Below, in pieces: positions 1 through 61,718 of a stretch of DNA of 61,718 nucleotides. The stretch comes from Planctomycetota bacterium (GTDB lineage Bacteria; Planctomycetota; J058). The DNA is taken from positions 210,972 through 272,689 of the forward strand of contig JAMLIC010000006.1 of NCBI GenBank assembly GCA_023954375.1, in the 5' to 3' direction. The stretch's first letter is position 1. Every line of letters starts with the position of its first letter. The translations under genes and the position numbers were made by a program. The notes under the pieces were generated by a model. The model did not search any database. It was not told where the DNA came from and worked only from the letters and a program-made list of their open reading frames with translations.

Positions 1-813
1 GGTGCCTGGGACCGACCGGTGCTGGTCCTCGCCACCCCGACCGGGACCGGCTGGCTGGACCCGAGCGCGATGGATACGCTCGAGATCCTGCACCGCGGGG
101 ACGTCGCCACCGTCGCGGTGCAGTACTCCTACCTGCCGAGCTGGCTGTCGCTGTTGGCCGAGGCGGAGTACGGCGCCGAGACGGCCCGCGCCATGTTCGC
201 GGCGGTCTACGGCCGCTGGACCGGGCTGCCGCGCGACCGACGCCCGCGCCTCTACCTGCACGGCCTGAGCCTGGGCGCACTCAACTCGGAGCGTTCCGCC
301 GACATCTACGACGTCATCGGCGACCCCGTGAACGGCGCGCTATGGAGCGGTCCCCCGTTCCGCAGCACGACGTGGCGAACCGTGACGGCCGGGCGTCGGC
401 CGGACTCCCCGGCCTGGCTGCCACGCTTCCGCGACGGGTCCGTCATTCGCTTCAACAACCAGACGAACGCCCTCGACCTGCCCGGCGCCCGCTGGGGGCC
501 GATGCGCATCGTCTTCCTGCAGTACGCGAGCGACCCCATCACCTTCTACGAGCCGCGCGCCGCCTTCCGACAGCCGGCGTGGCTGGACCCGCCGCGTGGC
601 CCCGATGTCTCACCGTCCCTGCGCTGGTACCCGGTGGTCACGATGCTCCAGCTCGCCGTGGACTTCGCCGCCGCCCACGAGGCGCCCATGGGCTACGGCC
701 ACGTCTACGCGCCCGAGCACTACCTGGACGCCTGGGTCGCCGTCACCGAGCCGGAGGGATGGGGTGACGACGCCCTCACGCGCCTGCGCGAGGAGCTCCG
801 CGCCCGCCGCTGA
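1..813 (+). CDS. alpha/beta-hydrolase family protein (Abhydrolase_9-like), C-terminal part; 5' end lies outside the window
   Basis: ORF 19..813 is in frame 1 and open back to position 1. It has a HGLSLGA nucleophile-elbow-like motif and GC3-rich codon usage. Confidence 0.5.
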   Translation, partial: GAWDRPVLVLATPTGTGWLDPSAMDTLEILHRGDVATVAVQYSYLPSWLSLLAEAEYGAETARAMFAAVYGRWTGLPRDRRPRLYLHGLSLGALNSERSADIYDVIGDPVNGALWSGPPFRSTTWRTVTAGRRPDSPAWLPRFRDGSVIRFNNQTNALDLPGARWGPMRIVFLQYASDPITFYEPRAAFRQPAWLDPPRGPDVSPSLRWYPVVTMLQLAVDFAAAHEAPMGYGHVYAPEHYLDAWVAVTEPEGWGDDALTRLREELRARR

Positions 814-1081
814 CCTCGGTCCTGCGGGCCCCAGGACCGTTCCGTCTCGCGGCGCATTTCCGGTCCGGCAACCGGACCGGCTGCTGGTCGTCGAGGCTGC
901 GCACCTCTACGCCACCCCGGCGGAGGCGCCGCGCCTCGCGCGCGCGCGCCCGCGCGCCAGGGCCTGACTGTCACTCTGCCGTGCCGAGCGGACTCCAGCA
1001 CCACGCCTCTGCCGCTCATGGGACGCAGAGAGCGCAGAGGAGACACAGAGTCCGCGGAGAACGGGTCCTGTTCCTGCCCCT

Positions 1082-1275
1082 CCTCTGAACTCGAGGAGAA
1101 ATCGCTGCGCGATCTCTCTCGAGCTCAGACCTGCGATGAGTGATGCGCTCGCGAGGGGGGCGCGATCGGCGCAAGGCCCGGACCATGGTGCGCGGCCCGT
1201 TCCGCGCCTCCCACACGCTGCGCTTTGGCGGGTCGAGCAACCGGCAGCGGAGAGAGGAGTTCTCAAGCTCTCTGC
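1082..1275 (+). repeat. ~195-bp intergenic repeat element, copy 1 (about 88% identical to 13308..13501)
   Basis: Direct sequence match to the second copy. Internal hairpins (gagctcgag palindrome, GAGAG/CTCTC stem). It lies 45 bp downstream of the ftsQ stop on the minus strand. Confidence 0.6.
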
Positions 1276-1319
1276 GTCCAATCAACTCGAATGAAGCCTG
1301 CTATGACAGCGACGGGCTC

Positions 1320-2330
1320 CTATCGCCCGCCCCTCGCGAGCGCGTCCCTCATCGCAGGCACGCTGCCGGCCAGCGGCGCCTTCAGGACGTAGGTCACCTC
1401 GTCCCAGCGGACGGAGACGCGCTCGACCGTCGCGAGGTCGGGGCCGCCCTCGAGGAAGCGGCGCAGGGCGGCGAGCTTGGCCGCGCCGTCGAGGCGCGGC
1501 AGGCCGGCGCGGATCGTCCGCGGCTCGGCGTCGTCGCCCGGGCCCGGCGGGCGGCCCCAGTCGACGCGCGGGCCCTGGACGAGGTGCAGGACGACCTCGC
1601 TCTCGCGGGGGTCGCGCGCGCCGTCGAGGTTCGACAGGTCGAGCGCCTTCACGTGCGGCCGGAGGGCGCCGAGCTCGCGCAGGAGCGCGTTGGCGGCCGC
1701 GAGGGCGCGGAGGCGGCCCTCGCCCGAGGCCGGGGCGCCGAGGACGGCCGGGAGGTCGTCGGGCCGCGCCGCGTAGGCCAGCGGGACGAGCGCGCCGTCG
1801 GCGGTGAGGACCTCATCTCCGCCGCGGCTGGCGATGCGCGCCACCGGCTCTCTCGCGAGGAGGGCGAAGCTCAGCCGGCCCTTCGCGTCGAGGCGCACGG
1901 CCTCGACCTCCTTCACCCAGGGGAGGCCGGCCAGGCAGGCGGCGGTGAACGGCACGAGCTGCGGGTCGAAGGCGTTGGGGCGCGGCGGGAGCGGCAGGCG
2001 CTCGAGGTCGCGGCGCGCCCGGGGCGAGAGGGCGTCGGGCAGCGGCGTGAGCTGCAGGGCGGCGCGGTCGACCTGGAAGCGCGGCCAGGCCTCGACGCGC
2101 GCGCGCGCGGCCTCGGACGCGCCCGCGACGCCGGCGCCGAGCGCGCCGAGGAGGGCGAGGCGGCGCACGTCGGGGCTGGCGGCGGCCTGCCGCGCGGCCG
2201 AGAGGGCGAGGGCGCCGCCGGCGCGGAGCGCCTGCAGCAGCAGGGCGCCGACGCCGGGGGCCGTCGGGGGCGGCGAGGCGCCGGGCTTCTGCGCCGGGGC
2301 GCGGCGCGAGGTCGCGCGGCGGGCCGTCAC
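1320..2330 (-). CDS. ftsQ: cell division protein FtsQ (POTRA domain)
   Basis: The C-terminal two-thirds of ORF 1320..2804 resembles FtsQ/DivIB. A GTG start at 2328-2330 overlaps the ddl stop as GTGA. The N-terminal part of the long ORF is a GC artefact. Confidence 0.7.
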   Translation of the reverse strand: MTARRATSRRAPAQKPGASPPPTAPGVGALLLQALRAGGALALSAARQAAASPDVRRLALLGALGAGVAGASEAARARVEAWPRFQVDRAALQLTPLPDALSPRARRDLERLPLPPRPNAFDPQLVPFTAACLAGLPWVKEVEAVRLDAKGRLSFALLAREPVARIASRGGDEVLTADGALVPLAYAARPDDLPAVLGAPASGEGRLRALAAANALLRELGALRPHVKALDLSNLDGARDPRESEVVLHLVQGPRVDWGRPPGPGDDAEPRTIRAGLPRLDGAAKLAALRRFLEGGPDLATVERVSVRWDEVTYVLKAPLAGSVPAMRDALARGGR

Positions 2331-3328
2331 CTGACGCCGCTCCGGATCGCCAGGCGGCAGATCCGCTCGACGAGGCGCGGGAAGCTCAGGCCGGCGGCCG
2401 CCGCGCCCTTGGGGAGGAGGCTCGTCGCCGTCATGCCCGGGATCGTGTTCACCTCGAGGGCCGCGAGGCGGTCGCGCGAGGGGTCGTAGCGGAAGTCGAC
2501 GCGCGAGAGGTCGCTCAGGCCGAGCGCGTCGTGGGCGACGAGCGCCAGGCGGCGCACCTCGGCGCGCACGGCGGCGGGGATCGCCTCGGGCTCGACCCCG
2601 TAGCGCGTGCCGGCGGTCGGGTCGTACTTGGCGCGGTAGTCGTAGGTGCCCCCGGCCGGCACGGGCTCGACGACCGGCAGCGCCTCGCGGCCGAGGACGC
2701 CGCAGGTGAGCTCGTGGCCGGGGACGAACTCCTCGACGAGCTGCGGCTGGGCGAAGCGGGCGTTCTCCTCCAGCGCCCGGCGCACCTGCTGGCGGTCGCG
2801 GCACACGACGACGCCCACGCTCGAGCCCATGCGCGCGGGCTTCACGACGACCGGGTAGGCCGGCACGAGGCGCAGGACGTGGCGCAGGTCGCGCGGGCCG
2901 AAGGGGAAGGGCAGGACGCGGTCGGGCGCGACCGGGACGCCGGCGCGGGACAGGAGCCGCTTCGTGCGCAGCTTGTCGTAGGCGCGGGCGCTCGCCTCGG
3001 GGCCGGAGCCCGTGTAGACGAGGCCGCGCTCGGCGAGCGCCCGCTGCACGCGTCCGTCCTCGCCGTAGTCGCCGTGCAGCGCGATGAACACGGCGTCGAG
3101 GCCGCGCGGGAGCGCGTCGAGCGCCTCGTCGCGGTCGCCCTCGAGCACCCAGCCCTCGGCGCGATGACCGCCCTCGGTCAGCGCGTCGGTGACGGCGCGG
3201 CCGGTGCGGAGGGAGACCTCGCGCTCGTGGCCGACGCCGCCCATGAGGACGGCGACGTGGAGGCGCGCGGGGCCGTCGTCCTGCGGCGCGGGGCGAGGAC
3301 GGCGGCGGTGGCTGCTGGTGGCGAGCAT
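2327..3328 (-). CDS. ddl: D-alanine--D-alanine ligase
   Basis: The C-terminal 334 aa of ORF 2327..5206 (MLATSS...HVAVLMGG...EVNTIPGMT) are typical Ddl ATP-grasp motifs. ATG at 3326-3328. Confidence 0.9.
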   Translation of the reverse strand: MLATSSHRRRPRPAPQDDGPARLHVAVLMGGVGHEREVSLRTGRAVTDALTEGGHRAEGWVLEGDRDEALDALPRGLDAVFIALHGDYGEDGRVQRALAERGLVYTGSGPEASARAYDKLRTKRLLSRAGVPVAPDRVLPFPFGPRDLRHVLRLVPAYPVVVKPARMGSSVGVVVCRDRQQVRRALEENARFAQPQLVEEFVPGHELTCGVLGREALPVVEPVPAGGTYDYRAKYDPTAGTRYGVEPEAIPAAVRAEVRRLALVAHDALGLSDLSRVDFRYDPSRDRLAALEVNTIPGMTATSLLPKGAAAAGLSFPRLVERICRLAIRSGVR

Positions 3329-3372
3329 GGTGACTCCTCTATCGGCTCGTGGCGCGCGCGGGTCGCAGCGCC

Positions 3373-5808
3373 CTACGCCACGAGCCGGACCTCGGCCTCG
3401 AGCACGACGCCGCGCGCCTCGCGGACGCGGCGCCGCACCTCGCAGGCGAGGGCCAGGACGTCGTCGACGGTGGCGTCGCCGTCGTTGACGATGAAGTTGG
3501 CGTGCACGGGCGAGACGCGGGCGCCGCCGCGCGAGAGGCCCTTGAGGCCGCAGGCGTCGATCAGGCGGCCCGCGCTGTCGCCGGGCGGGTTCTTGAAGAA
3601 GCAGCCGGCGCTGCGCGCGTCGAGCGGCTGGATCGCGGCCTTGCGGCGCAGGGCCTCCTGGCGCGCGGCCTTGAGGGCGTCGCGGTCGCCGCGCTCGAGC
3701 TCGAGCTCGACCGCGAGCACGTAGGCGCCGTCGAGGTCGGCGCCGCGGTAGCGGAGGCCGAGCGCCGCGCGCGGGAGCCAGCGGGCGACGCCGTCGCGGC
3801 CGAGGGCGCGGACGCGCCGCACGCGGTCGCCGATCGCCCCGGCCCCGGCCGGCCCGCCGGCGTTGCCGGCCAGCGCGCCGCCGATCGTGCCCGGGATCCC
3901 GGCGAAGCGCTCGAGGCCGGCGAGGCCGTGGCGCTCGGCCAGGCGGATCAGGCCCGGGAGCGGCTCGCCCGCGGCGGCGCGCACGACGGGGCCCAGGACC
4001 TCGGCCCCGCGCAGGGCCCGGCAGGAGATCACGGCCGCGTCGACGAGCGGGCTGGCGAAGAGGACGTTCGAGCCGCCGCCGAGCGGCACGACCGGCACGC
4101 CGTGGGCCTGGAGGGCGCGCAGGACGCGCACGGCCTCGGCCTGGGTGCGCGGCTCGGCGAAGAAGCGCGCCCGCCCGCCGGCCTTGATCGTCGTGCGCGG
4201 GCCGAGCGGCTCGCCCGTGCGCACGAGGCCGGGCAGCGCCTCGAGGACCCGCGCCTCGAGCCCCTCGCCGCCGCGGCGGAAGCGGCCGCTGGCCACCTTG
4301 GCCAGCGGGGGGAGCGGCTCGTCGCTGCGGCGCGCCAGGCGCTCGAGGGCCCGGTGCGCGGCGCCGCTGATCCGGCCGGCGCCCATGAACAGGGCCACGT
4401 CGCCCTTCTGCAGCAGGCGCACGGCCGTGCCGATCAGGGCGTCGGGGTCGCCGCCGGGGACGGCCTGCGTCCCGGGTGCGCGGGCGCGCACGGCGCGGGC
4501 GAGGGCGGCCGCGGTGACCGTGCGCACGTCGTCGGGGCGATCGCGGCAGGTGTAGACGTCGGCCACGACGACGCGGTCGGCGCGGGCCAGGGCGTCGACG
4601 AAGCCGTCCCAGTGCTCGCGCGTGCGGCTGGCCTGGTGCGGCTCGAACAGCGCCACGACGCGCCGGCCCGGGTGGCGGGCGCGGGCGGCGTCGATCACGG
4701 CGCGGAGCGCCGTCGGGTGGTGGGCGTAGTCGTCGACGACGAGGACGCCGCCCGGCTCGCCGAGCACGTCGTAGCGGCGGCGGACGCCCGTGAAGCCCTC
4801 GACCGTGGCGGCGGCCTGCTCGGGGGCGACGCCCGCGCACACGGCGGCGGCGATCGCGGCCAGCGCGTTGGCGACGTTGTGGGCGCCCGGGACCGAGAGG
4901 CGGACGCGCGCGCGCGGCCGGCCGTCGAGGGCGAGCGTGAAGCGGCCGAGGCCGTCGTCGTAGGTGACGTCGCGCGCGGCGAGGCGCGCCTCGCCGCCGA
5001 CCGAGAAGGTCATGACGGTCACGTCGGGGCGGGCGTGGCGCACGGTCTCGGCCACGCGCAGCGCGGCCGGCCAGTCGGCCGAGGCGACGAGCGCGCCGCC
5101 CTCCTGCACGCCCGCGGCGAACTCGACGAAGGCAGAGACGATCTCGTCGAGGCCGCCCTGGTAGCAGTCGAGGTGGTCCTCCTCGACGTTGAGGACGACG
5201 GCGCACGCGGGCCGGTAGTGCTTGAACGAGCGGTCGTACTCGCAGGCCTCGAGCACGAGCTCCGGCCCCTGGCCGAGCGCGGCGTTGGCCGGCAGGTCCT
5301 TGGGGGCGCCGCCCACGAGCCAGCTCGGGTCGCGGCCGCAGGCGCGCAGGACGTGCGCCGTGAGCGCCGTCGTCGTCGTCTTGCCGTGGGTGCCGGCGAT
5401 CGCCACGCCGCGCCGGGCGGCGACGAGCGCGCCGAGCGCCTCGGCGTACTTGACCACCGGCACGCCGCGGCCGATCGCGGCCACGAGCTCGGGGTGGTCG
5501 GGCGGCAGCGCCGCCGTCGCGACGAACAGGTCGGCGTCGGCCGGGAGGTTCGCGGCCTCCTGCCCGTAGCGCACCTCGATCCCGGCCGCCTCGACGGCCT
5601 CCGAGAGCGGCCCGCGCGCCTGGTCGGAGCCCAGGACGCGGTGCCCCAGCCCGGCGATCAGGCGCGCCAGGCCGGAGAGGCCGGTGCCGCCGATCCCCGA
5701 GCAGAAGACGACGAGCGGGGCGTCGCCGGCCGGCCGCGCCATGCGCCCGAGCAGCGCGCGCCGACGCGACAGCGTCCCCGAGACCGCCAGGCCAGCGTCC
5801 ACGGTCAT
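3373..5808 (-). CDS. murC/murB: UDP-N-acetylmuramate--L-alanine ligase (MurC) fused in frame to UDP-N-acetylenolpyruvoylglucosamine reductase (MurB); 811 aa with no stop between the domains
   Basis: N-terminal MurC motifs (GIGGTGLSGLA, GTHGKTTTT, DDYAHHP) and C-terminal MurB motifs (GPRTTIKAGGRARFF, GGGSNVLF, SAGCFFKNP) share one open frame. The start may instead be the ATG at 5742. Confidence 0.85.
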   Translation of the reverse strand: MTVDAGLAVSGTLSRRRALLGRMARPAGDAPLVVFCSGIGGTGLSGLARLIAGLGHRVLGSDQARGPLSEAVEAAGIEVRYGQEAANLPADADLFVATAALPPDHPELVAAIGRGVPVVKYAEALGALVAARRGVAIAGTHGKTTTTALTAHVLRACGRDPSWLVGGAPKDLPANAALGQGPELVLEACEYDRSFKHYRPACAVVLNVEEDHLDCYQGGLDEIVSAFVEFAAGVQEGGALVASADWPAALRVAETVRHARPDVTVMTFSVGGEARLAARDVTYDDGLGRFTLALDGRPRARVRLSVPGAHNVANALAAIAAAVCAGVAPEQAAATVEGFTGVRRRYDVLGEPGGVLVVDDYAHHPTALRAVIDAARARHPGRRVVALFEPHQASRTREHWDGFVDALARADRVVVADVYTCRDRPDDVRTVTAAALARAVRARAPGTQAVPGGDPDALIGTAVRLLQKGDVALFMGAGRISGAAHRALERLARRSDEPLPPLAKVASGRFRRGGEGLEARVLEALPGLVRTGEPLGPRTTIKAGGRARFFAEPRTQAEAVRVLRALQAHGVPVVPLGGGSNVLFASPLVDAAVISCRALRGAEVLGPVVRAAAGEPLPGLIRLAERHGLAGLERFAGIPGTIGGALAGNAGGPAGAGAIGDRVRRVRALGRDGVARWLPRAALGLRYRGADLDGAYVLAVELELERGDRDALKAARQEALRRKAAIQPLDARSAGCFFKNPPGDSAGRLIDACGLKGLSRGGARVSPVHANFIVNDGDATVDDVLALACEVRRRVREARGVVLEAEVRLVA

Positions 5809-5909
5809 CTCCGACCGCCCCCCCGCGGAGCCGACCCGGGCGCCCCGACGGTCCGGCGGCGGTCTCCAGGGGAGTTATCGGTCGGGGTGGGGGGGTGGCC
5901 GTAGCGCGG

Positions 5910-7226
5910 TCAGCGCGGCGGGTCGTCCCAGCCGTCGCCCCAGTCGTCGCCCCACTCGTCCGGTGTCCGGCGCGGGGGGGGGCCGCGCCTCAGGTCGTCG
6001 GGCAGCAGCGCCTCGACCATCCGGGTGGACGGGTGGAGGGGCGCCCAGGTGACGAGCAGGCGGCGGGCGGCCTCGGCGTCGGCCTCGACGTCGCCCGAGA
6101 TGCTCCGCTCGACGCGCCGCGCGACCTCGGGGGCCGCGGCCTCGATGACGGCGTGGACCTCCGGGCTCAGCGCCGGGTCGGCGGCGCGGGCGGCGCCGAG
6201 CCAGGCGAGCGCGGCGCCGTCGTCGCCGGCGGCGAGGGCGTCGAGGCCGGCGCGGAGGCGCGCACCTGGGTCGCGTGTCGCGTCGACGTCCACCAGGAGG
6301 GCCGTCAGCGCGCGGGCGCGCATCGCGAAGGCGTGCTGGTTCATCAGGTCGGACCCGACGCGCTGGAGCGCCTCGCGCGCGCCGGTCGCGTCGCCTGCGG
6401 CGAGCCGCGCGCGGGCGAGGGCGTCGAGCGCGAGGACCTCGCGCCAGCGCCGGACCTCGTCCGACAGCGTCGGCCCGCGGTGCGGCCCGCGGGCCTGCGC
6501 GGGCAAGAAGGCCTCGAGGAGCGGGAGCCCCCAGGGCTGACCCCGCTGCAGGGCGGTCCGGCCCTTGCGGAGCTGCCGGTCGGCGGCGATCCAATCCACG
6601 TACGCTCGCGCTTCGCGGGCCAGGCGGGTGGTCGGGTCCACCTGCCGGAAGAGCGCCTCGGCCCGGTCGAGGTCGCTCCGGATGCCGACGAGGTCCGCCG
6701 CCTCGTTGTACAGGCGCTCGGCCTCGAGCTCGCGCCGGCACCGCGCCTCGAGCGCCGCGAGCGTCGGCGCGTCGAGCGCCCCGCGGTGGCTGGCGAGCGC
6801 GTCGAGGGCCTCCTGCCAGGCGCTCCGGGCGATGAGGGCCTGGACCTGCGCCTCCTCCTCACGGGCGACCGCGGCCGCGCGCGAGCGCTCCTCGGCGGCG
6901 GGTTTCCACGCGACGAAGAGCGTGGCAACGACGAGCAGCAGGAACGCGAGCAGGACGCCGACGGTGCCGAGCCACCGGGTCTGGCGCGGCGGCGTCATGG
7001 CCTCGGTCCGGCCGCACGCGCCGCAGCGCCCCCCTTCGCGCCAGCAGGCCGCGTGGTGCCGGGCGAGGCAGCCCGTACAGGCGACCCAGCCGGCGGCTTC
7101 GACGGCGACCTCGTCGTGACAGAACGGGCAGCGCACGGGCGAGGTCGCCGCGCGGACGTCGTCGCGCGGGGCGACCTCGGGCGGCGGCGCGGGTCGCGCG
7201 AGCGGCTTGTCCTTCGCCTGCTCCAC
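5910..7226 (-). CDS. zinc-ribbon membrane protein with TPR-like periplasmic region, paralog A
   Basis: CPFCHDEVAV...ACTGC...HHAACW zinc ribbon, one TM helix and an Ala/Arg-rich helical C-terminus. Likely GTG start near 7226. The upstream part of the 663-aa ORF is a GC artefact. Confidence 0.55.
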   Translation of the reverse strand: MEQAKDKPLARPAPPPEVAPRDDVRAATSPVRCPFCHDEVAVEAAGWVACTGCLARHHAACWREGGRCGACGRTEAMTPPRQTRWLGTVGVLLAFLLLVVATLFVAWKPAAEERSRAAAVAREEEAQVQALIARSAWQEALDALASHRGALDAPTLAALEARCRRELEAERLYNEAADLVGIRSDLDRAEALFRQVDPTTRLAREARAYVDWIAADRQLRKGRTALQRGQPWGLPLLEAFLPAQARGPHRGPTLSDEVRRWREVLALDALARARLAAGDATGAREALQRVGSDLMNQHAFAMRARALTALLVDVDATRDPGARLRAGLDALAAGDDGAALAWLGAARAADPALSPEVHAVIEAAAPEVARRVERSISGDVEADAEAARRLLVTWAPLHPSTRMVEALLPDDLRRGPPPRRTPDEWGDDWGDGWDDPPR

Positions 7227-7240
7227 GCGAGGAGCGTAGC

Positions 7241-8545
7241 TCAGGGCGGGAGGTCGTCCCAGGAGGGACCCCACACCGGGTCGGGCGCCGGAGGCGGCAA
7301 CCAGGCGGCCCGCATGGCGCGCCAGGCCGACACGTCCACCGGCTTCACCACGTGCGATCGGCTGACGAACACGGGAGGCGACCTCCAGGCGCGGGCGCGG
7401 GCCCCGGGGAGGGCCTGCTCGAGCGCCGCACGGACGTGCGGCTCGAGCCGCGGGTCGGCCGCCAGCGCGGCGCCGAACCACGCCAGCGCCGCGCCGTCGT
7501 CCAGGGCGGCGAGCGCCGTGAGGCCGGCCTGGAGGCGGTCCGTGGGCGCCTCCGTGGTCGCGACGTCGTCGAGCACGGCGAGCAGCGCCTGCGCGCGGGC
7601 CTGGAGGGGGCGCGCGTGGTACTCCGCCAGGAGGGCCTGGAGCGACTCGCGCGCGCCGGCGAGGTCGCCGCGGACCAGGCGCTCGCGCGCCGCTGCGTCG
7701 AGGTCGAAGGACCGGCGCCAGGCTCGCCGGCGGGCGTCGATCGACGCCCGCGCCTCGGGGCCGAGCACGTGGTCGCCCAGGCGCTCCGCTTCGTCGAGGA
7801 GATCGAAGGCGCGGCGGTCGCCCTCCTCGTAGGCGCGCTGGGCCGCGCGCACCTGGCGGTCGGCGTCGTTCCAGGCGAGGTAGGCCTGCGCCTCGGGCCA
7901 CCGGCGCGAGCGGCGGTCGATCCGGCGCAGGGTGGCCTCGATCTGATCGGGGTTCGGGTCCCCGCGACCGCCGGTCCGGTCAATGACGCTGTTGTACAGG
8001 CGCTCGGCCTCCTCCTCGCGCGCGCACTCCTCCTCGAGCGCGGTGACGGCGTCGGCGTCGGCGAGCGGCGCGACCTCGGCGAGCCTGGCCCGGGCCGCGG
8101 TCCACTGGCCCTCCTTCAGCAGCGCGCGCACGCTCGTCAGCGGGTCGGGCTCGCCGGGCCGGGCGGCCGGTGCGGGCGCGGCGACCACCCCGTCCTCGCG
8201 AGGCCGCTCGCGCCGCTGGTCGCCGGTCCACCACGTCGCCAGGAGGCCGAGGCTGGTGGCGGCCGTGACCCCGGCCAGCCGGCGCCGCGCGGCGGCGCGC
8301 CGCCCCGGCGGCGACATCACCTCGGCGCGCCCGCACGCGCCGCAGCAGCCAGCTTCGCGCCAGCACGCCGCGTGGTGTCGCGCGAGGCAGGCCACGCAGG
8401 CGACCCAGCCGGGAGCGTCGACGGCCACCTGGTCGTGGCAGAACGGGCAGCGCACCGGCGAGGTCGCCGCGCGCACGTCGTCGCGCGGAACTGCGTGCGC
8501 TGCCGGTCCGGGTCCCGGTTTGTCCGGGCAGGCGTCGTCCACGAC
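7241..8545 (-). CDS. zinc-ribbon membrane protein with TPR-like periplasmic region, paralog B
   Basis: Same architecture as paralog A. The segment PRDDVRAATSPVRCPFCHD is identical in both. Likely GTG start near 8545. Confidence 0.55.
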   Translation of the reverse strand, partial: VVDDACPDKPGPGPAAHAVPRDDVRAATSPVRCPFCHDQVAVDAPGWVACVACLARHHAACWREAGCCGACGRAEVMSPPGRRAAARRRLAGVTAATSLGLLATWWTGDQRRERPREDGVVAAPAPAARPGEPDPLTSVRALLKEGQWTAARARLAEVAPLADADAVTALEEECAREEEAERLYNSVIDRTGGRGDPNPDQIEATLRRIDRRSRRWPEAQAYLAWNDADRQVRAAQRAYEEGDRRAFDLLDEAERLGDHVLGPEARASIDARRRAWRRSFDLDAAARERLVRGDLAGARESLQALLAEYHARPLQARAQALLAVLDDVATTEAPTDRLQAGLTALAALDDGAALAWFGAALAADPRLEPHVRAALEQALPGARARAWRSPPVFVSRSHVVKPVDVSAWRAMRAAWLPPPAPDPVWGPSWDDLPP

Positions 8546-8571
8546 GCCACGATGCCCGCGCGCGGGTGCGG

Positions 8572-9136
8572 CTACAAGGGCGCGAACAGCGCCGCGAGGT
8601 CGACCTCGAGGTCGAGCGACGGCTCGCGCAAGACGTCCGGCGGCGCGACGACGACGCCGCGCTGCGCGCCGGGGCGGAACACCTCCACGTGCGGACCCTT
8701 GGGGTCGACGGCCCAGTAGAGGACGCCCGTGCGCGCGTAGAGCCGCCGCTTGACCGTGAGGTCGCGTCGGCGAGTCGAGGGCGAGAGCACCTCGACCACG
8801 AGGTCGGGCGGGCCCAGGATCGCGTGCTCCTCGACGATCTGGCGCCGCTCGGCGCGGACGTAGACGACGTCCGGCTCGACCACGTCGCGCTCGCCCAGGA
8901 CCACGTTCGGGTCGGTCCACACGCGACCCAGCCCGCGGTCCTCGAGGGCGAGCAGCGCGCGCAGGAGTCGCTTCACCAGCTCCTGATGCCACATCCAGGG
9001 GCTCGGGCTCACGACCAGGACCCCGCCGAGCAGCTCCCAGCGCCGCACGTCGGGGGGCGTGACCCGGAAGTAGTCGTCCGCGGTGAGGTGGTCCGGCTGG
9101 TCCTGCATCGGTCCCCGTCGCTCATGGATCATAGCT
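8572..9136 (-). CDS. Uma2-family (DUF820) putative endonuclease
   Basis: The C-terminal 188 aa of ORF 8572..9675 (MIHERR...PDVVYV...VEVLSPST) match the Uma2/DUF820 fold. ATG at 9134-9136. Confidence 0.65.
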
Positions 9137-9188
9137 CGCCTCCCGGGGCACGAACAGGACGCTAACGCGCGAGGCCGACGCTCTGGGG

Positions 9189-10195
9189 TCAGCCGCGCGC
9201 GAGGAGCAGGCCGGCGACGTTGAAGTAGAAGAGCAGCGTGGCGATGTCGGTCGTCGCCAGGACGATCGGGCCGGCGGCGATCCGCGGGTCGCCGCGCAGG
9301 CCGCGCACCGCGGTCGGCAGGAGGACGCCGAGCATGCAGGCGGTGATCATCGCCAGGCAGATGCTCCCGCCGACGGCGAGCGCGACGGCCCCGGCCCCCT
9401 TCCAGACCTGCACGACTGCCCCGACCGTGCCGCCGCAGGCGAGGCCCAGGAGCACGGCGGCGAGGAACTCCTGGCGCAGGTTGCGCAGGAGGCCGCGCCA
9501 GTTGACGCGCTCCCCGTGCAGGCCGTGGATCGTGATCGTGGCCGCCTGCATGGAGACGCTCTCGGCCAGGGCCAGGACCACCGGGACGAACAGCGCCAGG
9601 ACGACCTGCGCGGCGAGCAGCGGCTCGTAGAAGCCGGAGAGGACGGCGCAGGCCATGCCGCCGCCGATGTTGCACAGGAGCCAGGGGAAGCGGTCCTTGA
9701 AGCTCGCCACGGGCGAGGCCTTCGAGGCGGTGAGGTGCACGCCGACGAGCTGGAAGACGTCGTCGAGCGACTGCTTCTCGGCGAGGTCGATCACCTCGTC
9801 GGTGAACAGGCCCACGTCGACCACGCCCAGGAGCTTGCCGTCGCCGTCGACCACCGGGAACGCGAGGTACTTGTGCATGACGAAGAACTCGCAGGCGACC
9901 TCCACGGTGGCGGTCGACGGGATCGTCACCACCCGCTCGATCATGAGCTCGGCCACGCGCGCGTCGAGCGGGCTCGTGAGGAGCCGGCGCGTGGGGACGA
10001 CCCCGCGCAGCCGCCCCTCCGCGTCGACGGCGTAGAAGTAGAGGATCGAGTCGGGGAGCTGCTGCGTCCGCAGGTCGAGCAGCGTCTGGGCGACGGAGCG
10101 CTCGGGGTCGAGCGTCGCGGCGTGCCCGGTCAGGTGGGCCGTGATCGGGTCCTGGAGGTTCTCGCGGCCGATCGTGCTGCGCTTCTTCACGGCTG
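9189..10195 (-). CDS. mgtE: magnesium transporter MgtE (CBS pair plus MgtE membrane domain; the N-terminal MgtE_N domain is apparently absent)
   Basis: CBS motifs (ILYFYAVDAEGRLRGVV, AFPVVDGDGKLLGVVDV) followed by five TM helices. GTG at 10193-10195. Confidence 0.8.
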
Positions 10196-10558
10196 CTCCT
10201 GGGTCGACGGGGGCGGGGGGGCGGCGGCGCCGCAGCGGCGGCAGCGCGGGGGGGAGGGGGCGAGGGCGGCGCGCAGCGCGCCGAGGACGACCGCGCCGAA
10301 CGCCGCCCACGAGAGGACGAGCGCCCCCAGCGCCAGCGTCCCGAGCGTCGTCGACGGCCGGGCGTCGCCGCCGAGGGACGTCACGAAGCGCCAGGTGAAC
10401 GCGGCCGCCGCGGGGAGGCTCGAGAGCTCGTCGGGGCGCGCCGCGCGCTCGGCCGCGTGGAGCGCGCCGAGGAGGGGGACCGTGACGGCGACGGTCACGA
10501 GGCCGGCGCCGAGGAGGAGGCCGCGCGCGTCGTGGAGCGCTTGCAGGGCACGGTGCAT
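10187..10558 (-). CDS. small hypothetical membrane protein
   Basis: 123-aa ORF with two hydrophobic segments, overlapping the mgtE start by 8 nt. Only ORF-level evidence. Confidence 0.25.
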   Translation of the reverse strand: MHRALQALHDARGLLLGAGLVTVAVTVPLLGALHAAERAARPDELSSLPAAAAFTWRFVTSLGGDARPSTTLGTLALGALVLSWAAFGAVVLGALRAALAPSPPRCRRCGAAAPPPPSTQEQP

Positions 10559-10790
10559 GGCAGACCTGCGGTCAGGGGGGCGCCTGCGGAGGACAGGCGA
10601 TCGACGGAGGCCCCGCGCGCCCGCGGGGGGCGAGCTCGGGTCGTGGAGCCCTCGGCCGCGGAGGCGCCCGGAACCGGGCGGGCATGCGGCGCGCGGGGCC
10701 GGGCGCGCGCGCGCCGGGCCGCCACGTGGAGAGGACGTGGAGGTGCCCGGTGCCGCGACGGCTCGCCCGGCGATCAGGAGCGGGTGGAGG

Positions 10791-11201
10791 TCAGGGGCGA
10801 GGTGGCGCGCGGGCCAGGAGGCCCCGTGTGACGGGGCGCCCCGGCGCGAGGGCGTCGAGGTGCCCGTGCGCGGGGGAGACGAGGTCGGGGCGCTCGGGCC
10901 CCGCGAAGGGCTGCGCCACGGCGGGCTGCGGGCCGTGCGAGCGGCGCGCGGGCGGGCCGTCCGCGCCGCGCTCCAGGCGCGTGACGTGGGTCGTGTAGCC
11001 GGTCGCGGGGCGCAGCGACCAGTCGTCGTCCGCGGCGGCGGCCCCGCGCGCCGGCCACACCGGCGCGAGCCGGCGGGGGGCGCCGGCGGCCGCGCCGGGC
11101 GTCACGAGCGCGAACAGGGACGCGGCCACGACCGCCTGGCGGAGGACGGAGGCGCGGCGGTGGCGGCGGTCCCGGGGCATGGCGCGCCGATGAGGCCACA
11201 C
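10791..11201 (-). CDS. small secreted hypothetical protein
   Basis: N-terminal signal-peptide-like segment (ASVLRQAVVAASLFALVTPGAAAG). ORF-level evidence only. Confidence 0.3.
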   Translation of the reverse strand: MWPHRRAMPRDRRHRRASVLRQAVVAASLFALVTPGAAAGAPRRLAPVWPARGAAAADDDWSLRPATGYTTHVTRLERGADGPPARRSHGPQPAVAQPFAGPERPDLVSPAHGHLDALAPGRPVTRGLLARAPPRP

Positions 11202-11228
11202 CGCCGCGGCGGGCGCAAGCCGCCGGGC

Positions 11229-11573
11229 TCAGCCGGAGACGGCGTCCGCGACCGTCTCGAAGAACTCGGTCGACAGCGCGGCGGCGAGGAGCCAGGCGGC
11301 CACGACGAGCACGAGCGCGGCCCAGGCGGGCAGGGCGAACGCCGCCAGGCCGACGCCGCCCGCGATCGCCACCGACGCCGCGTCCCGCCCGCGTCGCCGG
11401 AGGAGGAAGAGCGGCAGGAGGAGGGCGGCGAAGGCCAGGAGGAGCCACGCCGGGTGGGCGACCCAGCCGAGGTGGCACCCCTTCAGGTAGAGGCCGATCG
11501 AGGCGAACGGGGCCACGACCCGGGCGATCCCCTCGGCGGTCTCGAGGCCGAGGAGCTTGACGACGCGCTTCAT
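11229..11573 (-). CDS. small integral membrane protein
   Basis: ATG at 11571-11573 preceded by a strong GAGGAGGGG RBS. Three predicted TM helices. Confidence 0.45.
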   Translation of the reverse strand: MKRVVKLLGLETAEGIARVVAPFASIGLYLKGCHLGWVAHPAWLLLAFAALLLPLFLLRRRGRDAASVAIAGGVGLAAFALPAWAALVLVVAAWLLAAALSTEFFETVADAVSG

Positions 11574-11637
11574 GCCCCCTCCTCTGCGCGAGGGGGCGCG
11601 CGTGTCCACACGCGCTCGCGCGCGTCGGGCTGGGCGC

Positions 11638-13290
11638 TCAGCCGCCGCGCTCGAGCCGGATGATCGCCAGCTCGAGGAGCCGCCGGTCGCCGTCGCCCCC
11701 CGCGGCCTCGAGGGCCTGGCGCAAGGCCGGCAGCGCCTCGCGCGCCCCCAGGCGGCCCAGCGCCGCCGCGGCGGCGTGGTCGCGGTCGCCCCCGGAGGTG
11801 ACCAGCGCCAGGAGCGGCTGGACGAGCGTCGTAGGCGCCCGGCCCGGCGGCCAGCGGTCGGTGGTGGCCAGCTCCCAGACGACCGCGTCCCGGAGAAGGA
11901 CGCGACCGAGGCACGCGGCGAGGCGCTCCCGCGCCCCGTCGTCGCGCGCGGCGTGCAGCGTCAGCGCCCAGAGCGCGCCGGAGATGTCCGCGGAGCGCTC
12001 CAGCGCCTCGAGCACCTCCCGCCGGGGCGGCGCCCCGGCCAGGGTCGCCGCTGCCTGGTCGGGGAGCCCGTCGTCCCTCGGGCTGGCGAGCAGGGCCAGG
12101 AGCGCCGCGACGTCCTCGGGCCCGAGCGGGGCGATCCGGCCCAGCGCCGTGAGCGCGTCGGCGCGGACATGCGCCGGGGCCCGCTCGTCGAACGCGAGCG
12201 CCCGGAGCCGGGGGAGGGCCGGCTCGCCGGCGGCGCCGACGGTGCGCAGCGCGGCGACCGCGCTCGCCTGCGCGGCGTCGTCGTCGAGGAGGTCGCGCAG
12301 GAGGTCGATCGCCGCCGGGTCGTCGAAGCCGAGGCGGCCGACCGCGTGGAGCAGGAACCTGCTCCCGCGCGCGGGCCCCTCGCGCGCCAGGGCGAGCAGG
12401 CGAGGGAGGGCGGGGCGCGCGGCGGGCCCCATGGCCACGATCGAGAGGCTGGCCGTGGTGCAGAGCGGGCCCGGAACCGCCGCGGCCGCGAGCAGCGCCT
12501 CGAGCGCCTCCGGTCCGGCCAGCGGCCCGCACGCGCCGAGCGCGCGCGCGGCCGAGACGGTCAGCCAGTCCATGCCCCCCGCGCTCGCCTGGAGGGTCCG
12601 CACCAGGGCGGGGGCCGCGCGGAGCGGGGGCTGCTGGGCGCCTTCGAGGGCCTCGAGCGCGGCGGCGCGCTCCTCCGGCGCTCCCCGCTCCACGGCCCTG
12701 GCGAGCAGGGGGACGGCGGGGGGGCCCAGGCGAATGAGCGCGTCCACGTCCTGCCTGGCCATGGCCGCCTTGAACGCGCGCTCGTCGGCGGGGGCGTCGT
12801 CGCCCCAGACCCGCGCTCCCTCCGGGAGCCGATCGAGCGCGCCCACGGGGACCCCCCGCAGCGTCCGGGCGCCCGGGTCGAGGTCCTTCAGCAGGGCGGC
12901 GTCGAGGGCCAGGACCACCCGGTCCTCGGTGAGGAGGAGGGCCCGGCCGCGCCCCTCCCCGGGGGTGGCGACGGCGAACCAGGCCCACTCGGGGTCCGAC
13001 GCCGACGGCTCGCAGCGGATCTCGTAGCCCGCCCGGCGGGCGCGCTCGGTCGCCCAGAGCACGTCGTCGTTGCGCTCGAGCGCCGCGAGGTCGCCGTGGT
13101 TCAGGCGCCCGTCGCCGTCGAGGTCGGCGAGCCGGAACCGCTCCTGGGCCTTCTCGAGCGCCCGCAAGGCCTCGAAGGCGAGGGCCTCGGCCTCCCGCGC
13201 GGCCAGGTCGGGCGCGTCGGGCGCCGGGTCCTTGCTCGGGCAGCCGAGGCACAGCAGGGCCGTGAGGAGGAGACTCCTTCGCAAGACCAT
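11638..13290 (-). CDS. HEAT-repeat lipoprotein
   Basis: MVLRRSLLLTALLCLGC lipobox signal. The remainder is Ala/Leu-rich HEAT/ARM-like repeats. GGGAGG RBS 6 nt upstream of the ATG at 13290. Confidence 0.6.
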   Translation of the reverse strand: MVLRRSLLLTALLCLGCPSKDPAPDAPDLAAREAEALAFEALRALEKAQERFRLADLDGDGRLNHGDLAALERNDDVLWATERARRAGYEIRCEPSASDPEWAWFAVATPGEGRGRALLLTEDRVVLALDAALLKDLDPGARTLRGVPVGALDRLPEGARVWGDDAPADERAFKAAMARQDVDALIRLGPPAVPLLARAVERGAPEERAAALEALEGAQQPPLRAAPALVRTLQASAGGMDWLTVSAARALGACGPLAGPEALEALLAAAAVPGPLCTTASLSIVAMGPAARPALPRLLALAREGPARGSRFLLHAVGRLGFDDPAAIDLLRDLLDDDAAQASAVAALRTVGAAGEPALPRLRALAFDERAPAHVRADALTALGRIAPLGPEDVAALLALLASPRDDGLPDQAAATLAGAPPRREVLEALERSADISGALWALTLHAARDDGARERLAACLGRVLLRDAVVWELATTDRWPPGRAPTTLVQPLLALVTSGGDRDHAAAAALGRLGAREALPALRQALEAAGGDGDRRLLELAIIRLERGG

Positions 13291-13307
13291 GGGCGCCTCC
13301 CGACCTG

Positions 13308-13501
13308 TCCTCTGAGCTCGAGGAGACATCGCTGCGCGATCTCTCTCGAGCTCAGACCTGCGATGAGTGATGCGCTCGCGAGGGGGGCGCGATCGGAGCA
13401 AGTCCCGGACTGGCGCGATCTGGCCCGTTCCGCGCCTCCCGCACGCTGCGCTTTGGCGGGTCGAGCACGAGCGGCGGAGAGAAAGGTTCTCGACTCTCTG
13501 C
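13308..13501 (+). repeat. ~195-bp intergenic repeat element, copy 2
   Basis: Matches 1082..1275. Fills the gltB-to-lipoprotein intergenic region, 32 bp after the gltB stop. Confidence 0.6.
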
Positions 13502-13532
13502 ATGAGGGGGCCCGGCGTGTCCAACGATCCGG

Positions 13533-16500
13533 TCAGGCCCCGGCGGGCAGGACGACGGGCAACGGCGTCGGGGCCGCGTCCTTCGGGCAGACCCAGCGCA
13601 GGGCGGCCCGGGCGTCGGCCCAGCCCTCGAGCAGCGCCCGGGCGCGCGCGCTGCCGGTCTCGGCGGCGTAGTCCTCGAGGAGCGCGCGCAGCGCCTGCCA
13701 CCGCGCGTCGTCGACCTCGTCGGCCACGCGGGCGTCCTTGTGGAGGTGGCGCTCGAGGAGGCCGTCGGGGTCGTGGACGACGACCTCGCCGCCGGTCAGG
13801 CCCGAGCCGAGCGCGTGGCCGCAGCGGCCGAGGACGACGCCGAGGCCGCCGGTCATGTATTCGAAGGCGTACTTGCCGACCCCCTCGGCCACGAGCACGG
13901 CGCCCGAGTTGCGGACGCCGAAGCGCTGCCCGGCGCGCCCGGCGACGTAGATGACGCCGCCCGTGGCCCCGTAGGCCGCGGCGTTGCCGACGAGGTGCGC
14001 CTCGCCGGGGCGCCGGGCGGGCGGCGGCACGACCACGATCCGCGCGCCCTGGCCCATGACCTCGCCGACGGTGTCGTTGGCGTAGCCCTCGAGGCGCAGG
14101 TGCATCCCTCTCGTCGCCGCGAAGCCGAAGCCCTGGCCGGCGACCCCCTGGCAGCGGAGCGTGACCTCGCCCGCGAGGTCGCCGCGGGCGATCGCCCCGG
14201 CGATCGTGGCGCCCACCGCCTGGTCGTCGGTCGTGAGCGTGCGCTCGAGGACGGCGCGCGGGCTCGAGGCCAGGGCCGTCCGGGCGGCGGCGAGCAGCGC
14301 CTCGCCCGAGGCCGACGCGCCGCGCGGCGTCAGCTCGCCCGCGCCCGCCGCCTGCGTCGGGTCGGGGCGCAGGTCGTGCAGGAGCTCCAGCAGGTCGACG
14401 CGGTCGAGCCGCGCGTTGCCGGTGGGCGGCTGCTCGAGCAGGTCGACGCGGCCGACGAGGTCGCGCGGGTGGCGGAGGCCCAGCTCGGCCAGGAGGCGCC
14501 GCACGTGCTCGGCGACGCACGTCAGGTAGCGGATCACGCCCTCGCGCGCCTCGACGTAGCGCAGGTCGAGCTCGGAGGTCTTGAGGTCGTCGCGGTGCTT
14601 GACCATGAACCGCTGGAAGACCTTGGCCGTGTCGTTGGTCGTCAGCCCCACCGGGCAGTTGCCGGCGTTGCAGCCCCGGCAGAAGACGCAGTTCTCGGCC
14701 ACGAGCAGCGCCGTGCCGAAGGCGACCTCGTCGGCGCCGAGCGCGAGCGCCTTGACCACGTCGAGGCCGTACTTGATCCCGCCGTCGCCGACGAGGCGGA
14801 CCTGGTGGCGGACGCCGTTCTCGACCAGGTACTGGTGCGCCTCCGACAGCCCGCGCTCGAGCGGCGTGCCGGCGTGGAAGATCGAGCCGCTCGACGCGGC
14901 GCCGGTGCCGCCCGAGCAGCCGCTGACCGTGATCACGTCGGCGCCGGCCTTGGCCACGCCGACGACGATCGTGCCCAGCCCGGTGATGCTCGGCACCTTC
15001 ACGCCGATCAGGGCGCGCGGGTTCACCTCGCGCAGGTGGCGGATCAGCTGGGCGAGGTCCTCGATGCTGTAGATGTCGTGGTGCGGCGGCGGCGAGATCA
15101 GGTCGACGCCGGCGCGCGTCTTGCGGATCGCGGCGATCTCGGCCGTGACCTTGTGCGCCGGGAGGTGGCCGCCCTCGCCGGGCTTGGCGCCCTGGCCGAT
15201 CTTCACCTCGAGCTCGTCGGCGCCGGACAGGTAGGCCGCGTCGACGCCGAAGCGCCCCGAGGCGACCTGCCGCACGCGGTTGCGGTCGTCCGCCCAGGGG
15301 CCGCCGGGGTTGCGGCGCTCGTCCTCGCCGCCCTCGCCCGAGTTCGAGCGCGCGCCGAAGTGGTTGAAGGCCGCCGCGATCGCCCGGTGGGCGGTCGAGT
15401 GGAGCGCCCCGTGCGACATGGCCGCGCCGCGGAAGCAGGCGCGGACCACCTCGCCCGCGGGCGCGACCTCGTCGAGCGGGAGCGGCGCCGGCGCGGGGCG
15501 CAGGCGCAGGAGGTCGCGCAGGTAGACGGGGCCGGTGGCCTCGAGCGCGGCGACGAAGCGGTCGTAGTCGCCGCCCTCGTTGCCGTTGCGGGCGACCATC
15601 TGCAGGGCGTTGGTGACCTCCTTGCGGTAGACCGACACGTCGCGCGGCCGGGAGAGCTCGTCGCCGGTCTTCGCGCGCAGGGCGAGGTCGGCGTAGACGT
15701 CGTCGAGGGTCACGCCGCCGACGAACGACTCGGTCCCGGCGAGGAAGTAGTCGACGACGTCGGGCGAGAGGCCCACCGCCTCGAACAGCGCCGACCCGCG
15801 GTAGCCGGCGAGCGTGGGGATGCCCATCTTCGACATGATCCGCCGGAGCGTGCCCACGAGCGCGCCGACGACGCTCTCGCGCGCCTGGGCCGGCTCGGTG
15901 CGCGGCGCCTCCTCGGCGAGGTGCAGCATGGCGTAGGGGTTCACGGCCGTGGCCCCGTAGGCGATCAGCACGGCCAGGTCGTGCCCCTCCTGCACCTCGC
16001 CGGTCGACACGACGATGCTCGAGTCGCGGCGCAGCGCCCCGGCCTCGGCCGCCAGGCGCCGGTGGAGCGCGCCCACGACGAGCAGCACGGGCAGGGGCAG
16101 GCGCCCCGTGCGGGTGGCCTCGCGGTCGCTCACGACCAGGACCGCCACCTTCTCGTCGCGCACGGCCGCGAGCCCCTGCTGGCAGAGGGCGTGGATGCGG
16201 TCGGCGATCGCGCCCGCGCCGCCGCGGTCGTCGAACGTGGCGTCGAGCACGCGCGCCCGCACCTCGTCGCCGGCGAGGATCGCGGCCAGCTGGCCGTTGG
16301 TGAGCACGGGGTGGGGCAGGCGGTACTGCGGGCTGACCTGGTAGACCCCGCGGCGGTCGAGCCGCGGCGAGCGGCCGAGGAACACGGTCAGGTCCATGGC
16401 CTCGCCCTCGCGGAGCGGGTCGATCGGGGGGTTGGTGACCACGGCGACGATCTGGTCGAGGAAGCCGTAGAGCCGCGCCTGGCCCTCGGTGAACGCCGCC

Positions 16501-17948
16501 AGCGGGCGGTCGTTGCCCATGGAGTGCACGGGCTCCTTGCCGGCGCGGGCCATCTCGTGGAGCCGCTGCAGGCGCTCCCTCGTCCAGCCGAACGTGTTGA
16601 GCGCGCGGACGGGGAGCTTCTCGGCGGGCGCCTCCTCGACGAGCGGCACGAGCTCGGTGGTCGAGACGTCGCCGAACGACAGCTCGCGGTCGGCGCGCTC
16701 GAGCACCCAGCGCGTGCTGCGCTCGGGCGTGACCAGCTCGCCCGTCTGGAGGTCGGCGACGAGCATGCCGCCGGGCTCGAGCTGCCCGTCGCGCACGACC
16801 TCGGCGGGGTCGAAGGGCACCGCGCCGATCTCGCTGGCGACGACGACGCGGCCGCCCTCGAGCTCGGCCCAGCGCAGGGGGCGCAGCCCCATGCGGTCGA
16901 GCATGGCGACGAGCGTCAGGCCGTCGCTGGCGACGAGCGCCGCCGGGCCCTCCCACGCGCCGAGCGTGCCCAGCACGCGCTGGCTGGCCTCGAGGAACCG
17001 GTGCTCCTCGGGCGCGAGGGCCTCCTCGCGCCAGCTGGGCGGGACCATGCGCCGGAGCGCCTCGGCCAGGCCCCCCTTGCAGCGCGTCGTCGCCAGCAGC
17101 TCGACGGCGCGGTCGAGCTGCGCCGAGTCGCTGCCGTGGCGCATGAGGACCTTGTGCACGCCGAGGACGCGCTCGACGTCGCGCACGGCGCGCGTGTTGG
17201 CGCGGATCGTGTTGATCTCGCCGTTGTGCGCCAGGAGCCGGAAGGGCTGGGCGAGGTTCCAGTTGGAGAAGGTGTTGGTCGAGAAGCGGCGGTGGCCGAG
17301 GACGACGCGCGTCGTGAGCTCGGGGTCGCGCAGGTCGGGGTAGAAGCGCGGGAGCTGCGCCCCGGTCGCCAGCGCCTTGTAGACGACCGTGCGCGGCTGG
17401 AGCGACGGGAGCGCCAGCTGGCCGGCGAACTGGTCCTCGAGGCGGCGGCGGACGTCGAACAGCTCCTTGGCGAGCTGCGCCTCGACCCGGTGCCCGCGGC
17501 CGACGAGGACCTGCCAGATCGACGGGACGTCGGCGCGCGCGCGGGCGCCCAGGGCGTCCGGGTCGGTGGGCACGCGCCGCCAGCCCAGCGGCTGGAGCCC
17601 CTCGCGCCGGGTGAGCGCGTCGACCTCGCGCTGCAGCTCGCGGGCGTTGCGCTCGCCGTGGACGAAGAACACCGTGCCGACGACGAGCGGCTCGTCCTGC
17701 GGCAGATGGCGGCCGGGCGCGATGAACCGCTCGAAGTAGCTGCGCTCGGCGCGCAGGAGCAGCCCCGCGCCGTCGCCCGTGTCGTCGAGGCAGCCGCCGC
17801 GGTGCTCCATGCAGGCGATCGCCTGGACCGCCTGCCGGATCAGGTCGTGGCTCGGCCCCGCGCGCAGCTCCGCCAGGGCGACGACCCCGCAGCCCCCGCG
17901 CCCGGGGTGCTGGCGGATCACGTCGCGGCGGCGCTGGCGGTCGATCAT
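13533..17948 (-). CDS. gltB: glutamate synthase large subunit (GltB); no gltD in the window
   Basis: MIDRQ...CGVVA N-terminal glutaminase Cys, FMN-binding and GXGXG domains throughout the 1471 aa. The long upstream extension of ORF 13533..18566 is an artefact. Confidence 0.95.
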   Translation of the reverse strand: MIDRQRRRDVIRQHPGRGGCGVVALAELRAGPSHDLIRQAVQAIACMEHRGGCLDDTGDGAGLLLRAERSYFERFIAPGRHLPQDEPLVVGTVFFVHGERNARELQREVDALTRREGLQPLGWRRVPTDPDALGARARADVPSIWQVLVGRGHRVEAQLAKELFDVRRRLEDQFAGQLALPSLQPRTVVYKALATGAQLPRFYPDLRDPELTTRVVLGHRRFSTNTFSNWNLAQPFRLLAHNGEINTIRANTRAVRDVERVLGVHKVLMRHGSDSAQLDRAVELLATTRCKGGLAEALRRMVPPSWREEALAPEEHRFLEASQRVLGTLGAWEGPAALVASDGLTLVAMLDRMGLRPLRWAELEGGRVVVASEIGAVPFDPAEVVRDGQLEPGGMLVADLQTGELVTPERSTRWVLERADRELSFGDVSTTELVPLVEEAPAEKLPVRALNTFGWTRERLQRLHEMARAGKEPVHSMGNDRPLAAFTEGQARLYGFLDQIVAVVTNPPIDPLREGEAMDLTVFLGRSPRLDRRGVYQVSPQYRLPHPVLTNGQLAAILAGDEVRARVLDATFDDRGGAGAIADRIHALCQQGLAAVRDEKVAVLVVSDREATRTGRLPLPVLLVVGALHRRLAAEAGALRRDSSIVVSTGEVQEGHDLAVLIAYGATAVNPYAMLHLAEEAPRTEPAQARESVVGALVGTLRRIMSKMGIPTLAGYRGSALFEAVGLSPDVVDYFLAGTESFVGGVTLDDVYADLALRAKTGDELSRPRDVSVYRKEVTNALQMVARNGNEGGDYDRFVAALEATGPVYLRDLLRLRPAPAPLPLDEVAPAGEVVRACFRGAAMSHGALHSTAHRAIAAAFNHFGARSNSGEGGEDERRNPGGPWADDRNRVRQVASGRFGVDAAYLSGADELEVKIGQGAKPGEGGHLPAHKVTAEIAAIRKTRAGVDLISPPPHHDIYSIEDLAQLIRHLREVNPRALIGVKVPSITGLGTIVVGVAKAGADVITVSGCSGGTGAASSGSIFHAGTPLERGLSEAHQYLVENGVRHQVRLVGDGGIKYGLDVVKALALGADEVAFGTALLVAENCVFCRGCNAGNCPVGLTTNDTAKVFQRFMVKHRDDLKTSELDLRYVEAREGVIRYLTCVAEHVRRLLAELGLRHPRDLVGRVDLLEQPPTGNARLDRVDLLELLHDLRPDPTQAAGAGELTPRGASASGEALLAAARTALASSPRAVLERTLTTDDQAVGATIAGAIARGDLAGEVTLRCQGVAGQGFGFAATRGMHLRLEGYANDTVGEVMGQGARIVVVPPPARRPGEAHLVGNAAAYGATGGVIYVAGRAGQRFGVRNSGAVLVAEGVGKYAFEYMTGGLGVVLGRCGHALGSGLTGGEVVVHDPDGLLERHLHKDARVADEVDDARWQALRALLEDYAAETGSARARALLEGWADARAALRWVCPKDAAPTPLPVVLPAGA

Positions 17949-18027
17949 CGCGTGCTCCCTGGGGCGGCTTCCGGAAAGCGCCCATGATGGCGCCCATGAC
18001 GCGTCGCGCAAGCTACGCTCCGGGGCG

Positions 18028-18816
18028 ATGGCCCTCCGGCTGCTCGTGCCCCTCGACCGCCTCCCTGCCGACGAGCGCGGTGAGGCCGCGAGCGCGCTGG
18101 GCGAGGCGCTGACGCGTCGTCTCGCGGCGATGTTCCCCGCGGACGAGGGGCACGAGCACGTGGCGATCCCCGACCCGCCCGCCGGCCGCGACGACCCGCC
18201 TGCCCTGCTCGAGGTCCGCGTGCGGAGGGGCGCGCGCCAGGGCCTGCGCGTGCGCCTCGAGGTCCTCGACGGCGAGGGCACGCTGCGCGTCCTCGTCGCC
18301 GCCCGGCCGCCCTGGACGGTGCGCGCCGGCCAGGGGGGCCTGATGCTGGCGACCGTCGTCGCCCTGCCGTTCGCCGCGTGGGCGTTCGTCCGGGGCGGCG
18401 GGCAGGCGGCGGCCGTGATGATCGGGCTCCCGGTGTTCCTCGCCGTCGCCGGCCTCGGCCTCGCGCTGCTCTCGCCCCTGCGCTGGGCGGCGGAGGCCGC
18501 CCTCGCGCCCGACCTGGCCCGCGCGGCCGACGCCGTGACCGCGGCGCTCGACGACCTCCGCGCCACGTGGCCGGACGTCGGCGCGGCGCGTCGGGGGTGG
18601 TCGCCGCTGGCGGTCGACGCGGGCGTCGTCGCGGGCGCCGCGCTGACCGCGGGGGCGCTGACGGGCGTCGCGCTCTCGCCCGACCTCGACGAGGGGTGGG
18701 TGTGCCTGCTGGCGCCGGCGATCGCGTTCGCCGGCTGCGTCGGGCTGGCCTACCTCGTGGGGGTCGCGTCGGCGGCGCTGGGTTTCGCCGAGGGCGAGCG
18801 GTTCGACGACGCGTGA
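18028..18816 (+). CDS. hypothetical membrane protein
   Basis: ATG at 18028. Several hydrophobic helices. Divergent from gltB. Confidence 0.35.
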   Translation: MALRLLVPLDRLPADERGEAASALGEALTRRLAAMFPADEGHEHVAIPDPPAGRDDPPALLEVRVRRGARQGLRVRLEVLDGEGTLRVLVAARPPWTVRAGQGGLMLATVVALPFAAWAFVRGGGQAAAVMIGLPVFLAVAGLGLALLSPLRWAAEAALAPDLARAADAVTAALDDLRATWPDVGAARRGWSPLAVDAGVVAGAALTAGALTGVALSPDLDEGWVCLLAPAIAFAGCVGLAYLVGVASAALGFAEGERFDDA

Positions 18817-18900
18817 AGGCGCCGGTCAGGTGAGTCGCGCTGGCGGCGCAGCGGGACCGCGGCGTGGAGGTCCACTGAACCTGCTCGGCGCCCGGACGTC

Positions 18901-19473
18901 GTGACCACCGTGCGGACTCGCGCTGCAACCTGGCTCCTCCTCCTGGCGGGCTGCGCGGCGGCGCCGACCGCCGCGCCCCCTCGCGACCCGGCGCCCTGGT
19001 CCCTGGGAGCTCGCGGGGCCGACCGCGAGGAGCGCGCCCTCGAGCCGCAGCAGGACGGGGTCTTCGTGGAGGCCCGGATCTGGGCGCTGCGCCAGGTCCG
19101 TGGGCCGGGGCAGGTGGAGGTCTGCGACGACCCACGCCGCGTGCTGCTGGCGGTCGAGCGCCTGTGCGACGTGGTGGCGTACGAGTCCGGCGCCCTGTCG
19201 CTGCTCTTCGTCGCCGGTGGCCTGGCGGCGCCCGGAGAGGACGTGCTGCTCACCTTGACCTCGGGCTGCGGCCTCTGGCCGCTTCACGGCAGCCTCCGTG
19301 TGCGCGTGGACCCGCGGCCAGGCCGCTCGCGCGTCGCGCTGGAGGTCGGCAGCGACGCCGTCAGGGTGGACGCCGACGTGGAGCTCGACCTCGTCCCGGG
19401 GCGGCTGGCGCTGATCTCGGCGCCCGTGCCCGGGGAGGACGCGGCCGTGCTCGTGTTCCTCGCGGCGAGCTGA
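18901..19473 (+). CDS. hypothetical lipoprotein
   Basis: GTG start. LLLLAGCAAAP lipobox. Confidence 0.45.
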   Translation: MTTVRTRAATWLLLLAGCAAAPTAAPPRDPAPWSLGARGADREERALEPQQDGVFVEARIWALRQVRGPGQVEVCDDPRRVLLAVERLCDVVAYESGALSLLFVAGGLAAPGEDVLLTLTSGCGLWPLHGSLRVRVDPRPGRSRVALEVGSDAVRVDADVELDLVPGRLALISAPVPGEDAAVLVFLAAS

Positions 19474-19493
19474 CACCTGCTCAGGCGACGGGT

Positions 19494-20948
19494 CTACGCG
19501 CCCGCCGGCGCGCCGAAGCCGAGGAAGCGGCGCTCGAGCGCGTGGCCGCTCGACGTCAGCCGCTCGAGGGCGGCGCGCAGGCGGGCCGCGTCGATCCGGG
19601 CCAGCCCCTCGCCGTCCACGTCGCCCGAGAGGATGGCGTCGAAGATCGTCTGCTTCATCAGCTCGCGCAGGAACGCCGGCGTGGCGCCCTCGGTCGCCGC
19701 GACGATCGGCTCGAGCGCCGCGTCGTCCACGTGGGCGCGCCGGGCGTAGAGGCGCAGGAGCCTCCTGCGCAGCGCCGCCGACGGGAGCGGGAACTCGAGC
19801 GCCACGTCGACCCGCCCGGGGCGCTGCGCGAGCGCCTCCTCGAGGACGTCCGCGCGGTTGGTGGTGAAGACGAACAGGACCTGCTCGTTCGAGGGCACGC
19901 CGTCGAGCTCGTTGAGGAGCGCGCCGAGGACGCCGCTGCGCTCGCCGTCGCGCCCCGTGGCGACCAGGTCGATGTCCTCGAACAGGAGGAGCGCGGGGGC
20001 GAGCTTGCGCGCGAGCGCGAACGCGCCGCCCACCCGCGCGAGGTCGTTGCCGGTGAGGAGGAGGCTGGTGAAGCCCTGGAGCTGCGAGACGAGCAGGTTG
20101 CACACCATGCTCTTGCCCGTGCCCGGCGGGCCGTGGAGGAGCACGCCGCGCTTGAGGTCCAGGCCGTTGCGCGCCAGCTCCGGGCCCCGGGCCACGTAGT
20201 CGAAGACCTCGCGGCGCAGCCGGGCGAGCAGCTCGTCGGGCAGGATGAGCTGGTCCCACCCGGTCGGCCGGTGCGGGACGATCGTGGCCTCCTTGACCTC
20301 GTCCTTGTAGTCGACGCGCGGCTGGATCAGCCGGCCCCGGAGGACGCTGCGCGCGCGCTCCCACTCGACGAGCGCGCGCACGAAGCGCTCCGCCACGCCG
20401 GGCGCCGCGCCGACCGCCTCGACGCGGAAGGAGGCGTCGAGCGTGTCCTGCGTGAGGAGGAGCAGGGCCACCACCGGGGTGCCCTCGAAGGTCGCGAGGG
20501 CCAGCCCGCGGAGGAGGCCGCGGCGCAGCTCGCCCGGCGCCACCTCGAGCTCGGCGTCGGCCGCGGCGGTCGGCTCGAGGCCGACGAAGTCGCCCAGGGC
20601 GGTGACCCGCGCCGGGCGGAGGACGTCGGCCAGCGTGCGGCGGGCGTAGCTCTCGCCCACGTCGAGGCCGATCACCTCCGCCGAGTGCGCGGCCAGGAAG
20701 TCCGTGACGACCACCGCGACGTTGGTGGCGAGGTACCTGGGGAAGTCGTGCTCGACGACCCGCGGGCCGACCTCGTCCTCGCCGCCGGTCAGGCCCAGGT
20801 GCCGCCGGACCCGCTCGTTGACCGAGGCGCGCACCTTCGCCGCCGACTCGCGCCGGAGCCGGAACCACGCGATCAGGGCCACGGCGCCGACGGCGGCGAC
20901 GAGGGCGAGGGCGAGGCCGACCAGCCCCGCCGCGAGCAGCTCGAGGGC
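19494..20948 (-). CDS. membrane-anchored AAA+ ATPase (classic AAA clade); the true start is uncertain (GTG at 20882, or a non-canonical start right after the upstream TAA)
   Basis: Walker A GPPGTGKS, Walker B LLLFEDID, sensor-1 TTNR, Arg finger RPGRVD. The N-terminal TM helix is complete only if translation begins upstream of the GTG at 20882. Confidence 0.8.
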   Translation of the reverse strand, partial: ALELLAAGLVGLALALVAAVGAVALIAWFRLRRESAAKVRASVNERVRRHLGLTGGEDEVGPRVVEHDFPRYLATNVAVVVTDFLAAHSAEVIGLDVGESYARRTLADVLRPARVTALGDFVGLEPTAAADAELEVAPGELRRGLLRGLALATFEGTPVVALLLLTQDTLDASFRVEAVGAAPGVAERFVRALVEWERARSVLRGRLIQPRVDYKDEVKEATIVPHRPTGWDQLILPDELLARLRREVFDYVARGPELARNGLDLKRGVLLHGPPGTGKSMVCNLLVSQLQGFTSLLLTGNDLARVGGAFALARKLAPALLLFEDIDLVATGRDGERSGVLGALLNELDGVPSNEQVLFVFTTNRADVLEEALAQRPGRVDVALEFPLPSAALRRRLLRLYARRAHVDDAALEPIVAATEGATPAFLRELMKQTIFDAILSGDVDGEGLARIDAARLRAALERLTSSGHALERRFLGFGAPAGA

Positions 20949-20960
20949 GCTCAGGAGGGG

Positions 20961-21083
20961 TTAGGCCTTGGCGGGCTTCGCCTTGGCGAGCGCCTTGATC
21001 TGCTCGTTCAGGCGGTCCTTCTTGCGCTTGTTGTAGGCGGACTTCTTCTTCAGCTTCGTCTGCGTGCGGTACTTGCGGCCCAT
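20961..21083 (-). CDS. 40-aa lysine/arginine-rich small protein (MGRKYRTQTKLKKKSAYNKRKKDRLNEQIKALAKAKPAKA)
   Basis: ATG with a strong AGGAGG RBS 7 nt upstream and GC3-biased codons. It is in the same frame as the downstream AAA+ ATPase, separated only by TAA. Too short for the ORF track. Confidence 0.45.
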   Translation of the reverse strand: MGRKYRTQTKLKKKSAYNKRKKDRLNEQIKALAKAKPAKA

Positions 21084-21159
21084 GGCGGGTCCTCCTGGGA
21101 TGGTGTGGGTCGCCCATTGAGCCAGCCGGGCGGGCGGCTGGCAAGGGGGAGGCTCGCGG

Positions 21160-24100
21160 TCAGCCCTTCACGACCCCGAGCGGCCGGATCCGCGCCACCT
21201 TCTCGGCCAGGCCGCCCTGGTGGACGACGTCGACGACCTGCGCCACGTCCTTGTAGGCCTCGGGCACCTCCTCGACGACGGTCGCGCGCGAGGCCCCCAG
21301 GACGATGATCCCGAGCGTCTCCTCGAGGCGGCGCGTGACGTTCTCGGCGCCGTGGCGGCGCTTGGCCTCGGAGCGCGAGAGGAGGCGTCCGGCCCCGTGG
21401 CAGGCCGACCCGAACGTGTCCTCGGCGCGCGCGCCGCCCTTGAGCACGAACGAGTAGCGGCCCATGTCGCCCGGAATGATCACGGGCTGCCCCAGCGCGC
21501 GGTAGGCCTCGGGCACGAGGGGGTGGCCCGGCGGCAGGGCGCGCGTGGCGCCCTTGCGGTGCAGGAGGAGGCGCTTCGTCTGGCCGTCGACGGGGTGCTC
21601 CTCGAACTTGGCGATGTTGTGGCACACGTCGTAGACGGTGCGCAGCCGCGTCCTGAAGCGGTCCTTGAACACCAGCCGGGCCCAGTGGGTCATCACCTGC
21701 CGGTTCGTAAAGGCGAAGTTGGCCGCCGACGCCATGGCGCCCAGGTAGCGCCTCGCCTCGGGGCTGTCGATCGGCGCGCAGCAGAGCTGCCGGTCGACGA
21801 GCGGGATGTCGTAGGCCGCCGAGGCCGCGAGCATGGCCGAGAGCGAGTCCTCGCACACCTGGTGGCCGAGCCCGCGCGAGCCCGAGTGGATCATGAGCGT
21901 GATCTGCCCGAGCCGCAGGCCGTAGGCCGCGGCGGTCGCCTCGTCGTGGACCTCGTCGACGACGCCGACCTCGGCGAAGTGGTTCCCCGAGCCGAGCGTC
22001 CCCAGCTGGTCGCGCCCGCGCTGCCGCGCGCGGTGGCTCACCGCCGCCGGGTCGGCCCCCGGGATCCGGCCGGTCTCCTCGACGTGGGCGCGGTCGTCGT
22101 CGGTGGCGTAGCCCTGCTCGACCGCCCAGTCGAGCCCGCGCTCGAGCACCTGCGAGAGCGTGCCGTCGTCGAGGTGCAGCTCCGGGCGCGTCGAGCCGAC
22201 GCCCGAGGGGATCGCGTCGAACAGGGCGCGCGTGAGCTCCTTGAGGCGCGGCTTCACGTCCCCGAGGTGCAGGTCGGAGGCGAGGAGGCGGACGCCGCAG
22301 TTGTGCACGACGACGCCCTCGGCGACGAAGTCGTGCGAGGGGTGGTCGACGGTGATGTCGTAGACGCGGTCGACGTCGGCGCGCGGCCGGATCGCGACGA
22401 CCTCGTCCCACACCGCGCCGGAGTCGCCGAGCCCGAAGGTCGCCTCCTCGAGCCACTCGTCGAGGCGCGGGAACCGCTCCGCCACGCGCACCTGCGCGTC
22501 CGGCTGGCCCCCTCGCCGACCGTGGATCGTTCGCTCGACGAACCGCAGGTTCACCGGCGCCGAAGCCCCGAGCGCCGCGTGGATCCGGGCCGCGGACCAC
22601 CCGTGCCGGCGGCGCAGGTCGAGGGCCTGCTCGCGCGTGGCCCGACGCTCGCCCAGCGCGGCCAGCTTGGCGCGCAGGTACCCCACGGCGGCGGCCGCCT
22701 TCCGGGTCCGGCTCGCGTTGTACTCGAAGCCGATGCGCCCCCAGAGCGCGATCAAGTCGTCCGGGGTGGACGGGAAGATCAGGCGCAGCCGGATCGACGT
22801 GCTGCCGTCCGGCGCGTCGTACTCCTCGCGCTCGGAGAGCGTGCAGGGGCGGACGCCGAAGCGCGCGGCCACCGCGCCCACCTGCTCGAGGAACCGACGC
22901 CCGCTGGCGACGTGCGGCTCGCGCTTGTTCTGGCAGAGGACCGGCGCCTGGAAGCACGTCCCCTGCTCGGGCACCGGCGTGGGGGCGCTCAGCTCCGCGC
23001 CGAAGAAGCCGGCGAGGAACAGCCGCTGCTGCCAGCGCGGCGCCTCATCGAGCCACCGGGGCAGGCCCCAGTCCTGGTCGACGCGCCGGCGGGTCGGGAG
23101 TCCCATGGCCGCGAGCAGCAGGGCCAGCCTCTTGCCCAGCGCAAGCGAGTGCTCCGTGGTCGTGAAGGCGCTCGTGCCGTACCGCGTGGCGACGGCGCAC
23201 CGGCGGGGGCGCGAGTGCACCGACGAGACCCGGAACCAGGGGCGCAGGTCCCCGCGCATCCGCTCGAGGTCCTCGGCCGCGCCGTAGGCGACCGCCTTCA
23301 GCGTCGTGCCGGTGGTGAAGATCGTGCCGTCCCCGAGCACGTAGCCGGCGACCTTCAGCAGGACGGGGAGCGCCGGATGGTCGTCCGTCAGCGGGAGGAG
23401 GTCGTCGAGGCGACGGAGCGCCTGCTCGAGTCCGTTGCCGCCGCTGCCCTTCCCGTGCTGGACCGCGACCTCGCGCACCTGGTCGCGCGAGACGATCACA
23501 CGCCCGGCGGGCGGCTCGTAGGGCACCCCCTCGAAGGGGTGCGTCGCCACGCGGTCGCCCACCACGAGGGCGCCGAGGTCCCGCATGCCGGTCGGGGTGA
23601 GGAAGGGATGGTCGTCGGTCGCGACGACCCGCCGTCCGGCGGCGGTCTCGACCTCGAACACCGGGCGGCGCGGGCGGCGCGCGAGGCCCGCCGCCACGGC
23701 GCCGGCCTGGAACTCGCGCCGGTCAAGGTCGAACACGGTCACCGGGTCGCGGACCTGCCCCTCGACGAGGTCGCGGAGCGGGCGCGTGTAGCCCAGCGCG
23801 GAGGTGACGCGGGTGTCGCCGGCGAGGCAGTTGATGTCGAAGCCGATCCCGCCCGGCGTGACCACCCCGCCTGCGTCAGGGTCGAACGCCGCCACGCCGC
23901 CGATCGGGAAGCCGTAGCCCCAGTGAATGTCCGGCATGGCGAACGAGTGGCCGACGATCCCCGGCAGCGTGGCGACGTTGGCGACCTGCTCGAGGCTACG
24001 GTCCTCGCGCAGGTCGGGGAGGAGGTCCTCGCGCGCGTAGACGATCCCGTCCACGTGCATGGCGCCCGTCTTCGGCACGCGCCAGCGGACGTCGTCGATC

Positions 24101-24228
24101 TTCTCCAGCGGCACCGGCCGCCCCTCGTAGGGCGGCGGCGCGGCGGAGGGGCCCGCGCCTCGCGCCTCGCGCTTGCGGGCCTGCTTCTTGGCCACCTGCT
24201 GGCGGCGCTTGCGGTCCTTGCGGCTCAC
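21160..24228 (-). CDS. rtcB: RNA-splicing ligase RtcB, interrupted by a 510-aa intein
   Basis: The exteins join to GFDIN-CGVRLL, the RtcB active-site motif, and other RtcB motifs are present (GSGNHF, HSGSRGLG, CHNIA). GTG start with an AAGGAGGG RBS. Confidence 0.9.
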   Translation of the reverse strand: MSRKDRKRRQQVAKKQARKREARGAGPSAAPPPYEGRPVPLEKIDDVRWRVPKTGAMHVDGIVYAREDLLPDLREDRSLEQVANVATLPGIVGHSFAMPDIHWGYGFPIGGVAAFDPDAGGVVTPGGIGFDINCLAGDTRVTSALGYTRPLRDLVEGQVRDPVTVFDLDRREFQAGAVAAGLARRPRRPVFEVETAAGRRVVATDDHPFLTPTGMRDLGALVVGDRVATHPFEGVPYEPPAGRVIVSRDQVREVAVQHGKGSGGNGLEQALRRLDDLLPLTDDHPALPVLLKVAGYVLGDGTIFTTGTTLKAVAYGAAEDLERMRGDLRPWFRVSSVHSRPRRCAVATRYGTSAFTTTEHSLALGKRLALLLAAMGLPTRRRVDQDWGLPRWLDEAPRWQQRLFLAGFFGAELSAPTPVPEQGTCFQAPVLCQNKREPHVASGRRFLEQVGAVAARFGVRPCTLSEREEYDAPDGSTSIRLRLIFPSTPDDLIALWGRIGFEYNASRTRKAAAAVGYLRAKLAALGERRATREQALDLRRRHGWSAARIHAALGASAPVNLRFVERTIHGRRGGQPDAQVRVAERFPRLDEWLEEATFGLGDSGAVWDEVVAIRPRADVDRVYDITVDHPSHDFVAEGVVVHNCGVRLLASDLHLGDVKPRLKELTRALFDAIPSGVGSTRPELHLDDGTLSQVLERGLDWAVEQGYATDDDRAHVEETGRIPGADPAAVSHRARQRGRDQLGTLGSGNHFAEVGVVDEVHDEATAAAYGLRLGQITLMIHSGSRGLGHQVCEDSLSAMLAASAAYDIPLVDRQLCCAPIDSPEARRYLGAMASAANFAFTNRQVMTHWARLVFKDRFRTRLRTVYDVCHNIAKFEEHPVDGQTKRLLLHRKGATRALPPGHPLVPEAYRALGQPVIIPGDMGRYSFVLKGGARAEDTFGSACHGAGRLLSRSEAKRRHGAENVTRRLEETLGIIVLGASRATVVEEVPEAYKDVAQVVDVVHQGGLAEKVARIRPLGVVKG
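22300..23829 (-). other. full-length intein with a LAGLIDADG homing-endonuclease domain, inserted before the catalytic Cys of RtcB
   Basis: Block A CLAGDTRV, block B TDDHPF, LAGLIDADG-like motifs VAGYVLGDG and LAGFFGAE, C-terminal VVVHN followed by the +1 Cys. Confidence 0.85.
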
Positions 24229-24286
24229 GCGCCCTCCTTGGGTGCGAACAGAAGGCTAACCTGAGGGTCCGACATCCCTGGCGCCC

Positions 24287-24712
24287 TCACAGGTCGAAGA
24301 TCAGCCGGGCGCGGACGACCCGGCCCCGTCGCGCGAGGGCGGCCTGGTGGTGGGTGACCGCCTTGACCGGCCGCGCGATCGGGTGGCGGGCGGGATCGAA
24401 GCGCTCGCCGTGCGCGGTCCCCTCGATGCGCGTCGCCTCGACGCGGGCCGGCGAGAACCTGGCGCAGAGGAAGCGCTCGACCTCGAACAGGTAGAGGAGC
24501 TCGTTGCCGAGCGCCACGAGGGTCGCCGGCGCGTCGATCCCGGTGACGCTGACCTCGCGCGCCTCGCGCTCGGCGACCGTCTCCGGCGCGTCCGTGAGCA
24601 GGGCCAGGAACGCGCGCGCGCAGGCGGCCACGGCGGCGCCCTCGTCGGGCGCCTCGACGTCGACGCCGAAGTCGCCCGTGTGGTCGAAGAAGCGGTACGA
24701 CGGCTCGGCCAC
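24287..24712 (-). CDS. archease (RtcB activator)
   Basis: FFDHTGDFGVDVEA signature. 141 aa, immediately upstream of rtcB. Confidence 0.8.
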   Translation of the reverse strand: MAEPSYRFFDHTGDFGVDVEAPDEGAAVAACARAFLALLTDAPETVAEREAREVSVTGIDAPATLVALGNELLYLFEVERFLCARFSPARVEATRIEGTAHGERFDPARHPIARPVKAVTHHQAALARRGRVVRARLIFDL

Positions 24713-24780
24713 GGCACCCCGGACGCGCGCGCGGGCGGCGCCTGTCTCCCCGCCTGATGGTACCCCCTAGAATGCACCCC

Positions 24781-25911
24781 ATGCAGGTGCGGGTCCTCAC
24801 GGGCGTGGCCGACGTCCCCGAGGCGGCGTGGGACCGCCTCGTGGGCGACGCGTCACCCTTCGTCGAGTGGGCCTACGTGCGCGCCTGCGAGGTCGACTCG
24901 GCCACGCCCGAGCACGGGGTCGAGCCGCGGCACGTGACCGTGTGGCGGGGCGGCGAGCTCGTCGGCGCGGCGCCGCTCTACCTCAAGCACGACGGGCGCG
25001 GCGAGTTCATCTACGACTTCGCCTGGGCCATGGCGGCGCGACGGGCGCGCCTGCCCTACCACCCCAAGCTCGTCTCCATGGCGCCGTTCGCGCCGTTCGA
25101 CGTGCCCCACCTCCTCGTCGCGCCGGGCGACCCCGACCCCGACGCCGTGCGCGCCGCGCTGGTGCAGGGCGTCGAGGACCTCGCCGAGCGCGAGGGCGCC
25201 CACGGCGTCCACTGGCTGTTCACGGGCGACGCGGAGGCGCAGGCGCTGGCGGGCCGCGGCTACGCGCGCCGGCGCACGCTCTCGCTCGTGTGGACCAACC
25301 CCGGCGAGGCCACGTTCGAGGGCTGGCTGGGGCGGCTGCGCAGCAAGGCGCGCGTGCGCACGCGGCGCGAGCTGCGGCGCCTCGACGAGGCCGGCGTCGC
25401 CATCGAGCGCGTCGAGGGCGACGCGGTCACCCCGGACGACGTCGACCTGCTCCGCCGCTACTACGAGGCGACGTGCGAGGCGCACGGGACCGGCAGCGAC
25501 TACCTCAAGCCCGGGACCTGGGACCTCCTCGGGCGCGCCTGGCGCCATCGCCTCGTCCTCTTCTTCGCCCGCGCGGGCGGCCGCCGCGTCGGCGGGTCGC
25601 TCCTCGTGCAGAAGGGCGCCGACCTCTACGGCCGCTACTGGGGCGCCGACGCCGCGCAGCCGTTCCTCTACTTCGCCCTGTGCTTCTACCGGCCGATCGC
25701 CCACGCCCTCGAGCGCGGCCTCCGGCGCGTGCACGCCGGCGCCGGCACGACCTTCCACAAGCACGCCCGCGGCTTCGACCCCGCGCTGATCACCTCGTGG
25801 CACCGCCTGCGCCACCCGGCCCTGCACGAGGCCATCGCCCGCGCGGCCGCGGCGGAGGCCGAGGAGGTCGAGCGCGCCGCCCACCTCCTCGGCCGACCAT
25901 CCCAGGCCTAA
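24781..25911 (+). CDS. GNAT-fold FemAB-like acyltransferase family protein (DUF482-like)
   Basis: 377-384 aa depending on start (ATG at 24757 or 24781), with the conserved HWLF...YWGA...FHKHARGF pattern. Divergent from archease. Confidence 0.5.
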   Translation: MQVRVLTGVADVPEAAWDRLVGDASPFVEWAYVRACEVDSATPEHGVEPRHVTVWRGGELVGAAPLYLKHDGRGEFIYDFAWAMAARRARLPYHPKLVSMAPFAPFDVPHLLVAPGDPDPDAVRAALVQGVEDLAEREGAHGVHWLFTGDAEAQALAGRGYARRRTLSLVWTNPGEATFEGWLGRLRSKARVRTRRELRRLDEAGVAIERVEGDAVTPDDVDLLRRYYEATCEAHGTGSDYLKPGTWDLLGRAWRHRLVLFFARAGGRRVGGSLLVQKGADLYGRYWGADAAQPFLYFALCFYRPIAHALERGLRRVHAGAGTTFHKHARGFDPALITSWHRLRHPALHEAIARAAAAEAEEVERAAHLLGRPSQA

Positions 25912-26107
25912 GCTGCGTGAGACAATGAGCTTGTGGCGCGCCCTGGGGCGGGTGAGCAGAATTTTCTACTCCCATGGCGCCCGGAGGTTACTATTTGCCG
26001 CTCCGGGCTGGACCCGAACCTCTGTTCGGTCCAGCCCTGCACACATCTGCTGCATTCATCAAATGGGAGTGGTCCCGAGCGGGACCGCCGATCGGAGCTC
26101 TGAACGT
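25912..26107 (+). promoter_or_regulatory. low-GC structured leader/promoter region upstream of the EF-G paralog
   Basis: Markedly lower GC than its surroundings. Three hairpins, including a 14-bp stem gggctggacccgaac/gttcggtccagccc. Confidence 0.3.
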
Positions 26108-28226
26108 GGCCATCACCCCCAGGTCGCTGATCCGGAACATCGGGATCTCGGCGCACATCGACTCGGGCAAGACGACGCTCAGCGAGCGGATCCTCTTCTA
26201 TACCGGCAAGATCCACGCCATTCACGAGGTGAAGGGCAAGGACGGCGTCGGCGCGACCATGGACTCCATGGACCTGGAGCGCGAGAAGGGCATCACGATC
26301 CAGTCGGCCGCCACCTACTGCGAGTGGGACGGCTACAACATCAACCTGATCGACACCCCCGGCCACGTCGACTTCACGATCGAGGTGGAGCGCTCGCTCC
26401 GCGTCCTCGACGGCGCGATCCTCGTCCTCTGCGGCGTCGCGGGCGTGCAGTCGCAGTCGATCACCGTCGACCGGCAGATGCGCCGCTACAAGGTCCCGCG
26501 CCTGGCGTTCGTCAACAAGTGCGACCGCGCCGGCGCCGACCCGCTGCGCGTGTGCGAGGCGCTGCGCGAGCTCCTGCAGCACAACGCGGTGATGATCCAG
26601 CACCCGATCGGCCTCGAGGCGAACCACAAGGGCCTCGTCGACCTGATCACCCGCGAGGCCTACTACTTCGAGGGCGAGAAGGGCGAGACGATCCGCAAGG
26701 ACAAGGTCCCCGCCGACCTCGTCGACGTGGTCGAGGCGCAGCGCCAGAAGCTGTGCGAGGCGCTCGCCGACCTCGACGACAACGTCGCGGCGGCGTTCCT
26801 CGACGGGCAGGAGCTCACCCCGGAGATGCTCTACCCGGCCCTGCGCAAGGCGACGATCGAGCGCAAGATCACGCCGGTGTGCCTCGGCTCGGCCTACAAG
26901 AACAAGGGCGTGCAGCCGCTCCTCGACAACGTCATCCGCTACCTGCCCTCACCCGAGGACATCAGCGACTACGAGGCGCTCGACCGCGACAAGAACGAGG
27001 AGAAGGTGCACCTGCGGCCCGACCCGAAGGACCCGCTGGTGGCGCTGGCGTTCAAGCTGCAGGACGGGCAGTTCGGCCAGCTCACCTACTGCCGCATCTA
27101 CCAGGGCACGCTGAGGAAGGGCGAGTTCATCGTCAACTCGGCCACGCAGAAGAAGGTCAAGGTGCCGCGCCTGGTGCAGATGCACGCCGACCAGATGCAC
27201 GAGATCGAGGAGGCCTACGCCGGCGACATCGTGGCCCTGTTCGGCATCGACTGCTCGTCGGGCGACACGTTCACCGACGGCTCGGTGAACTTCACGATGA
27301 CCTCGATGTTCGTCCCCGACGCCGTGGTCACGCTCGCCGTCGAGCCGGCCAAGAAGGAGGGCTCGAACAACTTCTCCAAGGCGCTGAACCGCTTCGCCAA
27401 GGAGGACCCCACCTTCCGCGTCTCGCGCGACGAGGAGTCGAGCCAGACGATCATCGGGGGCATGGGCGAGCTGCACCTCGAGGTCTACATCGAGCGCATC
27501 CGCCGCGAGTACAAGGTCGACGTGATCGTCGGCCAGCCGCAGGTGGCCTACCGCGAGGCGATCTCGCAGCGGGCGGAGTTCGAGTACACGCACAAGAAGC
27601 AGACCGGCGGCTCGGGCCAGTACGCCAAGATCGGCGGCTACATCGAGCCGACCGAGGAGGTCGAGGGCGAGCCGCGCAAGGACTACGAGTTCATCGACGA
27701 CACCGTCGGCGGCGTGATCCCCAAGGAGTTCATGAAGTCCTGCGACAAGGGCTTCACGGAGGCCGTGCAGAAGGGGCCGCAGATCGGCATGCCGGTCGTG
27801 GGCATGCGGATCGTGATCAACGACGGCAACACGCACCCGGTCGACTCGAAGGACATCGCCTTCCAGACGGCCGCGAAGTTCGCCTTCCGCGAGTGCTTCC
27901 CCAAGGCCAAGCCGATCATCCTCGAGCCGATCATGAAGGTCGAGGTCGAGGGGCCGGAGGAGTTCTCGGGCACGATCCTCGGCGGCATCAACCGCCGCCG
28001 CGGCATGATCCAGGGCAACTCCTCGGCCTACGGCCAGGCCAAGATCACGGCGCTGGTGCCGCTCAAGGACATGTTCGGGTACTCGAACGACCTGCGCTCG
28101 CAGACCCAGGGCAAGGCCGAGTTCTCCATGGAGTTCGCGAAGTACGCCCAGGTGCCGCGCAACATCCAGGAGGAGCTCATCAAGGAGGCCGAGGCCAAGA
28201 AGAAGGTCCTCGCCGGCGCCCGCTAG
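26108..28226 (+). CDS. fusA: elongation factor G paralog (EF-G2-like)
   Basis: [17 protein letters not shown]1 motif, [15 protein letters not shown] at 26108 with a GGAG RBS. Confidence 0.9.
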
Positions 28227-28298
28227 GCGCCCTCCCGAGCACGACGCAGCGACGCGCCCCGCCGGCCCGCCGGCGGGGCGCTCGCGTTGGTTCGAGCC

Positions 28299-28655
28299 TC
28301 AGGCGAGGAGCGCGGCGGCCATCACGGCCCAGAACCAGACCCCCGCGACGGCCAGGCCGGGGATCAGCACCGCCTGCGCGCGCGTGACCTCGCGCGCCGG
28401 TCCGCGGCGGGCGCGCCACACGCCGGCGCCGACCAGGGCGCCGAGGAGCACCGCGCCGGCGACGCGGGCGAGCGCTTCGCGCTCGCCGCCCGGGGCGAAC
28501 GGCAGCGCGCGCTCGGCGAGGTCGACCAGCACGTCGACGCCGGGGAGGCAGAGGAGCGCCAGCCAGAGCAGGGCGGCGGCGGCGAGGCCGTGGGAGAGGG
28601 CCAGGGCGAGGTCGACGCGCGTGAGGCCGCGGTCGTCGTCGTCGCGCGCGCTCAC
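28299..28655 (-). CDS. small membrane protein (last gene of the radical-SAM operon)
   Basis: 118 aa, three TM helices, overlaps the upstream gene by 4 nt. Confidence 0.35.
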   Translation of the reverse strand: MSARDDDDRGLTRVDLALALSHGLAAAALLWLALLCLPGVDVLVDLAERALPFAPGGEREALARVAGAVLLGALVGAGVWRARRGPAREVTRAQAVLIPGLAVAGVWFWAVMAAALLA

Positions 28656-29419
28656 CGGACCGGCTCCTCGCAGCCGGGTGACCCGTCCGGCGGCACGGCC
28701 TCGAACGCCGCCTCGGCCACGAGGTCCTGCAGGCGCGCGACGACGCGCAGGGCGCCCGGCCCGCGCGGGACGACGACGCCGGCGGCGTCGACCTCGCCCG
28801 GACCCTCGACCTCGAAGCGCGCGCCCGCCGTGAGGTCGCGCCCGTCGTCGCCGCGCAGGACGAGCTGGAGCGGCGCGCCGACGAGCACCGCCCGGCCGTC
28901 GTCGGGGAGCAGCCGCGCGCCGCGCGGCGCGTCGGCCGCGCGCGCGTCGCGCCCGACGCGCACCGGGACCCCGATCGACGGGACCTGTCCGGCCGTGGGG
29001 TCGACGTGGCCGACGACGATCGTCGTCTCACCCGGGGCGCGCGCCGTCACCAGGCCGGTCGTCGAGACGCTGGCGATCGACGCGTCCAGGCTCGTGAATC
29101 GGGCGCCGGCGGCGACGTCGCGCAGCGACCCGTCGGCGGTCAGGCCGTCGACGCGCAGCTGGAACGTCTCGCCCGGCGCGAGGTCGGGCGCGCGGTCGAG
29201 CGCGAGCGCCAGGACGGCGCCAGGCCCGACCCACGGCGGCCTCGCGACCAGGGCGCCCGCGACGCGGTAGACGCCGAGCCGGTAGAGGTCGGGCGGGCCG
29301 ACGACCCCGAGGTGGAGCCCGCCCGCGAGCAGCCCGGCGCCGCCGCCGAGGAGGAGGAGGCGCAGGGCCCGGCGGCCCGCCTCCTCCTCCTCGGGGCGCT
29401 CGTCGTCACGGTCCGACAC
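28652..29419 (-). CDS. membrane-anchored protein with a bacterial Ig-like (Big_2) domain
   Basis: N-terminal TM helix. Big_2-like segment FTSLDASIASVSTTGLVTARAPGETTIVV. Overlaps the radical-SAM gene's 3' end. Confidence 0.5.
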   Translation of the reverse strand: MSDRDDERPEEEEAGRRALRLLLLGGGAGLLAGGLHLGVVGPPDLYRLGVYRVAGALVARPPWVGPGAVLALALDRAPDLAPGETFQLRVDGLTADGSLRDVAAGARFTSLDASIASVSTTGLVTARAPGETTIVVGHVDPTAGQVPSIGVPVRVGRDARAADAPRGARLLPDDGRAVLVGAPLQLVLRGDDGRDLTAGARFEVEGPGEVDAAGVVVPRGPGALRVVARLQDLVAEAAFEAVPPDGSPGCEEPVR

Positions 29420-30545
29420 GCGCCACCTCCTCGCGCCTGGCCAGCGGCAGGGTCCGCCCGGCGGCCGGCGCCACCACCTCCGCCCCCGCCGCGCGCACGA
29501 GCGCGAGCGCCTCGTCGAGGCAGGCCCGCTCGAGCGCGCACACGAGCCCGTCGGGGCGGTCGAGCGCGCCCGTGCGGGCGAGGTTCGCGCAGGCGCAGCC
29601 GTGCTGGCAGTGCGGGCGCGTCGCGCAGCCGTCGCACGTCGCCTCGCCCGGCGCGGGCCGCGAGAGCGCCGGGAAGGGCCCGTCGCCGTCGTCCACGCGG
29701 CCGAAGGCCAGCGGGTCGCCCGGGGGGTCCTCGCCGACGAGGCGCTCGCAGGGATAGAGCCGGCCCGACGGCGCGACCGCCACCTCGCCCTGGCCCACGC
29801 CGCACGCGCCGGCCGGCCGGCCGTGGAGGAGCGACCAGGCCTTCGCGTCGAGCCAGTCGACGTGGAGCCCCGGCCGCGTCGCCTGGAGGTCGCGCAGCTC
29901 GCGCACGGCCGCGCGCAGGCGCGGGAGGTCGTCCTCGCGCCAGGGCGCCGACATGTCGAGCGTCGGCGCGAGGTGGGCGACGCCGCGCGCGACGAGGGCG
30001 CGCGCGCCCTCGACGAGGCGGTCGAGCGATGCCGGCCGCACGACGGAGACGACGGCGAAGGGCGCGCGCCGAGCGACGAGCAGGTCGATCGCGGCCAGCG
30101 CCGCCGCCGACGACGGCCGCCCGCCGCGGCGCGGGCGCGCGGCGTCGTGGACCTCGGGGAGCCCGTCCATGCTCACGGCCAGGCGCACGCCGAGGTCGAG
30201 CGCCTCGCCCAGGACCTCCGCGTCGAGGCGGGTGCCGTTCGTCGTCAGGACGGGGAGGAGCGGGGCGCCGGCGCGCGCGGCGCGCGCGTGCGCGTGGTGG
30301 AGGAGGGCGCGCGCCAGCGGCCACTCGAGCAGCGGCTCGCCGCCGAACAGGCTCAGCTCGAGCGGCTCGCCCGGGGTCAGGCCGGCGACGGCGCGGTCGA
30401 TCGCCCGCCGCCCGGTCGCGAGCGGCATGGCGCGGTCGACCTTGCGGCCCGTGTAGCAGTAGCTGCACGCCAGGTCGCACTGGTGCGTCAGGACGAGGCT
30501 CAGGCGCACGCGCCCCCCTCGACGGATCATAGGCGGTCGCGCCAC
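29406..30545 (-). CDS. radical SAM/SPASM-domain maturase (anSME/peptide-maturase-like)
   Basis: CDLACSYC radical-SAM cluster motif. C-terminal Cys-rich SPASM region CGVGQ...YPCERL...CDGCATRPHCQHGCACAN. Confidence 0.85.
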   Translation of the reverse strand: MARPPMIRRGGRVRLSLVLTHQCDLACSYCYTGRKVDRAMPLATGRRAIDRAVAGLTPGEPLELSLFGGEPLLEWPLARALLHHAHARAARAGAPLLPVLTTNGTRLDAEVLGEALDLGVRLAVSMDGLPEVHDAARPRRGGRPSSAAALAAIDLLVARRAPFAVVSVVRPASLDRLVEGARALVARGVAHLAPTLDMSAPWREDDLPRLRAAVRELRDLQATRPGLHVDWLDAKAWSLLHGRPAGACGVGQGEVAVAPSGRLYPCERLVGEDPPGDPLAFGRVDDGDGPFPALSRPAPGEATCDGCATRPHCQHGCACANLARTGALDRPDGLVCALERACLDEALALVRAAGAEVVAPAAGRTLPLARREEVARVGP

Positions 30546-30640
30546 CGGGCGCTCGTGCGGACCGCCGTAAGGTCTTCGGTGTGTGGCCAGGTTGCAGGCA
30601 CCACCTCCACGTGGCTACGGTGCATCCGGCGGAGGTGTCC

Positions 30641-31270
30641 ATGAGAGGTGCGCGGGCGCTCGCCCTCCTGATCGCGCTCCCGGGCCTGGCGGCGGCCCAG
30701 GAGCCGGAGGCGAAGGCGGTCCAGCGCGTGGTGCGCAACTTCGGCAAGCTGCGCGGCTACGCCGTGACGGCGGAGGTCGAGGGCGGCCAGGCGCGGGGGG
30801 CCGACCACCGGATCACGAACCACACGGTCAACACCGCCTACTCGGCCGTCGTGCTCGGCACGGTCTGCCGGGTCGACGCGCCCCGGCGCGCCTTCCGGCC
30901 CCGCGCCGGGCAGGGGGGCGCCGTCGAGGACGGCGTGCGCTGGTACGCCATGCTCGCCACCGACGACGGCCGGCGCATGGAGCGGCTCTTCCCCCGCCCC
31001 GAGGCCGTCCTGGCCGAGTGCCTGCGCCTCAAGGGCGCGGCGCGCTGGGTCACCGGGACGGCCCCGCCGCCGGCGGCCGAGGTCGCTTTGAGCCAGCGCG
31101 ACGAGGACGACGACGCGCCGCGCGGCACGAAGACCCGCGACAAGGACGACGACCCGGGCCAGGCGCCGCCCGCGCCGGCGTCGAACCACCTGCGGATCGT
31201 CGGCCCGCAGACCGTGGCGATCGAGCACTTCACGCGGATCCAGAACTCGGGGTGCTTCACCGAGGGGTGA
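30641..31270 (+). CDS. secreted hypothetical protein
   Basis: Signal peptide MRGARALALLIALPGLAAAQE. Divergent from the radical-SAM operon. Confidence 0.45.
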   Translation: MRGARALALLIALPGLAAAQEPEAKAVQRVVRNFGKLRGYAVTAEVEGGQARGADHRITNHTVNTAYSAVVLGTVCRVDAPRRAFRPRAGQGGAVEDGVRWYAMLATDDGRRMERLFPRPEAVLAECLRLKGAARWVTGTAPPPAAEVALSQRDEDDDAPRGTKTRDKDDDPGQAPPAPASNHLRIVGPQTVAIEHFTRIQNSGCFTEG

Positions 31271-31285
31271 GGCGTCTCCGAGACC

Positions 31286-31534
31286 TTGTCCCGTGCGGAC
31301 AAGACCCAGACCCAGATCGTCTACGACCTCCTCCTCGACGAGCGCAACGAGCGCGTCCGCGAGCTCCACGTGACCGTGCTGTGCGCCAGCCGCACCGACC
31401 AGGGCCCCGTGACCGGCCCCGACGCCCTGACCACCCGGCCGCACGTGGCCTTCTTCACCCGCTACCGCTTCTCCCGCGAGGACCAGGTGGAGCGGTTCGA
31501 GGTGCCGGCGGAGGCGGCGAAGCTCTGCAGGTAG
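31286..31534 (+). CDS. small hypothetical protein (82 aa)
   Basis: TTG start, GC3-rich codons, charged composition. ORF-level evidence only. Confidence 0.3.
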   Translation: MSRADKTQTQIVYDLLLDERNERVRELHVTVLCASRTDQGPVTGPDALTTRPHVAFFTRYRFSREDQVERFEVPAEAAKLCR

Positions 31535-31565
31535 CGCGGCGCCCGCGGCCTGCGACAATCCCCGC

Positions 31566-32822
<1,257 letters not shown>

Positions 32823-32832
32823 TCAGGCGGGA

Positions 32833-33117
32833 TCACCCGGGTCTGGGAGCGTCGCGCGACGCAACGGACGCGGGGGAGTCTGCGGCAACGAGTCGCTCCA
32901 GCCCGGCGCGGACGACCGCGGCCAGCGCGAGGACCGGGGCGAGCGCGACCAGCGCCAGGTGCGCGCCGGCGTAGAGGAGGCCGAGGAGGCCCCGGCCGTC
33001 GAGCGGGGCGGCGCCGGAGAGGACGGCGGTGGCCTCGCGCCCGCCGAGGGCGTGGAGGACCAGGTAGACGACGACGATCCCCGCGGCCGAGATCGCCAGC
33101 CCGTTCCACGTCTTCAT
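32833..33117 (-). CDS. small membrane protein
   Basis: ATG at 33115-33117 overlaps the stop of the upstream gene. Three TM helices. Confidence 0.35.
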   Translation of the reverse strand: MKTWNGLAISAAGIVVVYLVLHALGGREATAVLSGAAPLDGRGLLGLLYAGAHLALVALAPVLALAAVVRAGLERLVAADSPASVASRDAPRPG

Positions 33118-34291
33118 CGCAGGGCCTCCCGCACCTTCGCCCAGAGCGGCCCCTGCACCATGGCGTAGAGGAGCACCGCGTCGCCGACCTGGTTGCTGGC
33201 CGCGTAGCGCAGCCCCTCGCCGTCTTCGACCGGGAAGCCGGCCAGGTCGAGCGAGGCCTGGAGCGCCCGCAGCCAGGTCCGGTCGCCGAAGGTGCTCGCG
33301 CCGAGGAAGGCCAGGCCGCTCGAGCCGGCGCTGGCCTCGAGCACGGGCACGATCGGCCCCGAGTCGACGTCGGGGTGCCCCGGGAGCGAGCGCGGCCACT
33401 CGCGCGCGAGGCCGAAGCCGAGCGCCGGGATCGCCAGCTCGCGCCGGGCGCGCTCGTACTGGTCGCGGGCGAACGCCTCGTCGACGAGCGCCAGGCAGTG
33501 GACGACCATCCAGATCGACGACCCCTCCGGCCCCTCCATGACCCGCCCGTCCCAGGCGTAGCGGCTGACGAGGAGCCCGGTCGTGGGCTCGACCAGCCGC
33601 GCGCGCGCCGTCTCGACCCAGCGCCGCGCGAGCGGGCCGTGGTCGGCCCGGTCGAGCGCGTCGTGGACGCGCAGGGCGGCGAGCGCCGCCGCGTTGCAGA
33701 AGGTCCAGCACTCGTCGGGGTAGCTCTCGCCCGAGAGCACCGGGCCGCCCTCGAGCGCCCGGACGATCCGCTCCGCGCGCTCGGCCAGGAGCGGCCGCCA
33801 GTCGGCGCGCTCCTCGACCAGGCGCCGCGCGCCGAGCATGAGGGCGACCTCGCCGTCGACGAACACGCTCCTGCCGTCCGCCTTCCAGCCTCCGTGCCGG
33901 CCATAGGGCATGAGGAAGTGCTGGTGCCCGCGCTCCGCCTCGAGGCGCAGGGTCTCCTCGACGATCGCGTCGATCGCCGCGAGGGCCCGGGCGCGCTCGG
34001 GCGAACCCGGCAGGTCATGGGCGGCCATGTTCGCCAGGGCGAGGACGAGGAACGTCCGGCCCATGAAGTCCCACTCGGCGTTGGTCGCGCGCATGCGCGC
34101 GACCTCCCGGGCGCGGGCGTCGGGGGCGGACCAGAGCGCCAGATGCCGCGCCGCGAGCGCCCGCGCCCTCGGCGTGACGCGCTCGGCGCTGAACGACGCG
34201 TCGGGGTCGCGGCCGTAGACCAGGTGCAGGCACGGCAGCCAGACCAGCGCGGCCAGCACGAGCGAGAGCGCCGTCAGGCCCAGGCGCCTCA
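33114..34291 (-). CDS. membrane-anchored hypothetical protein (~392 aa)
   Basis: GTG start overlapping the stop of the VOC gene (GTGA). N-terminal TM helix then a soluble domain. Confidence 0.5.
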
Positions 34292-34651
34292 CGCGTCCAC
34301 CTCGGCGAAGCGCAGGCGGTTGCCGGAGGGGTCGGTGACCTCCATGACCTTGCCGCCCCACGGGGCGTCGTCGAGCGAGGGCCGGCAGGAGGCGTAGCCC
34401 TTCGACGTGACCTCGCGATGCAGGTCGGCCAGGCCGGTCGTGCGCACGAACACGACGACGCCCGGGCTGCCGTCGCCGTGGTGCTCGCTCAGGTGCAGGA
34501 CGAGGTCGCCGCGCGAGACCTGCAGGTAGACCGGGAAGTCCGGGCCGAAGCGGTGCTCCCAGTCGACCGTCAGGCCGAGGAAGCCCACGTAGAAGGCGCG
34601 CGCCCTCTCCAGGTCGAAGATCCGCAGGATCGGGATCGCCTTGAAGCTCAT
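34289..34651 (-). CDS. VOC-family (glyoxalase/bleomycin-resistance) protein
   Basis: 120 aa with a paired beta-alpha-beta-beta-beta pattern (ILRIFDLERARAFYVGFLG...HLSEHHGD). Confidence 0.7.
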   Translation of the reverse strand: MSFKAIPILRIFDLERARAFYVGFLGLTVDWEHRFGPDFPVYLQVSRGDLVLHLSEHHGDGSPGVVVFVRTTGLADLHREVTSKGYASCRPSLDDAPWGGKVMEVTDPSGNRLRFAEVDA

Positions 34652-35316
34652 GCGGGCTCCTCGTCCGGATCGTCGGGGCGGGAGGCGAGGCGGACGGCCA
34701 GGGCCGCGACGAACGCCAGGCCGAAGAGGGTCAGGCCGACGGCGAGCGCCGCCGGCACGACCTGGGGCAGGTCCAGGGCCGCGACGCGCTCGGTGTGAGC
34801 CACCGCCCAGGCTACCGGCGCGGCGGGGATGGCGGCGGCGAGGGCGACGCCGAACTCGGCGGGGAGCGGGCGGCGGCGAGCGCGGCGCAGGACGGCCCAG
34901 GCGAGGGCCAGCCAGGCGACGAGGGCCAGCGCGACGGCGGTCGGCACCTGGAGGACCCGGCGCGGCCAGTCCTCTCCGGCCCCGTAGACCCCCGCCACGA
35001 CGTCGTCGCCGGGGTCGTCGACGTCCGGTCCGTCGCTCACGGCCTCGTGCATGGGGCGAGGCACGCAGCCGTCCGTGCCGAGGGCGAGCATCACGCTGGT
35101 CCGCCAGCGGAACGGCCGTCCCCAGGGGTCGGTCACGACGTCGTCGGGCACCTGCTCCGTGAAGCGCACCGGCGGCGCCCCGCCGCTGCCCTCCTCCCAG
35201 GCCAGCCGCACGGCGGCCCGCGGCTCGAGCTCACGTCCTGCCCGCAGGAGGAGCCCCGGCCCCGTGAGCGCCAGGGCGACGAGGGCCAGGCACGCGACGC
35301 GGTCGACCGTCTTCAC
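34648..35316 (-). CDS. hypothetical membrane protein, paralog A (DPWGRPFRW motif)
   Basis: GTG start overlaps the paralog B stop (GTGA). N-terminal TM, periplasmic segment and a C-terminal TM pair. Confidence 0.45.
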   Translation of the reverse strand: MKTVDRVACLALVALALTGPGLLLRAGRELEPRAAVRLAWEEGSGGAPPVRFTEQVPDDVVTDPWGRPFRWRTSVMLALGTDGCVPRPMHEAVSDGPDVDDPGDDVVAGVYGAGEDWPRRVLQVPTAVALALVAWLALAWAVLRRARRRPLPAEFGVALAAAIPAAPVAWAVAHTERVAALDLPQVVPAALAVGLTLFGLAFVAALAVRLASRPDDPDEEPA

Positions 35317-36095
35317 CGCGCGCCCTCGGGCCGGGACGCCAGCCGCACGCCGAGCGCGAGGAGGAGGCAGGGCGCGACGATCGTCAGCGCGACGGCCAGC
35401 CCGGCCGGGAGGAGTAGGGGGAGGTTTGCCGTGAGCCGCGTGGCGGCGTCGGACGTGGCGACGAGCCAGGCGACCGGGACGGCCGGGAGCGCGGCCACGC
35501 AGGCCAGCGCGACCTCGCGGGCGCGCGTGCGCAGCGGGCGCAGGCGCAGGAGGGCCCAGGCGACGATCAGCCAGGCGGCGGCGAGGAGCGCGGCGAGGGC
35601 GGGATGCGCGGCGAGGGTCCGCTGCCACCTGGGCCAATCGTCAAGGCGTCTGACCCATATGGGGCTCGAATTCTCCGGGTCGGAAGGCGCCTGTCCGAGG
35701 CTCTTCGCCTGGTGACCCTGGCGGTGAGTGAGGGGCCAGCCCGCCGGTCGCAGGTTCAGGACGGGCCCGCTGTAGTAGCCGTACTCGAAGTCAGCCCACG
35801 CGAACGGCCGTCCCCAGGGATCGAGCGGCAGAGGCCCCGGCGGAGGTGGCAGGTCGCACTGCATGTCGTTGTAAGGAACCCTGCGTGTCGGGGTGTAGAC
35901 CACCCGCACCGGCTCCCCGCCACCCCCCCGCTCCCACGCCAGCGCCACGCACAGGGCGGGGTCGAGGATTAGCGCGGCGCGCTCGGCCAGCGACGGACCG
36001 GCCAGGGCGATCACGAGCAGCCCCAGCAACGCCGCCCGATCGAGCGGTCGCAGGCGGCGCAGGCGGTCGAGCGGTCGCGGCACGAGGGCCATCAT
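35313..36095 (-). CDS. hypothetical membrane protein, paralog B (DPWGRPFAW motif)
   Basis: Same architecture as paralog A and the same C-terminal GVRLASRP ending. Confidence 0.45.
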   Translation of the reverse strand: MMALVPRPLDRLRRLRPLDRAALLGLLVIALAGPSLAERAALILDPALCVALAWERGGGGEPVRVVYTPTRRVPYNDMQCDLPPPPGPLPLDPWGRPFAWADFEYGYYSGPVLNLRPAGWPLTHRQGHQAKSLGQAPSDPENSSPIWVRRLDDWPRWQRTLAAHPALAALLAAAWLIVAWALLRLRPLRTRAREVALACVAALPAVPVAWLVATSDAATRLTANLPLLLPAGLAVALTIVAPCLLLALGVRLASRPEGAR

Positions 36096-36195
36096 GCCTC
36101 TCGCCCGGAGGGACCGCGAGTCGCCTCTGCGTTGCACCCGGTTTCGATCCTGGGGCGAGGGCGTAGGATCGACCACGCACCGGATCGGGGGTCCC

Positions 36196-36939
36196 ATGAC
36201 CACGCTGCGCGCCCTCGCGCTCCTGCCGCTCGTCCTGCTCGCCGGCTGCCTCGACTACACCGAGGAGGTCTTCGTCCAGCGCGACGGCTCCGGCCGCATG
36301 CGCACGGAGGTCGCGGTCCTCGCCGAGTTCCTCACCGACGAGGACGTGGCCGAGATGCGCCAGGGCCTGGAGGAGGCCGCGGCGGCGCTGCGGCAGGACC
36401 CGGACGTCACGAAGGTCGAGGTCGCCGACCGGCGCCAGGGCCTCAAGCACGCGTTTCTCCTCGACGTGTCGACTCGCACCTACGAGGCCCTGCCGCGCGT
36501 GATGCAGGCCGAGGACTGGCTGCGCCTCGACGCCCGCGAGGGCAAGCGCCTGGGCTACGTGCGCCTGCTCGACGACGGCGGGTCGGCCGCCGCGCTGGCG
36601 CGCGCCGGGCGGCGCACGCCCGACGTGGGCCGCGCCGACGACCTGGCCCGGCGGTTCGCCGGCAAGGCCGGCGTGCGCGCCCCGCAGGACGAGCAGCCCG
36701 AGTTCCACGTGACCTTCCGCCTGCACGCGCCGAAGGTCGTGAAGACCAACGGCGAGGTCGCGGGCGGCGTGACCACCTGGCGCTGGCGCCTCGAGGACTT
36801 CGAGGGCCAGGCGCCGCCGCAGCTCGAGGCCGAGGCCGACCTGTCGGGGCCCTCGTTCCTCCTCCCCGTCGCGCTCGCGCTCGGCCTCGGCGTCCCGCTC
36901 CTGTGGCTGCGCCGGAAGTGGCAGCGCCGCTGGGAGTGA
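36196..36939 (+). CDS. lipoprotein with a C-terminal hydrophobic anchor
   Basis: MTTLRALALLPLVLLAGC lipobox. C-terminal LLPVALALGLGVPLLWLRRKWQRRWE resembles a sorting/anchor segment. Confidence 0.5.
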   Translation: MTTLRALALLPLVLLAGCLDYTEEVFVQRDGSGRMRTEVAVLAEFLTDEDVAEMRQGLEEAAAALRQDPDVTKVEVADRRQGLKHAFLLDVSTRTYEALPRVMQAEDWLRLDAREGKRLGYVRLLDDGGSAAALARAGRRTPDVGRADDLARRFAGKAGVRAPQDEQPEFHVTFRLHAPKVVKTNGEVAGGVTTWRWRLEDFEGQAPPQLEAEADLSGPSFLLPVALALGLGVPLLWLRRKWQRRWE

Positions 36940-36971
36940 GCTCCCTCTCCTGAAACGAGTTGAAGCGCCGT

Positions 36972-37006
36972 CTGGGGGGTTGACGAGCAGGGTATGTGCA
37001 TATACA
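36972..37006 (+). promoter_or_regulatory. candidate sigma70-type promoter (TTGACG-17-TACACT) with an AT-rich imperfect palindrome that may be a MarR operator
   Basis: A local low-GC island (gtatgtgcatatacactcat) in an otherwise >70% GC region, directly at the MarR start. Confidence 0.3.
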
Positions 37007-37941
37007 CTCATGGGGTGGTCACGACGCGCGAGCTCTCCGTCACGAGGGGCTGCCTGTGCCTGGCGGCGCGCCGGCGCTCGCGGGCGGTCACGCGCCTGTT
37101 CGAGGACAAGCTCCGGCCGCACGGGCTGCGCGCCACGCAGTTCTCGGTGCTCGCCGCGCTGGCCCTCAAGGGGCCGACGCGCGTGGGCGAGCTGGCCGAC
37201 CTGCTCGGGCTCGAGCGCACGACGCTCACCCGCAGCGCGGACCTGCTCGAGCGCAACGGCTGGATCGACGAGGGGCCGGCCGACGACGCGCGCGAGCGGC
37301 CGCTGCGCCTCACGCCGGCCGGCCGCGAGAAGCTCGAGGCGGCCTTCCCGGCCTGGCAAGAGGGTCAGGCGGAGGCGTCGGCCGGGACCCCGAACATGAA
37401 CGTGTCGAGCCCCAGGGGGGCCAGCAGAGGAGACGTGATGGCGACCGAGACGACGACGACCCCGGCCGAGGCGTGCGCCGGGATGCCCGAGGTGAAGCCG
37501 CAGGCGGAGCACGCCTGGCTGCGCCGGCTCGTGGGCGAGTGGACGTGGGAGATGGACGCGCCGGACGGCAAGGGGAAGCTCTCCGGGACCGAGACGGTGC
37601 GCACCGTCGGCGACGTGTGGATCGTCGGCGAGGGCCAGGGCGCCATGGGCAGCATGGTGCTCACGCTCGGCTACGACCCGGCGAAGGAGCGCTTCGTCGG
37701 CACCTGGATCGGGTCGATGATGACGCACATGTGGATCTACGACGGCGAGCTCGACGCCGCCGGGCGGGTGTTGACGCTGCGCGCCGAGGGCCCCAGCATG
37801 ACGGGCGACGGCACGACGAAGCAGTACAAGGACGTGATCGAGCTCCTGAGCGACGACCGCCGGACGCTGAGCGGGCACTGCCAGGACGAGGACGGCACGT
37901 GGCGGCAGCTGATGACCATGGAGCTGCGGCGCAAGGCGTGA
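36994..37941 (+). CDS. MarR-family wHTH regulator domain (N-terminal ~130 aa) in the same open frame as a DUF1579 domain (C-terminal 167 aa, with its own AGGAG RBS and ATG at 37438)
   Basis: MarR motif LRATQFSVLAALALKGPTRVGELADLLGLERTTLTRSADLLERNGWI. DUF1579 motif LVGEWTWEMDAPDG. No stop between them. Confidence 0.55.
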   Translation: MCIYTHGVVTTRELSVTRGCLCLAARRRSRAVTRLFEDKLRPHGLRATQFSVLAALALKGPTRVGELADLLGLERTTLTRSADLLERNGWIDEGPADDARERPLRLTPAGREKLEAAFPAWQEGQAEASAGTPNMNVSSPRGASRGDVMATETTTTPAEACAGMPEVKPQAEHAWLRRLVGEWTWEMDAPDGKGKLSGTETVRTVGDVWIVGEGQGAMGSMVLTLGYDPAKERFVGTWIGSMMTHMWIYDGELDAAGRVLTLRAEGPSMTGDGTTKQYKDVIELLSDDRRTLSGHCQDEDGTWRQLMTMELRRKA

Positions 37942-38501
37942 CCCGCTGCGCCTGGGCGGGGACGGACCCGATCTACGTCGCCTACCACGACGAGGAGTGG
38001 GGCGTCCCCGTCCACGACGACCGGCGGTTGTTCGAGTTCGTCGTGCTCGAGGGGGCCCAGGCGGGCCTCTCCTGGCTGACGATCCTCAAGCGCCGCGAGG
38101 GCTACCGGAGGGCCTTCGCCGCCTTCGACCCGGCGAAGGTCGCGCGCTTCGACGCGAAGAAGCGCGCGGCCCTGCTCCAGGACGCGGGGATCATCCGCAA
38201 CCGCGCCAAGGTCGAGAGCGCGGTGAAGAACGCGAAGGCCTTCCTGGCCGTCCAGGAGGAGTTCGGCAGCTTCGCCGCCTATCAGTGGCGCTTCGTCGAG
38301 GGGCGCCCGGTGCAGAACGCCTGGAAGGAGCAGCGGCAGGTCCCGGCCACGTCGCCGCTCTCCGACGCCATGAGCAAGGACCTCAAGAGGCGCGGCTTCT
38401 CGTTCGTCGGCTCGACGATCGTCTACGCCCACATGCAGGCGGTCGGCATGGTGAACGACCACCTGGTCTCGTGCTTCCGCCACCGCGCGGTCGCCGGGTA
38501 G
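37938..38501 (+). CDS. tag: DNA-3-methyladenine glycosylase I
   Basis: CAWAGTDPIYVAYHDEEWGVP and the HhH-GPD-like Tag signature. GTG start overlaps the upstream stop. Confidence 0.8.
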   Translation: MTRCAWAGTDPIYVAYHDEEWGVPVHDDRRLFEFVVLEGAQAGLSWLTILKRREGYRRAFAAFDPAKVARFDAKKRAALLQDAGIIRNRAKVESAVKNAKAFLAVQEEFGSFAAYQWRFVEGRPVQNAWKEQRQVPATSPLSDAMSKDLKRRGFSFVGSTIVYAHMQAVGMVNDHLVSCFRHRAVAG

Positions 38502-38502
38502 G

Positions 38503-39375
38503 TCACGGCGCGAGCATCGTGACGCGCTCGCGCAGCCCGTCGGGCAGGGCGGCCAGGGCGCGCGCGACGTCGTCCTCGCGGTACTTGAGGCTGAAGTGCT
38601 TGAGCACGATGTGCCGCGCCGCCAGCGCCGCCGGGGCGCGCGCGAAGAGCGCGACGAGCTCGTCGAGGTGGGTGTGCCCGTAGCGCCGCGCCGTGGCCAC
38701 CTCGGTGCCGGGGAGGTGCGTGGCCTCCATGAGCAGCACGTCGCAGTCGCTCACCTCGGGGCGCTGCTCGAGGGTCTCGATCGTGCTGTCGCCGATGTAG
38801 GTCAGGCGCCGCCGCGCCGCCTCGGCGTGGACCGCCTCGCCGCGCCGCACGGCCGCCGAGACCTCGGCGGCCGGCCGCCCCTGCCAGGCGGGCAGGAGGG
38901 CGCGGGCGCGCTCGACGACGGTGTAGCCGCGCGAGGCGATCCGGTGCGTCACGTCGAACGCCTCGACCGTCCGGCCCCGCCCGAGCGCGAGGCGGTCGCC
39001 GGGGCGCACGGGCACGACGACGTCGCCCGCGGCGGCCGGGTCCTTGCCCTCGAGGCGCGCCCAGGCGCGCAAGAGGTCGCGCAGGGCCTCGGCGCTCTCG
39101 GCCGGGCAGTAGATCCGCGGCGGGCGCGCGCCGGTCATCGCGCGCAAGGACAGGTGACGGTGGACGCCGCCGGCGTGGTCCTGGTGGACGTGCGAGAGGA
39201 ACACGTGGCCCAGGCGCGCCGCCTCGACGCCGCAGTGGCCCAGGTCGAAGCAGGCGTCCAGCGCGGGGACGAGGACGTAGGTCGCCAGGCCCGAGATCGA
39301 GAAGGCCTCGAGCTCGAGCCCGGCGAGGGTCAGCGAGACGGGGAGCCCCGGGTTGTGGAGCGGGCGCCAGCGCAT
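38503..39375 (-). CDS. MBL-fold metallo-hydrolase (RNase Z/BN-like HxHxDH)
   Basis: HVHQDHAGG motif and downstream His/Asp ligands. 290 aa. Confidence 0.7.
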   Translation of the reverse strand: MRWRPLHNPGLPVSLTLAGLELEAFSISGLATYVLVPALDACFDLGHCGVEAARLGHVFLSHVHQDHAGGVHRHLSLRAMTGARPPRIYCPAESAEALRDLLRAWARLEGKDPAAAGDVVVPVRPGDRLALGRGRTVEAFDVTHRIASRGYTVVERARALLPAWQGRPAAEVSAAVRRGEAVHAEAARRRLTYIGDSTIETLEQRPEVSDCDVLLMEATHLPGTEVATARRYGHTHLDELVALFARAPAALAARHIVLKHFSLKYREDDVARALAALPDGLRERVTMLAP

Positions 39376-39416
39376 CGGGCGTCGTCGACTCTACCCGGCC
39401 GGCGCGAGGCGGGCCC

Positions 39417-40172
39417 GTGACCGGCTGGGTCGAGGCGAACACGATCTTCCTCACGCTCGCGGGCAGCCGCCTCTACGGCACGGACACGCCCGCCTCCGAC
39501 GTCGACCGGCGCGGGGTGTGCGTCCCGCCGCCCGAGGTCGCGCTCGGGTTCGCGCGGCCGTTCGAGCAGCACCAGGTCCCCGGCGAGGACACGGTGATCT
39601 TCTCCCTGCGGAAGTTCATGGAGCTGGCCGCCGCCTGCAACCCGAACTTCATCGAGCTCCTCTTCGCCCCGGACGACGCCGCGCTCGTCCGCCGCCCGAC
39701 CTGGGAGCGGCTCGTCCGGCGCCGCGACGAGTTCCTCTCGGCCGCGGCCTTCCAGACCTTCACCGGCTACGCCGCCTCGCAGCTGGCGCGGCTCCGCGCC
39801 CGGCGCGCACGGCTCGCCGGGGCGGGCGACGCGGCGGTCGGCCGCGACCCCGCGCGCGCCGCGCTCGAGGCCCGCGCCGGCTACGACACGAAGGACGCAA
39901 TGCACCTCGTGCGCCTCCTGCGCATGGGCCACGAGCTCCTCACCCGCGGCGTCGTCCTCGTGCGGCGGCCGGACGCCGAGGAGCTGCGCGCCGTCCGCGA
40001 CGGCGCGTGGAGCTACGAGCGGCTCATGGGCGAGGTCGATGCGCTCCTCGCCGAGCTCACGGCCGTCCACGCCGAGCGCCGCTACGTGGTCCCCGAGCGC
40101 GTCGACCGCGAGGCGCTCTCGGACCTGTGCGCCGAGCTCCACCTCCAGCACTGGCGCGAGGCCCGCGCCTGA
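39417..40172 (+). CDS. Pol-beta-superfamily nucleotidyltransferase (RlaP-like, RNA-repair associated)
   Basis: LAGSRLYGTDTPASDVDRRGV matches the GS..YG...SDxD nucleotidyltransferase signature. Confidence 0.55.
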   Translation: MTGWVEANTIFLTLAGSRLYGTDTPASDVDRRGVCVPPPEVALGFARPFEQHQVPGEDTVIFSLRKFMELAAACNPNFIELLFAPDDAALVRRPTWERLVRRRDEFLSAAAFQTFTGYAASQLARLRARRARLAGAGDAAVGRDPARAALEARAGYDTKDAMHLVRLLRMGHELLTRGVVLVRRPDAEELRAVRDGAWSYERLMGEVDALLAELTAVHAERRYVVPERVDREALSDLCAELHLQHWREARA

Positions 40173-40182
40173 AGGAGTCCCC

Positions 40183-40659
40183 GTGCAGAAGAAGGTCACC
40201 CCCTGCCTCTGGTTCGACAGCCAGGCCGAGGAGGCGGCGCGGTTCTACGTGTCCGTGTTCCCCGACGCGCGCCTGGGGCGGATCACCCACTACACCGCGG
40301 CCGGGCCGGCGCCGGCGGGGACGGTGATGACCGTCACCTTCCGCCTCCAGGGGCAGGAGTTCATGGCCCTCAACGGCGGGCCCCACTTCAAGCACTCGCC
40401 GGCGGTGTCGTTCGTCGTGCACTGCGACACGCAGGCCGAGCTCGACGCGCTCTGGGAGGCGCTCCCCGCCGGGGGCGGCGCGCCCGGCCAGTGCGGCTGG
40501 GTCGAGGACCGCTTCGGCGTGTCGTGGCAGCTCGTCCCGTCGACGCTCGACCGCCTGATCGACGACGCCGAGCCCGAGCGGTCCCGCCGCGTCATGGAGG
40601 CGCTGCTGCAGATGCGCAAGCTCGACCTGGCCGTCCTCGAGCGGGCGTACGCGGGCTGA
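40183..40659 (+). CDS. PhnB-like VOC-family protein
   Basis: VTPCLWF...RFYVSVF...FMALNGGP motifs. GTG start with an AAGGAG RBS. Confidence 0.65.
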   Translation: MQKKVTPCLWFDSQAEEAARFYVSVFPDARLGRITHYTAAGPAPAGTVMTVTFRLQGQEFMALNGGPHFKHSPAVSFVVHCDTQAELDALWEALPAGGGAPGQCGWVEDRFGVSWQLVPSTLDRLIDDAEPERSRRVMEALLQMRKLDLAVLERAYAG

Positions 40660-40663
40660 CCCG

Positions 40664-42067
40664 CTACGCGGCCTCGCTCACGGCGTCGAGCGCGGGCTCG
40701 GCCTTCTTCCGCGGGCGGCGGGCGCGCTTCGTCTTCACGCTGGCCGTCACGGGCGGCGCGTCCTCGCCCGCGGGCGCCTCCGGCGCCGGCGCCGGCTCGA
40801 CGGGGTTCAGCGCCGAGCGCACCTGGTCGCGTCCGTTGCGCTTGGCGGCGTAGAGGTGCTGGTCGGCCGCCTCGATGAACGCGCCGGCGTCCTTCATCGC
40901 GTCCGGGTCGAGCTCGGCCACGCCGAAGCTGGCCGTGACCGCGATCTCCGCCTCCCCCGCCTTCACCGGGGCCTGGCGGATCTTCTTACGCAGCCGCTCG
41001 GCCAGGGCCGCGGCGTCCTCGAGCGTGGTGTCCGGGGCGAGGATGATCAGCTCCTCGCCCCCGTAGCGGAACGCCTGGTCGTAGCCGCGGATCGCGCCGC
41101 GCACCCGCCGCGCCACCTCGGCCAGGACGGCGTCGCCGGCGACGTGGCCGTGGACGTCGTTGACGCGCTTGAAGTGGTCGACGTCGATGATGATCATCGA
41201 CAGCGGCGTCCCGAGCCGCCGCCGCTGCGCCATGAGCTGCTGCGCCATCTCCTGGAAGTGGCGCTTCGTGTAGAGCCCCGTCAGCCCGTCGACCACGGCG
41301 CGGTCGTAGAGGGCGGGCTTGCGGATCGCGAGCGCGATGTGCTTCGCCAGCCCCTCGAGCATGCGCGCCAGCTCGAGCGGGTCCGGCGCCGGGGTGCCCG
41401 CCGGCGGCGAGGCGAGGCGCACCTCGAGCGCGCCCATGACCTCGCCCTCGGCCACGAGCAGGGCGGCCGCGCGCAGGCCGCCGCGCGCCGGCTCGACCAC
41501 CGTGCGGCGCGCGTCGAGCGCGCGCCGCGCCTCGCGCGGCTCGAGCGCCAGGTCGCCCGGCGCGCTCACGCGCGTGCGCTCGCCCACGCGGTGCGCCACG
41601 GCGACGAGCGCGTCGCGCTCCGGCCCGTCGGCGAGGAAGATCACGATCTCGCGCGCGTCGAGGAGCCCGCCGAGCACGGCGAGCGCCCGCTCGAGGATCG
41701 GCTCGAGGCTCACGTCGTCGTTGGCGATCAGGGCCAGGTCGCGGATCGCCGAGAGCTGCTCGACCTGCCGCCGCAGCTGCGTGACCGTCTCGTGCTGCTG
41801 CTGCTCGCGCCGCTGGACGCGCCCCGAGTCGATCAGCGCGAACGCCCCGCCGCCCCGGCGCAGGTGGGCGAACGCCCGGCGCACGCGCGCCGCGTCGAGG
41901 GCGAAGGCGAAGGCGGTGATCGCCGTGGCCGCCCCGAGCGAGGCGAGCGCCGCCGTGACCGTGCGCCCGGCCACGTCGGGGGTCCAGCTGGCGTAGGTCG
42001 CCAGCCCCAGGAGCGCGACCGGGGCGGAGAGGGGGGCGAGGTGCTGGAGGCGAGGCCGGCGGAGCAT
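40664..42067 (-). CDS. membrane-bound diguanylate cyclase (TM, GAF-like and GGDEF domains)
   Basis: RYGGEE active-site motif, DGLTGLYTKRHF, and N-terminal TM helices. Confidence 0.85.
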   Translation of the reverse strand: MLRRPRLQHLAPLSAPVALLGLATYASWTPDVAGRTVTAALASLGAATAITAFAFALDAARVRRAFAHLRRGGGAFALIDSGRVQRREQQQHETVTQLRRQVEQLSAIRDLALIANDDVSLEPILERALAVLGGLLDAREIVIFLADGPERDALVAVAHRVGERTRVSAPGDLALEPREARRALDARRTVVEPARGGLRAAALLVAEGEVMGALEVRLASPPAGTPAPDPLELARMLEGLAKHIALAIRKPALYDRAVVDGLTGLYTKRHFQEMAQQLMAQRRRLGTPLSMIIIDVDHFKRVNDVHGHVAGDAVLAEVARRVRGAIRGYDQAFRYGGEELIILAPDTTLEDAAALAERLRKKIRQAPVKAGEAEIAVTASFGVAELDPDAMKDAGAFIEAADQHLYAAKRNGRDQVRSALNPVEPAPAPEAPAGEDAPPVTASVKTKRARRPRKKAEPALDAVSEAA

Positions 42068-42319
42068 GGCGAGGTCCCCTGTGCCCCTCTTCGGCTGAAG
42101 CGGCGCCGGACCTTGCGCCGGTGGCAGGGTCGACCGTGCGCCCGGGTCGACCGCCCTGGCATGCCACCCCGGCGGTTATCGGCCCGGGTGGAACTTACGC
42201 CGGGCACGGGCCGTGCACCGCCCCCCGCGCGAACAGCGGGGAAGGCCAGGAGCATCGGGCGTGATGCCAGGCGCGCGCAGCGGAGTTTCGGTGCGAGTTT
42301 CGGTGCGAAAGGAGCCCAC

Positions 42320-43154
42320 CTTGGGAGTCTTCGGAGTCGGCGCGGCGAGGATCGGCGTCGTGTGCCTCGCCGTCGCGGCGTTCGGCACGAGCGGCTGCTC
42401 GAGCCTGCGCCACAAGAGCAACGACGAGCTGTGGGCCGAGGGCGACGGCCACTTCAACCAGGGCCGCTACGGCGACGCCACCCCCTACTACGACGAGCTG
42501 ATCCGCCGCGACGAGGGCGGCACCCGCGCGCACCTCATGCGCGGCGTGGCCCGCGAGCGCACGGGCGACCACGGCGCCGCCCTCGAGGACTACGGCGCGG
42601 CCGGCAGCCGCGGCGAGGTCCGCGCGCTGTTCTACCGCGCCGACCTGAACCTGCGCCGCGGCGACCTCGCCTCGGCCGAGGTGGACCTGGGCGCCCTGCG
42701 CGACATGGGCCTCGGCGGGCGCGACACGGTCGTGCACCTGACGCTCCTGGGCACGCTGCGCCTCAAGCAGAAGCAGTACATGTTCGCCGCGCAGAACCTG
42801 GAGCGCGCCTGCGAGGCGTCGGCCTCCTACCGCGACCCCGGGATGATGCGGCACATCCGTGACGCGCACTACAACGCCGCGCAGGCCTACTACCACCTGG
42901 GCGACTTCGGCCGCGCCTACGACCACATGGTGCAGTTCGCCGGTGGCAGCCCGGGCGACGGGACGCGCACGTCGGAGTACCTCGACGGCCAGGACAGCTA
43001 CATGCTCGGCCTCCTCGCCTACCTCGCCGGCGACTTCGCGGCCGCCGACCACCACCTCGCCAACGCGGATCCGGACCTCGTGGCCCGGGCCGCCGACGTC
43101 CTCGACGACCCGTCTTTCGGCGCCGGCGCGCGCCGGGGAGGCAACCCCAAGTGA
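42320..43154 (+). CDS. TPR-repeat lipoprotein (first gene of the envelope-machine cluster)
   Basis: TTG start after an AAGGAG RBS. Lipobox FGTSGC. TPR-like helices. Confidence 0.5.
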
Positions 43155-44305
43155 AGCGGACCGCACTCACCACCGGCGGCGCGCTGGCGCTGCTCCTCTC
43201 CGCGCCCGGCGCCGCCTGGGCGCAGAGCCCGCCCCCCTTCGCCGACCGCGCCCCGGACCCGCGCGGCCAGCAGCAGCAGCGCGGTACGACCGCCGAGCTG
43301 GCGCCGCTGCCCAACTGGTCGATCAAGCAGGAGGTCCAGCGGCTCGACACGTCGATGCGCGAGTACAACTCGCTCATCAACTCGCTCTCGAGCGCCAGCG
43401 CCGAGCTCAAGGAGGAGCTGCAGCGCTACTCGCAGGACCCGCACAACGAGGTCCTGGCCTCCTCGCTCGACAACAAGATGGCCCACTACGCCAAGCGCGT
43501 CATGGCCGACTTCAACGGGATCATCGCCGACCAGGACGTGCTCTCGGCGAACTTCAACGACCTGCAGCGCAAGCTCGTCGTCTTCTCGCGGCACCTGGCC
43601 TCGCAGGCCGACGGCTTCCGCGGCAACCTCGACGGCTACCGCACCACGGCGCGCGACGTGGAGAAGCGGCTGACCGAGCTGGCCGTGCGGATCAAGGAGA
43701 ACCCCCCGGAGGACCCGAACGAGCTGCGGACCCTCAAGCGCGAGTTCTCGAACCAGTTCCGCCGCTACCAGCTCCAGATGCGCTACGTCAACGGCTACAG
43801 CCGCCGCTACCAGAGCTACCAGAACCTGCAGCGCAACGTCGAGCGCCTGGCGACCCTGTTCGTGACCCTGCACGAGAAGTTCAACGAGCTGATCGACAAC
43901 CTGCAGAACGAGCGGCAGTTCCTCCAGGACTCGGTGCGCCTGCAGGCCGACACGCTCAGGATCAAGCAGATGATGCGCGAGGGGATCGTCGGCTCGGAGC
44001 AGGCGATCGGCAACGTCGCCGACAAGCTGGCGACCCTCTACGAGAAGGTCGACGCGTTCGCGCAGGTGCAGGACCGGATCAGCACCGACCTCAACCGCTT
44101 CGTCGAGTCGCAGGGCGTGCTGACCGACATCATGGGCCGGATCGACAAGATCGGCCAGAGCGGCGGCCCGATCGGCGACATCGGCGCCGACATGGACAAG
44201 GCGATCGACGCCTTCTACGGGCGTCGCAGTGGCCTCGACCAGGGGCTGCTCGGCGACCAGGCGCAGGACGACATGATGGACTTCGGCCTGGGGGAGGACG
44301 AGTGA
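43151..44305 (+). CDS. secreted coiled-coil protein (Gln/Arg-rich)
   Basis: Signal peptide ALALLLSAPGAAWAQ. Long heptad-like helices. GTGA overlap with the upstream gene. Confidence 0.5.
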   Translation: MKRTALTTGGALALLLSAPGAAWAQSPPPFADRAPDPRGQQQQRGTTAELAPLPNWSIKQEVQRLDTSMREYNSLINSLSSASAELKEELQRYSQDPHNEVLASSLDNKMAHYAKRVMADFNGIIADQDVLSANFNDLQRKLVVFSRHLASQADGFRGNLDGYRTTARDVEKRLTELAVRIKENPPEDPNELRTLKREFSNQFRRYQLQMRYVNGYSRRYQSYQNLQRNVERLATLFVTLHEKFNELIDNLQNERQFLQDSVRLQADTLRIKQMMREGIVGSEQAIGNVADKLATLYEKVDAFAQVQDRISTDLNRFVESQGVLTDIMGRIDKIGQSGGPIGDIGADMDKAIDAFYGRRSGLDQGLLGDQAQDDMMDFGLGEDE

Positions 44306-45204
44306 TGAGCGACCACACCCTTCGTGCTCCCACCCTGACCCTGACCGCGCTCCTCCTCCTGGGCCCGGCCGCCCTGGCCCAGGAGCCGCTGCGGCCCAGC
44401 GACCCCCTGGCCGGCCCGCCCATCCGCGACATCGGCGGCTGGCTGGGCGAGGACGCGCCGCTGCCCGGCGCCCGGCCGGCGGCGCCCGCGCCGGCCGCGC
44501 CGCCGGCGCCCGCGGGCGGGGGCGCGGTCGGGGCCGAGGACCCGCTCGCCGCGCCCCCGGCCCCGGCGCCCGAGGACCCGGAGAAGGCCCGGCAGGAGGC
44601 CCGGCGCCGCGACCGGCAGATCAGCCGCAACTACCAGCAGGCGATCGAGATCTACGAGGACATGGACGCGCCCGACCACCAGATCGCGGCGCTCGACCGG
44701 CGGATCGCCAACAACGAGCGCCTGGTCGCCGACTACCGCCGCCGACTCGGCGAGGGCCAGCAGCAGCGGCGCAACATGCAGGTCGACCTGTTCAACCGCA
44801 CCTTCTTCCTCCGCCAGCAGCGCGAGCGCGGGCAGATCACCCAGGAGGTGTTCGACAAGCTCATCCGCCAGGAGGAGCGCAAGTACGAGGAGGACTCTGC
44901 CGGCCTGAAGGCGAACCTCGAGGCCTGGCACCGCGAGCTCAAGCAGGCCGAGGCGCGCCTCGAGTCGATGAAGGCGGAGCGGCGCATGCTCGAGGCGTCG
45001 CGGCCGCGGACGGCCGTGCGGCGCGGCCAGCAGCAGGGCGGCGCGCCCGTGCCGGCGCCCAAGCCGGGCGAGCGGCTGATCGGCACGCTCGAGGAGCGCC
45101 TGCGCCAGCTCGAGCGCTTCAACACGCGCAGCACCATGGAGGGGGTCCACCCCCGCGACATCGGCGTGGGCTCCGTCGAATCGGTCCAGCTGAAGAACGA
45201 CTAA
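44305..45204 (+). CDS. secreted protein with a Pro/Ala-rich linker and a coiled-coil C-terminus
   Basis: Signal peptide LTLTALLLLGPAALAQE. Overlaps the previous stop by 1 nt. Confidence 0.5.
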   Translation: MSDHTLRAPTLTLTALLLLGPAALAQEPLRPSDPLAGPPIRDIGGWLGEDAPLPGARPAAPAPAAPPAPAGGGAVGAEDPLAAPPAPAPEDPEKARQEARRRDRQISRNYQQAIEIYEDMDAPDHQIAALDRRIANNERLVADYRRRLGEGQQQRRNMQVDLFNRTFFLRQQRERGQITQEVFDKLIRQEERKYEEDSAGLKANLEAWHRELKQAEARLESMKAERRMLEASRPRTAVRRGQQQGGAPVPAPKPGERLIGTLEERLRQLERFNTRSTMEGVHPRDIGVGSVESVQLKND

Positions 45205-45434
45205 CGACCGTGGGCGGGAGCGCCGTCCGGGCCTGCCTGCCGTCCTGCTCCCGGACGTGCGGGCGGGCGACTCCACCCTGGACGGGCTCGCGCGCGCGGT
45301 GAAGGGGGGGCACCGAGGTGGCGCGGCGCCGGAGACGTCCGGCGCCGCGCCCGCCCGGGCGGGCGCGGCCCGCCGGGAGACCAAGACCACGGCCCGGCGG
45401 GCAGAGACGCCGGCCCGCGACGAGGTGAAGCGCC

Positions 45435-46019
45435 TTGATCTACCGGTTCCTCCAGGAAGGCGGCGTCTGGATGATCCCGATCCTCGGGGTCTCGGTGGTC
45501 GCCACGACGTTCGTCCTCGAGCGCGCCTGGTTCTGGTTCGTGCTCTGGCTGCGGCGCGACCTGCGCCTGCGCCGGCGGCTGCTGCGCGGCGAGGTCCCGT
45601 CCCCCGGGACGCGCACCGGCGACCCGCACGCGCTGGTGCTCCTCGACCTCGCCGTCCACCCCGCCGACCCCGACCTCGCCGTCGACCGCGCGCGCATGCT
45701 CGTGCGCGACAGCCGCAACCACCTCAAGGTCCTGGCGATCTGCTCCGGCCTCGGCTCGGCGCTGGGCCTCTTCGGCACGGTCGTCGGCATGAGCGACTCG
45801 TTCCGCGGCGTCGGCCTCTCGAACCCGGGCGCGATCGTCACCGGCCTGCAGACGGCGCTGAACACCACGGTGCTCGGCCTGATCGTCTACCTGACGGCCT
45901 ACGTGGCCCACGCGCTCTTCGCGCAGATGAGCACGAACCTCAGCCAGGACCTGGAGGAGGACCTCAACGAGGCGCGGCGCGCGATCGACGCGCGGCGCCG
46001 GGGGAGGGTGGCGGCGTGA
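45435..46019 (+). CDS. MotA/TolQ/ExbB-family proton channel
   Basis: Three TM helices with the TolQ-like segment GLGSALGLFGTVVGM. Confidence 0.75.
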   Translation: MIYRFLQEGGVWMIPILGVSVVATTFVLERAWFWFVLWLRRDLRLRRRLLRGEVPSPGTRTGDPHALVLLDLAVHPADPDLAVDRARMLVRDSRNHLKVLAICSGLGSALGLFGTVVGMSDSFRGVGLSNPGAIVTGLQTALNTTVLGLIVYLTAYVAHALFAQMSTNLSQDLEEDLNEARRAIDARRRGRVAA

Positions 46020-46459
46020 CCGACCCTCGCGACTCCCGCGCGATCCGCCTCGAGCCGGCGACCGACGAGGAGCCGGCGATGCTCATGACCTCCATGATCG
46101 ACGTGATCTTCATCGTGCTCGCGTTCTTCGTGTGCGTGAGCGAGGTGAAGAAGGGGCAGCTCGCGGTGGACGTGCCCGAGGTGCCGAGCGCCGACGCGTC
46201 CCCGGCCCCGAGCAGCCAGGAGCCGATCGTCGTCGAGGTGACGGGGGACGACCGCGTGTTCGTGTGCGGCGAGTCGGCGCGGACCGACGACGAGCTCACG
46301 CGCCTGATCGCCTACCAGGTCGAGCGGCTGGGCAAGGACGCGGCGGTGCACCTGTCGGGCGACCGGCAGGCCAAGAACGGGACCATGATGCGCGTGGTCA
46401 GCCACCTGTCGCGGGCCGGGCTCAAGCGCATCGAGTTCGCCGTGCAGGCGGGAGGCTAG
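46016..46459 (+). CDS. ExbD/TolR-family protein
   Basis: MIDVIFIVLAFFV TM helix plus a periplasmic domain. GTG at 46016 overlaps the MotA stop; the alternative ATG is at 46078. Confidence 0.7.
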   Translation: MTDPRDSRAIRLEPATDEEPAMLMTSMIDVIFIVLAFFVCVSEVKKGQLAVDVPEVPSADASPAPSSQEPIVVEVTGDDRVFVCGESARTDDELTRLIAYQVERLGKDAAVHLSGDRQAKNGTMMRVVSHLSRAGLKRIEFAVQAGG

Positions 46460-46461
46460 CG

Positions 46462-46628
46462 TGGTGCGCGACCGTTCGCCGGTGGAGACCGTCCTCACCT
46501 ACGCCACGTTCATGGCGCTGTCGCTGGCGCTGCACATCGTGGTGATCCTCGGCAACCGCCCGCTCGACCGGGCGCAGGCCGACCAGAGCCGGGCCGGGCA
46601 GGCCCAGGAGGCGGAGCTCGCCAAGTGA
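46462..46628 (+). CDS. 55-aa single-TM mini-protein between ExbD and the TonB-like gene
   Basis: GTG start. TM helix TVLTYATFMALSLALHIVVILG. The next gene overlaps its stop as GTGA. Confidence 0.25.
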
Positions 46629-47965
46629 GCGTGACCCGCGACAACGACCCCGTCGCGTACACGCTGCGGCTCGCCGTCTGCGTGACCGCCGCGATCGCCG
46701 TGCACCTGCTGGCGGTCTTCTCCTCCAGCCAGGAGGAGGAGGCCAAGGCGGAGCAGCAGCGGATCGCCGTCGTCCTCAAGGAGACGATGACCAAGGTCAA
46801 GGAGGAGATGGAGAAGCTCCTCCAGGAGGCGCAGGCCGAGCCGCCGCCGCCCGAGCCGGAGCCCGAGCCGGAGGAGCCCGAGCCGGAGGAGCCCGAGCCG
46901 CAGCAGGCCGAGCCGCCGCCGCCCGAGCCGCCCCCGCCGGCGCCGACCGCCCCCGAGCCCATGCCCGAGGCGCCGCAGGACCTCGCGCTGGCCGACGCGG
47001 ACGTGAGCGTGCTCGAGCTCGAGCCGCCGCCGCGCCCGCGTCGGCCCGAGCCGCTGCCGCAGGTCGAGCCCGTGCTCGAGCCGCCGAAGCCGGAGCCGCC
47101 GAAGCCGGAGCCGCCGAAGCCGGAGCCGCCGAAGCCGGAGCCGCCGAAGCCGGAGCCGCCGAAGCCGGAGCCGGTCCGTCCCGAGCCGAGGCCGGAGCCG
47201 GTCCGGCAGCCGCCGCCGCCCGAGCCGGTCCGTCCCGAGCCGAGGCCCGAGCCGGTCCGTCAGCCGCCGCCGCCCGAGCCGGTCCGTCCCGAGCCGAGGC
47301 CCGAGCCGGTCCGTCAGCCGCCGCCGCCGCCCGAGCCGGTCCGTACGCCGGCGCCGCCGGTGCCGCCCGAGATCGGCTCGGAGACGGTCGCCCAGCGCGA
47401 CGCGCGCCTGCACCAGACCATGCGCGAGCTGAGCGACTTCAACGAGTTCGCCACGACGTCGCGCGACGAGGTCAAGGGCAAGATCCCGGCGATCCTCTTC
47501 ACCAACGAGGACGAGGCCGAGTGGATGGCGCTGATCGCCTACTTCGACCTCCTGCCGATCGCCTACGCCAAGAGCGACCCGAGCTACTACGTCACGATCG
47601 ACGTCGCCCGCCGGCAGATGAACCACACCCGCGACTTCGAGTTCCTGCAGCAGCGCTACGGGCGCAACGGCATGCTCGTGCGCCAGCTCGGCACCATGCC
47701 GCAGTTCGTGGCCGCCGCGCGCGCGATCATGGCGCAGTTCTCGATCGCCCCCCACGACCTCACGATCCAGTTCCTCCTGCCGCGCCCGTTCGCGGCCTAC
47801 CTGAACTGGAAGGCGCTCAAGACCTGCCACGAGCTGCGCCTCGACCCGGCGACGGTGAAGGCGTGTCGCGGGCGCCTCGTCCGCGAGGGGACGAAGTGGG
47901 TGTGGCGGGTCGACGACCTGCTGCTCGAGGACGGGCGGACAACCCGCGTGGGGAGGGGCGGATGA
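46625..47965 (+). CDS. TolA/TonB-like membrane protein: N-terminal TM, long Pro-rich periplasmic spacer, and a C-terminal ~200-aa domain unrelated to TonB_C
   Basis: TM helix LAVCVTAAIAVHLLAVF. (PPKPE)x6 and (PVRPEPRPEPVRQPPPPE)x3 repeats. C-terminal domain of unknown family. Confidence 0.6.
   Translation: MSVTRDNDPVAYTLRLAVCVTAAIAVHLLAVFSSSQEEEAKAEQQRIAVVLKETMTKVKEEMEKLLQEAQAEPPPPEPEPEPEEPEPEEPEPQQAEPPPPEPPPPAPTAPEPMPEAPQDLALADADVSVLELEPPPRPRRPEPLPQVEPVLEPPKPEPPKPEPPKPEPPKPEPPKPEPPKPEPVRPEPRPEPVRQPPPPEPVRPEPRPEPVRQPPPPEPVRPEPRPEPVRQPPPPPEPVRTPAPPVPPEIGSETVAQRDARLHQTMRELSDFNEFATTSRDEVKGKIPAILFTNEDEAEWMALIAYFDLLPIAYAKSDPSYYVTIDVARRQMNHTRDFEFLQQRYGRNGMLVRQLGTMPQFVAAARAIMAQFSIAPHDLTIQFLLPRPFAAYLNWKALKTCHELRLDPATVKACRGRLVREGTKWVWRVDDLLLEDGRTTRVGRGG
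47081..47340 (+). repeat. coding tandem repeats: six 15-bp PPKPE units then three ~54-bp units
   Basis: Direct perfect nucleotide repeats (ccgccgaagccggag x6). Confidence 0.85.
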
Positions 47966-48092
47966 CCGTGGAGCGCCGGGAGCGACCCTTGCCCAGCCCG
48001 CAGGGCTCAAGTACCTTCCCCTGCACGCGTTGGGCTCACGCGTGCGTTCGGGGCGCGTTCGGGCGCGCCCGCCACCCTGGCCTGGAGGGCGA

Positions 48093-48888
48093 GATGACCT
48101 CGCGTCGCAGGACGCCTCGGTGCCTCGTGGTCGGCGCGCTCGCCGCGCTGGCCCTGCCCGCCGCGGCCGCCCCGGCCCTCGCGCAGGGCGAGGCGCCGCG
48201 CGGGACCGACGGCCACCTGGCCAAGGGCGACTACTTCTTCAAGGCGGGCTACTACCTCAAGGCGAGCGAGCACTACCGCCTGGCGCTCCTCGAGGACCCG
48301 GCCAGCCCCGGCAAGAAGCTCGCCTTCGGCCACGCGCTGTTCGCGATCGGCAACTACAGCTACGCGAGCTACGCGCTGCGCCGCGGCGTCGCGCAGCTCG
48401 ACGCGAGCGAGCCGCTCCGCCCGCAGCTCAAGGGACTCTTCCCCAGCGAGCGGGCGTTCACCCAGGCCCTGCGTGACCTGAAGCGCTACGTCACCTACAG
48501 CCCGCGCGACCCGGCGGGGCTCACCGTCCTCGGCTACGTGCTGTTCACGATCGAGGGCGAGGAGCGGCGCTGCCAGGACATGTTCAAGTACCTGAAGCGC
48601 CTCGACCCCAACGACCCCTTCGCCGACTACTTCCTGGCGCAGATCCGCCGCAAGGGGATCCCCGACGGCGACGACCCTGGCCCGCAGGCTGCATTGCCCG
48701 ACGTCGGCTCGGTCGACGAGCCGGACCCGGAGCCGGCGCCGCGGCCCGTCGCCGCGCCGCCGCCTCCGCCGCCCCCTCCGCCCCCGCCCCCGACGCCCGC
48801 CCTGCGCGAGGTGCTCGGCGAGCCCGAGCGCGCGCGCGAGCGCGCGGAGGGCGAGTGGCCCATGCCCGTGCCGGCCCCGAGCCGCTGA
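48093..48888 (+). CDS. secreted TPR-like protein with a C-terminal poly-Pro tail
   Basis: Signal peptide ALAALALPAAAAPALAQ. TPR-like helices. PPPPPPPPPPPP near the C-terminus. Confidence 0.5.
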
Positions 48889-48905
48889 GGAGAGAGACGC
48901 CCGCC

Positions 48906-49502
48906 ATGTGGATCGTGCGAAACACGCTGCGCGCCACGCTGAGCCTCCGCGGCCTCGGGGTGGCGATCCCGTCGGGTCAGGAGTTCGACCTCGACGGGCT
49001 CGGCCGCGACCGCGCCGAGGCGAGCAACCAGGTGCAGGTCGCCTTCGAGGAGGGCTACCTGGAGAACGTCTACAAGGCGCCCCGCGAGGGCGGCATCACC
49101 CACACGAGCGTGGGGGTCGCCATGCCCATGGGGCGCGGCGTGTCGGGCGAGGAGCTCGACGCGTTCAAGCGCAGCTTCATGAGCGAGCTGCGCGAGCAGC
49201 TCCCGCAGCTGGCCAACGTGGCCAACGCCTCGCACATCGAGCAGATGCGCCAGGCGATCTCGCAGGACGTCCAGGCCCTCGTGGGCGAGTTCAAGCTCAT
49301 GCGCGACCGCTTCGAGTTTGCCAAGGGCCGCGTCCGGGAGGACCCGACCCTCTCCGACGCCGAGGTCAAGGCCCGGCTGGCGTTCCTCGAGGAGCAGGAG
49401 CGCGAGTTGCTGCGCAACTTCGAGACGGTCGGGCGACGGATCGAGCAGGAGCAGGAGGACGGCGACGTCATGGGCAAGGCCGACCTGCTCTCGAACCTCT
49501 AA
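48906..49502 (+). CDS. hypothetical cytoplasmic protein (198 aa)
   Basis: ATG at 48906. Charged helical composition. Confidence 0.4.
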   Translation: MWIVRNTLRATLSLRGLGVAIPSGQEFDLDGLGRDRAEASNQVQVAFEEGYLENVYKAPREGGITHTSVGVAMPMGRGVSGEELDAFKRSFMSELREQLPQLANVANASHIEQMRQAISQDVQALVGEFKLMRDRFEFAKGRVREDPTLSDAEVKARLAFLEEQERELLRNFETVGRRIEQEQEDGDVMGKADLLSNL

Positions 49503-49532
49503 CCCCGCGGGGACGAACGGAGTCACCCAGAC

Positions 49533-50663
49533 ATGGCCAAGGCAGTCGACATCGGCACCTGCTTCATCGTGGGGGCCCGCCTCGAGCAGGGCAAGGAGGT
49601 GTTCCAGATCGAGCGGGACGCCTTCTTCTCCATGCCGCGCGAGGACTTCGCCGAGGAGATGCTCCACGACGCGGGCGCCAAGTTCGTCATCCGCGGCAAC
49701 GAGCTCTACGTCGTCGGCGAGGACGCGCTCAAGTACTGCATGATCACCGGCAAGCAGGAGTTCTACCGCCGGCCCATGCAGAAGGGCGTCCTCAACCCGG
49801 GCGAGGAGGAGGCGATCCCGCTGCTCGAGCGCCTGATCGAGGGCATCATCGGCAAGCCCGAGCACCCGGGCGAGGTGATCGCCGCCACGATCCCCGCCGC
49901 GCCGCTCGACGCCAACCTCGACGTGACCTTCCACAAGATCGTCGTCGAGCGCTTCCTGAGGAAGCTCGGCTACGACGTGCGGATCCTCAACGAGGCGCTG
50001 GCGATCATCTACGCCGAGTGCCCGCAGGTCGAGGACAACGGCACGAAGGCGCCGTTCTCGGGCGTGGGCGTCTCCTTCGGCGCCGGCATGACGAACCTCG
50101 TCGTCTCGTGGCGCGCCAAGAAGCTGTTCGAGATCTCGGTCGCGCGCGGCGGCGACTGGATCGACCAGAGCGTCTCCAAGGTGCGCAACGTCCCCGTGGG
50201 GAAGGTGACGCACGAGAAGGAGAAGAACCTCGACCTGCGCCGCGTCGACCCGCGCAACGCCCTGCACCTGGGCCTCGAGATCTACTACGACGAGCTGATC
50301 CGGCACGTCCTGCGCGAGTTCCGGGCGCACTTCAAGACGAACCAGACGACGGTCACGAGCCCGCTCGACGTGGTCGTCGCCGGCGGGACCTCGTCGGTGC
50401 CCGGGTTCATCGACCTGTTCAAGCGCATCCTCGAGGAGGAGGGCGCGCCGATCCCGGTCAACGACGTGCGCATGGCCAAGGACCCGCTGCGCACGGTCGC
50501 CAAGGGCGCGCTGGTCGCCGCGGTCTCCATGGAGAAGAAGAAGAAGTCGGACAAGCCGGGCGCGCCGGCGGCGCCGCCGGCCCAGGCGGCGCAGGCCGCG
50601 CCGGCGCCGGCCGCGCCGCCGACGCCCAGCGCGGACGTGATCGACATCGAGGCCGGGGTCTAG
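49533..50663 (+). CDS. actin-like ATPase (ASKHA superfamily; MreB/ParM/actin-type)
   Basis: Phosphate-1 AVDIGTCFIV, phosphate-2 GVSFGAGMTNLVV, adenosine VVAGGTSSVPGF, connect-2 DPLRTVAKGAL. Ala/Pro-rich C-terminal tail. Confidence 0.7.
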   Translation: MAKAVDIGTCFIVGARLEQGKEVFQIERDAFFSMPREDFAEEMLHDAGAKFVIRGNELYVVGEDALKYCMITGKQEFYRRPMQKGVLNPGEEEAIPLLERLIEGIIGKPEHPGEVIAATIPAAPLDANLDVTFHKIVVERFLRKLGYDVRILNEALAIIYAECPQVEDNGTKAPFSGVGVSFGAGMTNLVVSWRAKKLFEISVARGGDWIDQSVSKVRNVPVGKVTHEKEKNLDLRRVDPRNALHLGLEIYYDELIRHVLREFRAHFKTNQTTVTSPLDVVVAGGTSSVPGFIDLFKRILEEEGAPIPVNDVRMAKDPLRTVAKGALVAAVSMEKKKKSDKPGAPAAPPAQAAQAAPAPAAPPTPSADVIDIEAGV

Positions 50664-50694
50664 GCCTCCCAGGGCGCGGGGCGGAAGGGGCTGC

Positions 50695-52755
50695 ATGAGC
50701 GCGAACGGCGTGGAGCGCGAGGACGGCGGGCTCGAGGTCATCATCGAGCCCGACGTCGTCCCCCGCGGGACCGTCGACCTGCGGGCGATCATCGGCGGCG
50801 CGCGGGCGGACGGCCGCCCGCGCGAGACGCACACGGCGCGCGGCCGGCGCGAGGCGGTCCTCGCGCAGGTCGCGGCCGCGCACGTCGCGCCGCCGCCGGC
50901 GCTCGTCGCCGCCGCGCCCGTCGTCGCCGCCGCCGTCGCGCCGGCCGTCGCCGCCGAGCCGGAGCCGGAGCCGGCCGAGCCGGAGCCGGCCGAGCCGGCC
51001 CCCGAGGAGGGCCTCCTGGCCGAGGCCCTCCCCGACCTCCCGCCCGAGCCCGCGTCGCCGACGCTCATGGCCCTCGAGGCGGCCGCCAAGGCGCCGATCC
51101 CGCCGCGCCCGGACGCGGCCCTGGCGGCCGACGCCCCCGACCCCCACCCGGAGCCCGAGGCGCCGCCGGTCAGCCTGGGCGAGGTCTCGGCGTTCAGCAC
51201 GCTCGCCAAGCTCCTGGCGCAGCTCCTGGCCCTGCTCCTGTGCCTGATCGCCCTCTACCTGCACCTCATGGGCCTGGCGCCCTGGCAGGAGCAGCGCGGG
51301 GCGGAGCCCGCCGCGATGGCCCCGGCCGCGCCGAGCGGCGAGGCCCCGCGGGTCGACACGGTCCCCGTCACGCCGCCGCCGGCGGCCGAGCCCGAGCCGT
51401 CGCCCGAGCCGGCGCCCGAGCCCGAGCCGGCGCCTCCCGCCGACCCCGCGCCGGAGCCCGAGGTCGAGGCGGCCGCGCCGCCGGCGCCCTCGGCGCCCTC
51501 GCTCGAGGACCTGCGCGCGCTCCTGGCCGAGGCCGAGACCGGCGCCGAGCTGGGCGTCGAGGAGGACGCGCCCGGGCTCCTCGCGCGGATCGAGGGCCTG
51601 CGGGCCCGGGCGGCGCGGCTGATCGACAGGGGCGAGCTCGACGAGGCGGCCGAGGTCCTGCGCGAGCTGATCGGCCTGGCCCCGGAGGACGGCGACGCCT
51701 ACTTCCGCCTGGGCTACGTCCACCACCGCAAGGGCGACCTGGACGAGGCGGCCGCCCGCTACCGCGGCGCCGCCGAGCGCTCGCCGCGCGACCCGCGGCC
51801 CCTGAACAACCTGGGCCTCATCCAGACCGGGCGCGGCGAGCGCGACGCCGCGAAGGCGACCTACGCCAGGGCGCTCGACCTCGCGCCCGACGACCCGGAC
51901 GTGCTGTCGAACCTCGCCGCCCTGCTCGAGGCCAACGCGCCGACCCAGGCCCATCCGCTCTACGAGAAGGCGCTCGAGCGCGACCCGCGCCACGCGCCCG
52001 CCCGCCTGGGCCGCGCCCGCGTGCGCGCCGCGGTCGGCGACCGCCAGGGCGCCCGCGCCGACTACCAGGCGCTGGTCGACCAGGGCGGCCCGCACGCGCA
52101 CCGCGCGCTCGACGGCCTGGGCGTCCTGGCCCGGATCGAGGGCGATGCGCGCGCCGCCGCCGCCCTCCACCGCCAGGCGCTCGAGCGCACGCCCGCCTTC
52201 GCCGAGGCGCGCGTGAACCTCGGGGTCGCGCTCCTCGACCTCGGGCGCGACGACGAGGCCCGCAAGGAGCTCGACGATGCGGTCAAGGCGCTGCCGAGGA
52301 GCCCGCGCGCGTGGCAGGCGCTGGGCGTGGCGCGCTCGCGCCTGGGCATGCTCTACGAGGCCAAGGAGGCCTACGAGGCGGCGATCAAGCTCGACGGCGA
52401 CGACTGGGCCACCCGCTTCGACTACGCGCTCTGCGCCGAGCAGTTCGGCAACATCCTCTTCGCCATGCGCGAGTACGAGCGCTCGATCGCGCTCAACCCG
52501 ACCGCCTGGCAGCCCTACGCCAACCTCGCTCGCCTCTACGTGCGCGGCGACCAGCGGCAGAAGGCGATCGAGCTCCTCACGCGCGGGCTCGAGGTGATGC
52601 CCCGTCAGCCCGACCTGACCTACGCGCTGGCGCACGCGCTGGCGCTCGAGGGGCGCGACGCCGAGGCGCGCGCCCGGCTGCGCCAGTTCCTGGCCGTGGC
52701 GCCGGCGAGCGACCCGCGGGTCGAGGTCGTGCGGCGCGGGCTGGGCGGGTCGTGA
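50695..52755 (+). CDS. TM protein with a Pro/Ala/Glu-rich linker and multiple C-terminal TPR repeats
   Basis: TM helix LLAQLLALLLCLIALYLHLMGL. At least six TPR-like units in the C-terminal half. Confidence 0.6.
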   Translation: MSANGVEREDGGLEVIIEPDVVPRGTVDLRAIIGGARADGRPRETHTARGRREAVLAQVAAAHVAPPPALVAAAPVVAAAVAPAVAAEPEPEPAEPEPAEPAPEEGLLAEALPDLPPEPASPTLMALEAAAKAPIPPRPDAALAADAPDPHPEPEAPPVSLGEVSAFSTLAKLLAQLLALLLCLIALYLHLMGLAPWQEQRGAEPAAMAPAAPSGEAPRVDTVPVTPPPAAEPEPSPEPAPEPEPAPPADPAPEPEVEAAAPPAPSAPSLEDLRALLAEAETGAELGVEEDAPGLLARIEGLRARAARLIDRGELDEAAEVLRELIGLAPEDGDAYFRLGYVHHRKGDLDEAAARYRGAAERSPRDPRPLNNLGLIQTGRGERDAAKATYARALDLAPDDPDVLSNLAALLEANAPTQAHPLYEKALERDPRHAPARLGRARVRAAVGDRQGARADYQALVDQGGPHAHRALDGLGVLARIEGDARAAAALHRQALERTPAFAEARVNLGVALLDLGRDDEARKELDDAVKALPRSPRAWQALGVARSRLGMLYEAKEAYEAAIKLDGDDWATRFDYALCAEQFGNILFAMREYERSIALNPTAWQPYANLARLYVRGDQRQKAIELLTRGLEVMPRQPDLTYALAHALALEGRDAEARARLRQFLAVAPASDPRVEVVRRGLGGS

Positions 52756-52758
52756 GGC

Positions 52759-52833
52759 TCACCACGGAGGACACGGAGGACACGGAGGAAGACGCTCTCC
52801 GTGTCCTCCGTGTCCTCCGTGGTGAATGGTGAC
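52759..52833. terminator. ~28-bp perfect-stem palindrome containing three ggaggacac direct repeats per arm; candidate intrinsic terminator/attenuator between the cluster and the histidine kinase gene
   Basis: ccacggaggacacggaggacacggagga / tccgtgtcctccgtgtcctccgtgg. No U-tract follows it. Confidence 0.45.
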
Positions 52834-52853
52834 GGACGGGGAGAGGGGGGCGG

Positions 52854-54665
52854 ATGACGATCGGCCACATCCCGCCGCCCGGCCGGGCGCAGGCGAGCCT
52901 GCTCGCCCGCGTCGTCGCGCTCATCGGCCTGGCCTTCTTCGTCATCGAGCTGGCCGTCCTCGGCGTCTTCACCGCCGGCTACTGGGTGTGGCTCACCGGG
53001 CACCGCGAACAGGCGCTCGGCGCCCACGCGTCGCGCGTGCGCGAGCACGTGCGCCAGGCGCTGCTCGAGCGCGAGAACCCGCACGCGGGCGTCGACGTGG
53101 ACGCGGAGCTCCTGCAGGCCCTGCGCTCGGGGCAGGGACAGGCGCCGGGTGAGGGGAGCCCGCTGCCGGCCAACCTCGAGCCCGACGCGCCGATCGACGC
53201 CTGGGTGCTCACGCGCTCGGGCGAGGTGCTGCGCTTCGCCGGCGGACAGCTCACGGCCGCCGACTCGGCCGCGTGGCCGGGCGCGCGCTGGCCGGAGGGC
53301 GTCCGGCGCCGGATCGAGGAGCTGTTCCTCGGCCGCGACGTCGCCGCCTTCTTCCAGGTCTCGCTCCCGGTCGACGCCCTCGTGCCGCGGACCATGGCGC
53401 GGGCCGAGCCGATCGTCACCGGCGGCCAGGGGCAGCCCGACGCCGTCCTCTGGCTCGACGCGTCGCTCGCCGACCTCCACCGGCAGGTCGCCACCTACGG
53501 CCTCGTCGCCTTCGGCAGCGGGGCCGTGGCGCTGTTCATCACGGCCATGGTCGTCCTGCACTACCTGCGCCGCGCGCTCCTCCTGCCGCTCTCGCGCCTG
53601 ATCGCGGCCGACAACGCCGCGCGGCGCGGCGACGAGGAGCACGCCGTGATCGACGAGGGGGACATCCCGGACGACGAGGTGGGCGCGATCATGCGCAGCC
53701 GCAACCACCTGTTCCTCGCCATGGTGAAGGGCCGCCGCGACCTCGACGAGAAGAACGCGATCCTCGCCCGGCAGGGCGAGGAGCTGCGCGCCTGGGGCGA
53801 GCAGCTCGAGCGGCTCGTCGAGCAGAAGACGTCGGCGCTCCTGCGCGCGAAGGACCGGCTGCACCGGACGGAGAAGCTGGCGGCGCTCGGGCGCCTCGCC
53901 GCGAACGTGGCCCACGAGATCAACAACCCGCTGGCGACCATCGCCGGCTACGCCGAGGAGGCGCGCGACGCGCTCGACGGCGCCGACCCCGAGCTGGCGC
54001 AGGCGCTGAAGACGATCGAGGACCAGGCGTTCCGCTGCAAGGAGATCCTCAAGCGCCTGCTGGGCCTGGCGCGCAGCGACCAGCTCGAGCTCGAGGAGGT
54101 GGCCCTGCGCCGGCTCGCCCGCGAGTCGGTCCACCTGGCCGAGGCGGCCGCCCGGCGGCGCGGGGTCACGGTGAGGGTCGACCCGGCGCCGTCCGGCGAG
54201 GACCCGGACGGGCCGACGGTGCGCTCGGACGCGGCCTCGCTCCAGCAGGCGATCCTGAACCTCGTCGAGAACGCGATCGACGCCGCCGCCGAGCGCAAGG
54301 GCGCGGCCCCCTGGGTGCGCGTGGCCGTGCGCGAGGCCGGCGCGGAGGTGCGCCTCGTCGTCACCGACAGCGGGCCCGGGGTGCCGCCGGCCCTGCGGGC
54401 GCGGGTGTTCGACCCCTTCTACACGACCAAGCCCGTCGGCCGCGGCACGGGGCTCGGCCTGGCGATCAGCCAGTCGCTCGTCGAGCGCCTCGGCGGGCGG
54501 GTCACGCTCGAGGAGGACCCGTCCGGCGGGGCGGCCTTCGTGATCCACCTGCCGCGGCGGCCGCGCGAGTCGGGGCGGGCGCCGCGGGCCGCGGGTGACG
54601 CCAGCGACCTGCTCGAGGCGCAGCTGCGCGTGGCCGGCGCGGGCGCCGCGGATCCGGACCTGTGA
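52854..54665 (+). CDS. sensor histidine kinase (two TM helices, HisKA, HATPase_c)
   Basis: H-box HEINNPLATI. N/G1/G2 boxes NLVENAID, DSGPGV, GTGLGLAIS. Confidence 0.85.
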   Translation: MTIGHIPPPGRAQASLLARVVALIGLAFFVIELAVLGVFTAGYWVWLTGHREQALGAHASRVREHVRQALLERENPHAGVDVDAELLQALRSGQGQAPGEGSPLPANLEPDAPIDAWVLTRSGEVLRFAGGQLTAADSAAWPGARWPEGVRRRIEELFLGRDVAAFFQVSLPVDALVPRTMARAEPIVTGGQGQPDAVLWLDASLADLHRQVATYGLVAFGSGAVALFITAMVVLHYLRRALLLPLSRLIAADNAARRGDEEHAVIDEGDIPDDEVGAIMRSRNHLFLAMVKGRRDLDEKNAILARQGEELRAWGEQLERLVEQKTSALLRAKDRLHRTEKLAALGRLAANVAHEINNPLATIAGYAEEARDALDGADPELAQALKTIEDQAFRCKEILKRLLGLARSDQLELEEVALRRLARESVHLAEAAARRRGVTVRVDPAPSGEDPDGPTVRSDAASLQQAILNLVENAIDAAAERKGAAPWVRVAVREAGAEVRLVVTDSGPGVPPALRARVFDPFYTTKPVGRGTGLGLAISQSLVERLGGRVTLEEDPSGGAAFVIHLPRRPRESGRAPRAAGDASDLLEAQLRVAGAGAADPDL

Positions 54666-55681
54666 GCCCGCGCGCCTGCAGCGCGGCGGCCGTCGGCGCG
54701 GCGGTCCTCGGCGCGGCGGTGGGGGCCGTCGGCCTCCTGCCGGCCACGGCGCAGGAGCGCCGGGTCGCCGACGAGCCGGCCCGGCCGAAGGAGCTCGTCA
54801 GCTTCCTCACGGGGGACCCCGACGACCTCGAGGTCGCGCCGGCCGGCCCGGCGCTCCTGCTCATGGGCGGCGGGCGCGACGTCGACCACGCCTTCGCCTG
54901 GTTCCGCGACCAGGCGCGCGGCGGCGACATCGTCGTCCTGCGCACCTCCGGCGCCGACGGCTACAACGCCTACCTCTACCAGCAGATCGGCGGCGTCGAC
55001 AGCGTCGAGACCCTCCTCGTGACCACGCGGGCGCTCGCCGACAGCCCCTGGGTGGCGCGCCGCATCGAGGAGGCCGAGGGCGTGTTCATCGCCGGCGGCG
55101 ACCAGGCGACCTACGTGCGCGCCTGGAAGGGGACGGCGCTGGAGCGGGCCCTGCACGCCGCCTGGCGGCGCGGGGCGGCGCTCGGCGGGACGAGCGCCGG
55201 CGCGGCGATCCTGGGGCAGTTCAGCTACGCGGCGCTGCACGGCTCGCTCACCTCGGGCGCGGCGCTGCGCGACCCCTTCACGCGCGACCTGACGCTCGAG
55301 CGCGAGTTCCTGCGCCTGTCGTTCCTCGAGGGGGCCGTGGTCGACACCCACTTCGGCCGGCGCGACCGCGAGGGGCGCCTGCTCGCGTTCCTCGCCCGGC
55401 TGATGGCCGACGGCTGGCACGAGCGCCCGCTGGGGATCGGCCTCGACGAGGAGACGGCCCTGGCGATCGGCCGCGGCGGCAAGGCGCGCGTGTTCGGCAA
55501 GGGCGCGGTGACGCTCTATCGCCCCCACGGCCCGCCCGCGGTGTGCGAGCCCGGGCGCGCCCTGCGCCTCGAGGGGGTCGGCGCGTGGACGCTCCGGCGC
55601 AACGACACGCTCGACCTCCCTGCGGGGCCGGGCGGTCCGCCGCCGCGGCGTGTGGCGGCCGCCGACGGCGCGGTCCGTTAG
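54662..55681 (+). CDS. secreted peptidase S51 / cyanophycinase-like protein
   Basis: GGDQATY...GTSAGAAILG Ser-nucleophile region. Signal peptide. GTG overlapping the kinase stop. Confidence 0.6.
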   Translation: MSPRACSAAAVGAAVLGAAVGAVGLLPATAQERRVADEPARPKELVSFLTGDPDDLEVAPAGPALLLMGGGRDVDHAFAWFRDQARGGDIVVLRTSGADGYNAYLYQQIGGVDSVETLLVTTRALADSPWVARRIEEAEGVFIAGGDQATYVRAWKGTALERALHAAWRRGAALGGTSAGAAILGQFSYAALHGSLTSGAALRDPFTRDLTLEREFLRLSFLEGAVVDTHFGRRDREGRLLAFLARLMADGWHERPLGIGLDEETALAIGRGGKARVFGKGAVTLYRPHGPPAVCEPGRALRLEGVGAWTLRRNDTLDLPAGPGGPPPRRVAAADGAVR

Positions 55682-57726
55682 TCCAACACGTCGCGAACGA
55701 CGCGCAGGCCGACGACCTCGAGGAGCCACGGGTGCTCCGGCGAGTAGCCGAGGCGCCGCGCGGTCCGGCACGTGGTCGGGACGACGTAGGCCGCGTCGCC
55801 GAGCACGGGTCGCCCCGCCTCCTCCATCGCGCGGCCGAACGCCTCGAACGACCAGAAGCCGCCGCGGAGGACCTGCAGGGCGTCGCCGCCCCGGGGGTCC
55901 ATGTGCTCGCTGCCCGGCGCGGGCACGAAGTCGTCATCGACCCACTCCGTCACGTTCCCGGCCATGTCGAGGCAGCCGAAGGGGGACACGTCGCCGGGCG
56001 TGGCCCCGCACGGGCGCGGCCCGTCGGTGCCGACGTTCGTCCTGTCGGCCGCGAAGTCGTTGCCCCAGGGGTAGACCAGGCCCTCGGGGCCGCGCGCGGC
56101 GAACTCCCACTCCGCGCTCGTGGGCAGGCGCCCTCCGGCCCACGCGGCGTAGGCGCGCGCGGCCTCGCGCGTCACGTGCGTCGCGGGCAGGGCCGAGTCG
56201 CCGGCAGGCCAGGCGGGAGGCGAGCGGCGCTCGGCCTTCGAGAATTGCAGCCACTGCGCGCGCGTGACCTCCGCCTTGCCGATCAAGTACCCGCGCGTGA
56301 GCTCGACGTTCGGCGCCCCGTCGGCGTAGGCCTTCGGGGTCGCCATGTAGAACCGCCCGGGGGGGACGAAGAGGAGCACCGACCCGTCCACCTCGTTGAG
56401 GTACTCGCCGTCGATGCGGGTCAGCCGCACCCGCGGCGGCGGCGCTGGCCACGCGTGGCCGTCGGCGCGTCGGCCCCAGCGCACGACCTCGAGGGGCACC
56501 TCCAGACGCTGCCCGCCGCGCTCGGCGAAGGCGGTGATCCGCCGCAGGCCGGGCTCGACGGCGCGGGCGACCAGGCGCACGGGGGGCGCGCCGGCGCGCG
56601 CCTGCGCGGGGGCGCCGCCGCCGACGATCCCCACCGTCACGGGCCCGAGGTCGTCGCCGCGGACCGCGCAGAAGACCTCGACCTCCTCGCCGAGGACCGC
56701 CTCGGGCGCGCTCACGTCGAGCTCGAACCGCCCGGCGGCGACGGCGTCGCTGACGGGCGGCGGCGGCGGGTCGCGCAACGCCAGCGCCGCCACGAGCCCG
56801 ACCGAGAGCGCCGCCGCGGGCAGGCCGGCCGCCGCGAGGGCGTGGCGCCGGCGCGCGCGCCGGCGCTGGCCGACGATCAGCTCGACCTTGCCCCCGGCCC
56901 AGGTGGGCGCCCCCCGCAGCCAGCGGTCGAGGTCGTCGCGCAGGTCGCGCGCGGTCGCGTGGCGGCGCGCCGGGTCCTTGGCCATGGCGACGCGGCACAC
57001 CGCCTCCAGCTCCGGCGGCACCTGCGGGCGGTCCTCCGACGGCCAGCGCGGCTCCTCCGTCATCACGCGGGTGAGGACGCGCATCTGATTCGTGCCCTCG
57101 AAGGGGGCCCGCCCGGAGAGGAGCGCGAAGAGGAGCGCGCCGAGGCCGTAGACGTCCGAGCGCTCGTCGCTCGAGCCGCCCGCCTGCTCGGGCGCCATGT
57201 AGGCGGGGGTGCCGACCACCTCGCCCGTGAGGGTGAGCCGGCGCCCGCCGAGCTCCCGCGCCAGGCCGAAGTCGAGGAGCACCGGCGTGTCGTCGGGCTG
57301 GAGGAGCACGTTCTCGGGCTTGATGTCGCGGTGCAGGATCCCGTGGGCGTGCACGACCGTCAGCGCGTCGGCGAGGTCGCGCACGATCCGCGCCGCGCGC
57401 GTCGCGTCGAGCGGGCCCTCGAGGAGGTGGGCGCGGAGCGAGTCGCCCTCGACGAGGTCGGTGACCAGGTAGGGCCCGCCGGCGGCGCGCCCGTAGGCGT
57501 GGACGACGAGGACGTTCTTGTGCCGGACCTGCGCCAGGAGCTGCGCCTCGCGCTCGAAGCGCTGCAAGGCGTCCTCGTCGGCGACCCCCTCCAGGATCAG
57601 CTTGAGCGCCAGGCGGCGGGGGACGTCGGGGTGCGAGACCTCGTAGACCGCGCCCATGCCGCCGCGCCCGACCTCGCGCACGACCCGGTAGGGTCCGAAG
57701 GCCGACACGCCGGGCACGGGCTTCAT
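55678..57726 (-). CDS. Ser/Thr protein kinase with a C-terminal FGE-sulfatase (SUMF1-like) domain
   Basis: Kinase motifs VGRGGMGAVY, HRDIKPEN, DFGLAR. C-terminal formylglycine-generating-enzyme-like region (WEFAARG...YPWGN...GGFWS). Confidence 0.85.
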   Translation of the reverse strand: MKPVPGVSAFGPYRVVREVGRGGMGAVYEVSHPDVPRRLALKLILEGVADEDALQRFEREAQLLAQVRHKNVLVVHAYGRAAGGPYLVTDLVEGDSLRAHLLEGPLDATRAARIVRDLADALTVVHAHGILHRDIKPENVLLQPDDTPVLLDFGLARELGGRRLTLTGEVVGTPAYMAPEQAGGSSDERSDVYGLGALLFALLSGRAPFEGTNQMRVLTRVMTEEPRWPSEDRPQVPPELEAVCRVAMAKDPARRHATARDLRDDLDRWLRGAPTWAGGKVELIVGQRRRARRRHALAAAGLPAAALSVGLVAALALRDPPPPPVSDAVAAGRFELDVSAPEAVLGEEVEVFCAVRGDDLGPVTVGIVGGGAPAQARAGAPPVRLVARAVEPGLRRITAFAERGGQRLEVPLEVVRWGRRADGHAWPAPPPRVRLTRIDGEYLNEVDGSVLLFVPPGRFYMATPKAYADGAPNVELTRGYLIGKAEVTRAQWLQFSKAERRSPPAWPAGDSALPATHVTREAARAYAAWAGGRLPTSAEWEFAARGPEGLVYPWGNDFAADRTNVGTDGPRPCGATPGDVSPFGCLDMAGNVTEWVDDDFVPAPGSEHMDPRGGDALQVLRGGFWSFEAFGRAMEEAGRPVLGDAAYVVPTTCRTARRLGYSPEHPWLLEVVGLRVVRDVLD

Positions 57727-57840
57727 GCGGGCAGGATACCTCTCGGTCCCCCGGGCGGCACGAGGTCGCCCCGGCCGTGGCGTGCAGGGGACGTCGTGGT
57801 TATCACCACGTTGCAGGATCTCTCTCCCCCCAGGGGGCCG

Positions 57841-59763
57841 ATGAACCCGTCCAACCAGTCGTTCAGGGACGACCTCGAGGCCAAGCTCGCGGCGGTCGAG
57901 CGGGTCCTCCGCGCGGCGCACCTGGAGCCGGGGCGCAGGGACGGGGCGGTGCGTCGGCTGGCCCGCCTGCTCGGGGCGTCGGCGCACGCGCACGGCCTGA
58001 GCGACGTGTGCCGGGCCGCCGACGAGGTGGAGCACGCGCCGCCCTTCGCGCTGCCCCGGGCGGCCGAGCGGCTGCTGGTCGTGCTGCGCCGGGTGGTCGC
58101 CGACCCCGCCCTGCGGCGGGCGTGCCTCCTCATCCTGAGCCAAGAGGCCGCCCGGCGGCAGGAGCTCACGCAGCACCTCGCCCGCCCGGGGCGCGAGGTG
58201 CTCGGGGTGGGGACCCTCGCCGAGGCGGAGCGGCTGCTCGCGGCCAAGGAGGTCGCGGCGCTCGTGATCGAGGTCGAGCCGGGGGCCCAGGGGGAGGGGC
58301 TGGCCCTGGTCGAGCGGCTGCGGGCGCGCCCGCGCGAGGCGCTCCTCCCGGTGATCGCGCTGTGCGCCCCCGAGGACCGCGCGGCCTGCTACACGCGCGG
58401 CGCCGACACGGCGATCGGGGCGCCGCAGGCGCCCGAGGTCGTGACGGCGGCCGTCGACGCCGCCCTGCGGCGCGCCGAGGCCACGGCGCGGGCCTGCCGC
58501 AAGGACCCGCTCACGGGGCTCCTGAACCACGCCGGGCTCGTCGAGGCGTTCGCGCGCATGAGCGTGTCCATGGCGCGCTCCGGCGACCCGCTGTCGCTCG
58601 CGGTCCTCGAGGTCGACGACGCGCTCCGCGTGCAGGAGACCTACGGGCCCCGCGCCGTCGAGGAGGCCCTCCGGCACCTCGCGGCGGTCCTCTCGGGCGT
58701 CCTGCGGCGCGACGACCTGCTCGCCAGCTGGGAGGACGACCGCCTCGTGGCCCTCCTGCCGGGGCCCGCCCACGGCGCCGTGCGGGCCCTGCAGAAGGCG
58801 GTCAAGGCGCTGCGGTCACGCCCGTTCGAGCACCGGTCGATGGTCATCCCGCTCGGCTTCTCGGCCGGCGTGGCGGAGGTCGTGCCGCCCGCCGCGCTCG
58901 ACGAGGTCGTGGCCGAGGCGGAGCGCCGGCTGTGGCTCGGGCGCGTCGGCGGGCGCGCCGGCTGCGTGCACGCCGACGCGGCGGAGCCGGCCGGCGCGCG
59001 CCCGCGCGTGCTCCTGGCCATGCAGGACGTGACGCGCGCGGCCGAGGCGGCCCACCGGCTCGAGCGCGAGGGCTTCGACGTGGTGCGCGAGGTCGACGGC
59101 GCGGCGGCGCTCAAGGCGGCGCGCCGCGACGACCTCGCCGCCTGCGTCCTCGAGGCCCGCCTCCCGGTGCGCGACGGGTTCCAGGTGCTCGAGCGCCTGC
59201 GGCGCGGCCCGGTCGCGGCGCGCCTGCCGGTGCTGCTGGTCACGGCGGCCGGCCGCGAGGCGGACGTGGCCAAGGGCTTCGAGCTCGGCGCGGACGACCA
59301 GATCGGCACCCCCTTCTCGACGACCGAGCTCGTGGTCCGCGTGCGGCGGCTCCTCAAGCGCCGCCCGCCGACGGCGCGCCTCGAGGCCGACCAGGCGGGC
59401 GGCGTCGTCGGCTCGTTCGTGGGCGACCAGCTGGTCGAGTTCATCCAGATGCTCGGGATCTCGGGCAAGACCGGCGTGGTGCGGGTGTCGTGCGACACCT
59501 TCTCGGGCGCGCTCTACATCGAGCACGGCAAGCTGGTGAGCGCGTCGACCTCGCTGGGCTCGCCGGCGCTCGAGGCCGCGTTCGAGGTGGTCCTCTCGCC
59601 GCACGGCCGCTTCGCGTTCGAGCCGGGGCTGCCGCTCGGCGTGCGCCGGGACATCGGCCTGTCGACCGACGTGTTCCTGCTCGAGGCGCTGCGGCGACGC
59701 GACGAAGCCCTACGGTTGATCGCGCCTACGACGAACGATGCCGGCCGCCGCCGTCCGGTGTGA
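57841..59763 (+). CDS. multi-domain signalling protein: receiver-like domain, degenerate GGDEF domain (GFSAG), second receiver domain and DUF4388
   Basis: DPLTGLLNHAGL...GFSAGVAE (GGDEF-like with the motif lost). REC motifs PVLLVTAAG. DUF4388 LVEFIQMLGISGKTGVVRV. The last 15 codons lie inside the repeat unit. Confidence 0.65.
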   Translation: MNPSNQSFRDDLEAKLAAVERVLRAAHLEPGRRDGAVRRLARLLGASAHAHGLSDVCRAADEVEHAPPFALPRAAERLLVVLRRVVADPALRRACLLILSQEAARRQELTQHLARPGREVLGVGTLAEAERLLAAKEVAALVIEVEPGAQGEGLALVERLRARPREALLPVIALCAPEDRAACYTRGADTAIGAPQAPEVVTAAVDAALRRAEATARACRKDPLTGLLNHAGLVEAFARMSVSMARSGDPLSLAVLEVDDALRVQETYGPRAVEEALRHLAAVLSGVLRRDDLLASWEDDRLVALLPGPAHGAVRALQKAVKALRSRPFEHRSMVIPLGFSAGVAEVVPPAALDEVVAEAERRLWLGRVGGRAGCVHADAAEPAGARPRVLLAMQDVTRAAEAAHRLEREGFDVVREVDGAAALKAARRDDLAACVLEARLPVRDGFQVLERLRRGPVAARLPVLLVTAAGREADVAKGFELGADDQIGTPFSTTELVVRVRRLLKRRPPTARLEADQAGGVVGSFVGDQLVEFIQMLGISGKTGVVRVSCDTFSGALYIEHGKLVSASTSLGSPALEAAFEVVLSPHGRFAFEPGLPLGVRRDIGLSTDVFLLEALRRRDEALRLIAPTTNDAGRRRPV

Positions 59764-60064
59764 TCGCGCCTACGACGAACGATGCCGGGCGGCGCCGTCC
59801 GTCGTAGCGCCGCGCGGGGCGGGGCGCGACGACCGCTCGGGCTCCCTCGGCGGCCAGGAGGCCGCCATCGGTCGCCTGGTGTGATCGCGCCTGCGACGAA
59901 CGATGCCGGGCGCTGCCGTTCGTCGGGGCCGACTGCGTCGGCCCCGACCGCTCAGGCTCTCTCGGCGGCCAGGAGGCCGCCTTCGGTCGCCTTCGCGCGG
60001 CATCGCCTCGGCCTCGTTCGTCTCGGCTGAGGCTCTGGCTGCGTCTCGCGCCGTGTGGTGTGCT
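59716..60064 (+). repeat. tandem array (one partial plus two full copies) of a ~120-bp hairpin-bearing repeat unit; the distal part of the last copy forms the left arm of an inverted repeat
   Basis: Units begin tgatcgcgcct(a/g)cgacgaacgatgccgg at 59716, 59760 and 59881. Each contains the cgacgaacg...cgttcgtcg stem. Confidence 0.7.
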
Positions 60065-60194
60065 CGGGGGCGCCGGGGCGTTCAGGCTGCGTGGGGCGGC
60101 GCCTGCGACGGCGTGATGAGACGCGGCCTGCGGCGCGCCGAGCGGGCGCCGCAGGCCGTGTGTGTGCGGGCGCCCCAGAGGTCCGAGTCAGCGA

Positions 60195-61276
60195 TCAGTA
60201 CGGGCCGTGGGGCTCGTCGTCGTCGAGGTCCTCGTCGCCGACGTCCTGCTCGTCGTCCTCGCGGTCTTCGACGTCCTCGCCGAGGTCCGCGTCGTCGCCG
60301 ATCTCCTCGTCGGCGGCGCCCTCGTCGCCGATGTCGCGGGCGTCGACGTCGGGGCGCTCGTCGGGGGGCGTGACCTGCTGGAGCGCGTAGGCGTAGTGCG
60401 TGGTCACGCGCTTGCCGCGGCCGTCCTCGCGGACGATGCGGGTGCCGGTGGCCTCGAGCCAGGTCAGGCGGCCGGCATCGTCGATCGCGAAGGCGTACTC
60501 GGGGGCCGGGGTGTCGCCGGTGACGTCGAAGGTCATCCGGAACTCGGCGCCGGCGTCGCCGCGGCCGACGTAGCGGACCTTGCCGGTGGGGAGGGCGCCG
60601 GTCGCGGGGACCCGGGCCTCGAAGCCGTCCTCGATGGCGTCGCCGGCGCGCAGCCGCTCCATGACCACGCGCACGGGCGCGCTCCCCTCGTTGTTGCTGC
60701 GCACGAGCCAGGCCTCGAGGCGCTGGCTCCAGCGCTCGACCATCCACGGCCCGAACCGCCGCAGGAACCAGCGGCGCGCCGGGCGGTCGCCGGCCATGTC
60801 GCGGGCGACCCGCGCGTAGAGCTGCTTGATCGTGCGCTCCTGCCCGGTCACCGCGAGCAGGCGCCACGTCGGGTCGAACTCGTAGGTCCAGGTGCGGGCG
60901 AACTCCAGCTCGCGCTGGCCGATGCGGATCGTCTGCAGGTCGTCGTCGTCGTAGGTGATGCGCGTCTCGACGTTCGGCGCGACGGCGTGCATGCGCCAGC
61001 CCGTGAGCGTCGAGCGCAGGGCGAACCCCTGCGGCCGGTCGAGCACCTCGGCCGACTCGGTCCACACGATCGTCGTCGTCTCCTCCTCGCCCTCGCGCCC
61101 GAGCGGCGCCTCGACGGTGCGCATCTCCGTGCGCGCCCGCCAGGTCTCGCCCGGCTGGAAGCGCTCGTCGATGCGGAAGGCGTCGCCCTCCTGCGCCGCG
61201 GCCCCACCGGCGCAGCAGAGCGCCAGGGTCGCGACGGAGAGGCGGGCGCGCGCGGTGATCCAACGTGAAGACATGG
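60195..61276 (-). CDS. secreted protein with a highly acidic C-terminal tail
   Basis: ATG with a GGAGAGG RBS. Signal peptide LSVATLALCCAGGAAAQE. C-terminal DEGAADEEIGDDADLGEDVEDREDDEQDVGDEDLDDDE. Confidence 0.55.
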
Positions 61277-61540
61277 GCCTCTCCTTCCCCCGCCGACCTT
61301 CGCGGGCGGCACGCTGGGCCGTGCAAGCACCGCGCCCACTCCGGCGCCGCCAGGCGAGCCCGCGTCCCGCGCCCCCGCCGCCCCGCAGGGGACACGCGCG
61401 TCCCGCGCTGACGGGTGTTCGCGCCTCCTGGCGCTCGCCGCTCGCCTGCAACGCCACGCCCCACGACGGCTCATGTCTGGACGCCCTCGGGCGCCGTCCG
61501 GTGGGCACCCCACCCGCCCGCCCCTCGACGCCCCCCCCGC

Positions 61541-61664
61541 CTTCGAGCACACCACGCGGCGCGAGGCGCAGCCAGAGCCTCAGCCGAGACGAACGAGGAC
61601 GAGGCGAGGCCGCGCGAAGGCGACCGAAGGCGGCCGCCTGGCCGCCGAGGACGCCTGAGCGGTC
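61541..61664 (-). repeat. inverted copy (~93% identical) of the 59945..60068 segment; right arm of the inverted repeat flanking the 60195..61276 gene
   Basis: The reverse complement aligns base for base with the left arm, about 116 of 124 positions identical. Confidence 0.7.
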
Positions 61665-61718
61665 GAGGGGGGCCGCCCCCCCCCCCCCCGCCCCGCCCCC
61701 CCGCCCCCCCCCCCGGGG
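61665..61718. other. poly-C/G low-complexity tract at the window end
   Basis: gggggccgcccccccccccccgccccgcccccccgccccccccccc; possibly a contig-end or assembly artefact. Confidence 0.4.

Follow-up and report, generated by a model that had tools for sequence, protein, structure and literature searches.

The window analyzed here, a stretch of 61,718 nucleotides from an uncultured Planctomycetota bacterium, carries two similar pieces of intergenic DNA (copies A and B) that are in all likelihood insertions of a mobile repeat and not RNA genes. The element they represent is very probably a non-autonomous, non-coding mobile repeat of ~181 bp, belonging to a narrow lineage of uncultured Planctomycetota with a G+C content of 75%. 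It consists of three hairpin modules, with a ~109-nt palindromic core lying between a 5′ hairpin (A module) and a 3′ hairpin (C module), is closed by short, imperfect terminal inverted repeats (GAGCTCGAG...), and is bordered on either side by the direct repeat CTCTG. As such, it is a MITE/REP/BOX/MIRU-like interspersed repeat, MITE-like except for the parent element and the weak inverted repeats; it is selfish DNA of an ordinary kind and not a regulatory RNA gene in its own right, with copy B being a recent insertion. The original prediction had offered both an sRNA or 3′-UTR element and a REP/MITE-like repeat as possible readings. The repeat-family reading is supported by the existence of family copies, an exact empty site, fragmented copies, and insertions in either orientation, while the reading as a dedicated RNA is not supported for the window copies. 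In annotation, these stretches should be masked as an interspersed repeat and not be called as sRNA candidates.

Copies A and B occupy positions 1088–1269 and 13315–13495, both on the + strand, and are 181–182 bp long. They and the features around them, with the evidence on which each is based, are as follows:

1018–1033, + strand: inverted copy of the right end of copy A and its flank (ATGGGACGCAGAGAGC versus GCTCTCTGCGTCCAAT; repeat I3, 16 nt, 94% complementary)
1083–1087, + strand: left direct repeat CTCTG of copy A (read from the sequence; the pentamer recurs at 1270–1274)
1088–1128, + strand: 5′ hairpin (A module) of copy A, AACTCGAGGAGA..TCTCTCGAGCTCAGA (95% identical to that of copy B; folding)
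1129–1237, + strand: palindromic core unit of copy A (covariance model R1, 97 bits, E = 2.5e-22, full length)
1238–1269, + strand: 3′ hairpin (C module) of copy A, ending in ..TTCTCAAGCT (alignment with copy B and the loci L002, L001, and L015)
1270–1274, + strand: right direct repeat CTCTG of copy A (read from the sequence)
1292–1359, − strand: third copy, an inverted and internally deleted core (covariance model with filters off, 25 bits, E = 5e-4)
1320–2330, − strand: ftsQ-like gene (context), its 3′ end remodelled by the element (ortholog comparison)
11638–13290, − strand: HEAT-repeat lipoprotein gene (context), downstream of gltB
13310–13314, + strand: left direct repeat CTCTG of copy B (filled versus empty alignment; present once in the empty sites)
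13315–13355, + strand: 5′ hairpin (A module) of copy B (perfect 12-bp inverted repeat 13311–13322/13345–13356; folding)
13356–13465, + strand: palindromic core unit of copy B (covariance model R1, 110 bits, E = 1.5e-25)
13466–13495, + strand: 3′ hairpin (C module) of copy B (alignment)
13496–13500, + strand: right direct repeat CTCTG of copy B (filled versus empty alignment)
13533–17948, − strand: gltB (context; 5′ coordinate inferred from a 1471-aa ortholog)

In a global alignment, 165 of 185 columns are identical between the two copies (89%), with the identity being 95% in the 5′ hairpin, 92% in the core, and 72% in the 3′ hairpin. Chance is ruled out as the source of this similarity by the nhmmer E-values (6e-74 for copy A and 1.5e-71 for copy B) and by a 26-nt core motif that matches three times in the window (up to 3 mismatches), where 100 shuffles lead to an expectation of 0.00. 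The left end of the element has the sequence GAGCTCGAG(G)A and the right end a near-complement, inverted, resulting in terminal inverted repeats of 9–11 bp that are interrupted by a gap or mismatch in both copies. The 5′ hairpin of copy A contains a single A·C mismatch, at 1089. The end of copy A lies 45 nt from the stop codon (1320–1322) of the minus-strand ftsQ-like gene and the end of copy B 31 nt from that of the minus-strand gltB (13533–13535), both copies being antisense to the genes they follow. The two similar, same-orientation stretches that had been predicted after ftsQ and gltB are thus correct to within a few bases, as is the predicted distance of 30–45 bp past the stops; the predicted number of two copies is not, given the third copy at 1292–1359. 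The gene names are confirmed by their relatives: the gltB ortholog contains the Pfam domains GATase_2, Glu_syn_central, Glu_synthase, and GXGXG, and among the relatives of the ftsQ-like protein one has a PF03799 (FtsQ/DivIB) hit and one was named FtsQ by JGI. Also as predicted, no open reading frame explains the conservation, since indels between copies A and B disrupt all frames. The G+C content of the window is 75.6%.

The composite element entered the spacer between gltB and the HEAT-repeat lipoprotein gene as one piece, after the split from a ~95%-identical relative. This spacer measures 242 bp in the window and 54–55 bp in three related contigs that carry the empty site, one from the sister genome ACE_PLA31 (L023) and two Logan contigs (L024 and L025). 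The lipoprotein orthologs on these contigs are 94% (ACE_PLA31) and 87% (both Logan contigs) identical to that of the window. Relative to these contigs, the plus strand of the window is longer by exactly 186 bases between ..GTCCTCTG and CATGAGG.. (13315–13500 or, equivalently, 13310–13495), with the sequences being collinear on both sides and the flanking DNA 91–97% identical between the window and its relatives. CTCTG is found on both borders of the insertion and only once in all three empty sites. Copy B sits 20 nt upstream of the ATG of the HEAT lipoprotein gene, leaving its GGAGG ribosome-binding site intact. This dates the mobility of a repeat in uncultured Planctomycetota, as it is present in one genome and absent from a ~95%-identical one. 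The window copies are presumably essentially neutral passengers, and any effect at the RNA level (e.g. of a stable hairpin in the gltB–HEAT intercistronic transcript) would be a by-product.

The comparison of filled and empty sites covers one locus, that of copy B, and for copy A consists of the same CTCTG flanks only. The only other composite copy, at L002, shows no clear target duplication. The PEP-utilising enzyme gene at L021 was tried as a second empty site, here of a unit next to a stop codon, but its closest homolog is 63% identical, too distant for comparing spacers. Copies A and B differ by 11% and the genomes by 3–7%, so the two copies stem from different source copies and neither was derived from the other. 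The identical pentamer at both insertions allows two readings. The element could cause a short duplication at a preferred target (CTCTG, 5 bp, or, with the inverted repeats taken as the ends, TCT, 3 bp), or it could insert 3′ of a fixed target without duplication, in an IS200/IS605-like manner.

Further copies, for which the original prediction had proposed a search, are abundant in the sister genome. When a 24-nt pattern (GCGATGAGNGANGCGCTCGCGAGG, 22 specified bases) was run against a single genome for each species, 26 of the 27 matches fell on 20 contigs of Planctomycetota bacterium ACE_PLA31 (GCA_019636275.1), whose DNA matches that of the window with 93–97% identity across ~12 kb of orthologous sequence. 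The remaining match lies inside an alphaproteobacterial coding region and was dismissed as chance. Combining nhmmer with a covariance model yielded at least 59 core units (E < 1e-3) in the window and the ACE_PLA31 loci (21 contigs), on both strands, many of them truncated at one end. Their common part is the ~109-nt core, (A)CCTGCGATGAGTGATGCGCTCGCGAGGGG... CCCCATCGCTCGC..GGCGGGTCGAG, whose length varies between 100 and 110 nt. A coding role of the ATG inside the core was rejected because of this variation in length, with indels shifting the frame. The A module is limited to the two window copies and L002, the C module occurs in six copies, and neither is found without the core; the complete three-module form is present in 3 copies among the sequences examined. 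Solo copies in the sister genome occur in either orientation relative to neighbouring genes. Most units in this genome are organized in head-to-tail arrays of 2–7, with periods that vary by place (82, 104, and 140 nt) and a within-array identity of 96–98%, which together point to local amplification and not to serial insertion.

Searches farther afield returned little. Plasmid and phage collections contain no match to the element, and a metagenome scan with a 23-mer spanning the junction of A module and core gave no match either. The same scan with a core 21-mer gave a single truncated piece of the core, adjacent to an assembly gap (L031); a second match (L032) lies within a 23S rRNA gene and was rejected as chance. 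In the literature searched, no such family is described in Planctomycetes.

Copy A lies, together with a truncated inverted copy, at a synteny breakpoint just past ftsQ. A covariance model run over the whole window with filters off detects exactly three copies, the remaining scores being noise. In the third copy, ~14 nt replace the 54-nt apical part of the core; the core motif is likewise found at 1330–1355 on the minus strand, and the two neighbouring copies form a 43-nt inverted repeat (1130–1172/1316–1358) that is 86% complementary. The ftsQ-like gene takes its last 12 codons (PAMRDALARGGR) and its TAG stop from the third copy. This tail is missing from all five orthologous FtsQ proteins, which diverge from the window protein where the third copy starts. 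At the DNA level, the window is homologous to five related contigs across murC/murB and ddl and into ftsQ, where the homology ends at 1374–1384, ~18 codons before the stop of the gene. In relatives with 83% FtsQ identity, ftsQ is followed by a gene for a trypsin-like protease, of which tblastn found no trace within the window. Here, ftsQ is instead followed by the inverted third copy, composite copy A, and an inverted duplicate of the right end of copy A (1018–1033), beyond which lies a convergent Abhydrolase_9 gene. The duplicate is probably a remnant of another element end; a CAGAG motif is repeated across 1018–1050. The stop in homology, the element-encoded tail, and the missing protease tie the element to a rearrangement in which the end of a cell-division gene was rewritten. 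In this lineage, the repeat accounts for the altered C-terminus of FtsQ as well as for a synteny breakpoint and for breaks between contigs.

Among known systems, bacterial MITEs (Correia/NEMIS, RUP, and Nezha) are similar to the element in many respects. Like these, it is ~181 bp long and non-coding (the size criterion used being under ~600 bp without coding capacity), forms a long hairpin, and ends in short inverted repeats; the direct repeat on either side of it is short, too, and for copy B occurs just once where the site is empty. It is also dispersed, present or absent between close relatives, found in either orientation, and able to alter gene ends. Unlike in MITEs, its inverted repeats are only 9–11 bp and imperfect, the same pentamer at both insertions indicates either target specificity or no true duplication, a parent insertion sequence with matching ends was not found in the window or among 40 ORFs, and the core also occurs solo and in tandem arrays.

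The arrangement in modules resembles that of BOX elements of Streptococcus pneumoniae, which are intergenic, have strong secondary structure, and consist of the modules boxA-boxB(n)-boxC. With BOX elements taken as they are generally known, both have differing end modules around a middle module of variable copy number, whereas they share no sequence similarity and belong to different phyla. Moreover, the middle module of the element described here exists without end modules, in arrays of up to 7 units.

Mobilisation of the element would depend on a transposase that acts in trans, with its gene at another place. Pfam detected a transposase in none of the 40 ORFs scanned near repeats (39 adjoining repeats in ACE_PLA31 loci and 1 in the window), all of which are ordinary chromosomal genes; neither a Y1 transposase/RAYT nor TnpA or TnpB is among them. 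Likewise, no transposase is encoded in the 18 kb orthologous to the window or by the genes up to 10 kb from this region. As the ACE_PLA31 loci were selected for carrying the repeat, a repeat-flanked transposase or RAYT would be expected among them, with the loci being a partial sample. The search for a parent insertion sequence found no further close matches or pairs of the end motif in the window, and Rfam gave no match to IS605-orfB/HEARO (gathering score; E < 10). Two kinds of enzyme could be responsible: a cut-and-paste DDE enzyme that would duplicate a short CTCTG or TCT target, or a single-strand HUH enzyme (IS200/IS605/RAYT-like) that would insert 3′ of a CAGAG-type target. IS200/IS605-derived elements (PATE) are defined by subterminal hairpins at both ends, insertion 3′ of a fixed target of 4–5 nt without duplication, and a TnpA/TnpB partner. 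Hairpins are present at both ends of the element, the pentamer shared by the borders of both copies would fit a fixed target, and the top strand has a G·T bias, whereas TnpA and TnpB were not found among the 40 ORFs.

Upon folding, the core forms one long imperfect hairpin in which the 5′ end pairs with the 3′ end, comprising a ~14-bp main stem and outer stems with a total of 27 modelled base pairs. Covariance modelling, suggested in the original prediction, lends this hairpin good support: across the alignment of 59 units, 92.3% of the cells form standard pairs, versus 39–51% when partners are slid by 1–3 columns. Two neighbouring pairs of the main stem swap, C-G with G-C (38:17) and G-C with C-G (33:18). 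The compensatory-looking changes that had been predicted from the two window copies would take more than these copies to show and emerge only across the wider family, in these two pairs; as the swaps divide two subfamilies, they may reflect just one or two events. In an alignment of 35 units, G·T occupies 90 cells and A·C 14 on the top strand, and the top strand folds 4–9 kcal/mol better than its complement in four of the five units tested. The structure of the core is thus selected, probably on one strand. Such conserved pairing fits RNA, single-stranded DNA, and co-evolving inverted repeats alike. Folding z-scores relative to dinucleotide shuffles are weak (−0.4 to −2.7), because any sequence this GC-rich folds well.

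At gathering score, neither the window nor four loci rich in repeats gave an Rfam 15 match to the element. The proposed check for a known RNA thus gave no relevant match in the window, and even at E < 10 the hits were noise (window 1000–1400 and L015 300–2800; the best being sX5 at 13.8 bits). Around copies A and B, neither a sigma-70-like promoter nor an intrinsic terminator (a hairpin followed by a U tract) was found on either strand. At L015, a weak YrlA match lies beside an rsr gene (encoding a Ro60/TROVE homolog). A Y RNA identity was rejected, as this match falls between repeat units and the units are multi-copy; the Ro60/TROVE neighbour is a coincidence of location.

The arrays of the sister genome show a peculiar placement, which may reflect targeting, tolerance, or function. 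Of 29 arrays or solo units in ACE_PLA31, at least 11 have a co-oriented ORF that ends between −5 and +12 nt of the first base of the element, counting long, co-oriented ORFs with a GC3 of at least 0.92. According to Pfam, several of the ORFs upstream of arrays are intact genes with domains that reach the last residues, including those for ProC, RF3, a histidine phosphatase, a PDZ protein, and a HEAT protein. The stop codons used are the following:

L014, L020, and L021: TGA, the A being the first base of the element
L006 and L013: the element's own TGA at +8
L010: the element's own TGA at +12
L016 and L018: a variant TGA at +5

The 5′ end of the element, ACCTGCGATGAGTGA, offers TGA in two frames within its first 15 nt, and the third frame is closed only where the junction creates a TGA, which is often the case. 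This makes a tidy case of a palindromic element that brings its own stop codons. The ftsQ gene of the window is the exception, as the element entered there in the open frame, which continues for 12 codons until a mutated TAG. Unlike these arrays, the window copies are solo and 31–45 nt away from stops.

The core could be a strand-specific module that targets, or is retained at, gene 3′ ends. We consider it unlikely, though worth keeping in mind, that the stop-abutting arrays reflect a new targeting mechanism or a function linked to termination. In the former case, a single-strand HUH transposase that recognizes a TGA-like target might, for instance, move the element. In the latter, it might tune termination, ribosome rescue, or mRNA 3′-end stability across the lineage, with a long and often arrayed hairpin that would start right at the terminating ribosome; the genome in question has 75% GC and lacks U-tract terminators. 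Two parallels are known. In E. coli, REPs located up to 15 nt from a stop codon are reported to cause ribosome stalling and lower translation, in a passage of PMC12306157 that cites Liang et al. 2015. MIRUs, which are tandem units of 40–100+ bp in the intergenic regions of a high-GC genome, insert such that they overlap neighbouring stop and start codons, thereby limiting the damage of insertion (PMC12548453). They are described as coupling a small internal ORF to the downstream start codon. The arrays of the sister genome, with their periods of 82–140 nt and a start at the upstream stop or up to 12 nt from it, are similar to MIRUs, whereas the element has no conserved frame and is linked to the upstream stop, and the window copies are solo composites. 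Should targeting or a function of the arrays be confirmed, what is known of REPs near stop codons and of MIRUs would reach into a distant phylum, and we regard the arrays as the part of this system that deserves a specialist's further attention. Counting against purely selfish spread is that these arrays are placed non-randomly at stop codons.

These properties bear on the strongest alternative, in which the element is a cis-acting RNA (a 3′-UTR or intercistronic stabiliser, a terminator, or a structure acting on the terminating ribosome) that spread because it is useful, and in which the window copies are functional. The compensatory pairs and the G·T excess, which would also be expected of a functional RNA, count against a reading as mobile DNA only, and the core pairing, the better folding of the top strand, the abutment of co-oriented, Pfam-confirmed gene ends, and the ribosome stalling reported for E. 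coli REPs near stop codons argue in the same direction. However, the window copies do not fit this model, being antisense and 31–45 nt away from the stops. Solo copies occur in both orientations, and U-tract terminators, sigma-70 promoters, and Rfam matches were not found in the searches above. Furthermore, the z-scores are weak, the swaps may come down to one or two events in the history of two subfamilies, and the operon that carries copy B is present in close relatives that lack the insertion. On balance, we find a cis-acting RNA improbable.

Still less probable is that the element is a REP/REPIN moved by a RAYT (a Y1 HUH transposase), with copy A and the inverted mini copy forming a REPIN-like doublet. 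The two share a number of features: extragenic palindromes just past stop codons that concentrate at gene 3′ ends and cluster, the inverted pair at the end of ftsQ (1130–1172/1316–1358), and a strand-specific G·T excess on the top strand, as expected under single-strand recognition. In addition, core-only units lack an obvious target duplication, and the same pentamer is found beside both composites, as for insertion 3′ of a fixed target. Typical REPs, however, are 20–40 bp long with stems of 5–13 bp, carry a GTAG or CGTC tag, and form head-to-head dimers (PMC3733652). The element is three to five times longer (a ~109-nt unit with a ~14-bp main stem), has a conserved 5′ segment, (A)CCTGCGATGAGTGATGCGCTC, with neither tag at either core end, and clusters head-to-tail; no RAYT was found near the sampled copies, and none of the 40 scanned repeat-adjoining ORFs encodes a Y1 transposase. 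It is thus not a REP in the strict sense.

The mobile-repeat reading also has to be set against non-mobile leftovers of a segmental duplication, a gene-conversion tract, or a decaying gene or RNA-gene fragment, an origin we consider very improbable: an ATG frame on the + strand of the core (MSDALARG...) does resemble the present FtsQ tail, but the resemblance runs the opposite way, as orthologous FtsQ proteins lack this tail, and indels break the frames, the 59 or more units on 21 contigs lie next to unrelated genes, and copy B was inserted with exact boundaries and a flanking direct repeat.

The FtsQ tail itself has a parallel in the Rickettsia palindromic elements (RPEs), palindromic repeats that insert in frame inside genes. 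Taking RPEs largely as they are generally known, a palindromic repeat becomes protein-coding in both cases, here as the FtsQ C-terminus. The element differs in that it replaces or abuts the extreme 3′ end of a gene and carries TGA in two of three frames. As regards classification, a passage of PMC3733652 lists RPEs among the CGTC-type repeats.

In ACE_PLA31, a sister MAG of about 95% identity, core units of the mobile palindromic repeat are organized in head-to-tail arrays of up to seven units, with periods of 82-140 nt. These arrays start on, or at most 12 nt from, the TGA stop codon of a co-oriented upstream gene, as seen at loci L005, L006, L010, L013, L014, L015 (5385-5595), L016, L017, L018, L020 and L021. 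TGA occurs in two frames within the element's first 15 nt, and all three frames are represented among the upstream genes that terminate in the element at these array loci.

A repeat unit also contributes coding sequence in the window: within 1292-1384, an inverted, internally deleted unit encodes the last ~12 codons of an ftsQ-like gene. DNA homology to all five related contigs ends at 1374-1384. Relatives (L026 and L027) have a trypsin-like protease gene after ftsQ; the window lacks this gene, which places a synteny breakpoint at the repeats.

Locus L015 (contig JAHBXY010000141.1 of ACE_PLA31) also carries a Ro60/TROVE+vWA (rsr-like) gene in the 586-2480 region. Just 3′ of this gene, a sub-threshold Rfam match to YrlA (Y RNA-like; 586-717, minus strand, 24 bits, E = 0.033) sits between two repeat units, with a third unit on the upstream side of the gene. 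One of the units has, downstream of its 3′ hairpin module, a TCTCTG end that has grown into a (TC)8 microsatellite (737-760, minus strand). Several CAGAG/GCAGAG motifs adjoin element ends in locus L001 and at window 1018-1050; like the (TC)8 expansion, they may represent insertion-target footprints or hotspots.

The core 21-mer GAGTGATGCGCTCGCGAGGGG also occurs in an unrelated organism (metagenome contig Ga0213849_1192713, L032, 1931-1951), within an apparent 23S rRNA gene; this match was set aside as chance.

The window contains further repeats, including a separate local repeat at 59693-59990 that is distinct from the mobile element and was found in none of the loci retrieved:

59693-59990: ~68-nt repeat, three copies, with TGATCGCGCCT(A/G)CGACGAACGATGCCGG
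59693-59990: ~50-nt stretch GACCGCTC.GGCTC.CTCGGCGGCCAGGAGGCCGCC, two copies
46828-47384, 50561-51496 and 60198-60363: low-complexity coding repeats

Upstream of the murC/murB fusion gene, two adjacent stretches at 6125-8517 (72-82% identity, spacing 1277-1319 bp) resemble a tandem pair of paralogous genes. Among the low-complexity coding repeats are proline/glutamate-rich ones with periodicities of 15-27 nt and an acidic one with a 9-nt periodicity.

Follow-up and report, generated by a model that had tools for sequence, protein, structure and literature searches.

Actinobacteria carry lineage-specific basic ribosomal proteins such as bS22 (33 aa, pI 12.75, PF08213) and bL37 (24 aa), the latter unannotated in M. 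tuberculosis H37Rv; ribosome structures with both have been reported (PMC10081302), and their chains would be expected in the PDB. Translational coupling of neighbouring genes works at very short positive spacing, e.g., +3 nt in galT/galK and rplK/rplA, and is nearly gone by ∼20 nt (PMC12548453, PMC10666635). CUG is among four near-cognate codons with measurable initiation in E. coli, at 0.02–3% of AUG (bioRxiv 10.1101/063800). All three subjects bear on the window, i.e., the whole 61,718-nt stretch of DNA analyzed here, where a gene for a small polybasic protein ends directly ahead of an AAA+ ATPase gene in the same reading frame. We consider it likely that these are two unrelated genes which were joined by chance in this lineage, and that the small gene is neither a leader peptide of the ATPase nor a part fused to it.

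The arrangement itself, as described in the earlier note, is confirmed: a 40-aa polybasic mini-ORF with a strong ribosome-binding site ends in a TAA, past which the same frame runs into the hydrophobic N-terminal helix of an AAA+ ATPase that has its first canonical start, a GTG, inside this helix. Including its stop, the mini-gene extends over 20961..21083 on the minus strand, as do all features below unless stated otherwise. Its ATG (21083..21081) is preceded by the Shine-Dalgarno sequence AGGAGG (21096..21091) with a 7-nt spacer, and its 40 codons encode MGRKYRTQTKLKKKSAYNKRKKDRLNEQIKALAKAKPAKA. Behind the TAA (20963..20961) the same frame continues with PLLSALELLAAGLVGLALALVAAVGAVALIAWFRLRR... 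and then the ATPase. Two neighbouring ORFs share a frame with a prior of 1 in 3, and the window contains a second in-frame tandem pair (TAA 49500-49502, ATG 49533).

The mini-ORF has no entry in the public annotation. The codon bias claimed for it was also borne out: G or C occupies the third position in 40/40 codons (GC3), at an overall GC content of only 60%. Since real genes of this genome (75.6% GC) have a GC3 of ∼100%, the frame is not a chance ORF. Third-position substitution bias, tried as a proof of coding, is uninformative at such a GC3, and GC3 itself was used instead; substitutions in the alignment are not concentrated at third positions, as expected with GC3 fixed at 100%. Homologs form a family of 19 clusters of 35–54 aa with one predicted helix and the invariant pattern M-G..K.K..Y..R...R. 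Twenty family sequences, with identities down to 47%, keep the initial MG, the Shine-Dalgarno sequence and a length of 35–54 codons, and in 20/20 the stop codon (TGA, TAG or TAA) varies in position by a few residues at most. Because start, Shine-Dalgarno sequence, frame and length are kept across divergent sequences, and the mini-ORF of the window carries the host codon signature, we regard the mini-ORF as a free-standing, conserved protein-coding small gene of a new family. A special role of its TAA was dismissed, as TAA closes 3/32 likely genes of the window and is thus unremarkable.

The family occurs in a clade of very GC-rich metagenome-assembled genomes (MAGs), the named ones of which are labelled Planctomycetota. 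Genome and metagenome scans added only three loci, with back-translated patterns that reach close relatives only, and the exact protein sequence is absent from a collection of 15 billion proteins. Pfam, NCBIfam, PHROGs, PADLOC and a PDB profile search gave no family assignment, and Rfam gave no match over 19000..22000 (E ≤ 1) that would point to an RNA element instead of an ORF. AlphaFold2 predicts a single helix over residues 3–35 (mean pLDDT 86). From the lysine- and arginine-rich composition one might guess that the protein binds nucleic acid or the ribosome.

Conservation of the upstream region suggests that the mini-gene is transcribed on its own. The window carries a −35-like hexamer, TTGCCA (21139..21144), and 17 nt past it an extended −10-like element, TGGCTCAAT (21116..21124); across seven aligned loci CTTGCC is invariant, as are T, G, G, T, A, A and T of the second element. 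This footprint, CTTGCC-N17/18-TGGCTCAAT followed by the Shine-Dalgarno sequence, is conserved upstream of the relatives' mini-genes with a 5′ UTR of variable length, and the divergent member L018 has TTGACT-N17-TCTAAT in the same place. All relatives have GGAG, AGGAG or AGGAGG 5–8 nt ahead of the mini-gene ATG. A strict sigma-70 scan called no promoter, the TTGCCA hexamer included, and we thus speak of a promoter-like element, as defined by phylogenetic footprinting. An inverted repeat in the promoter spacer (GCCAGCCG/CGGCTGGC) was rejected as an operator or terminator, since it is not conserved in L013, L017 or L025. Downstream of the mini-gene stop, the relatives have hairpins that are missing in the window, where a terminator scan called none on the minus strand; its two "terminators" fall within the mini-ORF but on the plus strand, and have no bearing here.

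Mini-genes are found in four contexts: between alr and murC; behind alr and facing a convergent 189-aa gene followed by gltB; ahead of hisIE; and, in the window, between rtcB and the AAA+ ATPase. None of the 27 other loci has an AAA+ gene behind the mini-ORF homolog. In the window the upstream neighbour is an intein-containing rtcB (21160..24228), whose TGA is separated by 7 nt from the conserved mini-gene cassette; homology of the cassette begins at 21153.

The ATPase gene comprises 486 codons from a CTG to a TAG (19494..20954, stop at 19496..19494). Its AAA domain (∼19785..20144) matches PF00004 with E = 4.8e-20 (72.8 bits, gathering cutoff 21.2), and the GPPGTGKS Walker A, Walker B, sensor-1 TTN, RPGR and Arg-finger motifs are intact. 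The closest solved relatives in a PDB search are AAA modules of p97/Cdc48/NSF (∼1e-41). The protein starts with a hydrophobic helix of transmembrane type, LSALELLAAGLVGLALALVAAVGAVALIAW (20865..20954), and between helix and AAA module lies a domain of ∼200 residues with no Pfam match and no solved relative. To judge from these features, it belongs to the classic clade of AAA+ ATPases and is anchored in the membrane by its N-terminus. Its two closest orthologs, P0002 at locus L001 and P0003 at locus L002, are 77% and 74% identical and retain the helix with conservative replacements; in the next relatives (∼45% identity) the helix is missing and the ∼200-residue domain is duplicated. The window ATPase has 34 lineage-specific changes, compared to 37 and 51 in the orthologs, and thus shows no excess. 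No protease or partner gene lies beside it. Assignment to the IetAS anti-phage system was rejected: the match to the NCBIfam IteA model reaches 59.5 bits where the cutoff is 510, PADLOC IetA matches cover the AAA module only, and there is no adjacent IetS; the ATPase gene is flanked by the mini-gene on one side and, on the other, by a convergent gene whose 190-aa product has no domain detected in a Pfam search.

The first ATG, GTG or TTG in the ATPase frame is the GTG at 20882..20880, 27 codons past the TAA and inside the hydrophobic stretch. It is the start of the public protein model (MCO5166552.1, 462 aa). This GTG lacks a Shine-Dalgarno sequence, and the homologous codon in L001 encodes alanine (GCG), so that the start is not conserved. 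Ahead of it the frame offers no canonical start; codons 3, 8 and 13 after the TAA are CTG. The first of these (20952..20954), separated from the TAA by the 6-nt spacer CCCCTC (20955..20960), aligns with the ATG start of both orthologs, without gaps over 30 residues up to a conserved Trp, and differs from it by one base. In L001 an in-frame TAG lies 9 nt upstream of this ATG, so that translation through the helix can begin nowhere else. From the CTG to the GTG all third codon positions are G or C. Thus, the ancestral ATG start of the ATPase appears to read CTG in this genome, and the public model is probably too short, lacking a membrane anchor that is conserved. Gene callers ignore CTG as a start.

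Comparison with the closest relatives, L003 and L016, suggests how the two genes came together. There the mini-gene is followed by the convergent 189-aa gene and gltB, with no ATPase between them. The window is 95% identical to these loci in gltB at the nucleotide level, 80% in the 189-aa gene and 87–90% in the mini-gene cassette, and synteny, as traced by tblastn and blastn, resumes at the convergent 190-aa gene (plus strand, 18901..19473) and gltB (18566..13533). Neither relative has the 1.47-kb ATPase gene at the corresponding place; in the window it sits where they have the terminator region of the mini-gene, between the mini-gene and the convergent gene. The adjacency of mini-gene and ATPase therefore appears specific to this lineage, and parsimony over few loci would favor insertion of the ATPase here rather than its loss in the relatives. 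The repeat CCTGAGC flanking the ATPase gene (20955..20949 and 19485..19479) was rejected as a target-site duplication, as a match of ≥7 nt occurs in 32% of random window pairs; such a duplication had been weighed as the cause of the ATG-to-CTG change.

The likely joining of two unrelated genes can then be described as follows. The first is a free-standing gene, probably self-promoted, for a 40-aa lysine/arginine-rich protein of a single helix. The ATPase gene behind it has neither its own promoter nor its own Shine-Dalgarno sequence and would be transcribed from the mini-gene promoter; the shared frame is incidental. If the anchored ATPase is still made, ribosomes finishing the well-translated mini-ORF would start at the CUG at a low level, through termination-reinitiation or local unfolding. 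Of the readings left for translation of the ATPase, the best is hence a non-canonical start at the CTG, to which termination-reinitiation over the 6 nt from the TAA probably contributes. CUG is a poor initiator, which is the counterpoint to this step. Of the explanations offered in the earlier note, the non-canonical start survives as an idea and is placed at the ancestral position, CTG 20954, its usage in the organism being putative. Tight translational coupling fits the 6-nt spacing, the lack of a called terminator and the missing Shine-Dalgarno sequence of the ATPase, but not the lack of an AUG, GUG or UUG at the junction. A hairpin pairing the 3′ end of the mini-ORF with the 5′ end of the ATPase gene, the single fold that emerged and one considered for coupling by RNA unfolding, was not significant (z = −1.75).

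A less likely alternative is that the ATPase gene is being lost, or expressed only as a protein without its anchor. The juxtaposition or a later A-to-C mutation would have destroyed the start codon, leaving a remnant that is untranslated or yields the soluble 462-aa protein from GTG 20882. No canonical start precedes the helix, no Shine-Dalgarno sequence precedes the CTG except for a weak AAGG 11 nt upstream, CUG in E. coli has ∼1% of the efficiency of AUG (10.1101/063800), and among family-conserved columns only five carry a change specific to the window, the initial M to L being one. At 76% genome GC, moreover, an ORF stays open for long without selection. On the other hand, the 24 codons before the GTG have perfect GC3 and encode a clean hydrophobic helix, the catalytic motifs are all intact and the substitution rate is not accelerated; the anchor-less variant would depend on a GTG without a Shine-Dalgarno sequence that is not a GTG in L001. 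The juxtaposition may be recent, in which case neither the intact ORF nor its normal substitution rate tells much about selection after the event. These counter-arguments to loss are weak if the inactivation was recent.

Improbable, in our view, is a consensus error or minority variant at 20954, which would hide a real ATG and an ordinary close gene pair. The C rests on the consensus of a single MAG contig and is one base away from the ATG of both orthologs, but short-read consensus errors are rare per base, and the site shows no homopolymer or repeat.

We give very little credence to the idea that the mini-ORF controls the ATPase as a leader peptide, or is attached to it as the N-terminal part of a readthrough fusion. 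The shared frame, the distance of only two sense codons from TAA to CTG and the lack of a terminator would suit it. However, at every other locus the mini-ORF is kept without the ATPase and the ATPase without the mini-ORF. The earlier note had proposed a regulatory leader peptide and looked to conservation of the mini-ORF upstream of orthologous AAA+ genes; L001 and L002 have a clear ATG and no mini-ORF. Since the mini-ORF is, in addition, conserved alone in different contexts, a dedicated leader is most unlikely. Nothing was found in support of stop-codon readthrough, and a sequencing error in the TAA or a plain fusion falls away because the stop position hardly differs among all family members. 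The helix is also where the orthologous ATPases begin. TAA is a stop recognized by both release factors, which also counts against readthrough. The polybasic segment together with RLRRE behind the helix would leave the membrane anchor with positive charge at either end, against the positive-inside rule, and in-frame tandem genes are found elsewhere in the window as well.

An assembly chimera, in which mini-gene and ATPase are not truly adjacent, is equally hard to credit: both edges of the ∼190-bp cassette (21153 and 20960) are synteny breaks relative to the closest relatives, but the shared k-mer that a graph chimera requires at the join is not seen, the cassette is the genome's own version at 87–90% identity to the relatives', GC and GC3 are uniform over the junction, and at its other end the ATPase gene runs on normally into the 190-aa gene and gltB, both in synteny.

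Compared to known systems, the window ATPase resembles classic-clade AAA ATPases (p97/Cdc48 D2, NSF, FtsH and PAN) in its PF00004 module with GPPGTGKS, Walker B, TTN and RPGR, and membrane-anchored single-ring AAA proteins in its one N-terminal hydrophobic helix; unlike the classic-clade enzymes, it carries the ∼200-residue middle domain. The junction shares with the coupled pairs galT/galK and rplK/rplA the common strand, a short distance from stop to putative start, the lack of a terminator and a weak or absent downstream Shine-Dalgarno sequence, and its 6-nt spacing falls within the working range of coupling (PMC12548453, PMC10666635). In contrast to the E. coli pairs, the downstream start is CUG instead of AUG, GUG or UUG, and mini-protein and ATPase are unrelated and not co-conserved, hence not partners in a stoichiometric complex. 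Coupling here is putative. In relation to near-cognate initiation, the CUG stands at the exact position of the ancestral AUG, which could equally mark a disabled start. The locus changes no general principle, and its striking in-frame arrangement is incidental, but it offers a natural test case for the rescue of a gene without promoter, Shine-Dalgarno sequence or AUG by reinitiation at a near-cognate codon immediately past a well-translated short ORF.

The mini-protein is like bS22 and bL37 in composition only: it is very short, Lys/Arg-rich, helical and easily left unannotated, and its strong Shine-Dalgarno sequence suggests that it is well translated. Sequence relationship to these proteins was not detected, with no PF08213 match in Pfam at E ≤ 10, no ribosomal model matched in NCBIfam and 0 matches to PDB chains in the profile search (E ≤ 10). 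It is a rather unlikely proposal that the family represents an unrecognized protein of the ribosome, or associated with it, that is specific to this clade and functionally analogous to bS22 or bL37, and that its strong translation was co-opted for low-level CUG reinitiation of the ATPase; if the ribosomal reading is true, annotation missed the family on account of its small size. In any case, a conserved polybasic family of 35–54 aa with its own promoter-like element, unannotated in this MAG and outside all assigned families, may join the small basic proteins that bind RNA or the ribosome, a set that keeps growing.

On the minus strand, the stop codon of rtcB (TGA, 21162..21160) is followed by a 76-nt spacer which carries promoter-like elements, TTGCCA (21144..21139) and, 17 nt further, TGGCTCAAT (21124..21116), as well as a Shine-Dalgarno (SD) sequence, AGGAGG (21096..21091), 7 nt ahead of the ATG at 21083. 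This ATG opens a 40-codon ORF, MGRKYRTQTKLKKKSAYNKRKKDRLNEQIKALAKAKPAKA, that ends with a TAA at 20963..20961 and is referred to here as the mini-ORF. Directly after the TAA the frame continues with CCC CTC CTG AGC..., coding for PLLSALELLAAGLVGLALALVAAVGAVALIAWFRLRRE..., the N-terminus of a membrane-anchored AAA+ ATPase of about 486–488 codons (stop TAG, 19496..19494). Its first ATG, GTG or TTG is the GTG at 20882, within the hydrophobic stretch, and the public annotation begins there (MCO5166552.1, 462 aa). Because the window has a GC content of 75.6% and a GC3 of nearly 100%, with G/C at essentially every third codon position in real genes, several long spurious ORFs occur on both strands in every region; the reading frame is marked almost perfectly by GC3 in combination with a lower GC2. 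The mini-ORF has G/C at 40/40 third positions despite an overall GC of only 60%, and each of the 26 codons from the TAA to the GTG ends in G/C. The arrangement described in the earlier note, from the ribosome binding site to the in-frame hydrophobic N-terminus and the GC3 bias, was accurate. Neighboring genes share a frame with a prior of one third, and a second in-frame tandem pair in the window (49500..49535, plus strand; TAA 49500–49502, 30-nt spacer with GGAG, ATG 49533) serves as a control that such adjacency is ordinary.

The mini-ORF is a separate small-protein gene, conserved but unannotated. A family of 19 clusters (90% identity) emerged from word-indexed and exhaustive HMMER searches; its proteins have 35–54 aa and share the consensus MGRqFRxqTKLKKKAAYNKRRKDRLNaxIKA ahead of a variable Lys/Pro/Ala tail, with M1, G2, K12, K14, Y17, R20, and R24 invariant. 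None of the members carries a functional name, and Pfam, NCBIfam, PHROGs, PADLOC, and PDB gave no match even at permissive thresholds, nor did an Rfam search of the region reveal an RNA family. Given an alignment of 20 sequences, AlphaFold2 models the protein as one helix (residues 3–35, mean pLDDT 86). The window's copy is absent from a collection of about 15 billion protein sequences and has therefore never been annotated.

The gene occurs in four genomic contexts: between alr and a murC-like gene, with tsaB in opposite orientation before alr (L025–L030); between alr and a convergent 189-aa gene followed by gltB (L003–L012, L016); between an oppositely oriented UDP-sugar pyrophosphorylase gene and hisIE (L019–L023); and, in the window, between archease-rtcB and the AAA+ gene. 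Conservation of the mini-ORF upstream of orthologous AAA+ genes, which the earlier note had put up for checking, was not found: it is absent from both ATPase ortholog loci, L001 and L002, and in the three other contexts no AAA+ gene adjoins it. The hisIE gene starts with GTG 21 nt 3′ of the mini-gene (L019 4001..4843, L020, L021–L023) with neither an SD nor a terminator in between, and appears to be a second downstream gene riding on mini-gene expression signals. A murC-like ligase gene lies at 5377..5727 (minus strand) of the window, whereas its homolog directly follows the mini-gene in the more distant L025 and L028, indicating repeated rearrangement around the mini-gene.

An alignment of seven loci, from ~75 nt upstream to ~20 nt downstream of the ORF, showed an invariant CTTGCC, 17–18 variable bases, a nearly invariant TGG(C/A)T(C/G)AATG, a 5′ UTR whose length varies, and an SD 5–8 nt from the ATG. 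A divergent family member has a textbook TTGACT-N17-TCTAAT at the same place. Since the copy in the window escapes a strict consensus scan, we regard this putative promoter as a phylogenetic footprint rather than a demonstrated site. G+C-rich hairpins follow the stop codon in relatives, e.g., GGGGCGCAGCCTGCTGCGCCC (L003, L016, L017); this terminator region is missing in the window. Judged from these comparisons, the mini-gene is probably expressed from signals of its own, and it changes position independently of its neighbors.

The ATPase has only two close orthologs in the databases, P0002 (77%, L001) and P0003 (74%, L002). Their N-termini, M-[ND]-L-L-[QH]-L-L-G-A-G-L-I, align without gaps to L-S-A-L-E-L-L-A-A-G-L-V... 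of the window, as far as a conserved Trp30 and an RLRRESA motif, so that the ortholog ATG corresponds exactly to the CTG at 20954..20952, 6 nt after the TAA. The L001 ATG has an AGGA 7 nt before it and an in-frame TAG 9 nt upstream, which leaves it as the sole possible start before the helix; in L002, the in-frame codons upstream of the ATG lose the GC3 signature. Because the ortholog ATGs lie at the CTG position, the GTG at 20882 has no SD, and its homologous codon in L001 is GCG, the hydrophobic helix is an ancestral part of the ATPase, and where its start once lay the window has CTG, a near-cognate codon. The GTG is indeed the first canonical start, as noted before, but the proposed start is the CTG. 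The window ATPase itself lacks an SD; a weak AAGG lies 11 nt ahead of the CTG.

How did the two genes come together? The window is a close relative of L003 and L016 (the latter from Planctomycetota bacterium ACE_PLA31): the gltB segment is 95% identical in DNA and 96% in protein, and the mini cassette (21153..20960) 87–90%. In these relatives, ~106 nt of intergenic DNA with a hairpin lie between the mini stop and the convergent-gene end. The same space in the window is filled by a complete ATPase gene, with 6 nt left on the side of the TAA and 20 nt on the side of the convergent-gene end. Upstream, archease-rtcB stands where relatives have alr, and neither alr nor tsaB was found anywhere in the window. 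As no other lineage has the ATPase at this place, parsimony favors an insertion or rearrangement on the branch leading to the window; its loss from the sister lineage is a formal alternative. A chimeric assembly, which would make the junction artefactual, is very improbable, because the joins show no k-mer in common, base composition stays uniform, and beyond its distal end the ATPase gene connects normally to syntenic genes. The heptamer CCTGAGC at both ATPase gene ends (20955..20949, overlapping the CTG, and 19485..19479, minus strand) is not significant, as 32% of random window pairs share at least 7 nt.

Among the flanking genes, the convergent one (18901..19473, plus strand) encodes 190 aa that match no Pfam domain and begin with a sequence resembling a signal peptide or a lipoprotein N-terminus (MTTVRTRAATWLLLLAGCAAA...). 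The gene is 80% identical to its L003/L016 counterparts; the protein, only 72% identical to those of relatives that share 96% in gltB, is fast-evolving. The RtcB RNA ligase gene (21160..24228, minus strand), preceded by that of its activator archease (24287..24712, minus strand), contains an intein of about 490 aa (PF14890, residues 151–643) that splits PF01139; its called start adds a polybasic N-terminal tail (MSRKDRKRRQQVAKKQARKREARG) and may be mis-called.

What meets at the junction are two independent genes, one for a conserved small protein and one for an AAA+ protein with CTG in place of the former ATG, and the in-frame succession of polybasic ORF, stop, and membrane helix results from a lineage-specific juxtaposition. 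The observation in the earlier note stands, and its interpretation holds in part. The adjacency of mini-ORF and ATPase is peculiar to this lineage. The ATPase would be co-transcribed from the mini-gene promoter and, if the anchored protein is made, ribosomes ending on the efficiently translated mini-ORF would reinitiate at the adjacent CUG. Coupled translation works well where stop and start are separated by very few nucleotides (+3 nt in galT/galK and rplK/rplA), and little of it is left at about 20 nt (PMC12548453, PMC10666635). CUG initiation in E. coli reaches 0.02–3% of the AUG level (bioRxiv 10.1101/063800), and for an AAA+ protein of the membrane a low output would not be implausible. 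A predicted hairpin between the 3′ part of the mini-ORF and ATPase codons 4–9 (z = −1.75, no better than shuffled controls) would be opened by the translating ribosome.

The most serious competitor to reinitiation at the CUG, though the less probable reading, is recent inactivation of the ATPase or an anchor-less product from the GTG. The protein shows no sign of decay: the motifs Walker A (GPPGTGKS), Walker B, TTN, and RPGR have all been preserved, unique residue changes in a three-way comparison number 34 against 37 and 51 in the orthologs, and all helix replacements are hydrophobic-for-hydrophobic. If the juxtaposition is recent, however, intact motifs and a normal change count are no proof of selection since the event. 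A single-base consensus error at the start codon is improbable, and a readthrough fusion or leader peptide still more so. Four points speak against readthrough: members of the mini family conserve the stop, both release factors recognize TAA, fusion would flank the anchor with positive charge at either end (polybasic segment, helix, RLRRE), and the orthologs are never fused. The annotation can usefully be corrected by adding the small gene and extending the ATPase to the CTG, or flagging it.

The ATPase is a classic-clade AAA protein (PF00004, 72.8 bits) whose nearest solved modules are p97/Cdc48 D2 and NSF (about 1e-41); the ~200-residue domain between helix and AAA module has no Pfam match or solved relative. 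In the next relatives (about 45% identity, about 600 aa) this domain is duplicated and the helix absent. Matches to the defence ATPase IetA are confined to the AAA module and far below the family cutoff, and no partner gene is present. The closely spaced, possibly coupled pair with its near-cognate start is of a known kind and not a new mechanism. For the small protein, its highly basic character, one long predicted helix, strong SD, conserved promoter footprint, and lineage-varying position would suit a protein that binds nucleic acid or the ribosome and is expressed at a moderate to high level. The family is a candidate worth testing for ribosome association. Tiny basic ribosomal proteins such as bS22 (33 aa, PF08213) and bL37 (24 aa) came to light solely because ribosome structures revealed them, and annotation sometimes misses them (PMC10081302). 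Tentatively, these two may be its closest analogues, in function only, as by sequence it belongs to neither; the mini-protein does belong to a known kind, the small basic proteins.

What the first reader, a model, noticed from the sequence alone, without database searches (positions are those of the whole stretch)
21160..24712. Intein-containing RtcB RNA ligase with an adjacent archease
A 510-aa intein with both LAGLIDADG motifs sits exactly before the catalytic Cys: DIN | CLAGDTRV...VVVHN | CGVRLL. Splicing would restore the GFDINCGVRLL active site. RtcB inteins are known mainly from archaea, so a bacterial, GC-adapted copy with an intact homing endonuclease is notable.

The activator archease is directly upstream. 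Other RNA-repair-like genes lie within 15 kb: a RlaP-like nucleotidyltransferase at 39417 and an RNase Z-like MBL hydrolase at 38503.
Basis: partly seen in the sequence, partly recalled or inferred. Interest (0 to 1): 0.6.

Follow-up and report, generated by a model that had tools for sequence, protein, structure and literature searches.

The report
Ordinary intein-interrupted bacterial RtcB RNA ligase
A bacterial RNA-ligase gene (rtcB) is interrupted at its active-site cysteine by a 510-residue self-splicing intein that carries a homing endonuclease. The feature is real and looks intact, but it belongs to an intein family already catalogued at this site in many bacteria and archaea.

Summary
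ORF 21160-24228 (-) encodes a 1022-aa RtcB precursor. Residues 134-643 (window 22300-23829) are a 510-aa class-1 intein, bounded DIN|C...VVVHN|C. Removing it restores an uninterrupted RtcB that aligns across the junction with Thermus and Pyrococcus RtcB. An archease gene (24287-24712, -) lies 58 nt upstream on the same strand.

All splicing residues and both LAGLIDADG motifs are present. The predicted structure (pLDDT 95) has a Hint domain, a LAGLIDADG domain and a helical add-on. The endonuclease part shows purifying selection (dN/dS 0.22, against 0.20 for the C-extein).

The claim that this is notable is not supported:
- A 2015 survey counted 27 bacterial and 10 archaeal RtcB inteins.
- NCBIfam has a model named "intein-containing RtcB family protein".
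- The splice site is the Cys98 junction known from P. horikoshii.
- Same-site relatives occur in Planctomycetota, Chloroflexota, Atribacterota, Myxococcota, Omnitrophota and DPANN archaea.
- A whole-protein copy 91% identical (intein 92%) sits in a 90% cluster with an NCBI Planctomycetota MAG protein.
- The archease-rtcB operon is published and was seen in 47 of 80 related loci.

The RlaP-like and MBL genes exist but lie 14-15 kb away and are not linked to rtcB. Verdict: a new member of a known kind, of low interest.

The parts
24287..24712 (-). Archease gene (141 aa), the RtcB activator and first gene of the archease-rtcB operon
   Evidence: Pfam PF01951 at 104.1 bits, profile 1-136/136. A homologue lies upstream of rtcB in 47 of 80 related loci. 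It is 91% identical to the upstream gene in L081.
24233..24238 (-). AGGAGG Shine-Dalgarno, with 4 nt between it and the GTG start of rtcB
   Evidence: Read directly from the sequence. It supports the start at 24228. The N-terminal residues 1-35 are matched in L015, L016 and P0034.
21160..24228 (-). rtcB precursor ORF (1022 aa plus stop)
   Evidence: GC3 is 0.97 and there are no frameshifts.
23830..24228 (-). N-extein, residues 1-133, ending ...GGIGFDIN
   Evidence: Aligns to 2EPG residues 9-109 and to P. horikoshii RtcB up to N97.
22300..23829 (-). The 510-aa intein (protein residues 134-643)
   Evidence: Boundaries. Intein_splicing, intein_Nterm and intein_Cterm models match. AF2 model has pLDDT 95.2. 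Fold matches to inteins.
23500..23829 (-). N-terminal splicing (Hint) region, intein residues 1-110, with Cys1 (block A) and TDDH at 71-74 (block B)
22717..23370 (-). LAGLIDADG homing-endonuclease core, intein residues 154-371
23323..23352 (-). LAGLIDADG motif 1, VAGYVLGDGT (intein 160-169), acidic residue D167
   Evidence: D167 is kept in 29 of 30 relatives and G168 in 30 of 30.
22990..23016 (-). LAGLIDADG motif 2, LAGFFGAEL (intein 272-280), acidic residue E279. Conserved K302 follows.
   Evidence: E279 is kept in 31 of 32 relatives and K302 in 32 of 32. Pfam LAGLIDADG_3 gives only 14.8 bits here, below its 22.5 cut-off.
22435..22716 (-). Helical add-on, intein residues 372-465 (long helix 372-409 plus short helices), possibly an HTH DNA-binding module
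22300..22434 (-). C-terminal splicing region, intein residues 466-510, with block F (VYDITVD) and block G (VVVHN)
   Evidence: Block F Asp in 28/28 relatives and terminal Asn in 28/28. Penultimate residue is His in 11 and Ser in 16 of 28.
21160..22299 (-). C-extein, residues 644-1022 plus stop, beginning with the +1 Cys (CGVRLL)
   Evidence: Aligns to 2EPG 108-487 and P. horikoshii RtcB 97-481. The motifs GSGNHF, HSGSRGLGH, HNIAKFEEH and CHGAGR are conserved.

Best explanation
This is a two-gene archease-rtcB operon of a high-GC bacterium, probably a Planctomycetota. The rtcB gene is interrupted by a canonical class-1 intein carrying a double-motif LAGLIDADG homing endonuclease.

The intein sits between Asn133 and the Cys that, in the mature enzyme, bridges the two active-site metal ions. 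This Cys is the equivalent of P. horikoshii Cys98.

Inferred mechanism:
1. The 1022-aa precursor cannot build the RtcB active site, because Asp131 (the equivalent of metal ligand Asp95) and the +1 Cys are separated by 510 residues.
2. Cys1 makes the N-S acyl shift.
3. The +1 Cys attacks the thioester.
4. The terminal Asn510, helped by His509, cyclises and releases the intein.
5. An S-N shift yields a 512-aa RtcB with the GFDINCGVRLL active site restored.
6. Archease then promotes guanylylation and turnover of the ligase.

The freed intein, through its endonuclease domain (D167, E279, K302), would cut intein-free rtcB alleles at the conserved GACATCAAC|TGCGGCGT site and copy itself in by repair. 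This accounts for the same-site alleles scattered across bacterial and archaeal phyla.

Shown here: the anatomy, the boundaries, residue conservation, the fold and purifying selection. Inferred: splicing and DNA cleavage.
For: - Exact boundaries, and flanks that align across the junction with intein-free RtcB structures.
- RtcB, intein and archease profile matches.
- All splicing residues are present and nearly invariant in relatives: C1, block B TxxH, block F Asp, terminal Asn and +1 Cys.
- The AF2 model has pLDDT 95.2 and pTM 0.93.
- LAGLIDADG acidic residues are kept in 29/30 and 31/32 relatives, and K302 in 32/32.
- dN/dS against the 90.5%-identical L081 copy is 0.22 for the endonuclease region, 0.20 for the C-extein and 0.057 for the N-terminal splicing region.
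- The P. horikoshii RtcB splice junction is Cys98 (PMC4150793). Cys98 bridges both Mn2+ ions (PMC10630183).
- Same-site inteins occur in at least 14 of the top 80 species-representative loci. The closest exteins (66-75% identity) are intein-free.
- The empty site in those relatives is 42/48 nt identical to the window's spliced junction.
- The archease-rtcB operon is published (PMC3973293) and present in 47 of 80 loci.
Against: - No experiment was done. Splicing and endonuclease activity are inferred from sequence and a predicted structure.
- Pfam LAGLIDADG_3 does not reach its cut-off (14.8 against 22.5 bits).
- NF038162 scores 1025 bits, below its 1150 cut-off.
- The dN/dS rests on one pair of sequences in a genome with GC3 near 0.97, where dS may be distorted.
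- The helical region 372-465 gives dN/dS 0.88.
- Full amelioration of the intein's composition, and its presence in both the window and L081, indicate long vertical residence rather than recent homing.
Confidence: 0.88

Rival explanations
1. The intein splices, but its LAGLIDADG domain is no longer a mobile nuclease. It is kept because the splicing domain needs it to fold, or because it has been domesticated as a DNA- or RNA-binding module, as the LAGLIDADG fold was in WhiA.
For: - The composition is fully ameliorated and the intein is inherited in both the window and L081.
- Pfam LAGLIDADG_3 is below its cut-off.
- The helical add-on shows dN/dS near 0.9.
Against: - The catalytic D167, E279 and K302 are almost invariant across relatives that are only 30-50% identical. 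This would not be expected for a purely structural role.
- The patchy phyletic distribution, with the closest exteins intein-free, fits continuing gain and loss.
- One relative, P0029, shows what decay looks like: motifs reduced to GAG and DAA and the intein shortened to 337 aa. The window copy shows none of this.
Confidence: 0.2
2. The intein is a conditional switch. Cys1 and the +1 Cys (the metal-bridging, oxidation-sensitive RtcB cysteine) form a disulfide or otherwise sense redox or metal state. RtcB would then be activated by splicing only under certain stress conditions.
For: - Both junction residues are Cys, and the site is the active-site Cys.
- The equivalent Cys is oxidation-sensitive in archaeal and human RtcB (PMC10630183; PMC12263435 abstract).
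- Novikova et al. argue that intein clustering at functional sites may be regulatory (PMC4760082).
Against: - Nothing in this sequence distinguishes it from any other Cys1/Cys+1 intein.
- Insertion at conserved active sites is explained just as well by homing-endonuclease target conservation.
- The closest relatives do without the intein.
Confidence: 0.08
3. The insertion is a dead remnant and the gene is a non-functional rtcB.
For: None beyond the absence of experimental data.
Against: - The reading frame is intact with GC3 of 0.97.
- All splicing residues are present.
- dN/dS is 0.05-0.23 in both extein and intein.
- An independent assembly (L081) has the same architecture.
Confidence: 0.02

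Closest known systems
Pyrococcus horikoshii RtcB (PH1602) intein; spliced extein structure 1UC2 and related entries
   Same: Same host protein and same insertion site. The published splice junction is Cys98 (PMC4150793). The window's +1 Cys aligns to that residue.
   Different: The host here is bacterial and has 75% GC. Sequence relatedness of the two inteins was not tested. No Thermococcales protein appeared among the intein's hits.
NCBIfam NF038162 'intein-containing RtcB family protein'
   Same: Full-length match (profile 2-961 of 961), 1025 bits, best of all NCBIfam models.
   Different: The score is below the curated cut-off of 1150, so the protein would not be named by this model. It is a divergent member.
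Same-site RtcB inteins in bacterial and DPANN MAGs (for example P0034/MCW8140131.1 Planctomycetota, P0002 Planctomycetales, L004 Caldilineales, L001 Atribacterota, L007 Micrarchaeota)
   Same: Same DIN|C...N|CGVR junction, similar length (458-518 aa), and the same conserved GDG and FGAE LAGLIDADG motifs. The P0034 protein is 91% identical to the window protein overall, and its intein is 92% identical.
   Different: Most relatives end in Ser-Asn. The window copy and a subgroup (11 of 28) end in the canonical His-Asn. Apart from P0034, the best intein identity is only 53%.
Structurally characterised LAGLIDADG inteins: PI-PfuI (1DQ3), PI-PkoII (2CW7/2CW8), TliVMA (7QSS), PI-SceI (1LWS)
   Same: Same two-part architecture: a Hint splicing domain split by a double-motif LAGLIDADG endonuclease, plus an extra DNA-contact region.
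   Different: Only 11-18% sequence identity, and different host proteins. The add-on here is a helical, HTH-like segment after the endonuclease core, not the PI-PfuI stirrup. This assignment is an inference.
Archease-RtcB 'tRNA splicing operon' (Desai et al. 2014, PMC3973293)
   Same: Archease lies immediately upstream of rtcB on the same strand, as reported for diverse bacteria and archaea and seen in 47 of 80 loci here.
   Different: Nothing of note.

Membership tests
Class-1 intein | Nucleophile Cys/Ser at position 1 (block A) | tested here: met
   Cys134 of the protein is intein Cys1. It is Cys in 21 of 21 relatives.
Class-1 intein | Block B TxxH | tested here: met
   TDDH at intein 71-74. 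Thr in 21/22 and His in 22/22 relatives.
Class-1 intein | Block F Asp, block G penultimate His and terminal Asn, and a +1 Cys/Ser/Thr | tested here: met
   VYDITVD at 489-495, then VVVHN|C. Terminal Asn in 28/28 and block F Asp in 28/28 relatives.
Class-1 intein | Hint fold | tested here: met
Class-1 intein | Removal restores an uninterrupted host protein | tested here: met
   The two exteins abut at 2EPG residues 108/109 and at P. horikoshii RtcB N97/C98.
Class-1 intein | Protein splicing actually occurs | not testable with these tools
   Needs expression followed by SDS-PAGE and mass spectrometry.
LAGLIDADG homing endonuclease (double-motif) | Two LAGLIDADG helices, each ending in an acidic residue | tested here: met
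   VAGYVLGDG (D167) and LAGFFGAEL (E279), kept in 29/30 and 31/32 relatives.
LAGLIDADG homing endonuclease (double-motif) | Profile match above the curated threshold (Pfam LAGLIDADG_3) | tested here: not met
   14.8 bits against a cut-off of 22.5, E 0.034. Two relatives, P0025 and P0030, do carry PF14528.
LAGLIDADG homing endonuclease (double-motif) | Alpha-beta-beta-alpha-beta-beta-alpha pseudo-dimer fold | tested here: met
LAGLIDADG homing endonuclease (double-motif) | Site-specific DNA cleavage of the intein-free allele | not testable with these tools
   The only indirect support is dN/dS of 0.22 and a conserved empty site in relatives.
RtcB 3'-phosphate/5'-OH RNA ligase | RtcB profile match and conserved metal- and GMP-binding motifs | tested here: met
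   Pfam PF01139 at 535 bits. E 4e-159 to 2EPG. The motifs DINC, GSGNHF, HSGSRGLGH, HNIAKFEEH and CHGAGR are conserved in the alignment.
NCBIfam NF038162 intein-containing RtcB | Score at or above the curated cut-off (1150 bits) | tested here: not met
   1025.4 bits. The match is full length and is the best NCBIfam model, but below cut-off.
Archease | Archease profile match | tested here: met
   Pfam PF01951 at 104 bits against a cut-off of 25, full length. NCBIfam PRK00407 gives 64 bits, below its 126 cut-off.
Archease-RtcB operon | Adjacent, co-oriented genes, conserved in relatives | tested here: met
   A 58-nt gap on the same strand. Archease lies upstream of rtcB in 47 of 80 loci.
Extended RNA-repair gene island (RtcB with RlaP / RNase Z-like) | Operonic or immediate linkage of RlaP or MBL genes to rtcB | tested here: not met
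   The two genes are 14-15 kb away, with unrelated genes between them and rtcB. The MBL scores 65 bits against an RNase Z cut-off of 293. Whether relatives keep these genes near rtcB was not examined.

The most novel reading that the evidence does not exclude
The intein is kept not only as a selfish element but as a redox- or metal-sensing conditional switch. The Cys1/Cys+1 pair at the oxidation-sensitive, metal-bridging cysteine of RtcB would gate maturation of the RNA-repair ligase. This would give bacteria a post-translational control of RtcB in place of the RtcR-type transcriptional control.
Probability: 0.06. Interest if true: 0.55.

Novelty: new member of a known kind. Interest (0 to 1): 0.14.

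Why it matters
It matters little beyond correct annotation. The gene should be called an intein-containing rtcB with an upstream archease, and the mature ligase is 512 aa rather than 1022 aa.

The copy may have modest practical value. It is a compositionally extreme (75% GC) intein with apparently intact splicing and endonuclease residues, and its predicted target site is highly conserved. It could serve as a new LAGLIDADG scaffold, or as a test case for how inteins persist at the RtcB active-site cysteine across bacteria and archaea.

It does not open a new question.

Tried and rejected
- An exact-sequence look-up of the 1022-aa protein found no record. The source genome is therefore not in that collection.
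- A tblastn of the intein against 50,697 phage records found nothing. There is no evidence of a phage source.
- Pfam LAGLIDADG_3 on the isolated intein stayed below threshold. The endonuclease assignment therefore rests on motifs, family conservation and the predicted fold.
- The promoter scan of 20700-25000 found no sigma-70-like site. The four terminator-like hits are all on the + strand, opposite to the operon, and three of the four lie inside coding sequence. They are uninformative for the operon.
- No tRNA genes and no Rfam families were found in the window. No RNA substrate gene is linked to the ligase.
- I considered whether the RlaP and MBL genes form an RNA-repair island with rtcB. 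I rejected this on distance and on the intervening unrelated genes.
- I considered an assembly artefact or chimera. I rejected it because an independent assembly (L081, SRR12908354) has the same archease-rtcB-intein structure at 90.5% nt identity.
Full report

Yes, exactly as described. The window has about 75% GC. Frames with GC3 above 0.9 mark the real genes.

ORF 21160-24228 on the minus strand encodes 1022 aa. It is preceded by an AGGAGG Shine-Dalgarno, with 4 nt between it and the GTG start. CLAGDTRV begins at residue 134 and VVVHN ends at residue 643. The insert is therefore exactly 510 aa, window 22300-23829.

Pfam finds RtcB (535 bits) in two stretches separated by an Intein_splicing match of 47 bits against a cut-off of 35.8. 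The NCBIfam intein N- and C-terminal models are both above cut-off.

Against solved structures, residues 36-134 and 643-1022 align to T. thermophilus TTHA1785 (2EPG) residues 9-109 and 108-487, and to P. horikoshii RtcB at N97/C98. The conserved motifs GSGNHF, HSGSRGLGH, HNIAKFEEH and CHGAGR are intact. Excising the 510 residues restores ...GGIGFDIN-CGVRLL... with nothing lost or gained.

The 141-aa ORF at 24287-24712 (-) is an archease (Pfam 104 bits, full length). It lies 58 nt upstream of rtcB on the same strand.

**2. Anatomy of the intein**

All class-1 splicing residues are present:
- Cys1.
- Block B TDDH at intein residues 71-74.
- Block F VYDITVD at 489-495.
- Block G VVVHN.
- A +1 Cys.

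The two LAGLIDADG motifs are VAGYVLGDGT (160-169, acidic D167) and LAGFFGAEL (272-280, acidic E279).

An AlphaFold2 model built on 33 homologues is confident, with pLDDT 95.2 and pTM 0.93. Fold comparisons support three parts:

Foldseek's best PDB hits are likewise TliVMA, PI-PfuI, PI-TkoII, PhoVMA and PI-SceI.

Pfam LAGLIDADG_3 itself stays below threshold at 14.8 against 22.5 bits. The endonuclease call therefore rests on motifs, conservation and the predicted fold.

**3. Is the endonuclease degenerate?**

The evidence says no.

In an alignment with 33 relatives that are mostly 30-55% identical, key residues are nearly invariant:

| Residue | Conserved in relatives |
|---|---|
| D167 | 29/30 |
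| G168 | 30/30 |
| E279 | 31/32 |
| K302 | 32/32 |

The endonuclease core is as conserved family-wide as the splicing regions. Mean top-residue frequency is 0.59 for the core, against 0.54 for the N-terminal and 0.65 for the C-terminal splicing region.

One relative, P0029, shows what decay looks like. Its motifs are reduced to GAG and DAA and its intein is shortened to 337 aa. The window copy shows none of this.

A close relative was found: the intein of P0034 is 92% identical, and the whole protein is 91% identical. Its DNA was recovered as L081, which is 90.5% identical in nucleotides across archease plus rtcB. Nei-Gojobori dN/dS between the two copies:

| Region | dN/dS |
|---|---|
| N-terminal splicing region | 0.057 |
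| Linker plus endonuclease (intein 111-371) | 0.22 |
| C-extein | 0.20 |
| Helical add-on (90 codons, dS 0.076, noisy) | 0.88 |

The endonuclease is thus constrained about as much as the ligase itself.

Two caveats apply. This is a single pair of sequences, and codon bias is extreme (GC3 about 0.97).

**4. How common is this, and where?**

The intein alone retrieves only RtcB-hosted relatives in the word-indexed search. These come from Planctomycetota, Anaerolineae/Chloroflexi, Myxococcota, Omnitrophota, Sulfomarinibacteraceae and Gemmataceae, and from Hydrothermarchaeaceae, Micrarchaeota and Anstonellales archaea.

An exhaustive HMMER pass over 1.84 billion 50%-identity representatives gives 119 clusters at E<=1e-30 and 350 at E<=1e-10.

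Among one-genome-per-species contigs, at least 14 of the top 80 RtcB loci carry an intein at the same DIN|C junction:
- Bacteria: Atribacterota L001, Planctomycetaceae L002, Gemmataceae L003, Caldilineales L004, Gemmatales L005 and an unclassified bacterium L018.
- DPANN archaea: L006-L011, L021 and L038.

The closest exteins are all intein-free. They are 66-75% identical and come from Planctomycetota, Sandaracinaceae, Polyangiaceae and Acidobacteria MAGs. The intein-bearing loci have exteins only 50-62% identical.

The empty site in those close relatives is 42/48 nt identical to the window's spliced junction.

This patchy, same-site distribution is the classical signature of a homing intein.

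The 90% cluster of P0034 contains NCBI MCW8140131.1, annotated as "RtcB family protein, partial [Planctomycetota bacterium]". The window probably comes from a related planctomycete. That is an inference from MAG labels.

**5. Comparison with what is known**

- **Insertion site.** It is the one already described. [quoted passage not shown] Cys98 bridges both Mn2+ ions (PMC10630183).
- **Bacterial RtcB inteins.** These are not rare. [quoted passage not shown]
- **NCBIfam.** It curates NF038162, "intein-containing RtcB family protein". The window protein matches this model full length at 1025 bits, just under the 1150 cut-off.
- **Archease-rtcB operon.** It is published for diverse bacteria and archaea (PMC3973293). 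It recurs in 47 of the 80 loci examined.

**6. The wider 'RNA repair' context**

These two genes are a divergent pair 14-15 kb from rtcB. The genes between them and rtcB include a FemAB-like gene, EF-G, a radical-SAM protein, an aminotransferase and a MarR/DUF1579 regulator. I find no evidence of functional linkage.

**7. Mechanism, rivals and verdict**

The most likely reading (confidence about 0.88 for the intein and splicing part, lower for nuclease activity) is as follows. The precursor cannot form the RtcB metal site until the intein excises by the standard four-step class-1 pathway. The mature 512-aa ligase then works with archease. The released intein is a LAGLIDADG homing endonuclease that targets intein-free rtcB alleles.

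Rival readings:
- A retained but non-mobile endonuclease domain (about 0.2).
- A redox- or metal-conditional splicing switch at the oxidation-sensitive Cys (about 0.06-0.08).
- A dead gene (about 0.02).

Nothing here lies outside known kinds. It is a new, well-preserved member of a catalogued intein allele family, and its interest is low.

Noticed in passing
window 49533-50663 (+): A 376-aa ORF matches Pfam PF25216 Volactin, an archaeal actin-homologue family, over the full profile (1-321 of 321, 238 bits). NCBIfam gives only faint MamK and BeeR actin-like hits. Local GC dips to 0.68 in a 75% GC window. An actin-like protein of this family in a bacterial-looking genome may deserve its own look.
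   Followed up: partly
window 3373-5808 (-): An 811-aa ORF fuses a MurC-type Mur ligase (three Mur ligase domains) to MurB (FAD_binding_4 plus MurB_C) in one reading frame.
   Followed up: no
L081 3679-6912 compared with window 19000-21159: The related contig L081 shares archease plus intein-bearing rtcB at 90.5% nt identity. The similarity ends exactly at the rtcB stop codon. Downstream, L081 has DUF6386 and DUF2203 genes, whereas the window has an AAA ATPase. No part of that L081 flank aligns colinearly with the window's flank; the only other blastn hit from it is a 150-nt, 71% match at window 50858-50997. This means either a local rearrangement or movement of the operon as a cassette.
   Followed up: partly
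window 24124-24228 (-), RtcB residues 1-35: RtcB carries a strongly basic N-terminal tail (MSRKDRKRRQQVAKKQARKREARG...) ahead of the conserved domain. It is conserved in P0034 and matched in the closest intein-free relatives L015 and L016. It may be an RNA-binding extension.
   Followed up: no
window 22435-22716 (-), intein residues 372-465: A helical add-on follows the LAGLIDADG core. It has weak HTH-like similarity. Its pairwise dN/dS is 0.88, against 0.22 for the core. It nevertheless contains family-wide conserved positions, Y384 and K388.
   Followed up: partly
relatives (for example L001-L005, P0006, P0007): Most same-site RtcB inteins end in Ser-Asn (16 of 28) rather than the canonical His-Asn (11 of 28, including the window copy). 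The family therefore tolerates loss of the penultimate His.
   Followed up: no
P0029 (847 aa, JGI metagenome): This same-site RtcB intein is shortened to 337 aa. Its LAGLIDADG motifs have decayed to GAG and DAA. It is a natural example of endonuclease loss in this family.
   Followed up: no
window 19494-20882 (-): A 462-aa AAA+ ATPase lies 277 nt downstream of rtcB on the same strand. Its best NCBIfam similarities are generic (PAN, FtsH, CDC48). A faint match to the anti-phage ATPase IteA scores 59.8 bits against a cut-off of 510. It is absent from the L081 context.
   Followed up: no
window 38503-40172: A divergent gene pair: an MBL-fold hydrolase (-) and a RlaP-family nucleotidyltransferase (+), with starts 41 nt apart. 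The two may work together, but they are not linked to rtcB.
   Followed up: partly
window 55678-58773 (-): A 1031-aa protein combines a Ser/Thr protein kinase domain with a C-terminal FGE-sulfatase domain.
   Followed up: no

Follow-up and report, generated by a model that had tools for sequence, protein, structure and literature searches.

The locus described here raises the question of what is encoded by a gene cluster that places a proton-driven motor of the Tol/TonB type beside an actin-family ATPase. It lies in a 61,718-nucleotide stretch of DNA (the window) from an uncultured Planctomycetota MAG, and all its close relatives are likewise Planctomycetota MAGs, so that the Myxococcota framing given to it in a sequence-only reading has to be abandoned. 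The same reading had described eleven co-directional genes with start/stop overlaps, and here GC3 frame plots and conserved orthologs agree with it: 11 plus-strand genes (g1 to g11) occupy positions 42264-52755 and partly overlap, with 4-nt start/stop overlaps at g1/g2, g2/g3, g4/g5 and g6/g7, and a separation of 1 nt between g5 and g6 (Table 1). Every component it had listed is present: a stator of the Tol/Exb type, a spacer protein resembling TolA/TonB, TPR and coiled-coil proteins of the periplasm, and an ATPase of the actin family. Its interpretation as a whole is partly supported.

Table 1. Features of the cluster and its flanks, in window coordinates.
Feature	Position	Strand	Predicted product or element	Basis or context
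GGDEF gene	40664..42067	-	divergent GGDEF diguanylate cyclase: N-terminal TM segments, GAF-like region, GGDEF	Pfam GGDEF 3.1e-42
sigma-54-type box	42202..42216	+	weak -24/-12 box GGGCAC-N5-GTGC, lead only	upstream of g1
g1	42264..43154	+	TPR lipoprotein; start 42264, 42303 or 42321; lipobox ...FGTSGC	TPR_16 7.6e-14
g2	43151..44305	+	secreted 384-aa helical/coiled-coil protein	signal peptide ...AAWA/Q, read from translation
g3	44302..45204	+	secreted protein: signal peptide, Ala/Pro-rich linker, coiled coil	orthologs in all full clusters
g4	45435..46019	+	ExbB/TolQ/MotA-family proton channel, 3 TM	PF01618
g5	46016..46459	+	ExbD/TolR-family stator subunit	PF02472
g6	46461..46628	+	55-aa single-TM peptide with TonB/TolA-type SxxxH motif	motif SLALH
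g7	46625..47965	+	TolA/TonB-class protein: N-terminal TM with His, charged helix, Pro-rich repeats, ~190-aa C-terminal domain	
g8	48094..48888	+	secreted TPR protein with poly-Pro tail	signal peptide, weak TPR matches
g9	48906..49502	+	198-aa cytoplasmic protein, volactin partner by gene context	adjoins g10
g10	49533..50663	+	volactin-family actin-fold ATPase	PF25216
g11	50695..52755	+	bitopic membrane protein, TM and TPR	TPR families up to 3.8e-36
hairpin	52759..52825	+	perfect hairpin, 30-bp stem, 9-nt repeats	between g11 and kinase gene
g12	52854..54665	+	membrane histidine kinase	directly downstream of g11; HisKA, HATPase_c

The motor is assigned to g4 and g5, stator proteins of the ExbB/ExbD family whose proton-path residues are intact. 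In Pfam, g4 scores 55.8 bits against MotA_ExbB (cutoff 22.9) and g5 63.3 bits against ExbD (cutoff 25.4), and the NCBIfam equivalogs TolQ (TIGR02796, 37.2 vs a cutoff of 221) and ExbB (TIGR02797, 25.3 vs 206) were rejected for g4, the scores being far below cutoff. The Thr motifs of g4, GL.GTV.G in TM2 and L..AL.TT..GL in TM3, are invariant in 10 orthologs, and the TM Asp of g5, within ..M(I/L/T)DV(I/M)FI.. (..MIDVIFI.. in the window), is retained in 11/11 sequences, that is, the window and 10 orthologs.

An N-terminal TM anchor with SxxxH (the SHLS motif) next to stator genes is the hallmark of the TonB/TolA family, and here it is provided by the SLALH of g6. This peptide is restricted to the subclade of the window; deeper g7 orthologs carry the SxxxH helix as their own N-terminus, with S-x3-H found in nine deep g7 orthologs and the His alone retained in the helix of the window g7. 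Together, g6 and g7 carry a TonB/TolA-type membrane anchor, followed in g7 by a long spacer rich in Pro and a C-terminal domain that is novel. The spacer repeats, noted before from the letters, are real at the DNA level as seen by TRF: a 15-nt unit with 100% match over 47078-47173 (listed as periods 30 and 45) encodes (PPKPE)6, and a period of 54 (3.6 copies, 92% over 47150-47344) encodes an 18-aa unit three times. The C-terminal domain had been said not to be TonB_C, and rightly so, as PF03544 was not found there and a TonB identity for g7 was therefore discarded; this domain has no Pfam match, and neither a PDB relative nor a recognisable fold relative was found. The window g7 has no match to the NCBIfam TolA model TIGR02794 (tolA_full), and the g7 ortholog of locus L083 reaches 67.7 vs a cutoff of 59.45 over profile positions 3-246 of 362 alone, corresponding to the anchor and helical domain.

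Four exported proteins of the TPR or coiled-coil type come from g1, g2, g3 and g8; that of g1 is lipid-anchored, with its lipobox Cys kept in 12 orthologs. The g2 protein, for which Pfam and profile matches are weak and of the SMC/Rad50 coiled-coil type only, is the best-conserved cluster component after volactin (37-64% identity among 8 orthologs, 50 invariant columns). No Pfam family was found for g3, and g8, conserved in full and intermediate clusters, has a start at 48094 that is supported because its orthologs begin with signal peptides. TolB, Pal, a TonB-dependent receptor and flagellar genes had been reported missing, and no such domain occurs in the cluster or in the other scanned ORFs of the window; the window cluster also encodes no outer-membrane component. 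An anti-phage defence system with a MotAB-like channel (e.g. Zorya) was considered and rejected: PADLOC models gave no match for g4, g5, g7, g9 or g10, no defence family was recognised, and the PADLOC matches in the cluster are generic coiled-coil and TPR ones only.

By its sequence, g10 belongs to the volactin family of ATPases, and its nucleotide-binding motifs are intact. It scores 238 bits against PF25216 (cutoff 35, E 2.5e-70), residues 1-330 covering profile positions 1-321 of 321, and is 36-40% identical to archaeal volactins. The phosphate-1, phosphate-2 and adenosine motifs (D6-x-G8-T9, S181-x-G-x-G-M-x-N188 and G284-G-T286) are invariant in bacterial and archaeal members. The earlier label of actin-like ATPase stands as regards the actin family and the nucleotide-binding motifs, but is more precisely given as volactin family. 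Assignment to MamK/saltatorellin was rejected, with 27.4 bits vs an NCBIfam MamK subfamily cutoff of 400. The volactin of Haloferax volcanii, the sole one studied, forms dynamic filaments whose tips touch the membrane and has a role in shape transition (PMC10869688).

The gene preceding volactin, g9, encodes a conserved N-domain of ~58 aa (pLDDT ~90 in an AF2 model), a region of helices and, at the C-terminus, the conserved tail ...ADLLSNL. No match was found for it in Pfam, NCBIfam or PADLOC or by structural search, its family is small (147 representatives among 1.84 billion), and it lies directly upstream of volactin in 27/31 Planctomycetota loci (L001-L031). The g11 protein consists of the N-terminal peptide LEVIIEPDVVPRGTVDLR, a linker, a TM segment (residues 177-195), a Pro-rich linker and a TPR domain of ~400 aa; its N-terminal motif is kept in all volactin-linked clusters and shortened in volactin-less variants.

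Across a deep Planctomycetota lineage, all of whose carriers are uncultured, the whole set plus the histidine kinase keeps one gene order. The order g1 to g12 is identical in 7/7 species genomes with full flanks (L007, L010, L011, L012, L014, L016 and L029), nine shorter contigs agree with it, and it recurs on the metagenome contigs L083 and L093. It persists in all related loci that are long enough, down to a volactin identity of 55%, and is retained where g1, g3 and g7 are 24-40% identical, with outer flanks that differ and are replaced; outside the block running from the GGDEF gene to the kinase there are no common genes, except weak paralog-level matches to a flanking Ser/Thr kinase. In an NJ tree of volactin, the loci with the full cluster form a single clade. 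The proposed conservation as a unit is therefore borne out by the common order, and the eleven-gene unit is real, but the conserved block also takes in the downstream kinase and often the divergent GGDEF gene.

A kinase ortholog follows g11 in L001, L003, L005, L007, L009-L014, L016, L029, L083 and L093. The GGDEF gene is a frequent, non-universal neighbour, found divergently upstream of g1 in L011, L029, L083, L092, L095 and L097. The sigma-54-type box of the window has 2 mismatches and is by itself not above chance; L095 and L100 each have a perfect TGGCAC-N5-TTGC box ahead of their first cluster gene, L099 has one with 1 mismatch, and a sigma-54 response regulator adjoins the cluster in L083 and L100. 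The hairpin after g11 (dG -69.8 kcal/mol, z -7.4; TRF rows 52763-52789 and 52797-52821) is single copy in the window and absent from 107 fetched loci.

An obligatory role for the actin gene is not supported. In a sister clade, volactin and g9 occur alone among unrelated neighbours, some loci contain TPR-g9-volactin(-g11) without the motor, and distant volactin-less variants of the envelope module (L099-L101) retain g1-g3, g7, g8, the g9 N-domain and g11. Missing from these variants are the helical C-terminus of g9, tail included, and the PDVVPRGTVDLR segment at the N-terminus of g11, a loss that singles out g9 and g11 as the probable link between filament and envelope module. In L099 and L101, ExbD is apparently missing and the ExbB-like segment is degenerate, which suggests that part of the module may work motor-free; in L100, a gene for a Phenol_MetA_deg-type outer-membrane barrel follows g11. 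As the two halves occur separately, their coupling may be optional or only regulatory.

In our view, which is tentative and held at somewhat less than even confidence, the operon specifies a trans-envelope complex that is Tol-like, draws on the proton motive force and is coupled to a cytoplasmic filament of volactin (actin family). Its products would then form one physical envelope-spanning machine, in which the g4/g5 stator would energise g7, and the g7 spacer would reach across the periplasm to a TPR/coiled-coil scaffold at the outer envelope. The g11 protein would span the inner membrane, its N-terminal cytoplasmic peptide and the putative adaptor g9 holding the complex on volactin filaments, which may position or brace it, and the adjacent kinase, sigma-54 and c-di-GMP regulators would switch it on. 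Partners for the g7 C-terminal domain and for g9 are guesses, because neither has recognisable fold relatives. The most likely, if unproven, output is a localised remodelling of the envelope that would serve cell shape or a division-type constriction; the uptake of nutrients is less likely. Tol-Pal takes part in constricting the outer membrane, and it is this role, together with that of volactin in shape, that inclines us towards shape or division. The same leaning draws on the absence of FtsZ in Planctomycetota (PMC11032199).

The separate occurrence of the modules (g9-volactin alone, TPR-g9-volactin(-g11) motor-free, and the envelope module without volactin) could also mean that a divergent Tol-like envelope-integrity system (g1-g8) and a volactin cytoskeleton module (g9-g11) are independent neighbours by descent, with no physical link, and as full-cluster holders form one clade, the common order could be partly inherited. 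We consider this unlikely, while granting it some weight, because the g9 N-domain and g11 accompany the envelope genes even without volactin, so that the split does not fall between g8 and g9, because g9 and g11 lose their motifs where volactin is lost, and because the order survives the divergence of g1, g3 and g7 despite replaced outer flanks.

Improbable to a greater degree is a gliding or amoeboid surface-motility machine working like the Agl-Glt focal-adhesion complex, with an actin-family track along which periplasmic transducers of the TonB-like and TPR types would be pushed by a TolQR-type motor. The components of the cluster are comparable in type to those of Agl-Glt (PMC11761067), motility is typically switched by c-di-GMP and sigma-54 regulators, and relatives from this phylum show gliding or amoeboid movement; yet no Glt, Agl or Nfs model reaches cutoff, there is one TolR-like gene and not two (AglQ/AglS), the cluster is without outer-membrane barrels, adhesin, MglA/MglB, FHA or ZnR-GYF domains, the sequence of the g7 C-terminal domain does not resemble TonB and no fold match was found for it, and different actins serve the planctomycetes whose movement has been described (MamK-like saltatorellin, Asgard-like actin). 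We give very little credence to TonB-like energised uptake or export through an unlinked outer-membrane channel, with volactin unrelated to transport: although ExbB-ExbD followed by a protein of TonB architecture is the classical layout, and L100 has its barrel gene, that gene is present in one variant only, no TonB_C domain, TonB-dependent receptor or substrate-binding protein was found, and three exported coiled-coil/TPR scaffold proteins plus a cytoskeletal pair are atypical of uptake systems.

Among known systems, Tol-Pal shares with the cluster the ExbB/TolQ- and ExbD/TolR-family genes followed by an anchor-spacer-domain protein with an SxxxH helix, as well as TPR proteins and a lipoprotein within the operon. 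It differs in that the cluster has no TolB beta-propeller or OmpA-type Pal among g1-g13 and the other scanned window ORFs, its g1 lipoprotein being TPR only; the equivalog models of TolQ, TolR and YbgF score far below their cutoffs in it, the spacer of the window g7 is Pro-rich and its C-terminal domain unrelated by sequence to TolA domain III, and the cluster has extra coiled-coil proteins and an actin-family module. TonB-ExbB-ExbD has in common the exbB-exbD-tonB-like order, the ExbD Asp, the SxxxH anchor and a Pro-rich periplasmic spacer, whereas the cluster is without TonB_C and a TonB-dependent receptor and has instead the ~190-aa C-terminal domain without PDB relatives.

The Agl-Glt gliding machinery of Myxococcus xanthus, which has a paralogue in Nfs, unites a Tol-type motor, TM proteins with long disordered spacers in the periplasm, periplasmic TPR proteins, a TPR lipoprotein and a cytoplasmic adaptor of coiled-coil type with an actin homologue (PMC11761067), and the cluster resembles it in logic by having the same kinds of parts. 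By NCBIfam and Pfam models, however, homology to Agl-Glt or Nfs does not go further than the generic folds of motor and TPR: none of the NCBIfam models for Glt, Agl or Nfs reaches its cutoff in the cluster, and the sole Glt match, of the g11 TPR region to GltE (NF033758), stays at 69 vs 225 bits, so that the profile comparison upholds the earlier claim of a cluster distinct from the known glt/agl/nfs set. The actin partner is volactin inside the operon here and MreB encoded elsewhere there, and the cluster, from another phylum, is without MglA/AglZ, the GltA/B/H/K barrels, and FHA or GYF domains.

As to the filament, g10 belongs over its full length to the same Pfam family as VolA of H. volcanii (HVO_2015), but it is bacterial, lies within a Tol-like operon and has g9 as its upstream neighbour; in archaea, the gene before volA encodes a conserved multi-TM membrane protein that has no relation to g9. 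Saltatorellin of Saltatorellus, a MamK-like actin 66-78% similar to MamK, and the actin-like protein of Uabimicrobium, which groups with Asgard and eukaryotic actins, likewise have an actin-type sequence and come from early-branching Planctomycetota, in which they have been proposed as drivers of shape change, but they belong to other actin families than g10. In the searchable literature, we found no description of an operon with a Tol/TonB-type motor and a volactin relative. What sets this locus apart is the combination of a proton-driven Tol/TonB-type motor, its own periplasmic partners and a bacterial relative of archaeal volactin in one conserved operon.

The window has a G+C content of ~75%, which makes raw ORF lists noisy, and gene calling therefore relied on frame plots of third-position GC. 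All coding signal from 42.2 to 52.8 kb is on the plus strand and corresponds to eleven genes (g1 to g11), the translations of which agree with the gene list of the sequence-only reading; the co-directional, overlapping arrangement also holds, with 4-nt start/stop overlaps at four junctions (g1/g2, g2/g3, g4/g5 and g6/g7). Pfam searches gave TPR matches in g1, g8 and g11, MotA_ExbB for g4 (55.8 bits, cutoff 22.9) and ExbD for g5 (63.3 bits, cutoff 25.4), only sub-threshold coiled-coil-type matches for g2 and g9, and none for g3, g6 and g7. According to a simple hydropathy scan, g4 has three TM helices, g5, g6 and g7 one each, and g11 one at residues 177-195, and g1 and g8 start with hydrophobic segments. 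Signal peptides are readable in the translations of g2 (..AAWA/Q) and g3 (..ALA/Q) and are present at the N-termini of g8 orthologs, and the lipobox Cys of g1 is found in 12 orthologs. A short tandem repeat (2.2 copies) sits between alternative start codons at the 5' end of g1, so that the true start of this gene is uncertain (42264, 42303 or 42321). As had been claimed, neither the cluster nor any other window ORF that was scanned has a domain of TolB, Pal, a TonB-dependent receptor or the flagellum.

The myxobacterial framing of the sequence-only reading has to be abandoned, since g9 matches a "Planctomycetes bacterium" MAG protein (locus tag M9894) at 100% identity, and every homolog of the actin-family protein g10 at 46-97% identity belongs to a MAG labelled Planctomycetota, in a total of 31 species-level genomes. 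Among species genomes, Planctomycetota bacterium ACE_PLA31 is the closest, with 97% identity in g10 and the same gene order. Below this range the identity of g10 falls to 36-40%, in Halobacteria, Archaeoglobaceae and scattered other bacteria. For the analysis of conservation, every window protein was compared by tblastn and iterated profile HMMs with homologous loci fetched from other genomes and metagenomes (numbered with the prefix L). The order g1-g2-g3-g4-g5-(g6)-g7-g8-g9-g10-g11-g12, where g12 is a histidine kinase gene, is present in 7/7 genomes with contigs spanning the region (L007, L010, L011, L012, L014, L016 and L029), with identities as low as 55% for g10 and 24-40% for g1, g3 and g7, and nine shorter contigs agree with it. 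An independent look-up and a g2-seeded metagenome scan added L083, with the full gene set, kinase and sigma-54 response regulator in the same order, and also L093 (g2-g12) and some partial contigs, with this order throughout. L011, L029, L083, L092, L095 and L097 likewise have the divergent GGDEF gene, and genes beyond the block are shared with the closest relative only, barring weak paralog-level matches to the flanking Ser/Thr kinase. Because the order is kept across loci while the outer genes are not shared, the unit under selection, judged from gene content, is the GGDEF gene facing g1 to g11 plus the histidine kinase, and the cluster is thus conserved as a unit.

The ExbD-type transmembrane Asp of g5 is retained in ten orthologs as well as in the window, and the ExbB-type motifs of TM2 (GL.GTV.G) and TM3 (L..AL.TT..GL) are invariant among g4 orthologs, which argues that the predicted stator is under selection as a working proton channel. 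TonB and TolA anchors are defined by an SHLS-type motif (Ser-x3-His), and nine deep g7 orthologs open with a TM helix bearing Ser-x3-His. In the window subclade this helix lies on the separate 55-aa g6 (SLALH), and a second helix, on g7, keeps only the His. Since deeper lineages carry the anchor at the N-terminus of the g7 ortholog itself, g6 seems to be an anchor that arose by duplication or splitting. The g7 ortholog of L083 scores 67.7 bits against the NCBIfam TolA model (cutoff 59.45), matching the anchor and helical domain only, and the ~190-aa C-terminal domain of g7 has no match in Pfam, NCBIfam or PDB sequence profiles. These results support the earlier assignment of g7 as a TolA/TonB-like Pro-rich spacer protein with a C-terminal domain that is non-TonB by sequence. 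At the DNA level its Pro-rich stretch consists of exact tandem repeats, in two arrays.

The actin-like ATPase of the sequence-only reading is indeed of the actin family, with predicted nucleotide-binding motifs, and can be made specific: g10 matches Volactin (PF25216) over its full length (238 bits, E 2.5e-70, residues 1-330 on profile positions 1-321 of 321) and retains the phosphate-1, phosphate-2 and adenosine motifs common to archaeal volactins. A profile search found no sequence relative in the PDB. Two other bacterial actins could be ruled out, namely saltatorellin, which is MamK-like (g10 gives 27 bits against a MamK cutoff of 400), and the Uabimicrobium protein, which is Asgard/eukaryote-like. 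The cytoplasmic protein g9 is predicted to have an N-domain of ~58 residues (pLDDT ~90) followed by helices, and has nothing similar in the PDB by sequence profile or structure comparison. Its family is tiny (147 representatives at 50% identity among 1.84 billion proteins), with the domain N-terminal in nearly all members; domain fusions give no functional hint, as nine longer members and one of typical length have no Pfam domain. Archaeal volactin has another conserved upstream gene on the same strand, in 37 Halobacteria/Archaeoglobaceae loci within L034-L080, whose product (220-330 aa, ~four TM helices, acidic tail) could be a membrane anchor for volactin; homology of g9 to this gene upstream of volA was ruled out (hhalign probability 0.2%). 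A second conserved cytoplasmic motif of g11, P(I/L/M)PPRPA preceded by LxAAA (residues ~120-140), is seen in the window's subclade (the window and L003, L005, L007-L010 and L093) and could be a peptide ligand.

The most telling outcome of the comparison is that the system is built from separable modules. Full-cluster volactins form one clade in a neighbour-joining tree (no bootstrap values). The sister loci L025, L028 and L030 have TPR-g9-volactin(-g11) without the motor, and in another Planctomycetota clade (L015, L017-L023 and L081) only a longer g9 (~272 aa) and volactin are found, amid unrelated genes. Three distant metagenome variants (L099-L101, g2 34-37% identical) have no volactin and carry the kinase, sigma-54 regulator, TPR, g1, g2, g3, g7, g8, a short g9 and g11, with g4 and g5 in L100 only. 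The claimed linkage of actin and motor genes therefore holds in the full clusters but not in these loci, where volactin occurs without the motor or the envelope module without volactin. That two separate systems are merely adjacent is a possible explanation. In the volactin-less variants, g9 has 97 aa, the N-domain alone, having lost the helical C-terminus and conserved tail (..ADLLSNL), and the g11 N-terminal motif (L/F)E(I/V)I(I/L)EPDVVPRGTVDLR is shortened to PFEI(I/V)F. Since these variants keep both genes and lose these parts, g9 and g11 appear to belong with both halves, with parts of each co-varying with volactin presence, and from this co-variation, our main argument, we infer that they connect the filament and the envelope module. 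In L099 and L101, where no ExbD gene was detected, an ExbB-like segment (degenerate in L101) lies in-frame just before the TolA-like protein and may reflect motor decay or fusion. A Phenol_MetA_deg-family gene (outer-membrane barrel type) after g11 in one variant cluster, L100, is the only candidate outer-membrane component seen.

The adjacent regulators comprise a kinase, sigma-54 and c-di-GMP (GGDEF) functions, and a kinase/sigma-54 response-regulator pair adjoins the cluster in L083 and L100. Sigma-54-type -24/-12 boxes (TGGCAC-N5-TTGC) lie upstream of the first cluster gene in three other loci; the window's own box is not above chance alone. Scans for Rfam families, tRNAs, sigma-70 promoters and intrinsic terminators gave no matches. 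A hairpin between g11 and the kinase gene has a perfect 30-bp stem with three 9-nt repeats per arm (CACGGAGGA), is single-copy in the window and is missing even in the closest relative L001 (97% volactin identity). Elsewhere in the window, a Mur ligase-MurB fusion and a FemAB-like gene indicate that peptidoglycan synthesis genes are present.

Coordinates of features in the window (plain numbers) and in homologous loci (L prefix)
Feature	Coordinates	Strand	Remark
Mur ligase (MurC-like) and MurB fused in one ORF	3373-5874	-	FAD_binding_4 and MurB_C
RtcB RNA ligase gene split by intein	21160-24255	-	Intein_splicing match spanning residues 160-652
FemAB-like gene	24598-25911		
Divergent GGDEF gene	40664-42067	-	
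Sigma-54-type box of the window	42202		two mismatches
Cluster g1-g11	42264-52755	+	
12-nt tandem repeat in g1	42283-42308		GAGTTTCGGTGC
g6	46461-46628	+	
Pro-rich tandem repeat	47078-47173		unit of 15 nt, listed by TRF with periods 30 and 45; 100% match
Second Pro-rich array	47150-47344		period 54; 92% match
Region of g11 holding P(I/L/M)PPRPA	within 50695-51230		
Hairpin	52759-52825		dG -69.8 kcal/mol, z -7.4, no U tract
g12, histidine kinase gene	52854-54665		
g7 orthologs with N-terminal SxxxH anchor	L083:7006-8322, L100:10620-11696		
Archaeal genes upstream of volactin (examples)	L034:8340-9095, L060:8940-9875		
Sigma-54-type boxes, perfect	L095:681, L100:5990		
Sigma-54-type box	L099:8048		one mismatch
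ExbB-like segment with TolA-like protein	L099:11605-13527, L101:6088-7650		
Phenol_MetA_deg-family gene	L100:14503-15498		

Gene order and protein families establish a conserved operon predicted to encode an intact PMF-driven stator, a TolA/TonB-class anchor-spacer protein, exported TPR/coiled-coil proteins and a lipoprotein, together with a volactin-family ATPase, its putative dedicated partner and the bitopic TPR protein g11. In the mechanism we propose, the stator would energise g7 across the periplasm, up to the TPR/coiled-coil scaffold, and g11 and g9 would tie the envelope complex to volactin filaments. A gliding-type role is possible. We lean towards localised envelope remodelling, in shape or division, because the transducer is TolA-like, the only known role of volactin is in a shape transition, its filaments contacting the membrane by their tips (PMC10869688), the phylum is without FtsZ (PMC11032199), and the cluster encodes neither an adhesin nor an outer-membrane barrel. 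The boldest form of this proposal, which we consider unlikely, is a previously unrecognised machine class, in which dynamic volactin filaments, mechanically tied via the adaptor g9 and bitopic g11 to a proton-driven Tol-like motor, would together perform FtsZ-independent division, or would actively change the shape of early-branching Planctomycetota or move them. In this view volactin and g9 would be an ancient cytoskeletal module shared with Archaea by transfer or descent.

The locus is a concrete, conserved candidate for two open questions, namely how division and cell shape are achieved in Planctomycetota in the absence of FtsZ, and how bacterial actin homologues are attached to the envelope. 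To our knowledge, no earlier operon-level link of an actin-family protein with a Tol/TonB-type motor is known. The locus holds a bacterial member of volactin, an archaeal family named only recently and here seen to have a branch in bacteria, as well as a partner (g9) from a small family without annotation and a membrane linker (g11) in which short peptides are conserved. It also indicates a re-use of Tol-like motors, with wholly new partners in the periplasm, beyond Proteobacteria and Myxococcota.

Among known systems, a Zorya-like defence function was ruled out, as PADLOC finds none, and the cluster proteins are all far below the cutoffs of the NCBIfam TolQ, TolR, ExbB, ExbD and YbgF equivalogs. 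The cluster is not the glt set either: the sole match to the NCBIfam Glt models is that of the g11 TPR region to GltE, below cutoff (69 vs 225 bits). In the searchable literature, no paper was found that connects volactin with Planctomycetota or with a Tol/Exb motor. The Agl-Glt machine combines a motor of the Tol type with TM proteins that carry long spacers, a lipoprotein and other proteins with TPR, an adaptor with a coiled coil, and a homologue of actin (PMC11761067). The proposed resemblance to the myxobacterial gliding core thus stands for the logic of the parts (motor, spacer proteins, TPR, adaptor and actin homologue), whereas every specific component differs, and the MreB of Agl-Glt is encoded elsewhere. 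Within the Tol/TonB/Agl kind of energised trans-envelope system, the cluster is distinguished by several proteins without detectable family and by an actin homologue encoded in the operon itself.
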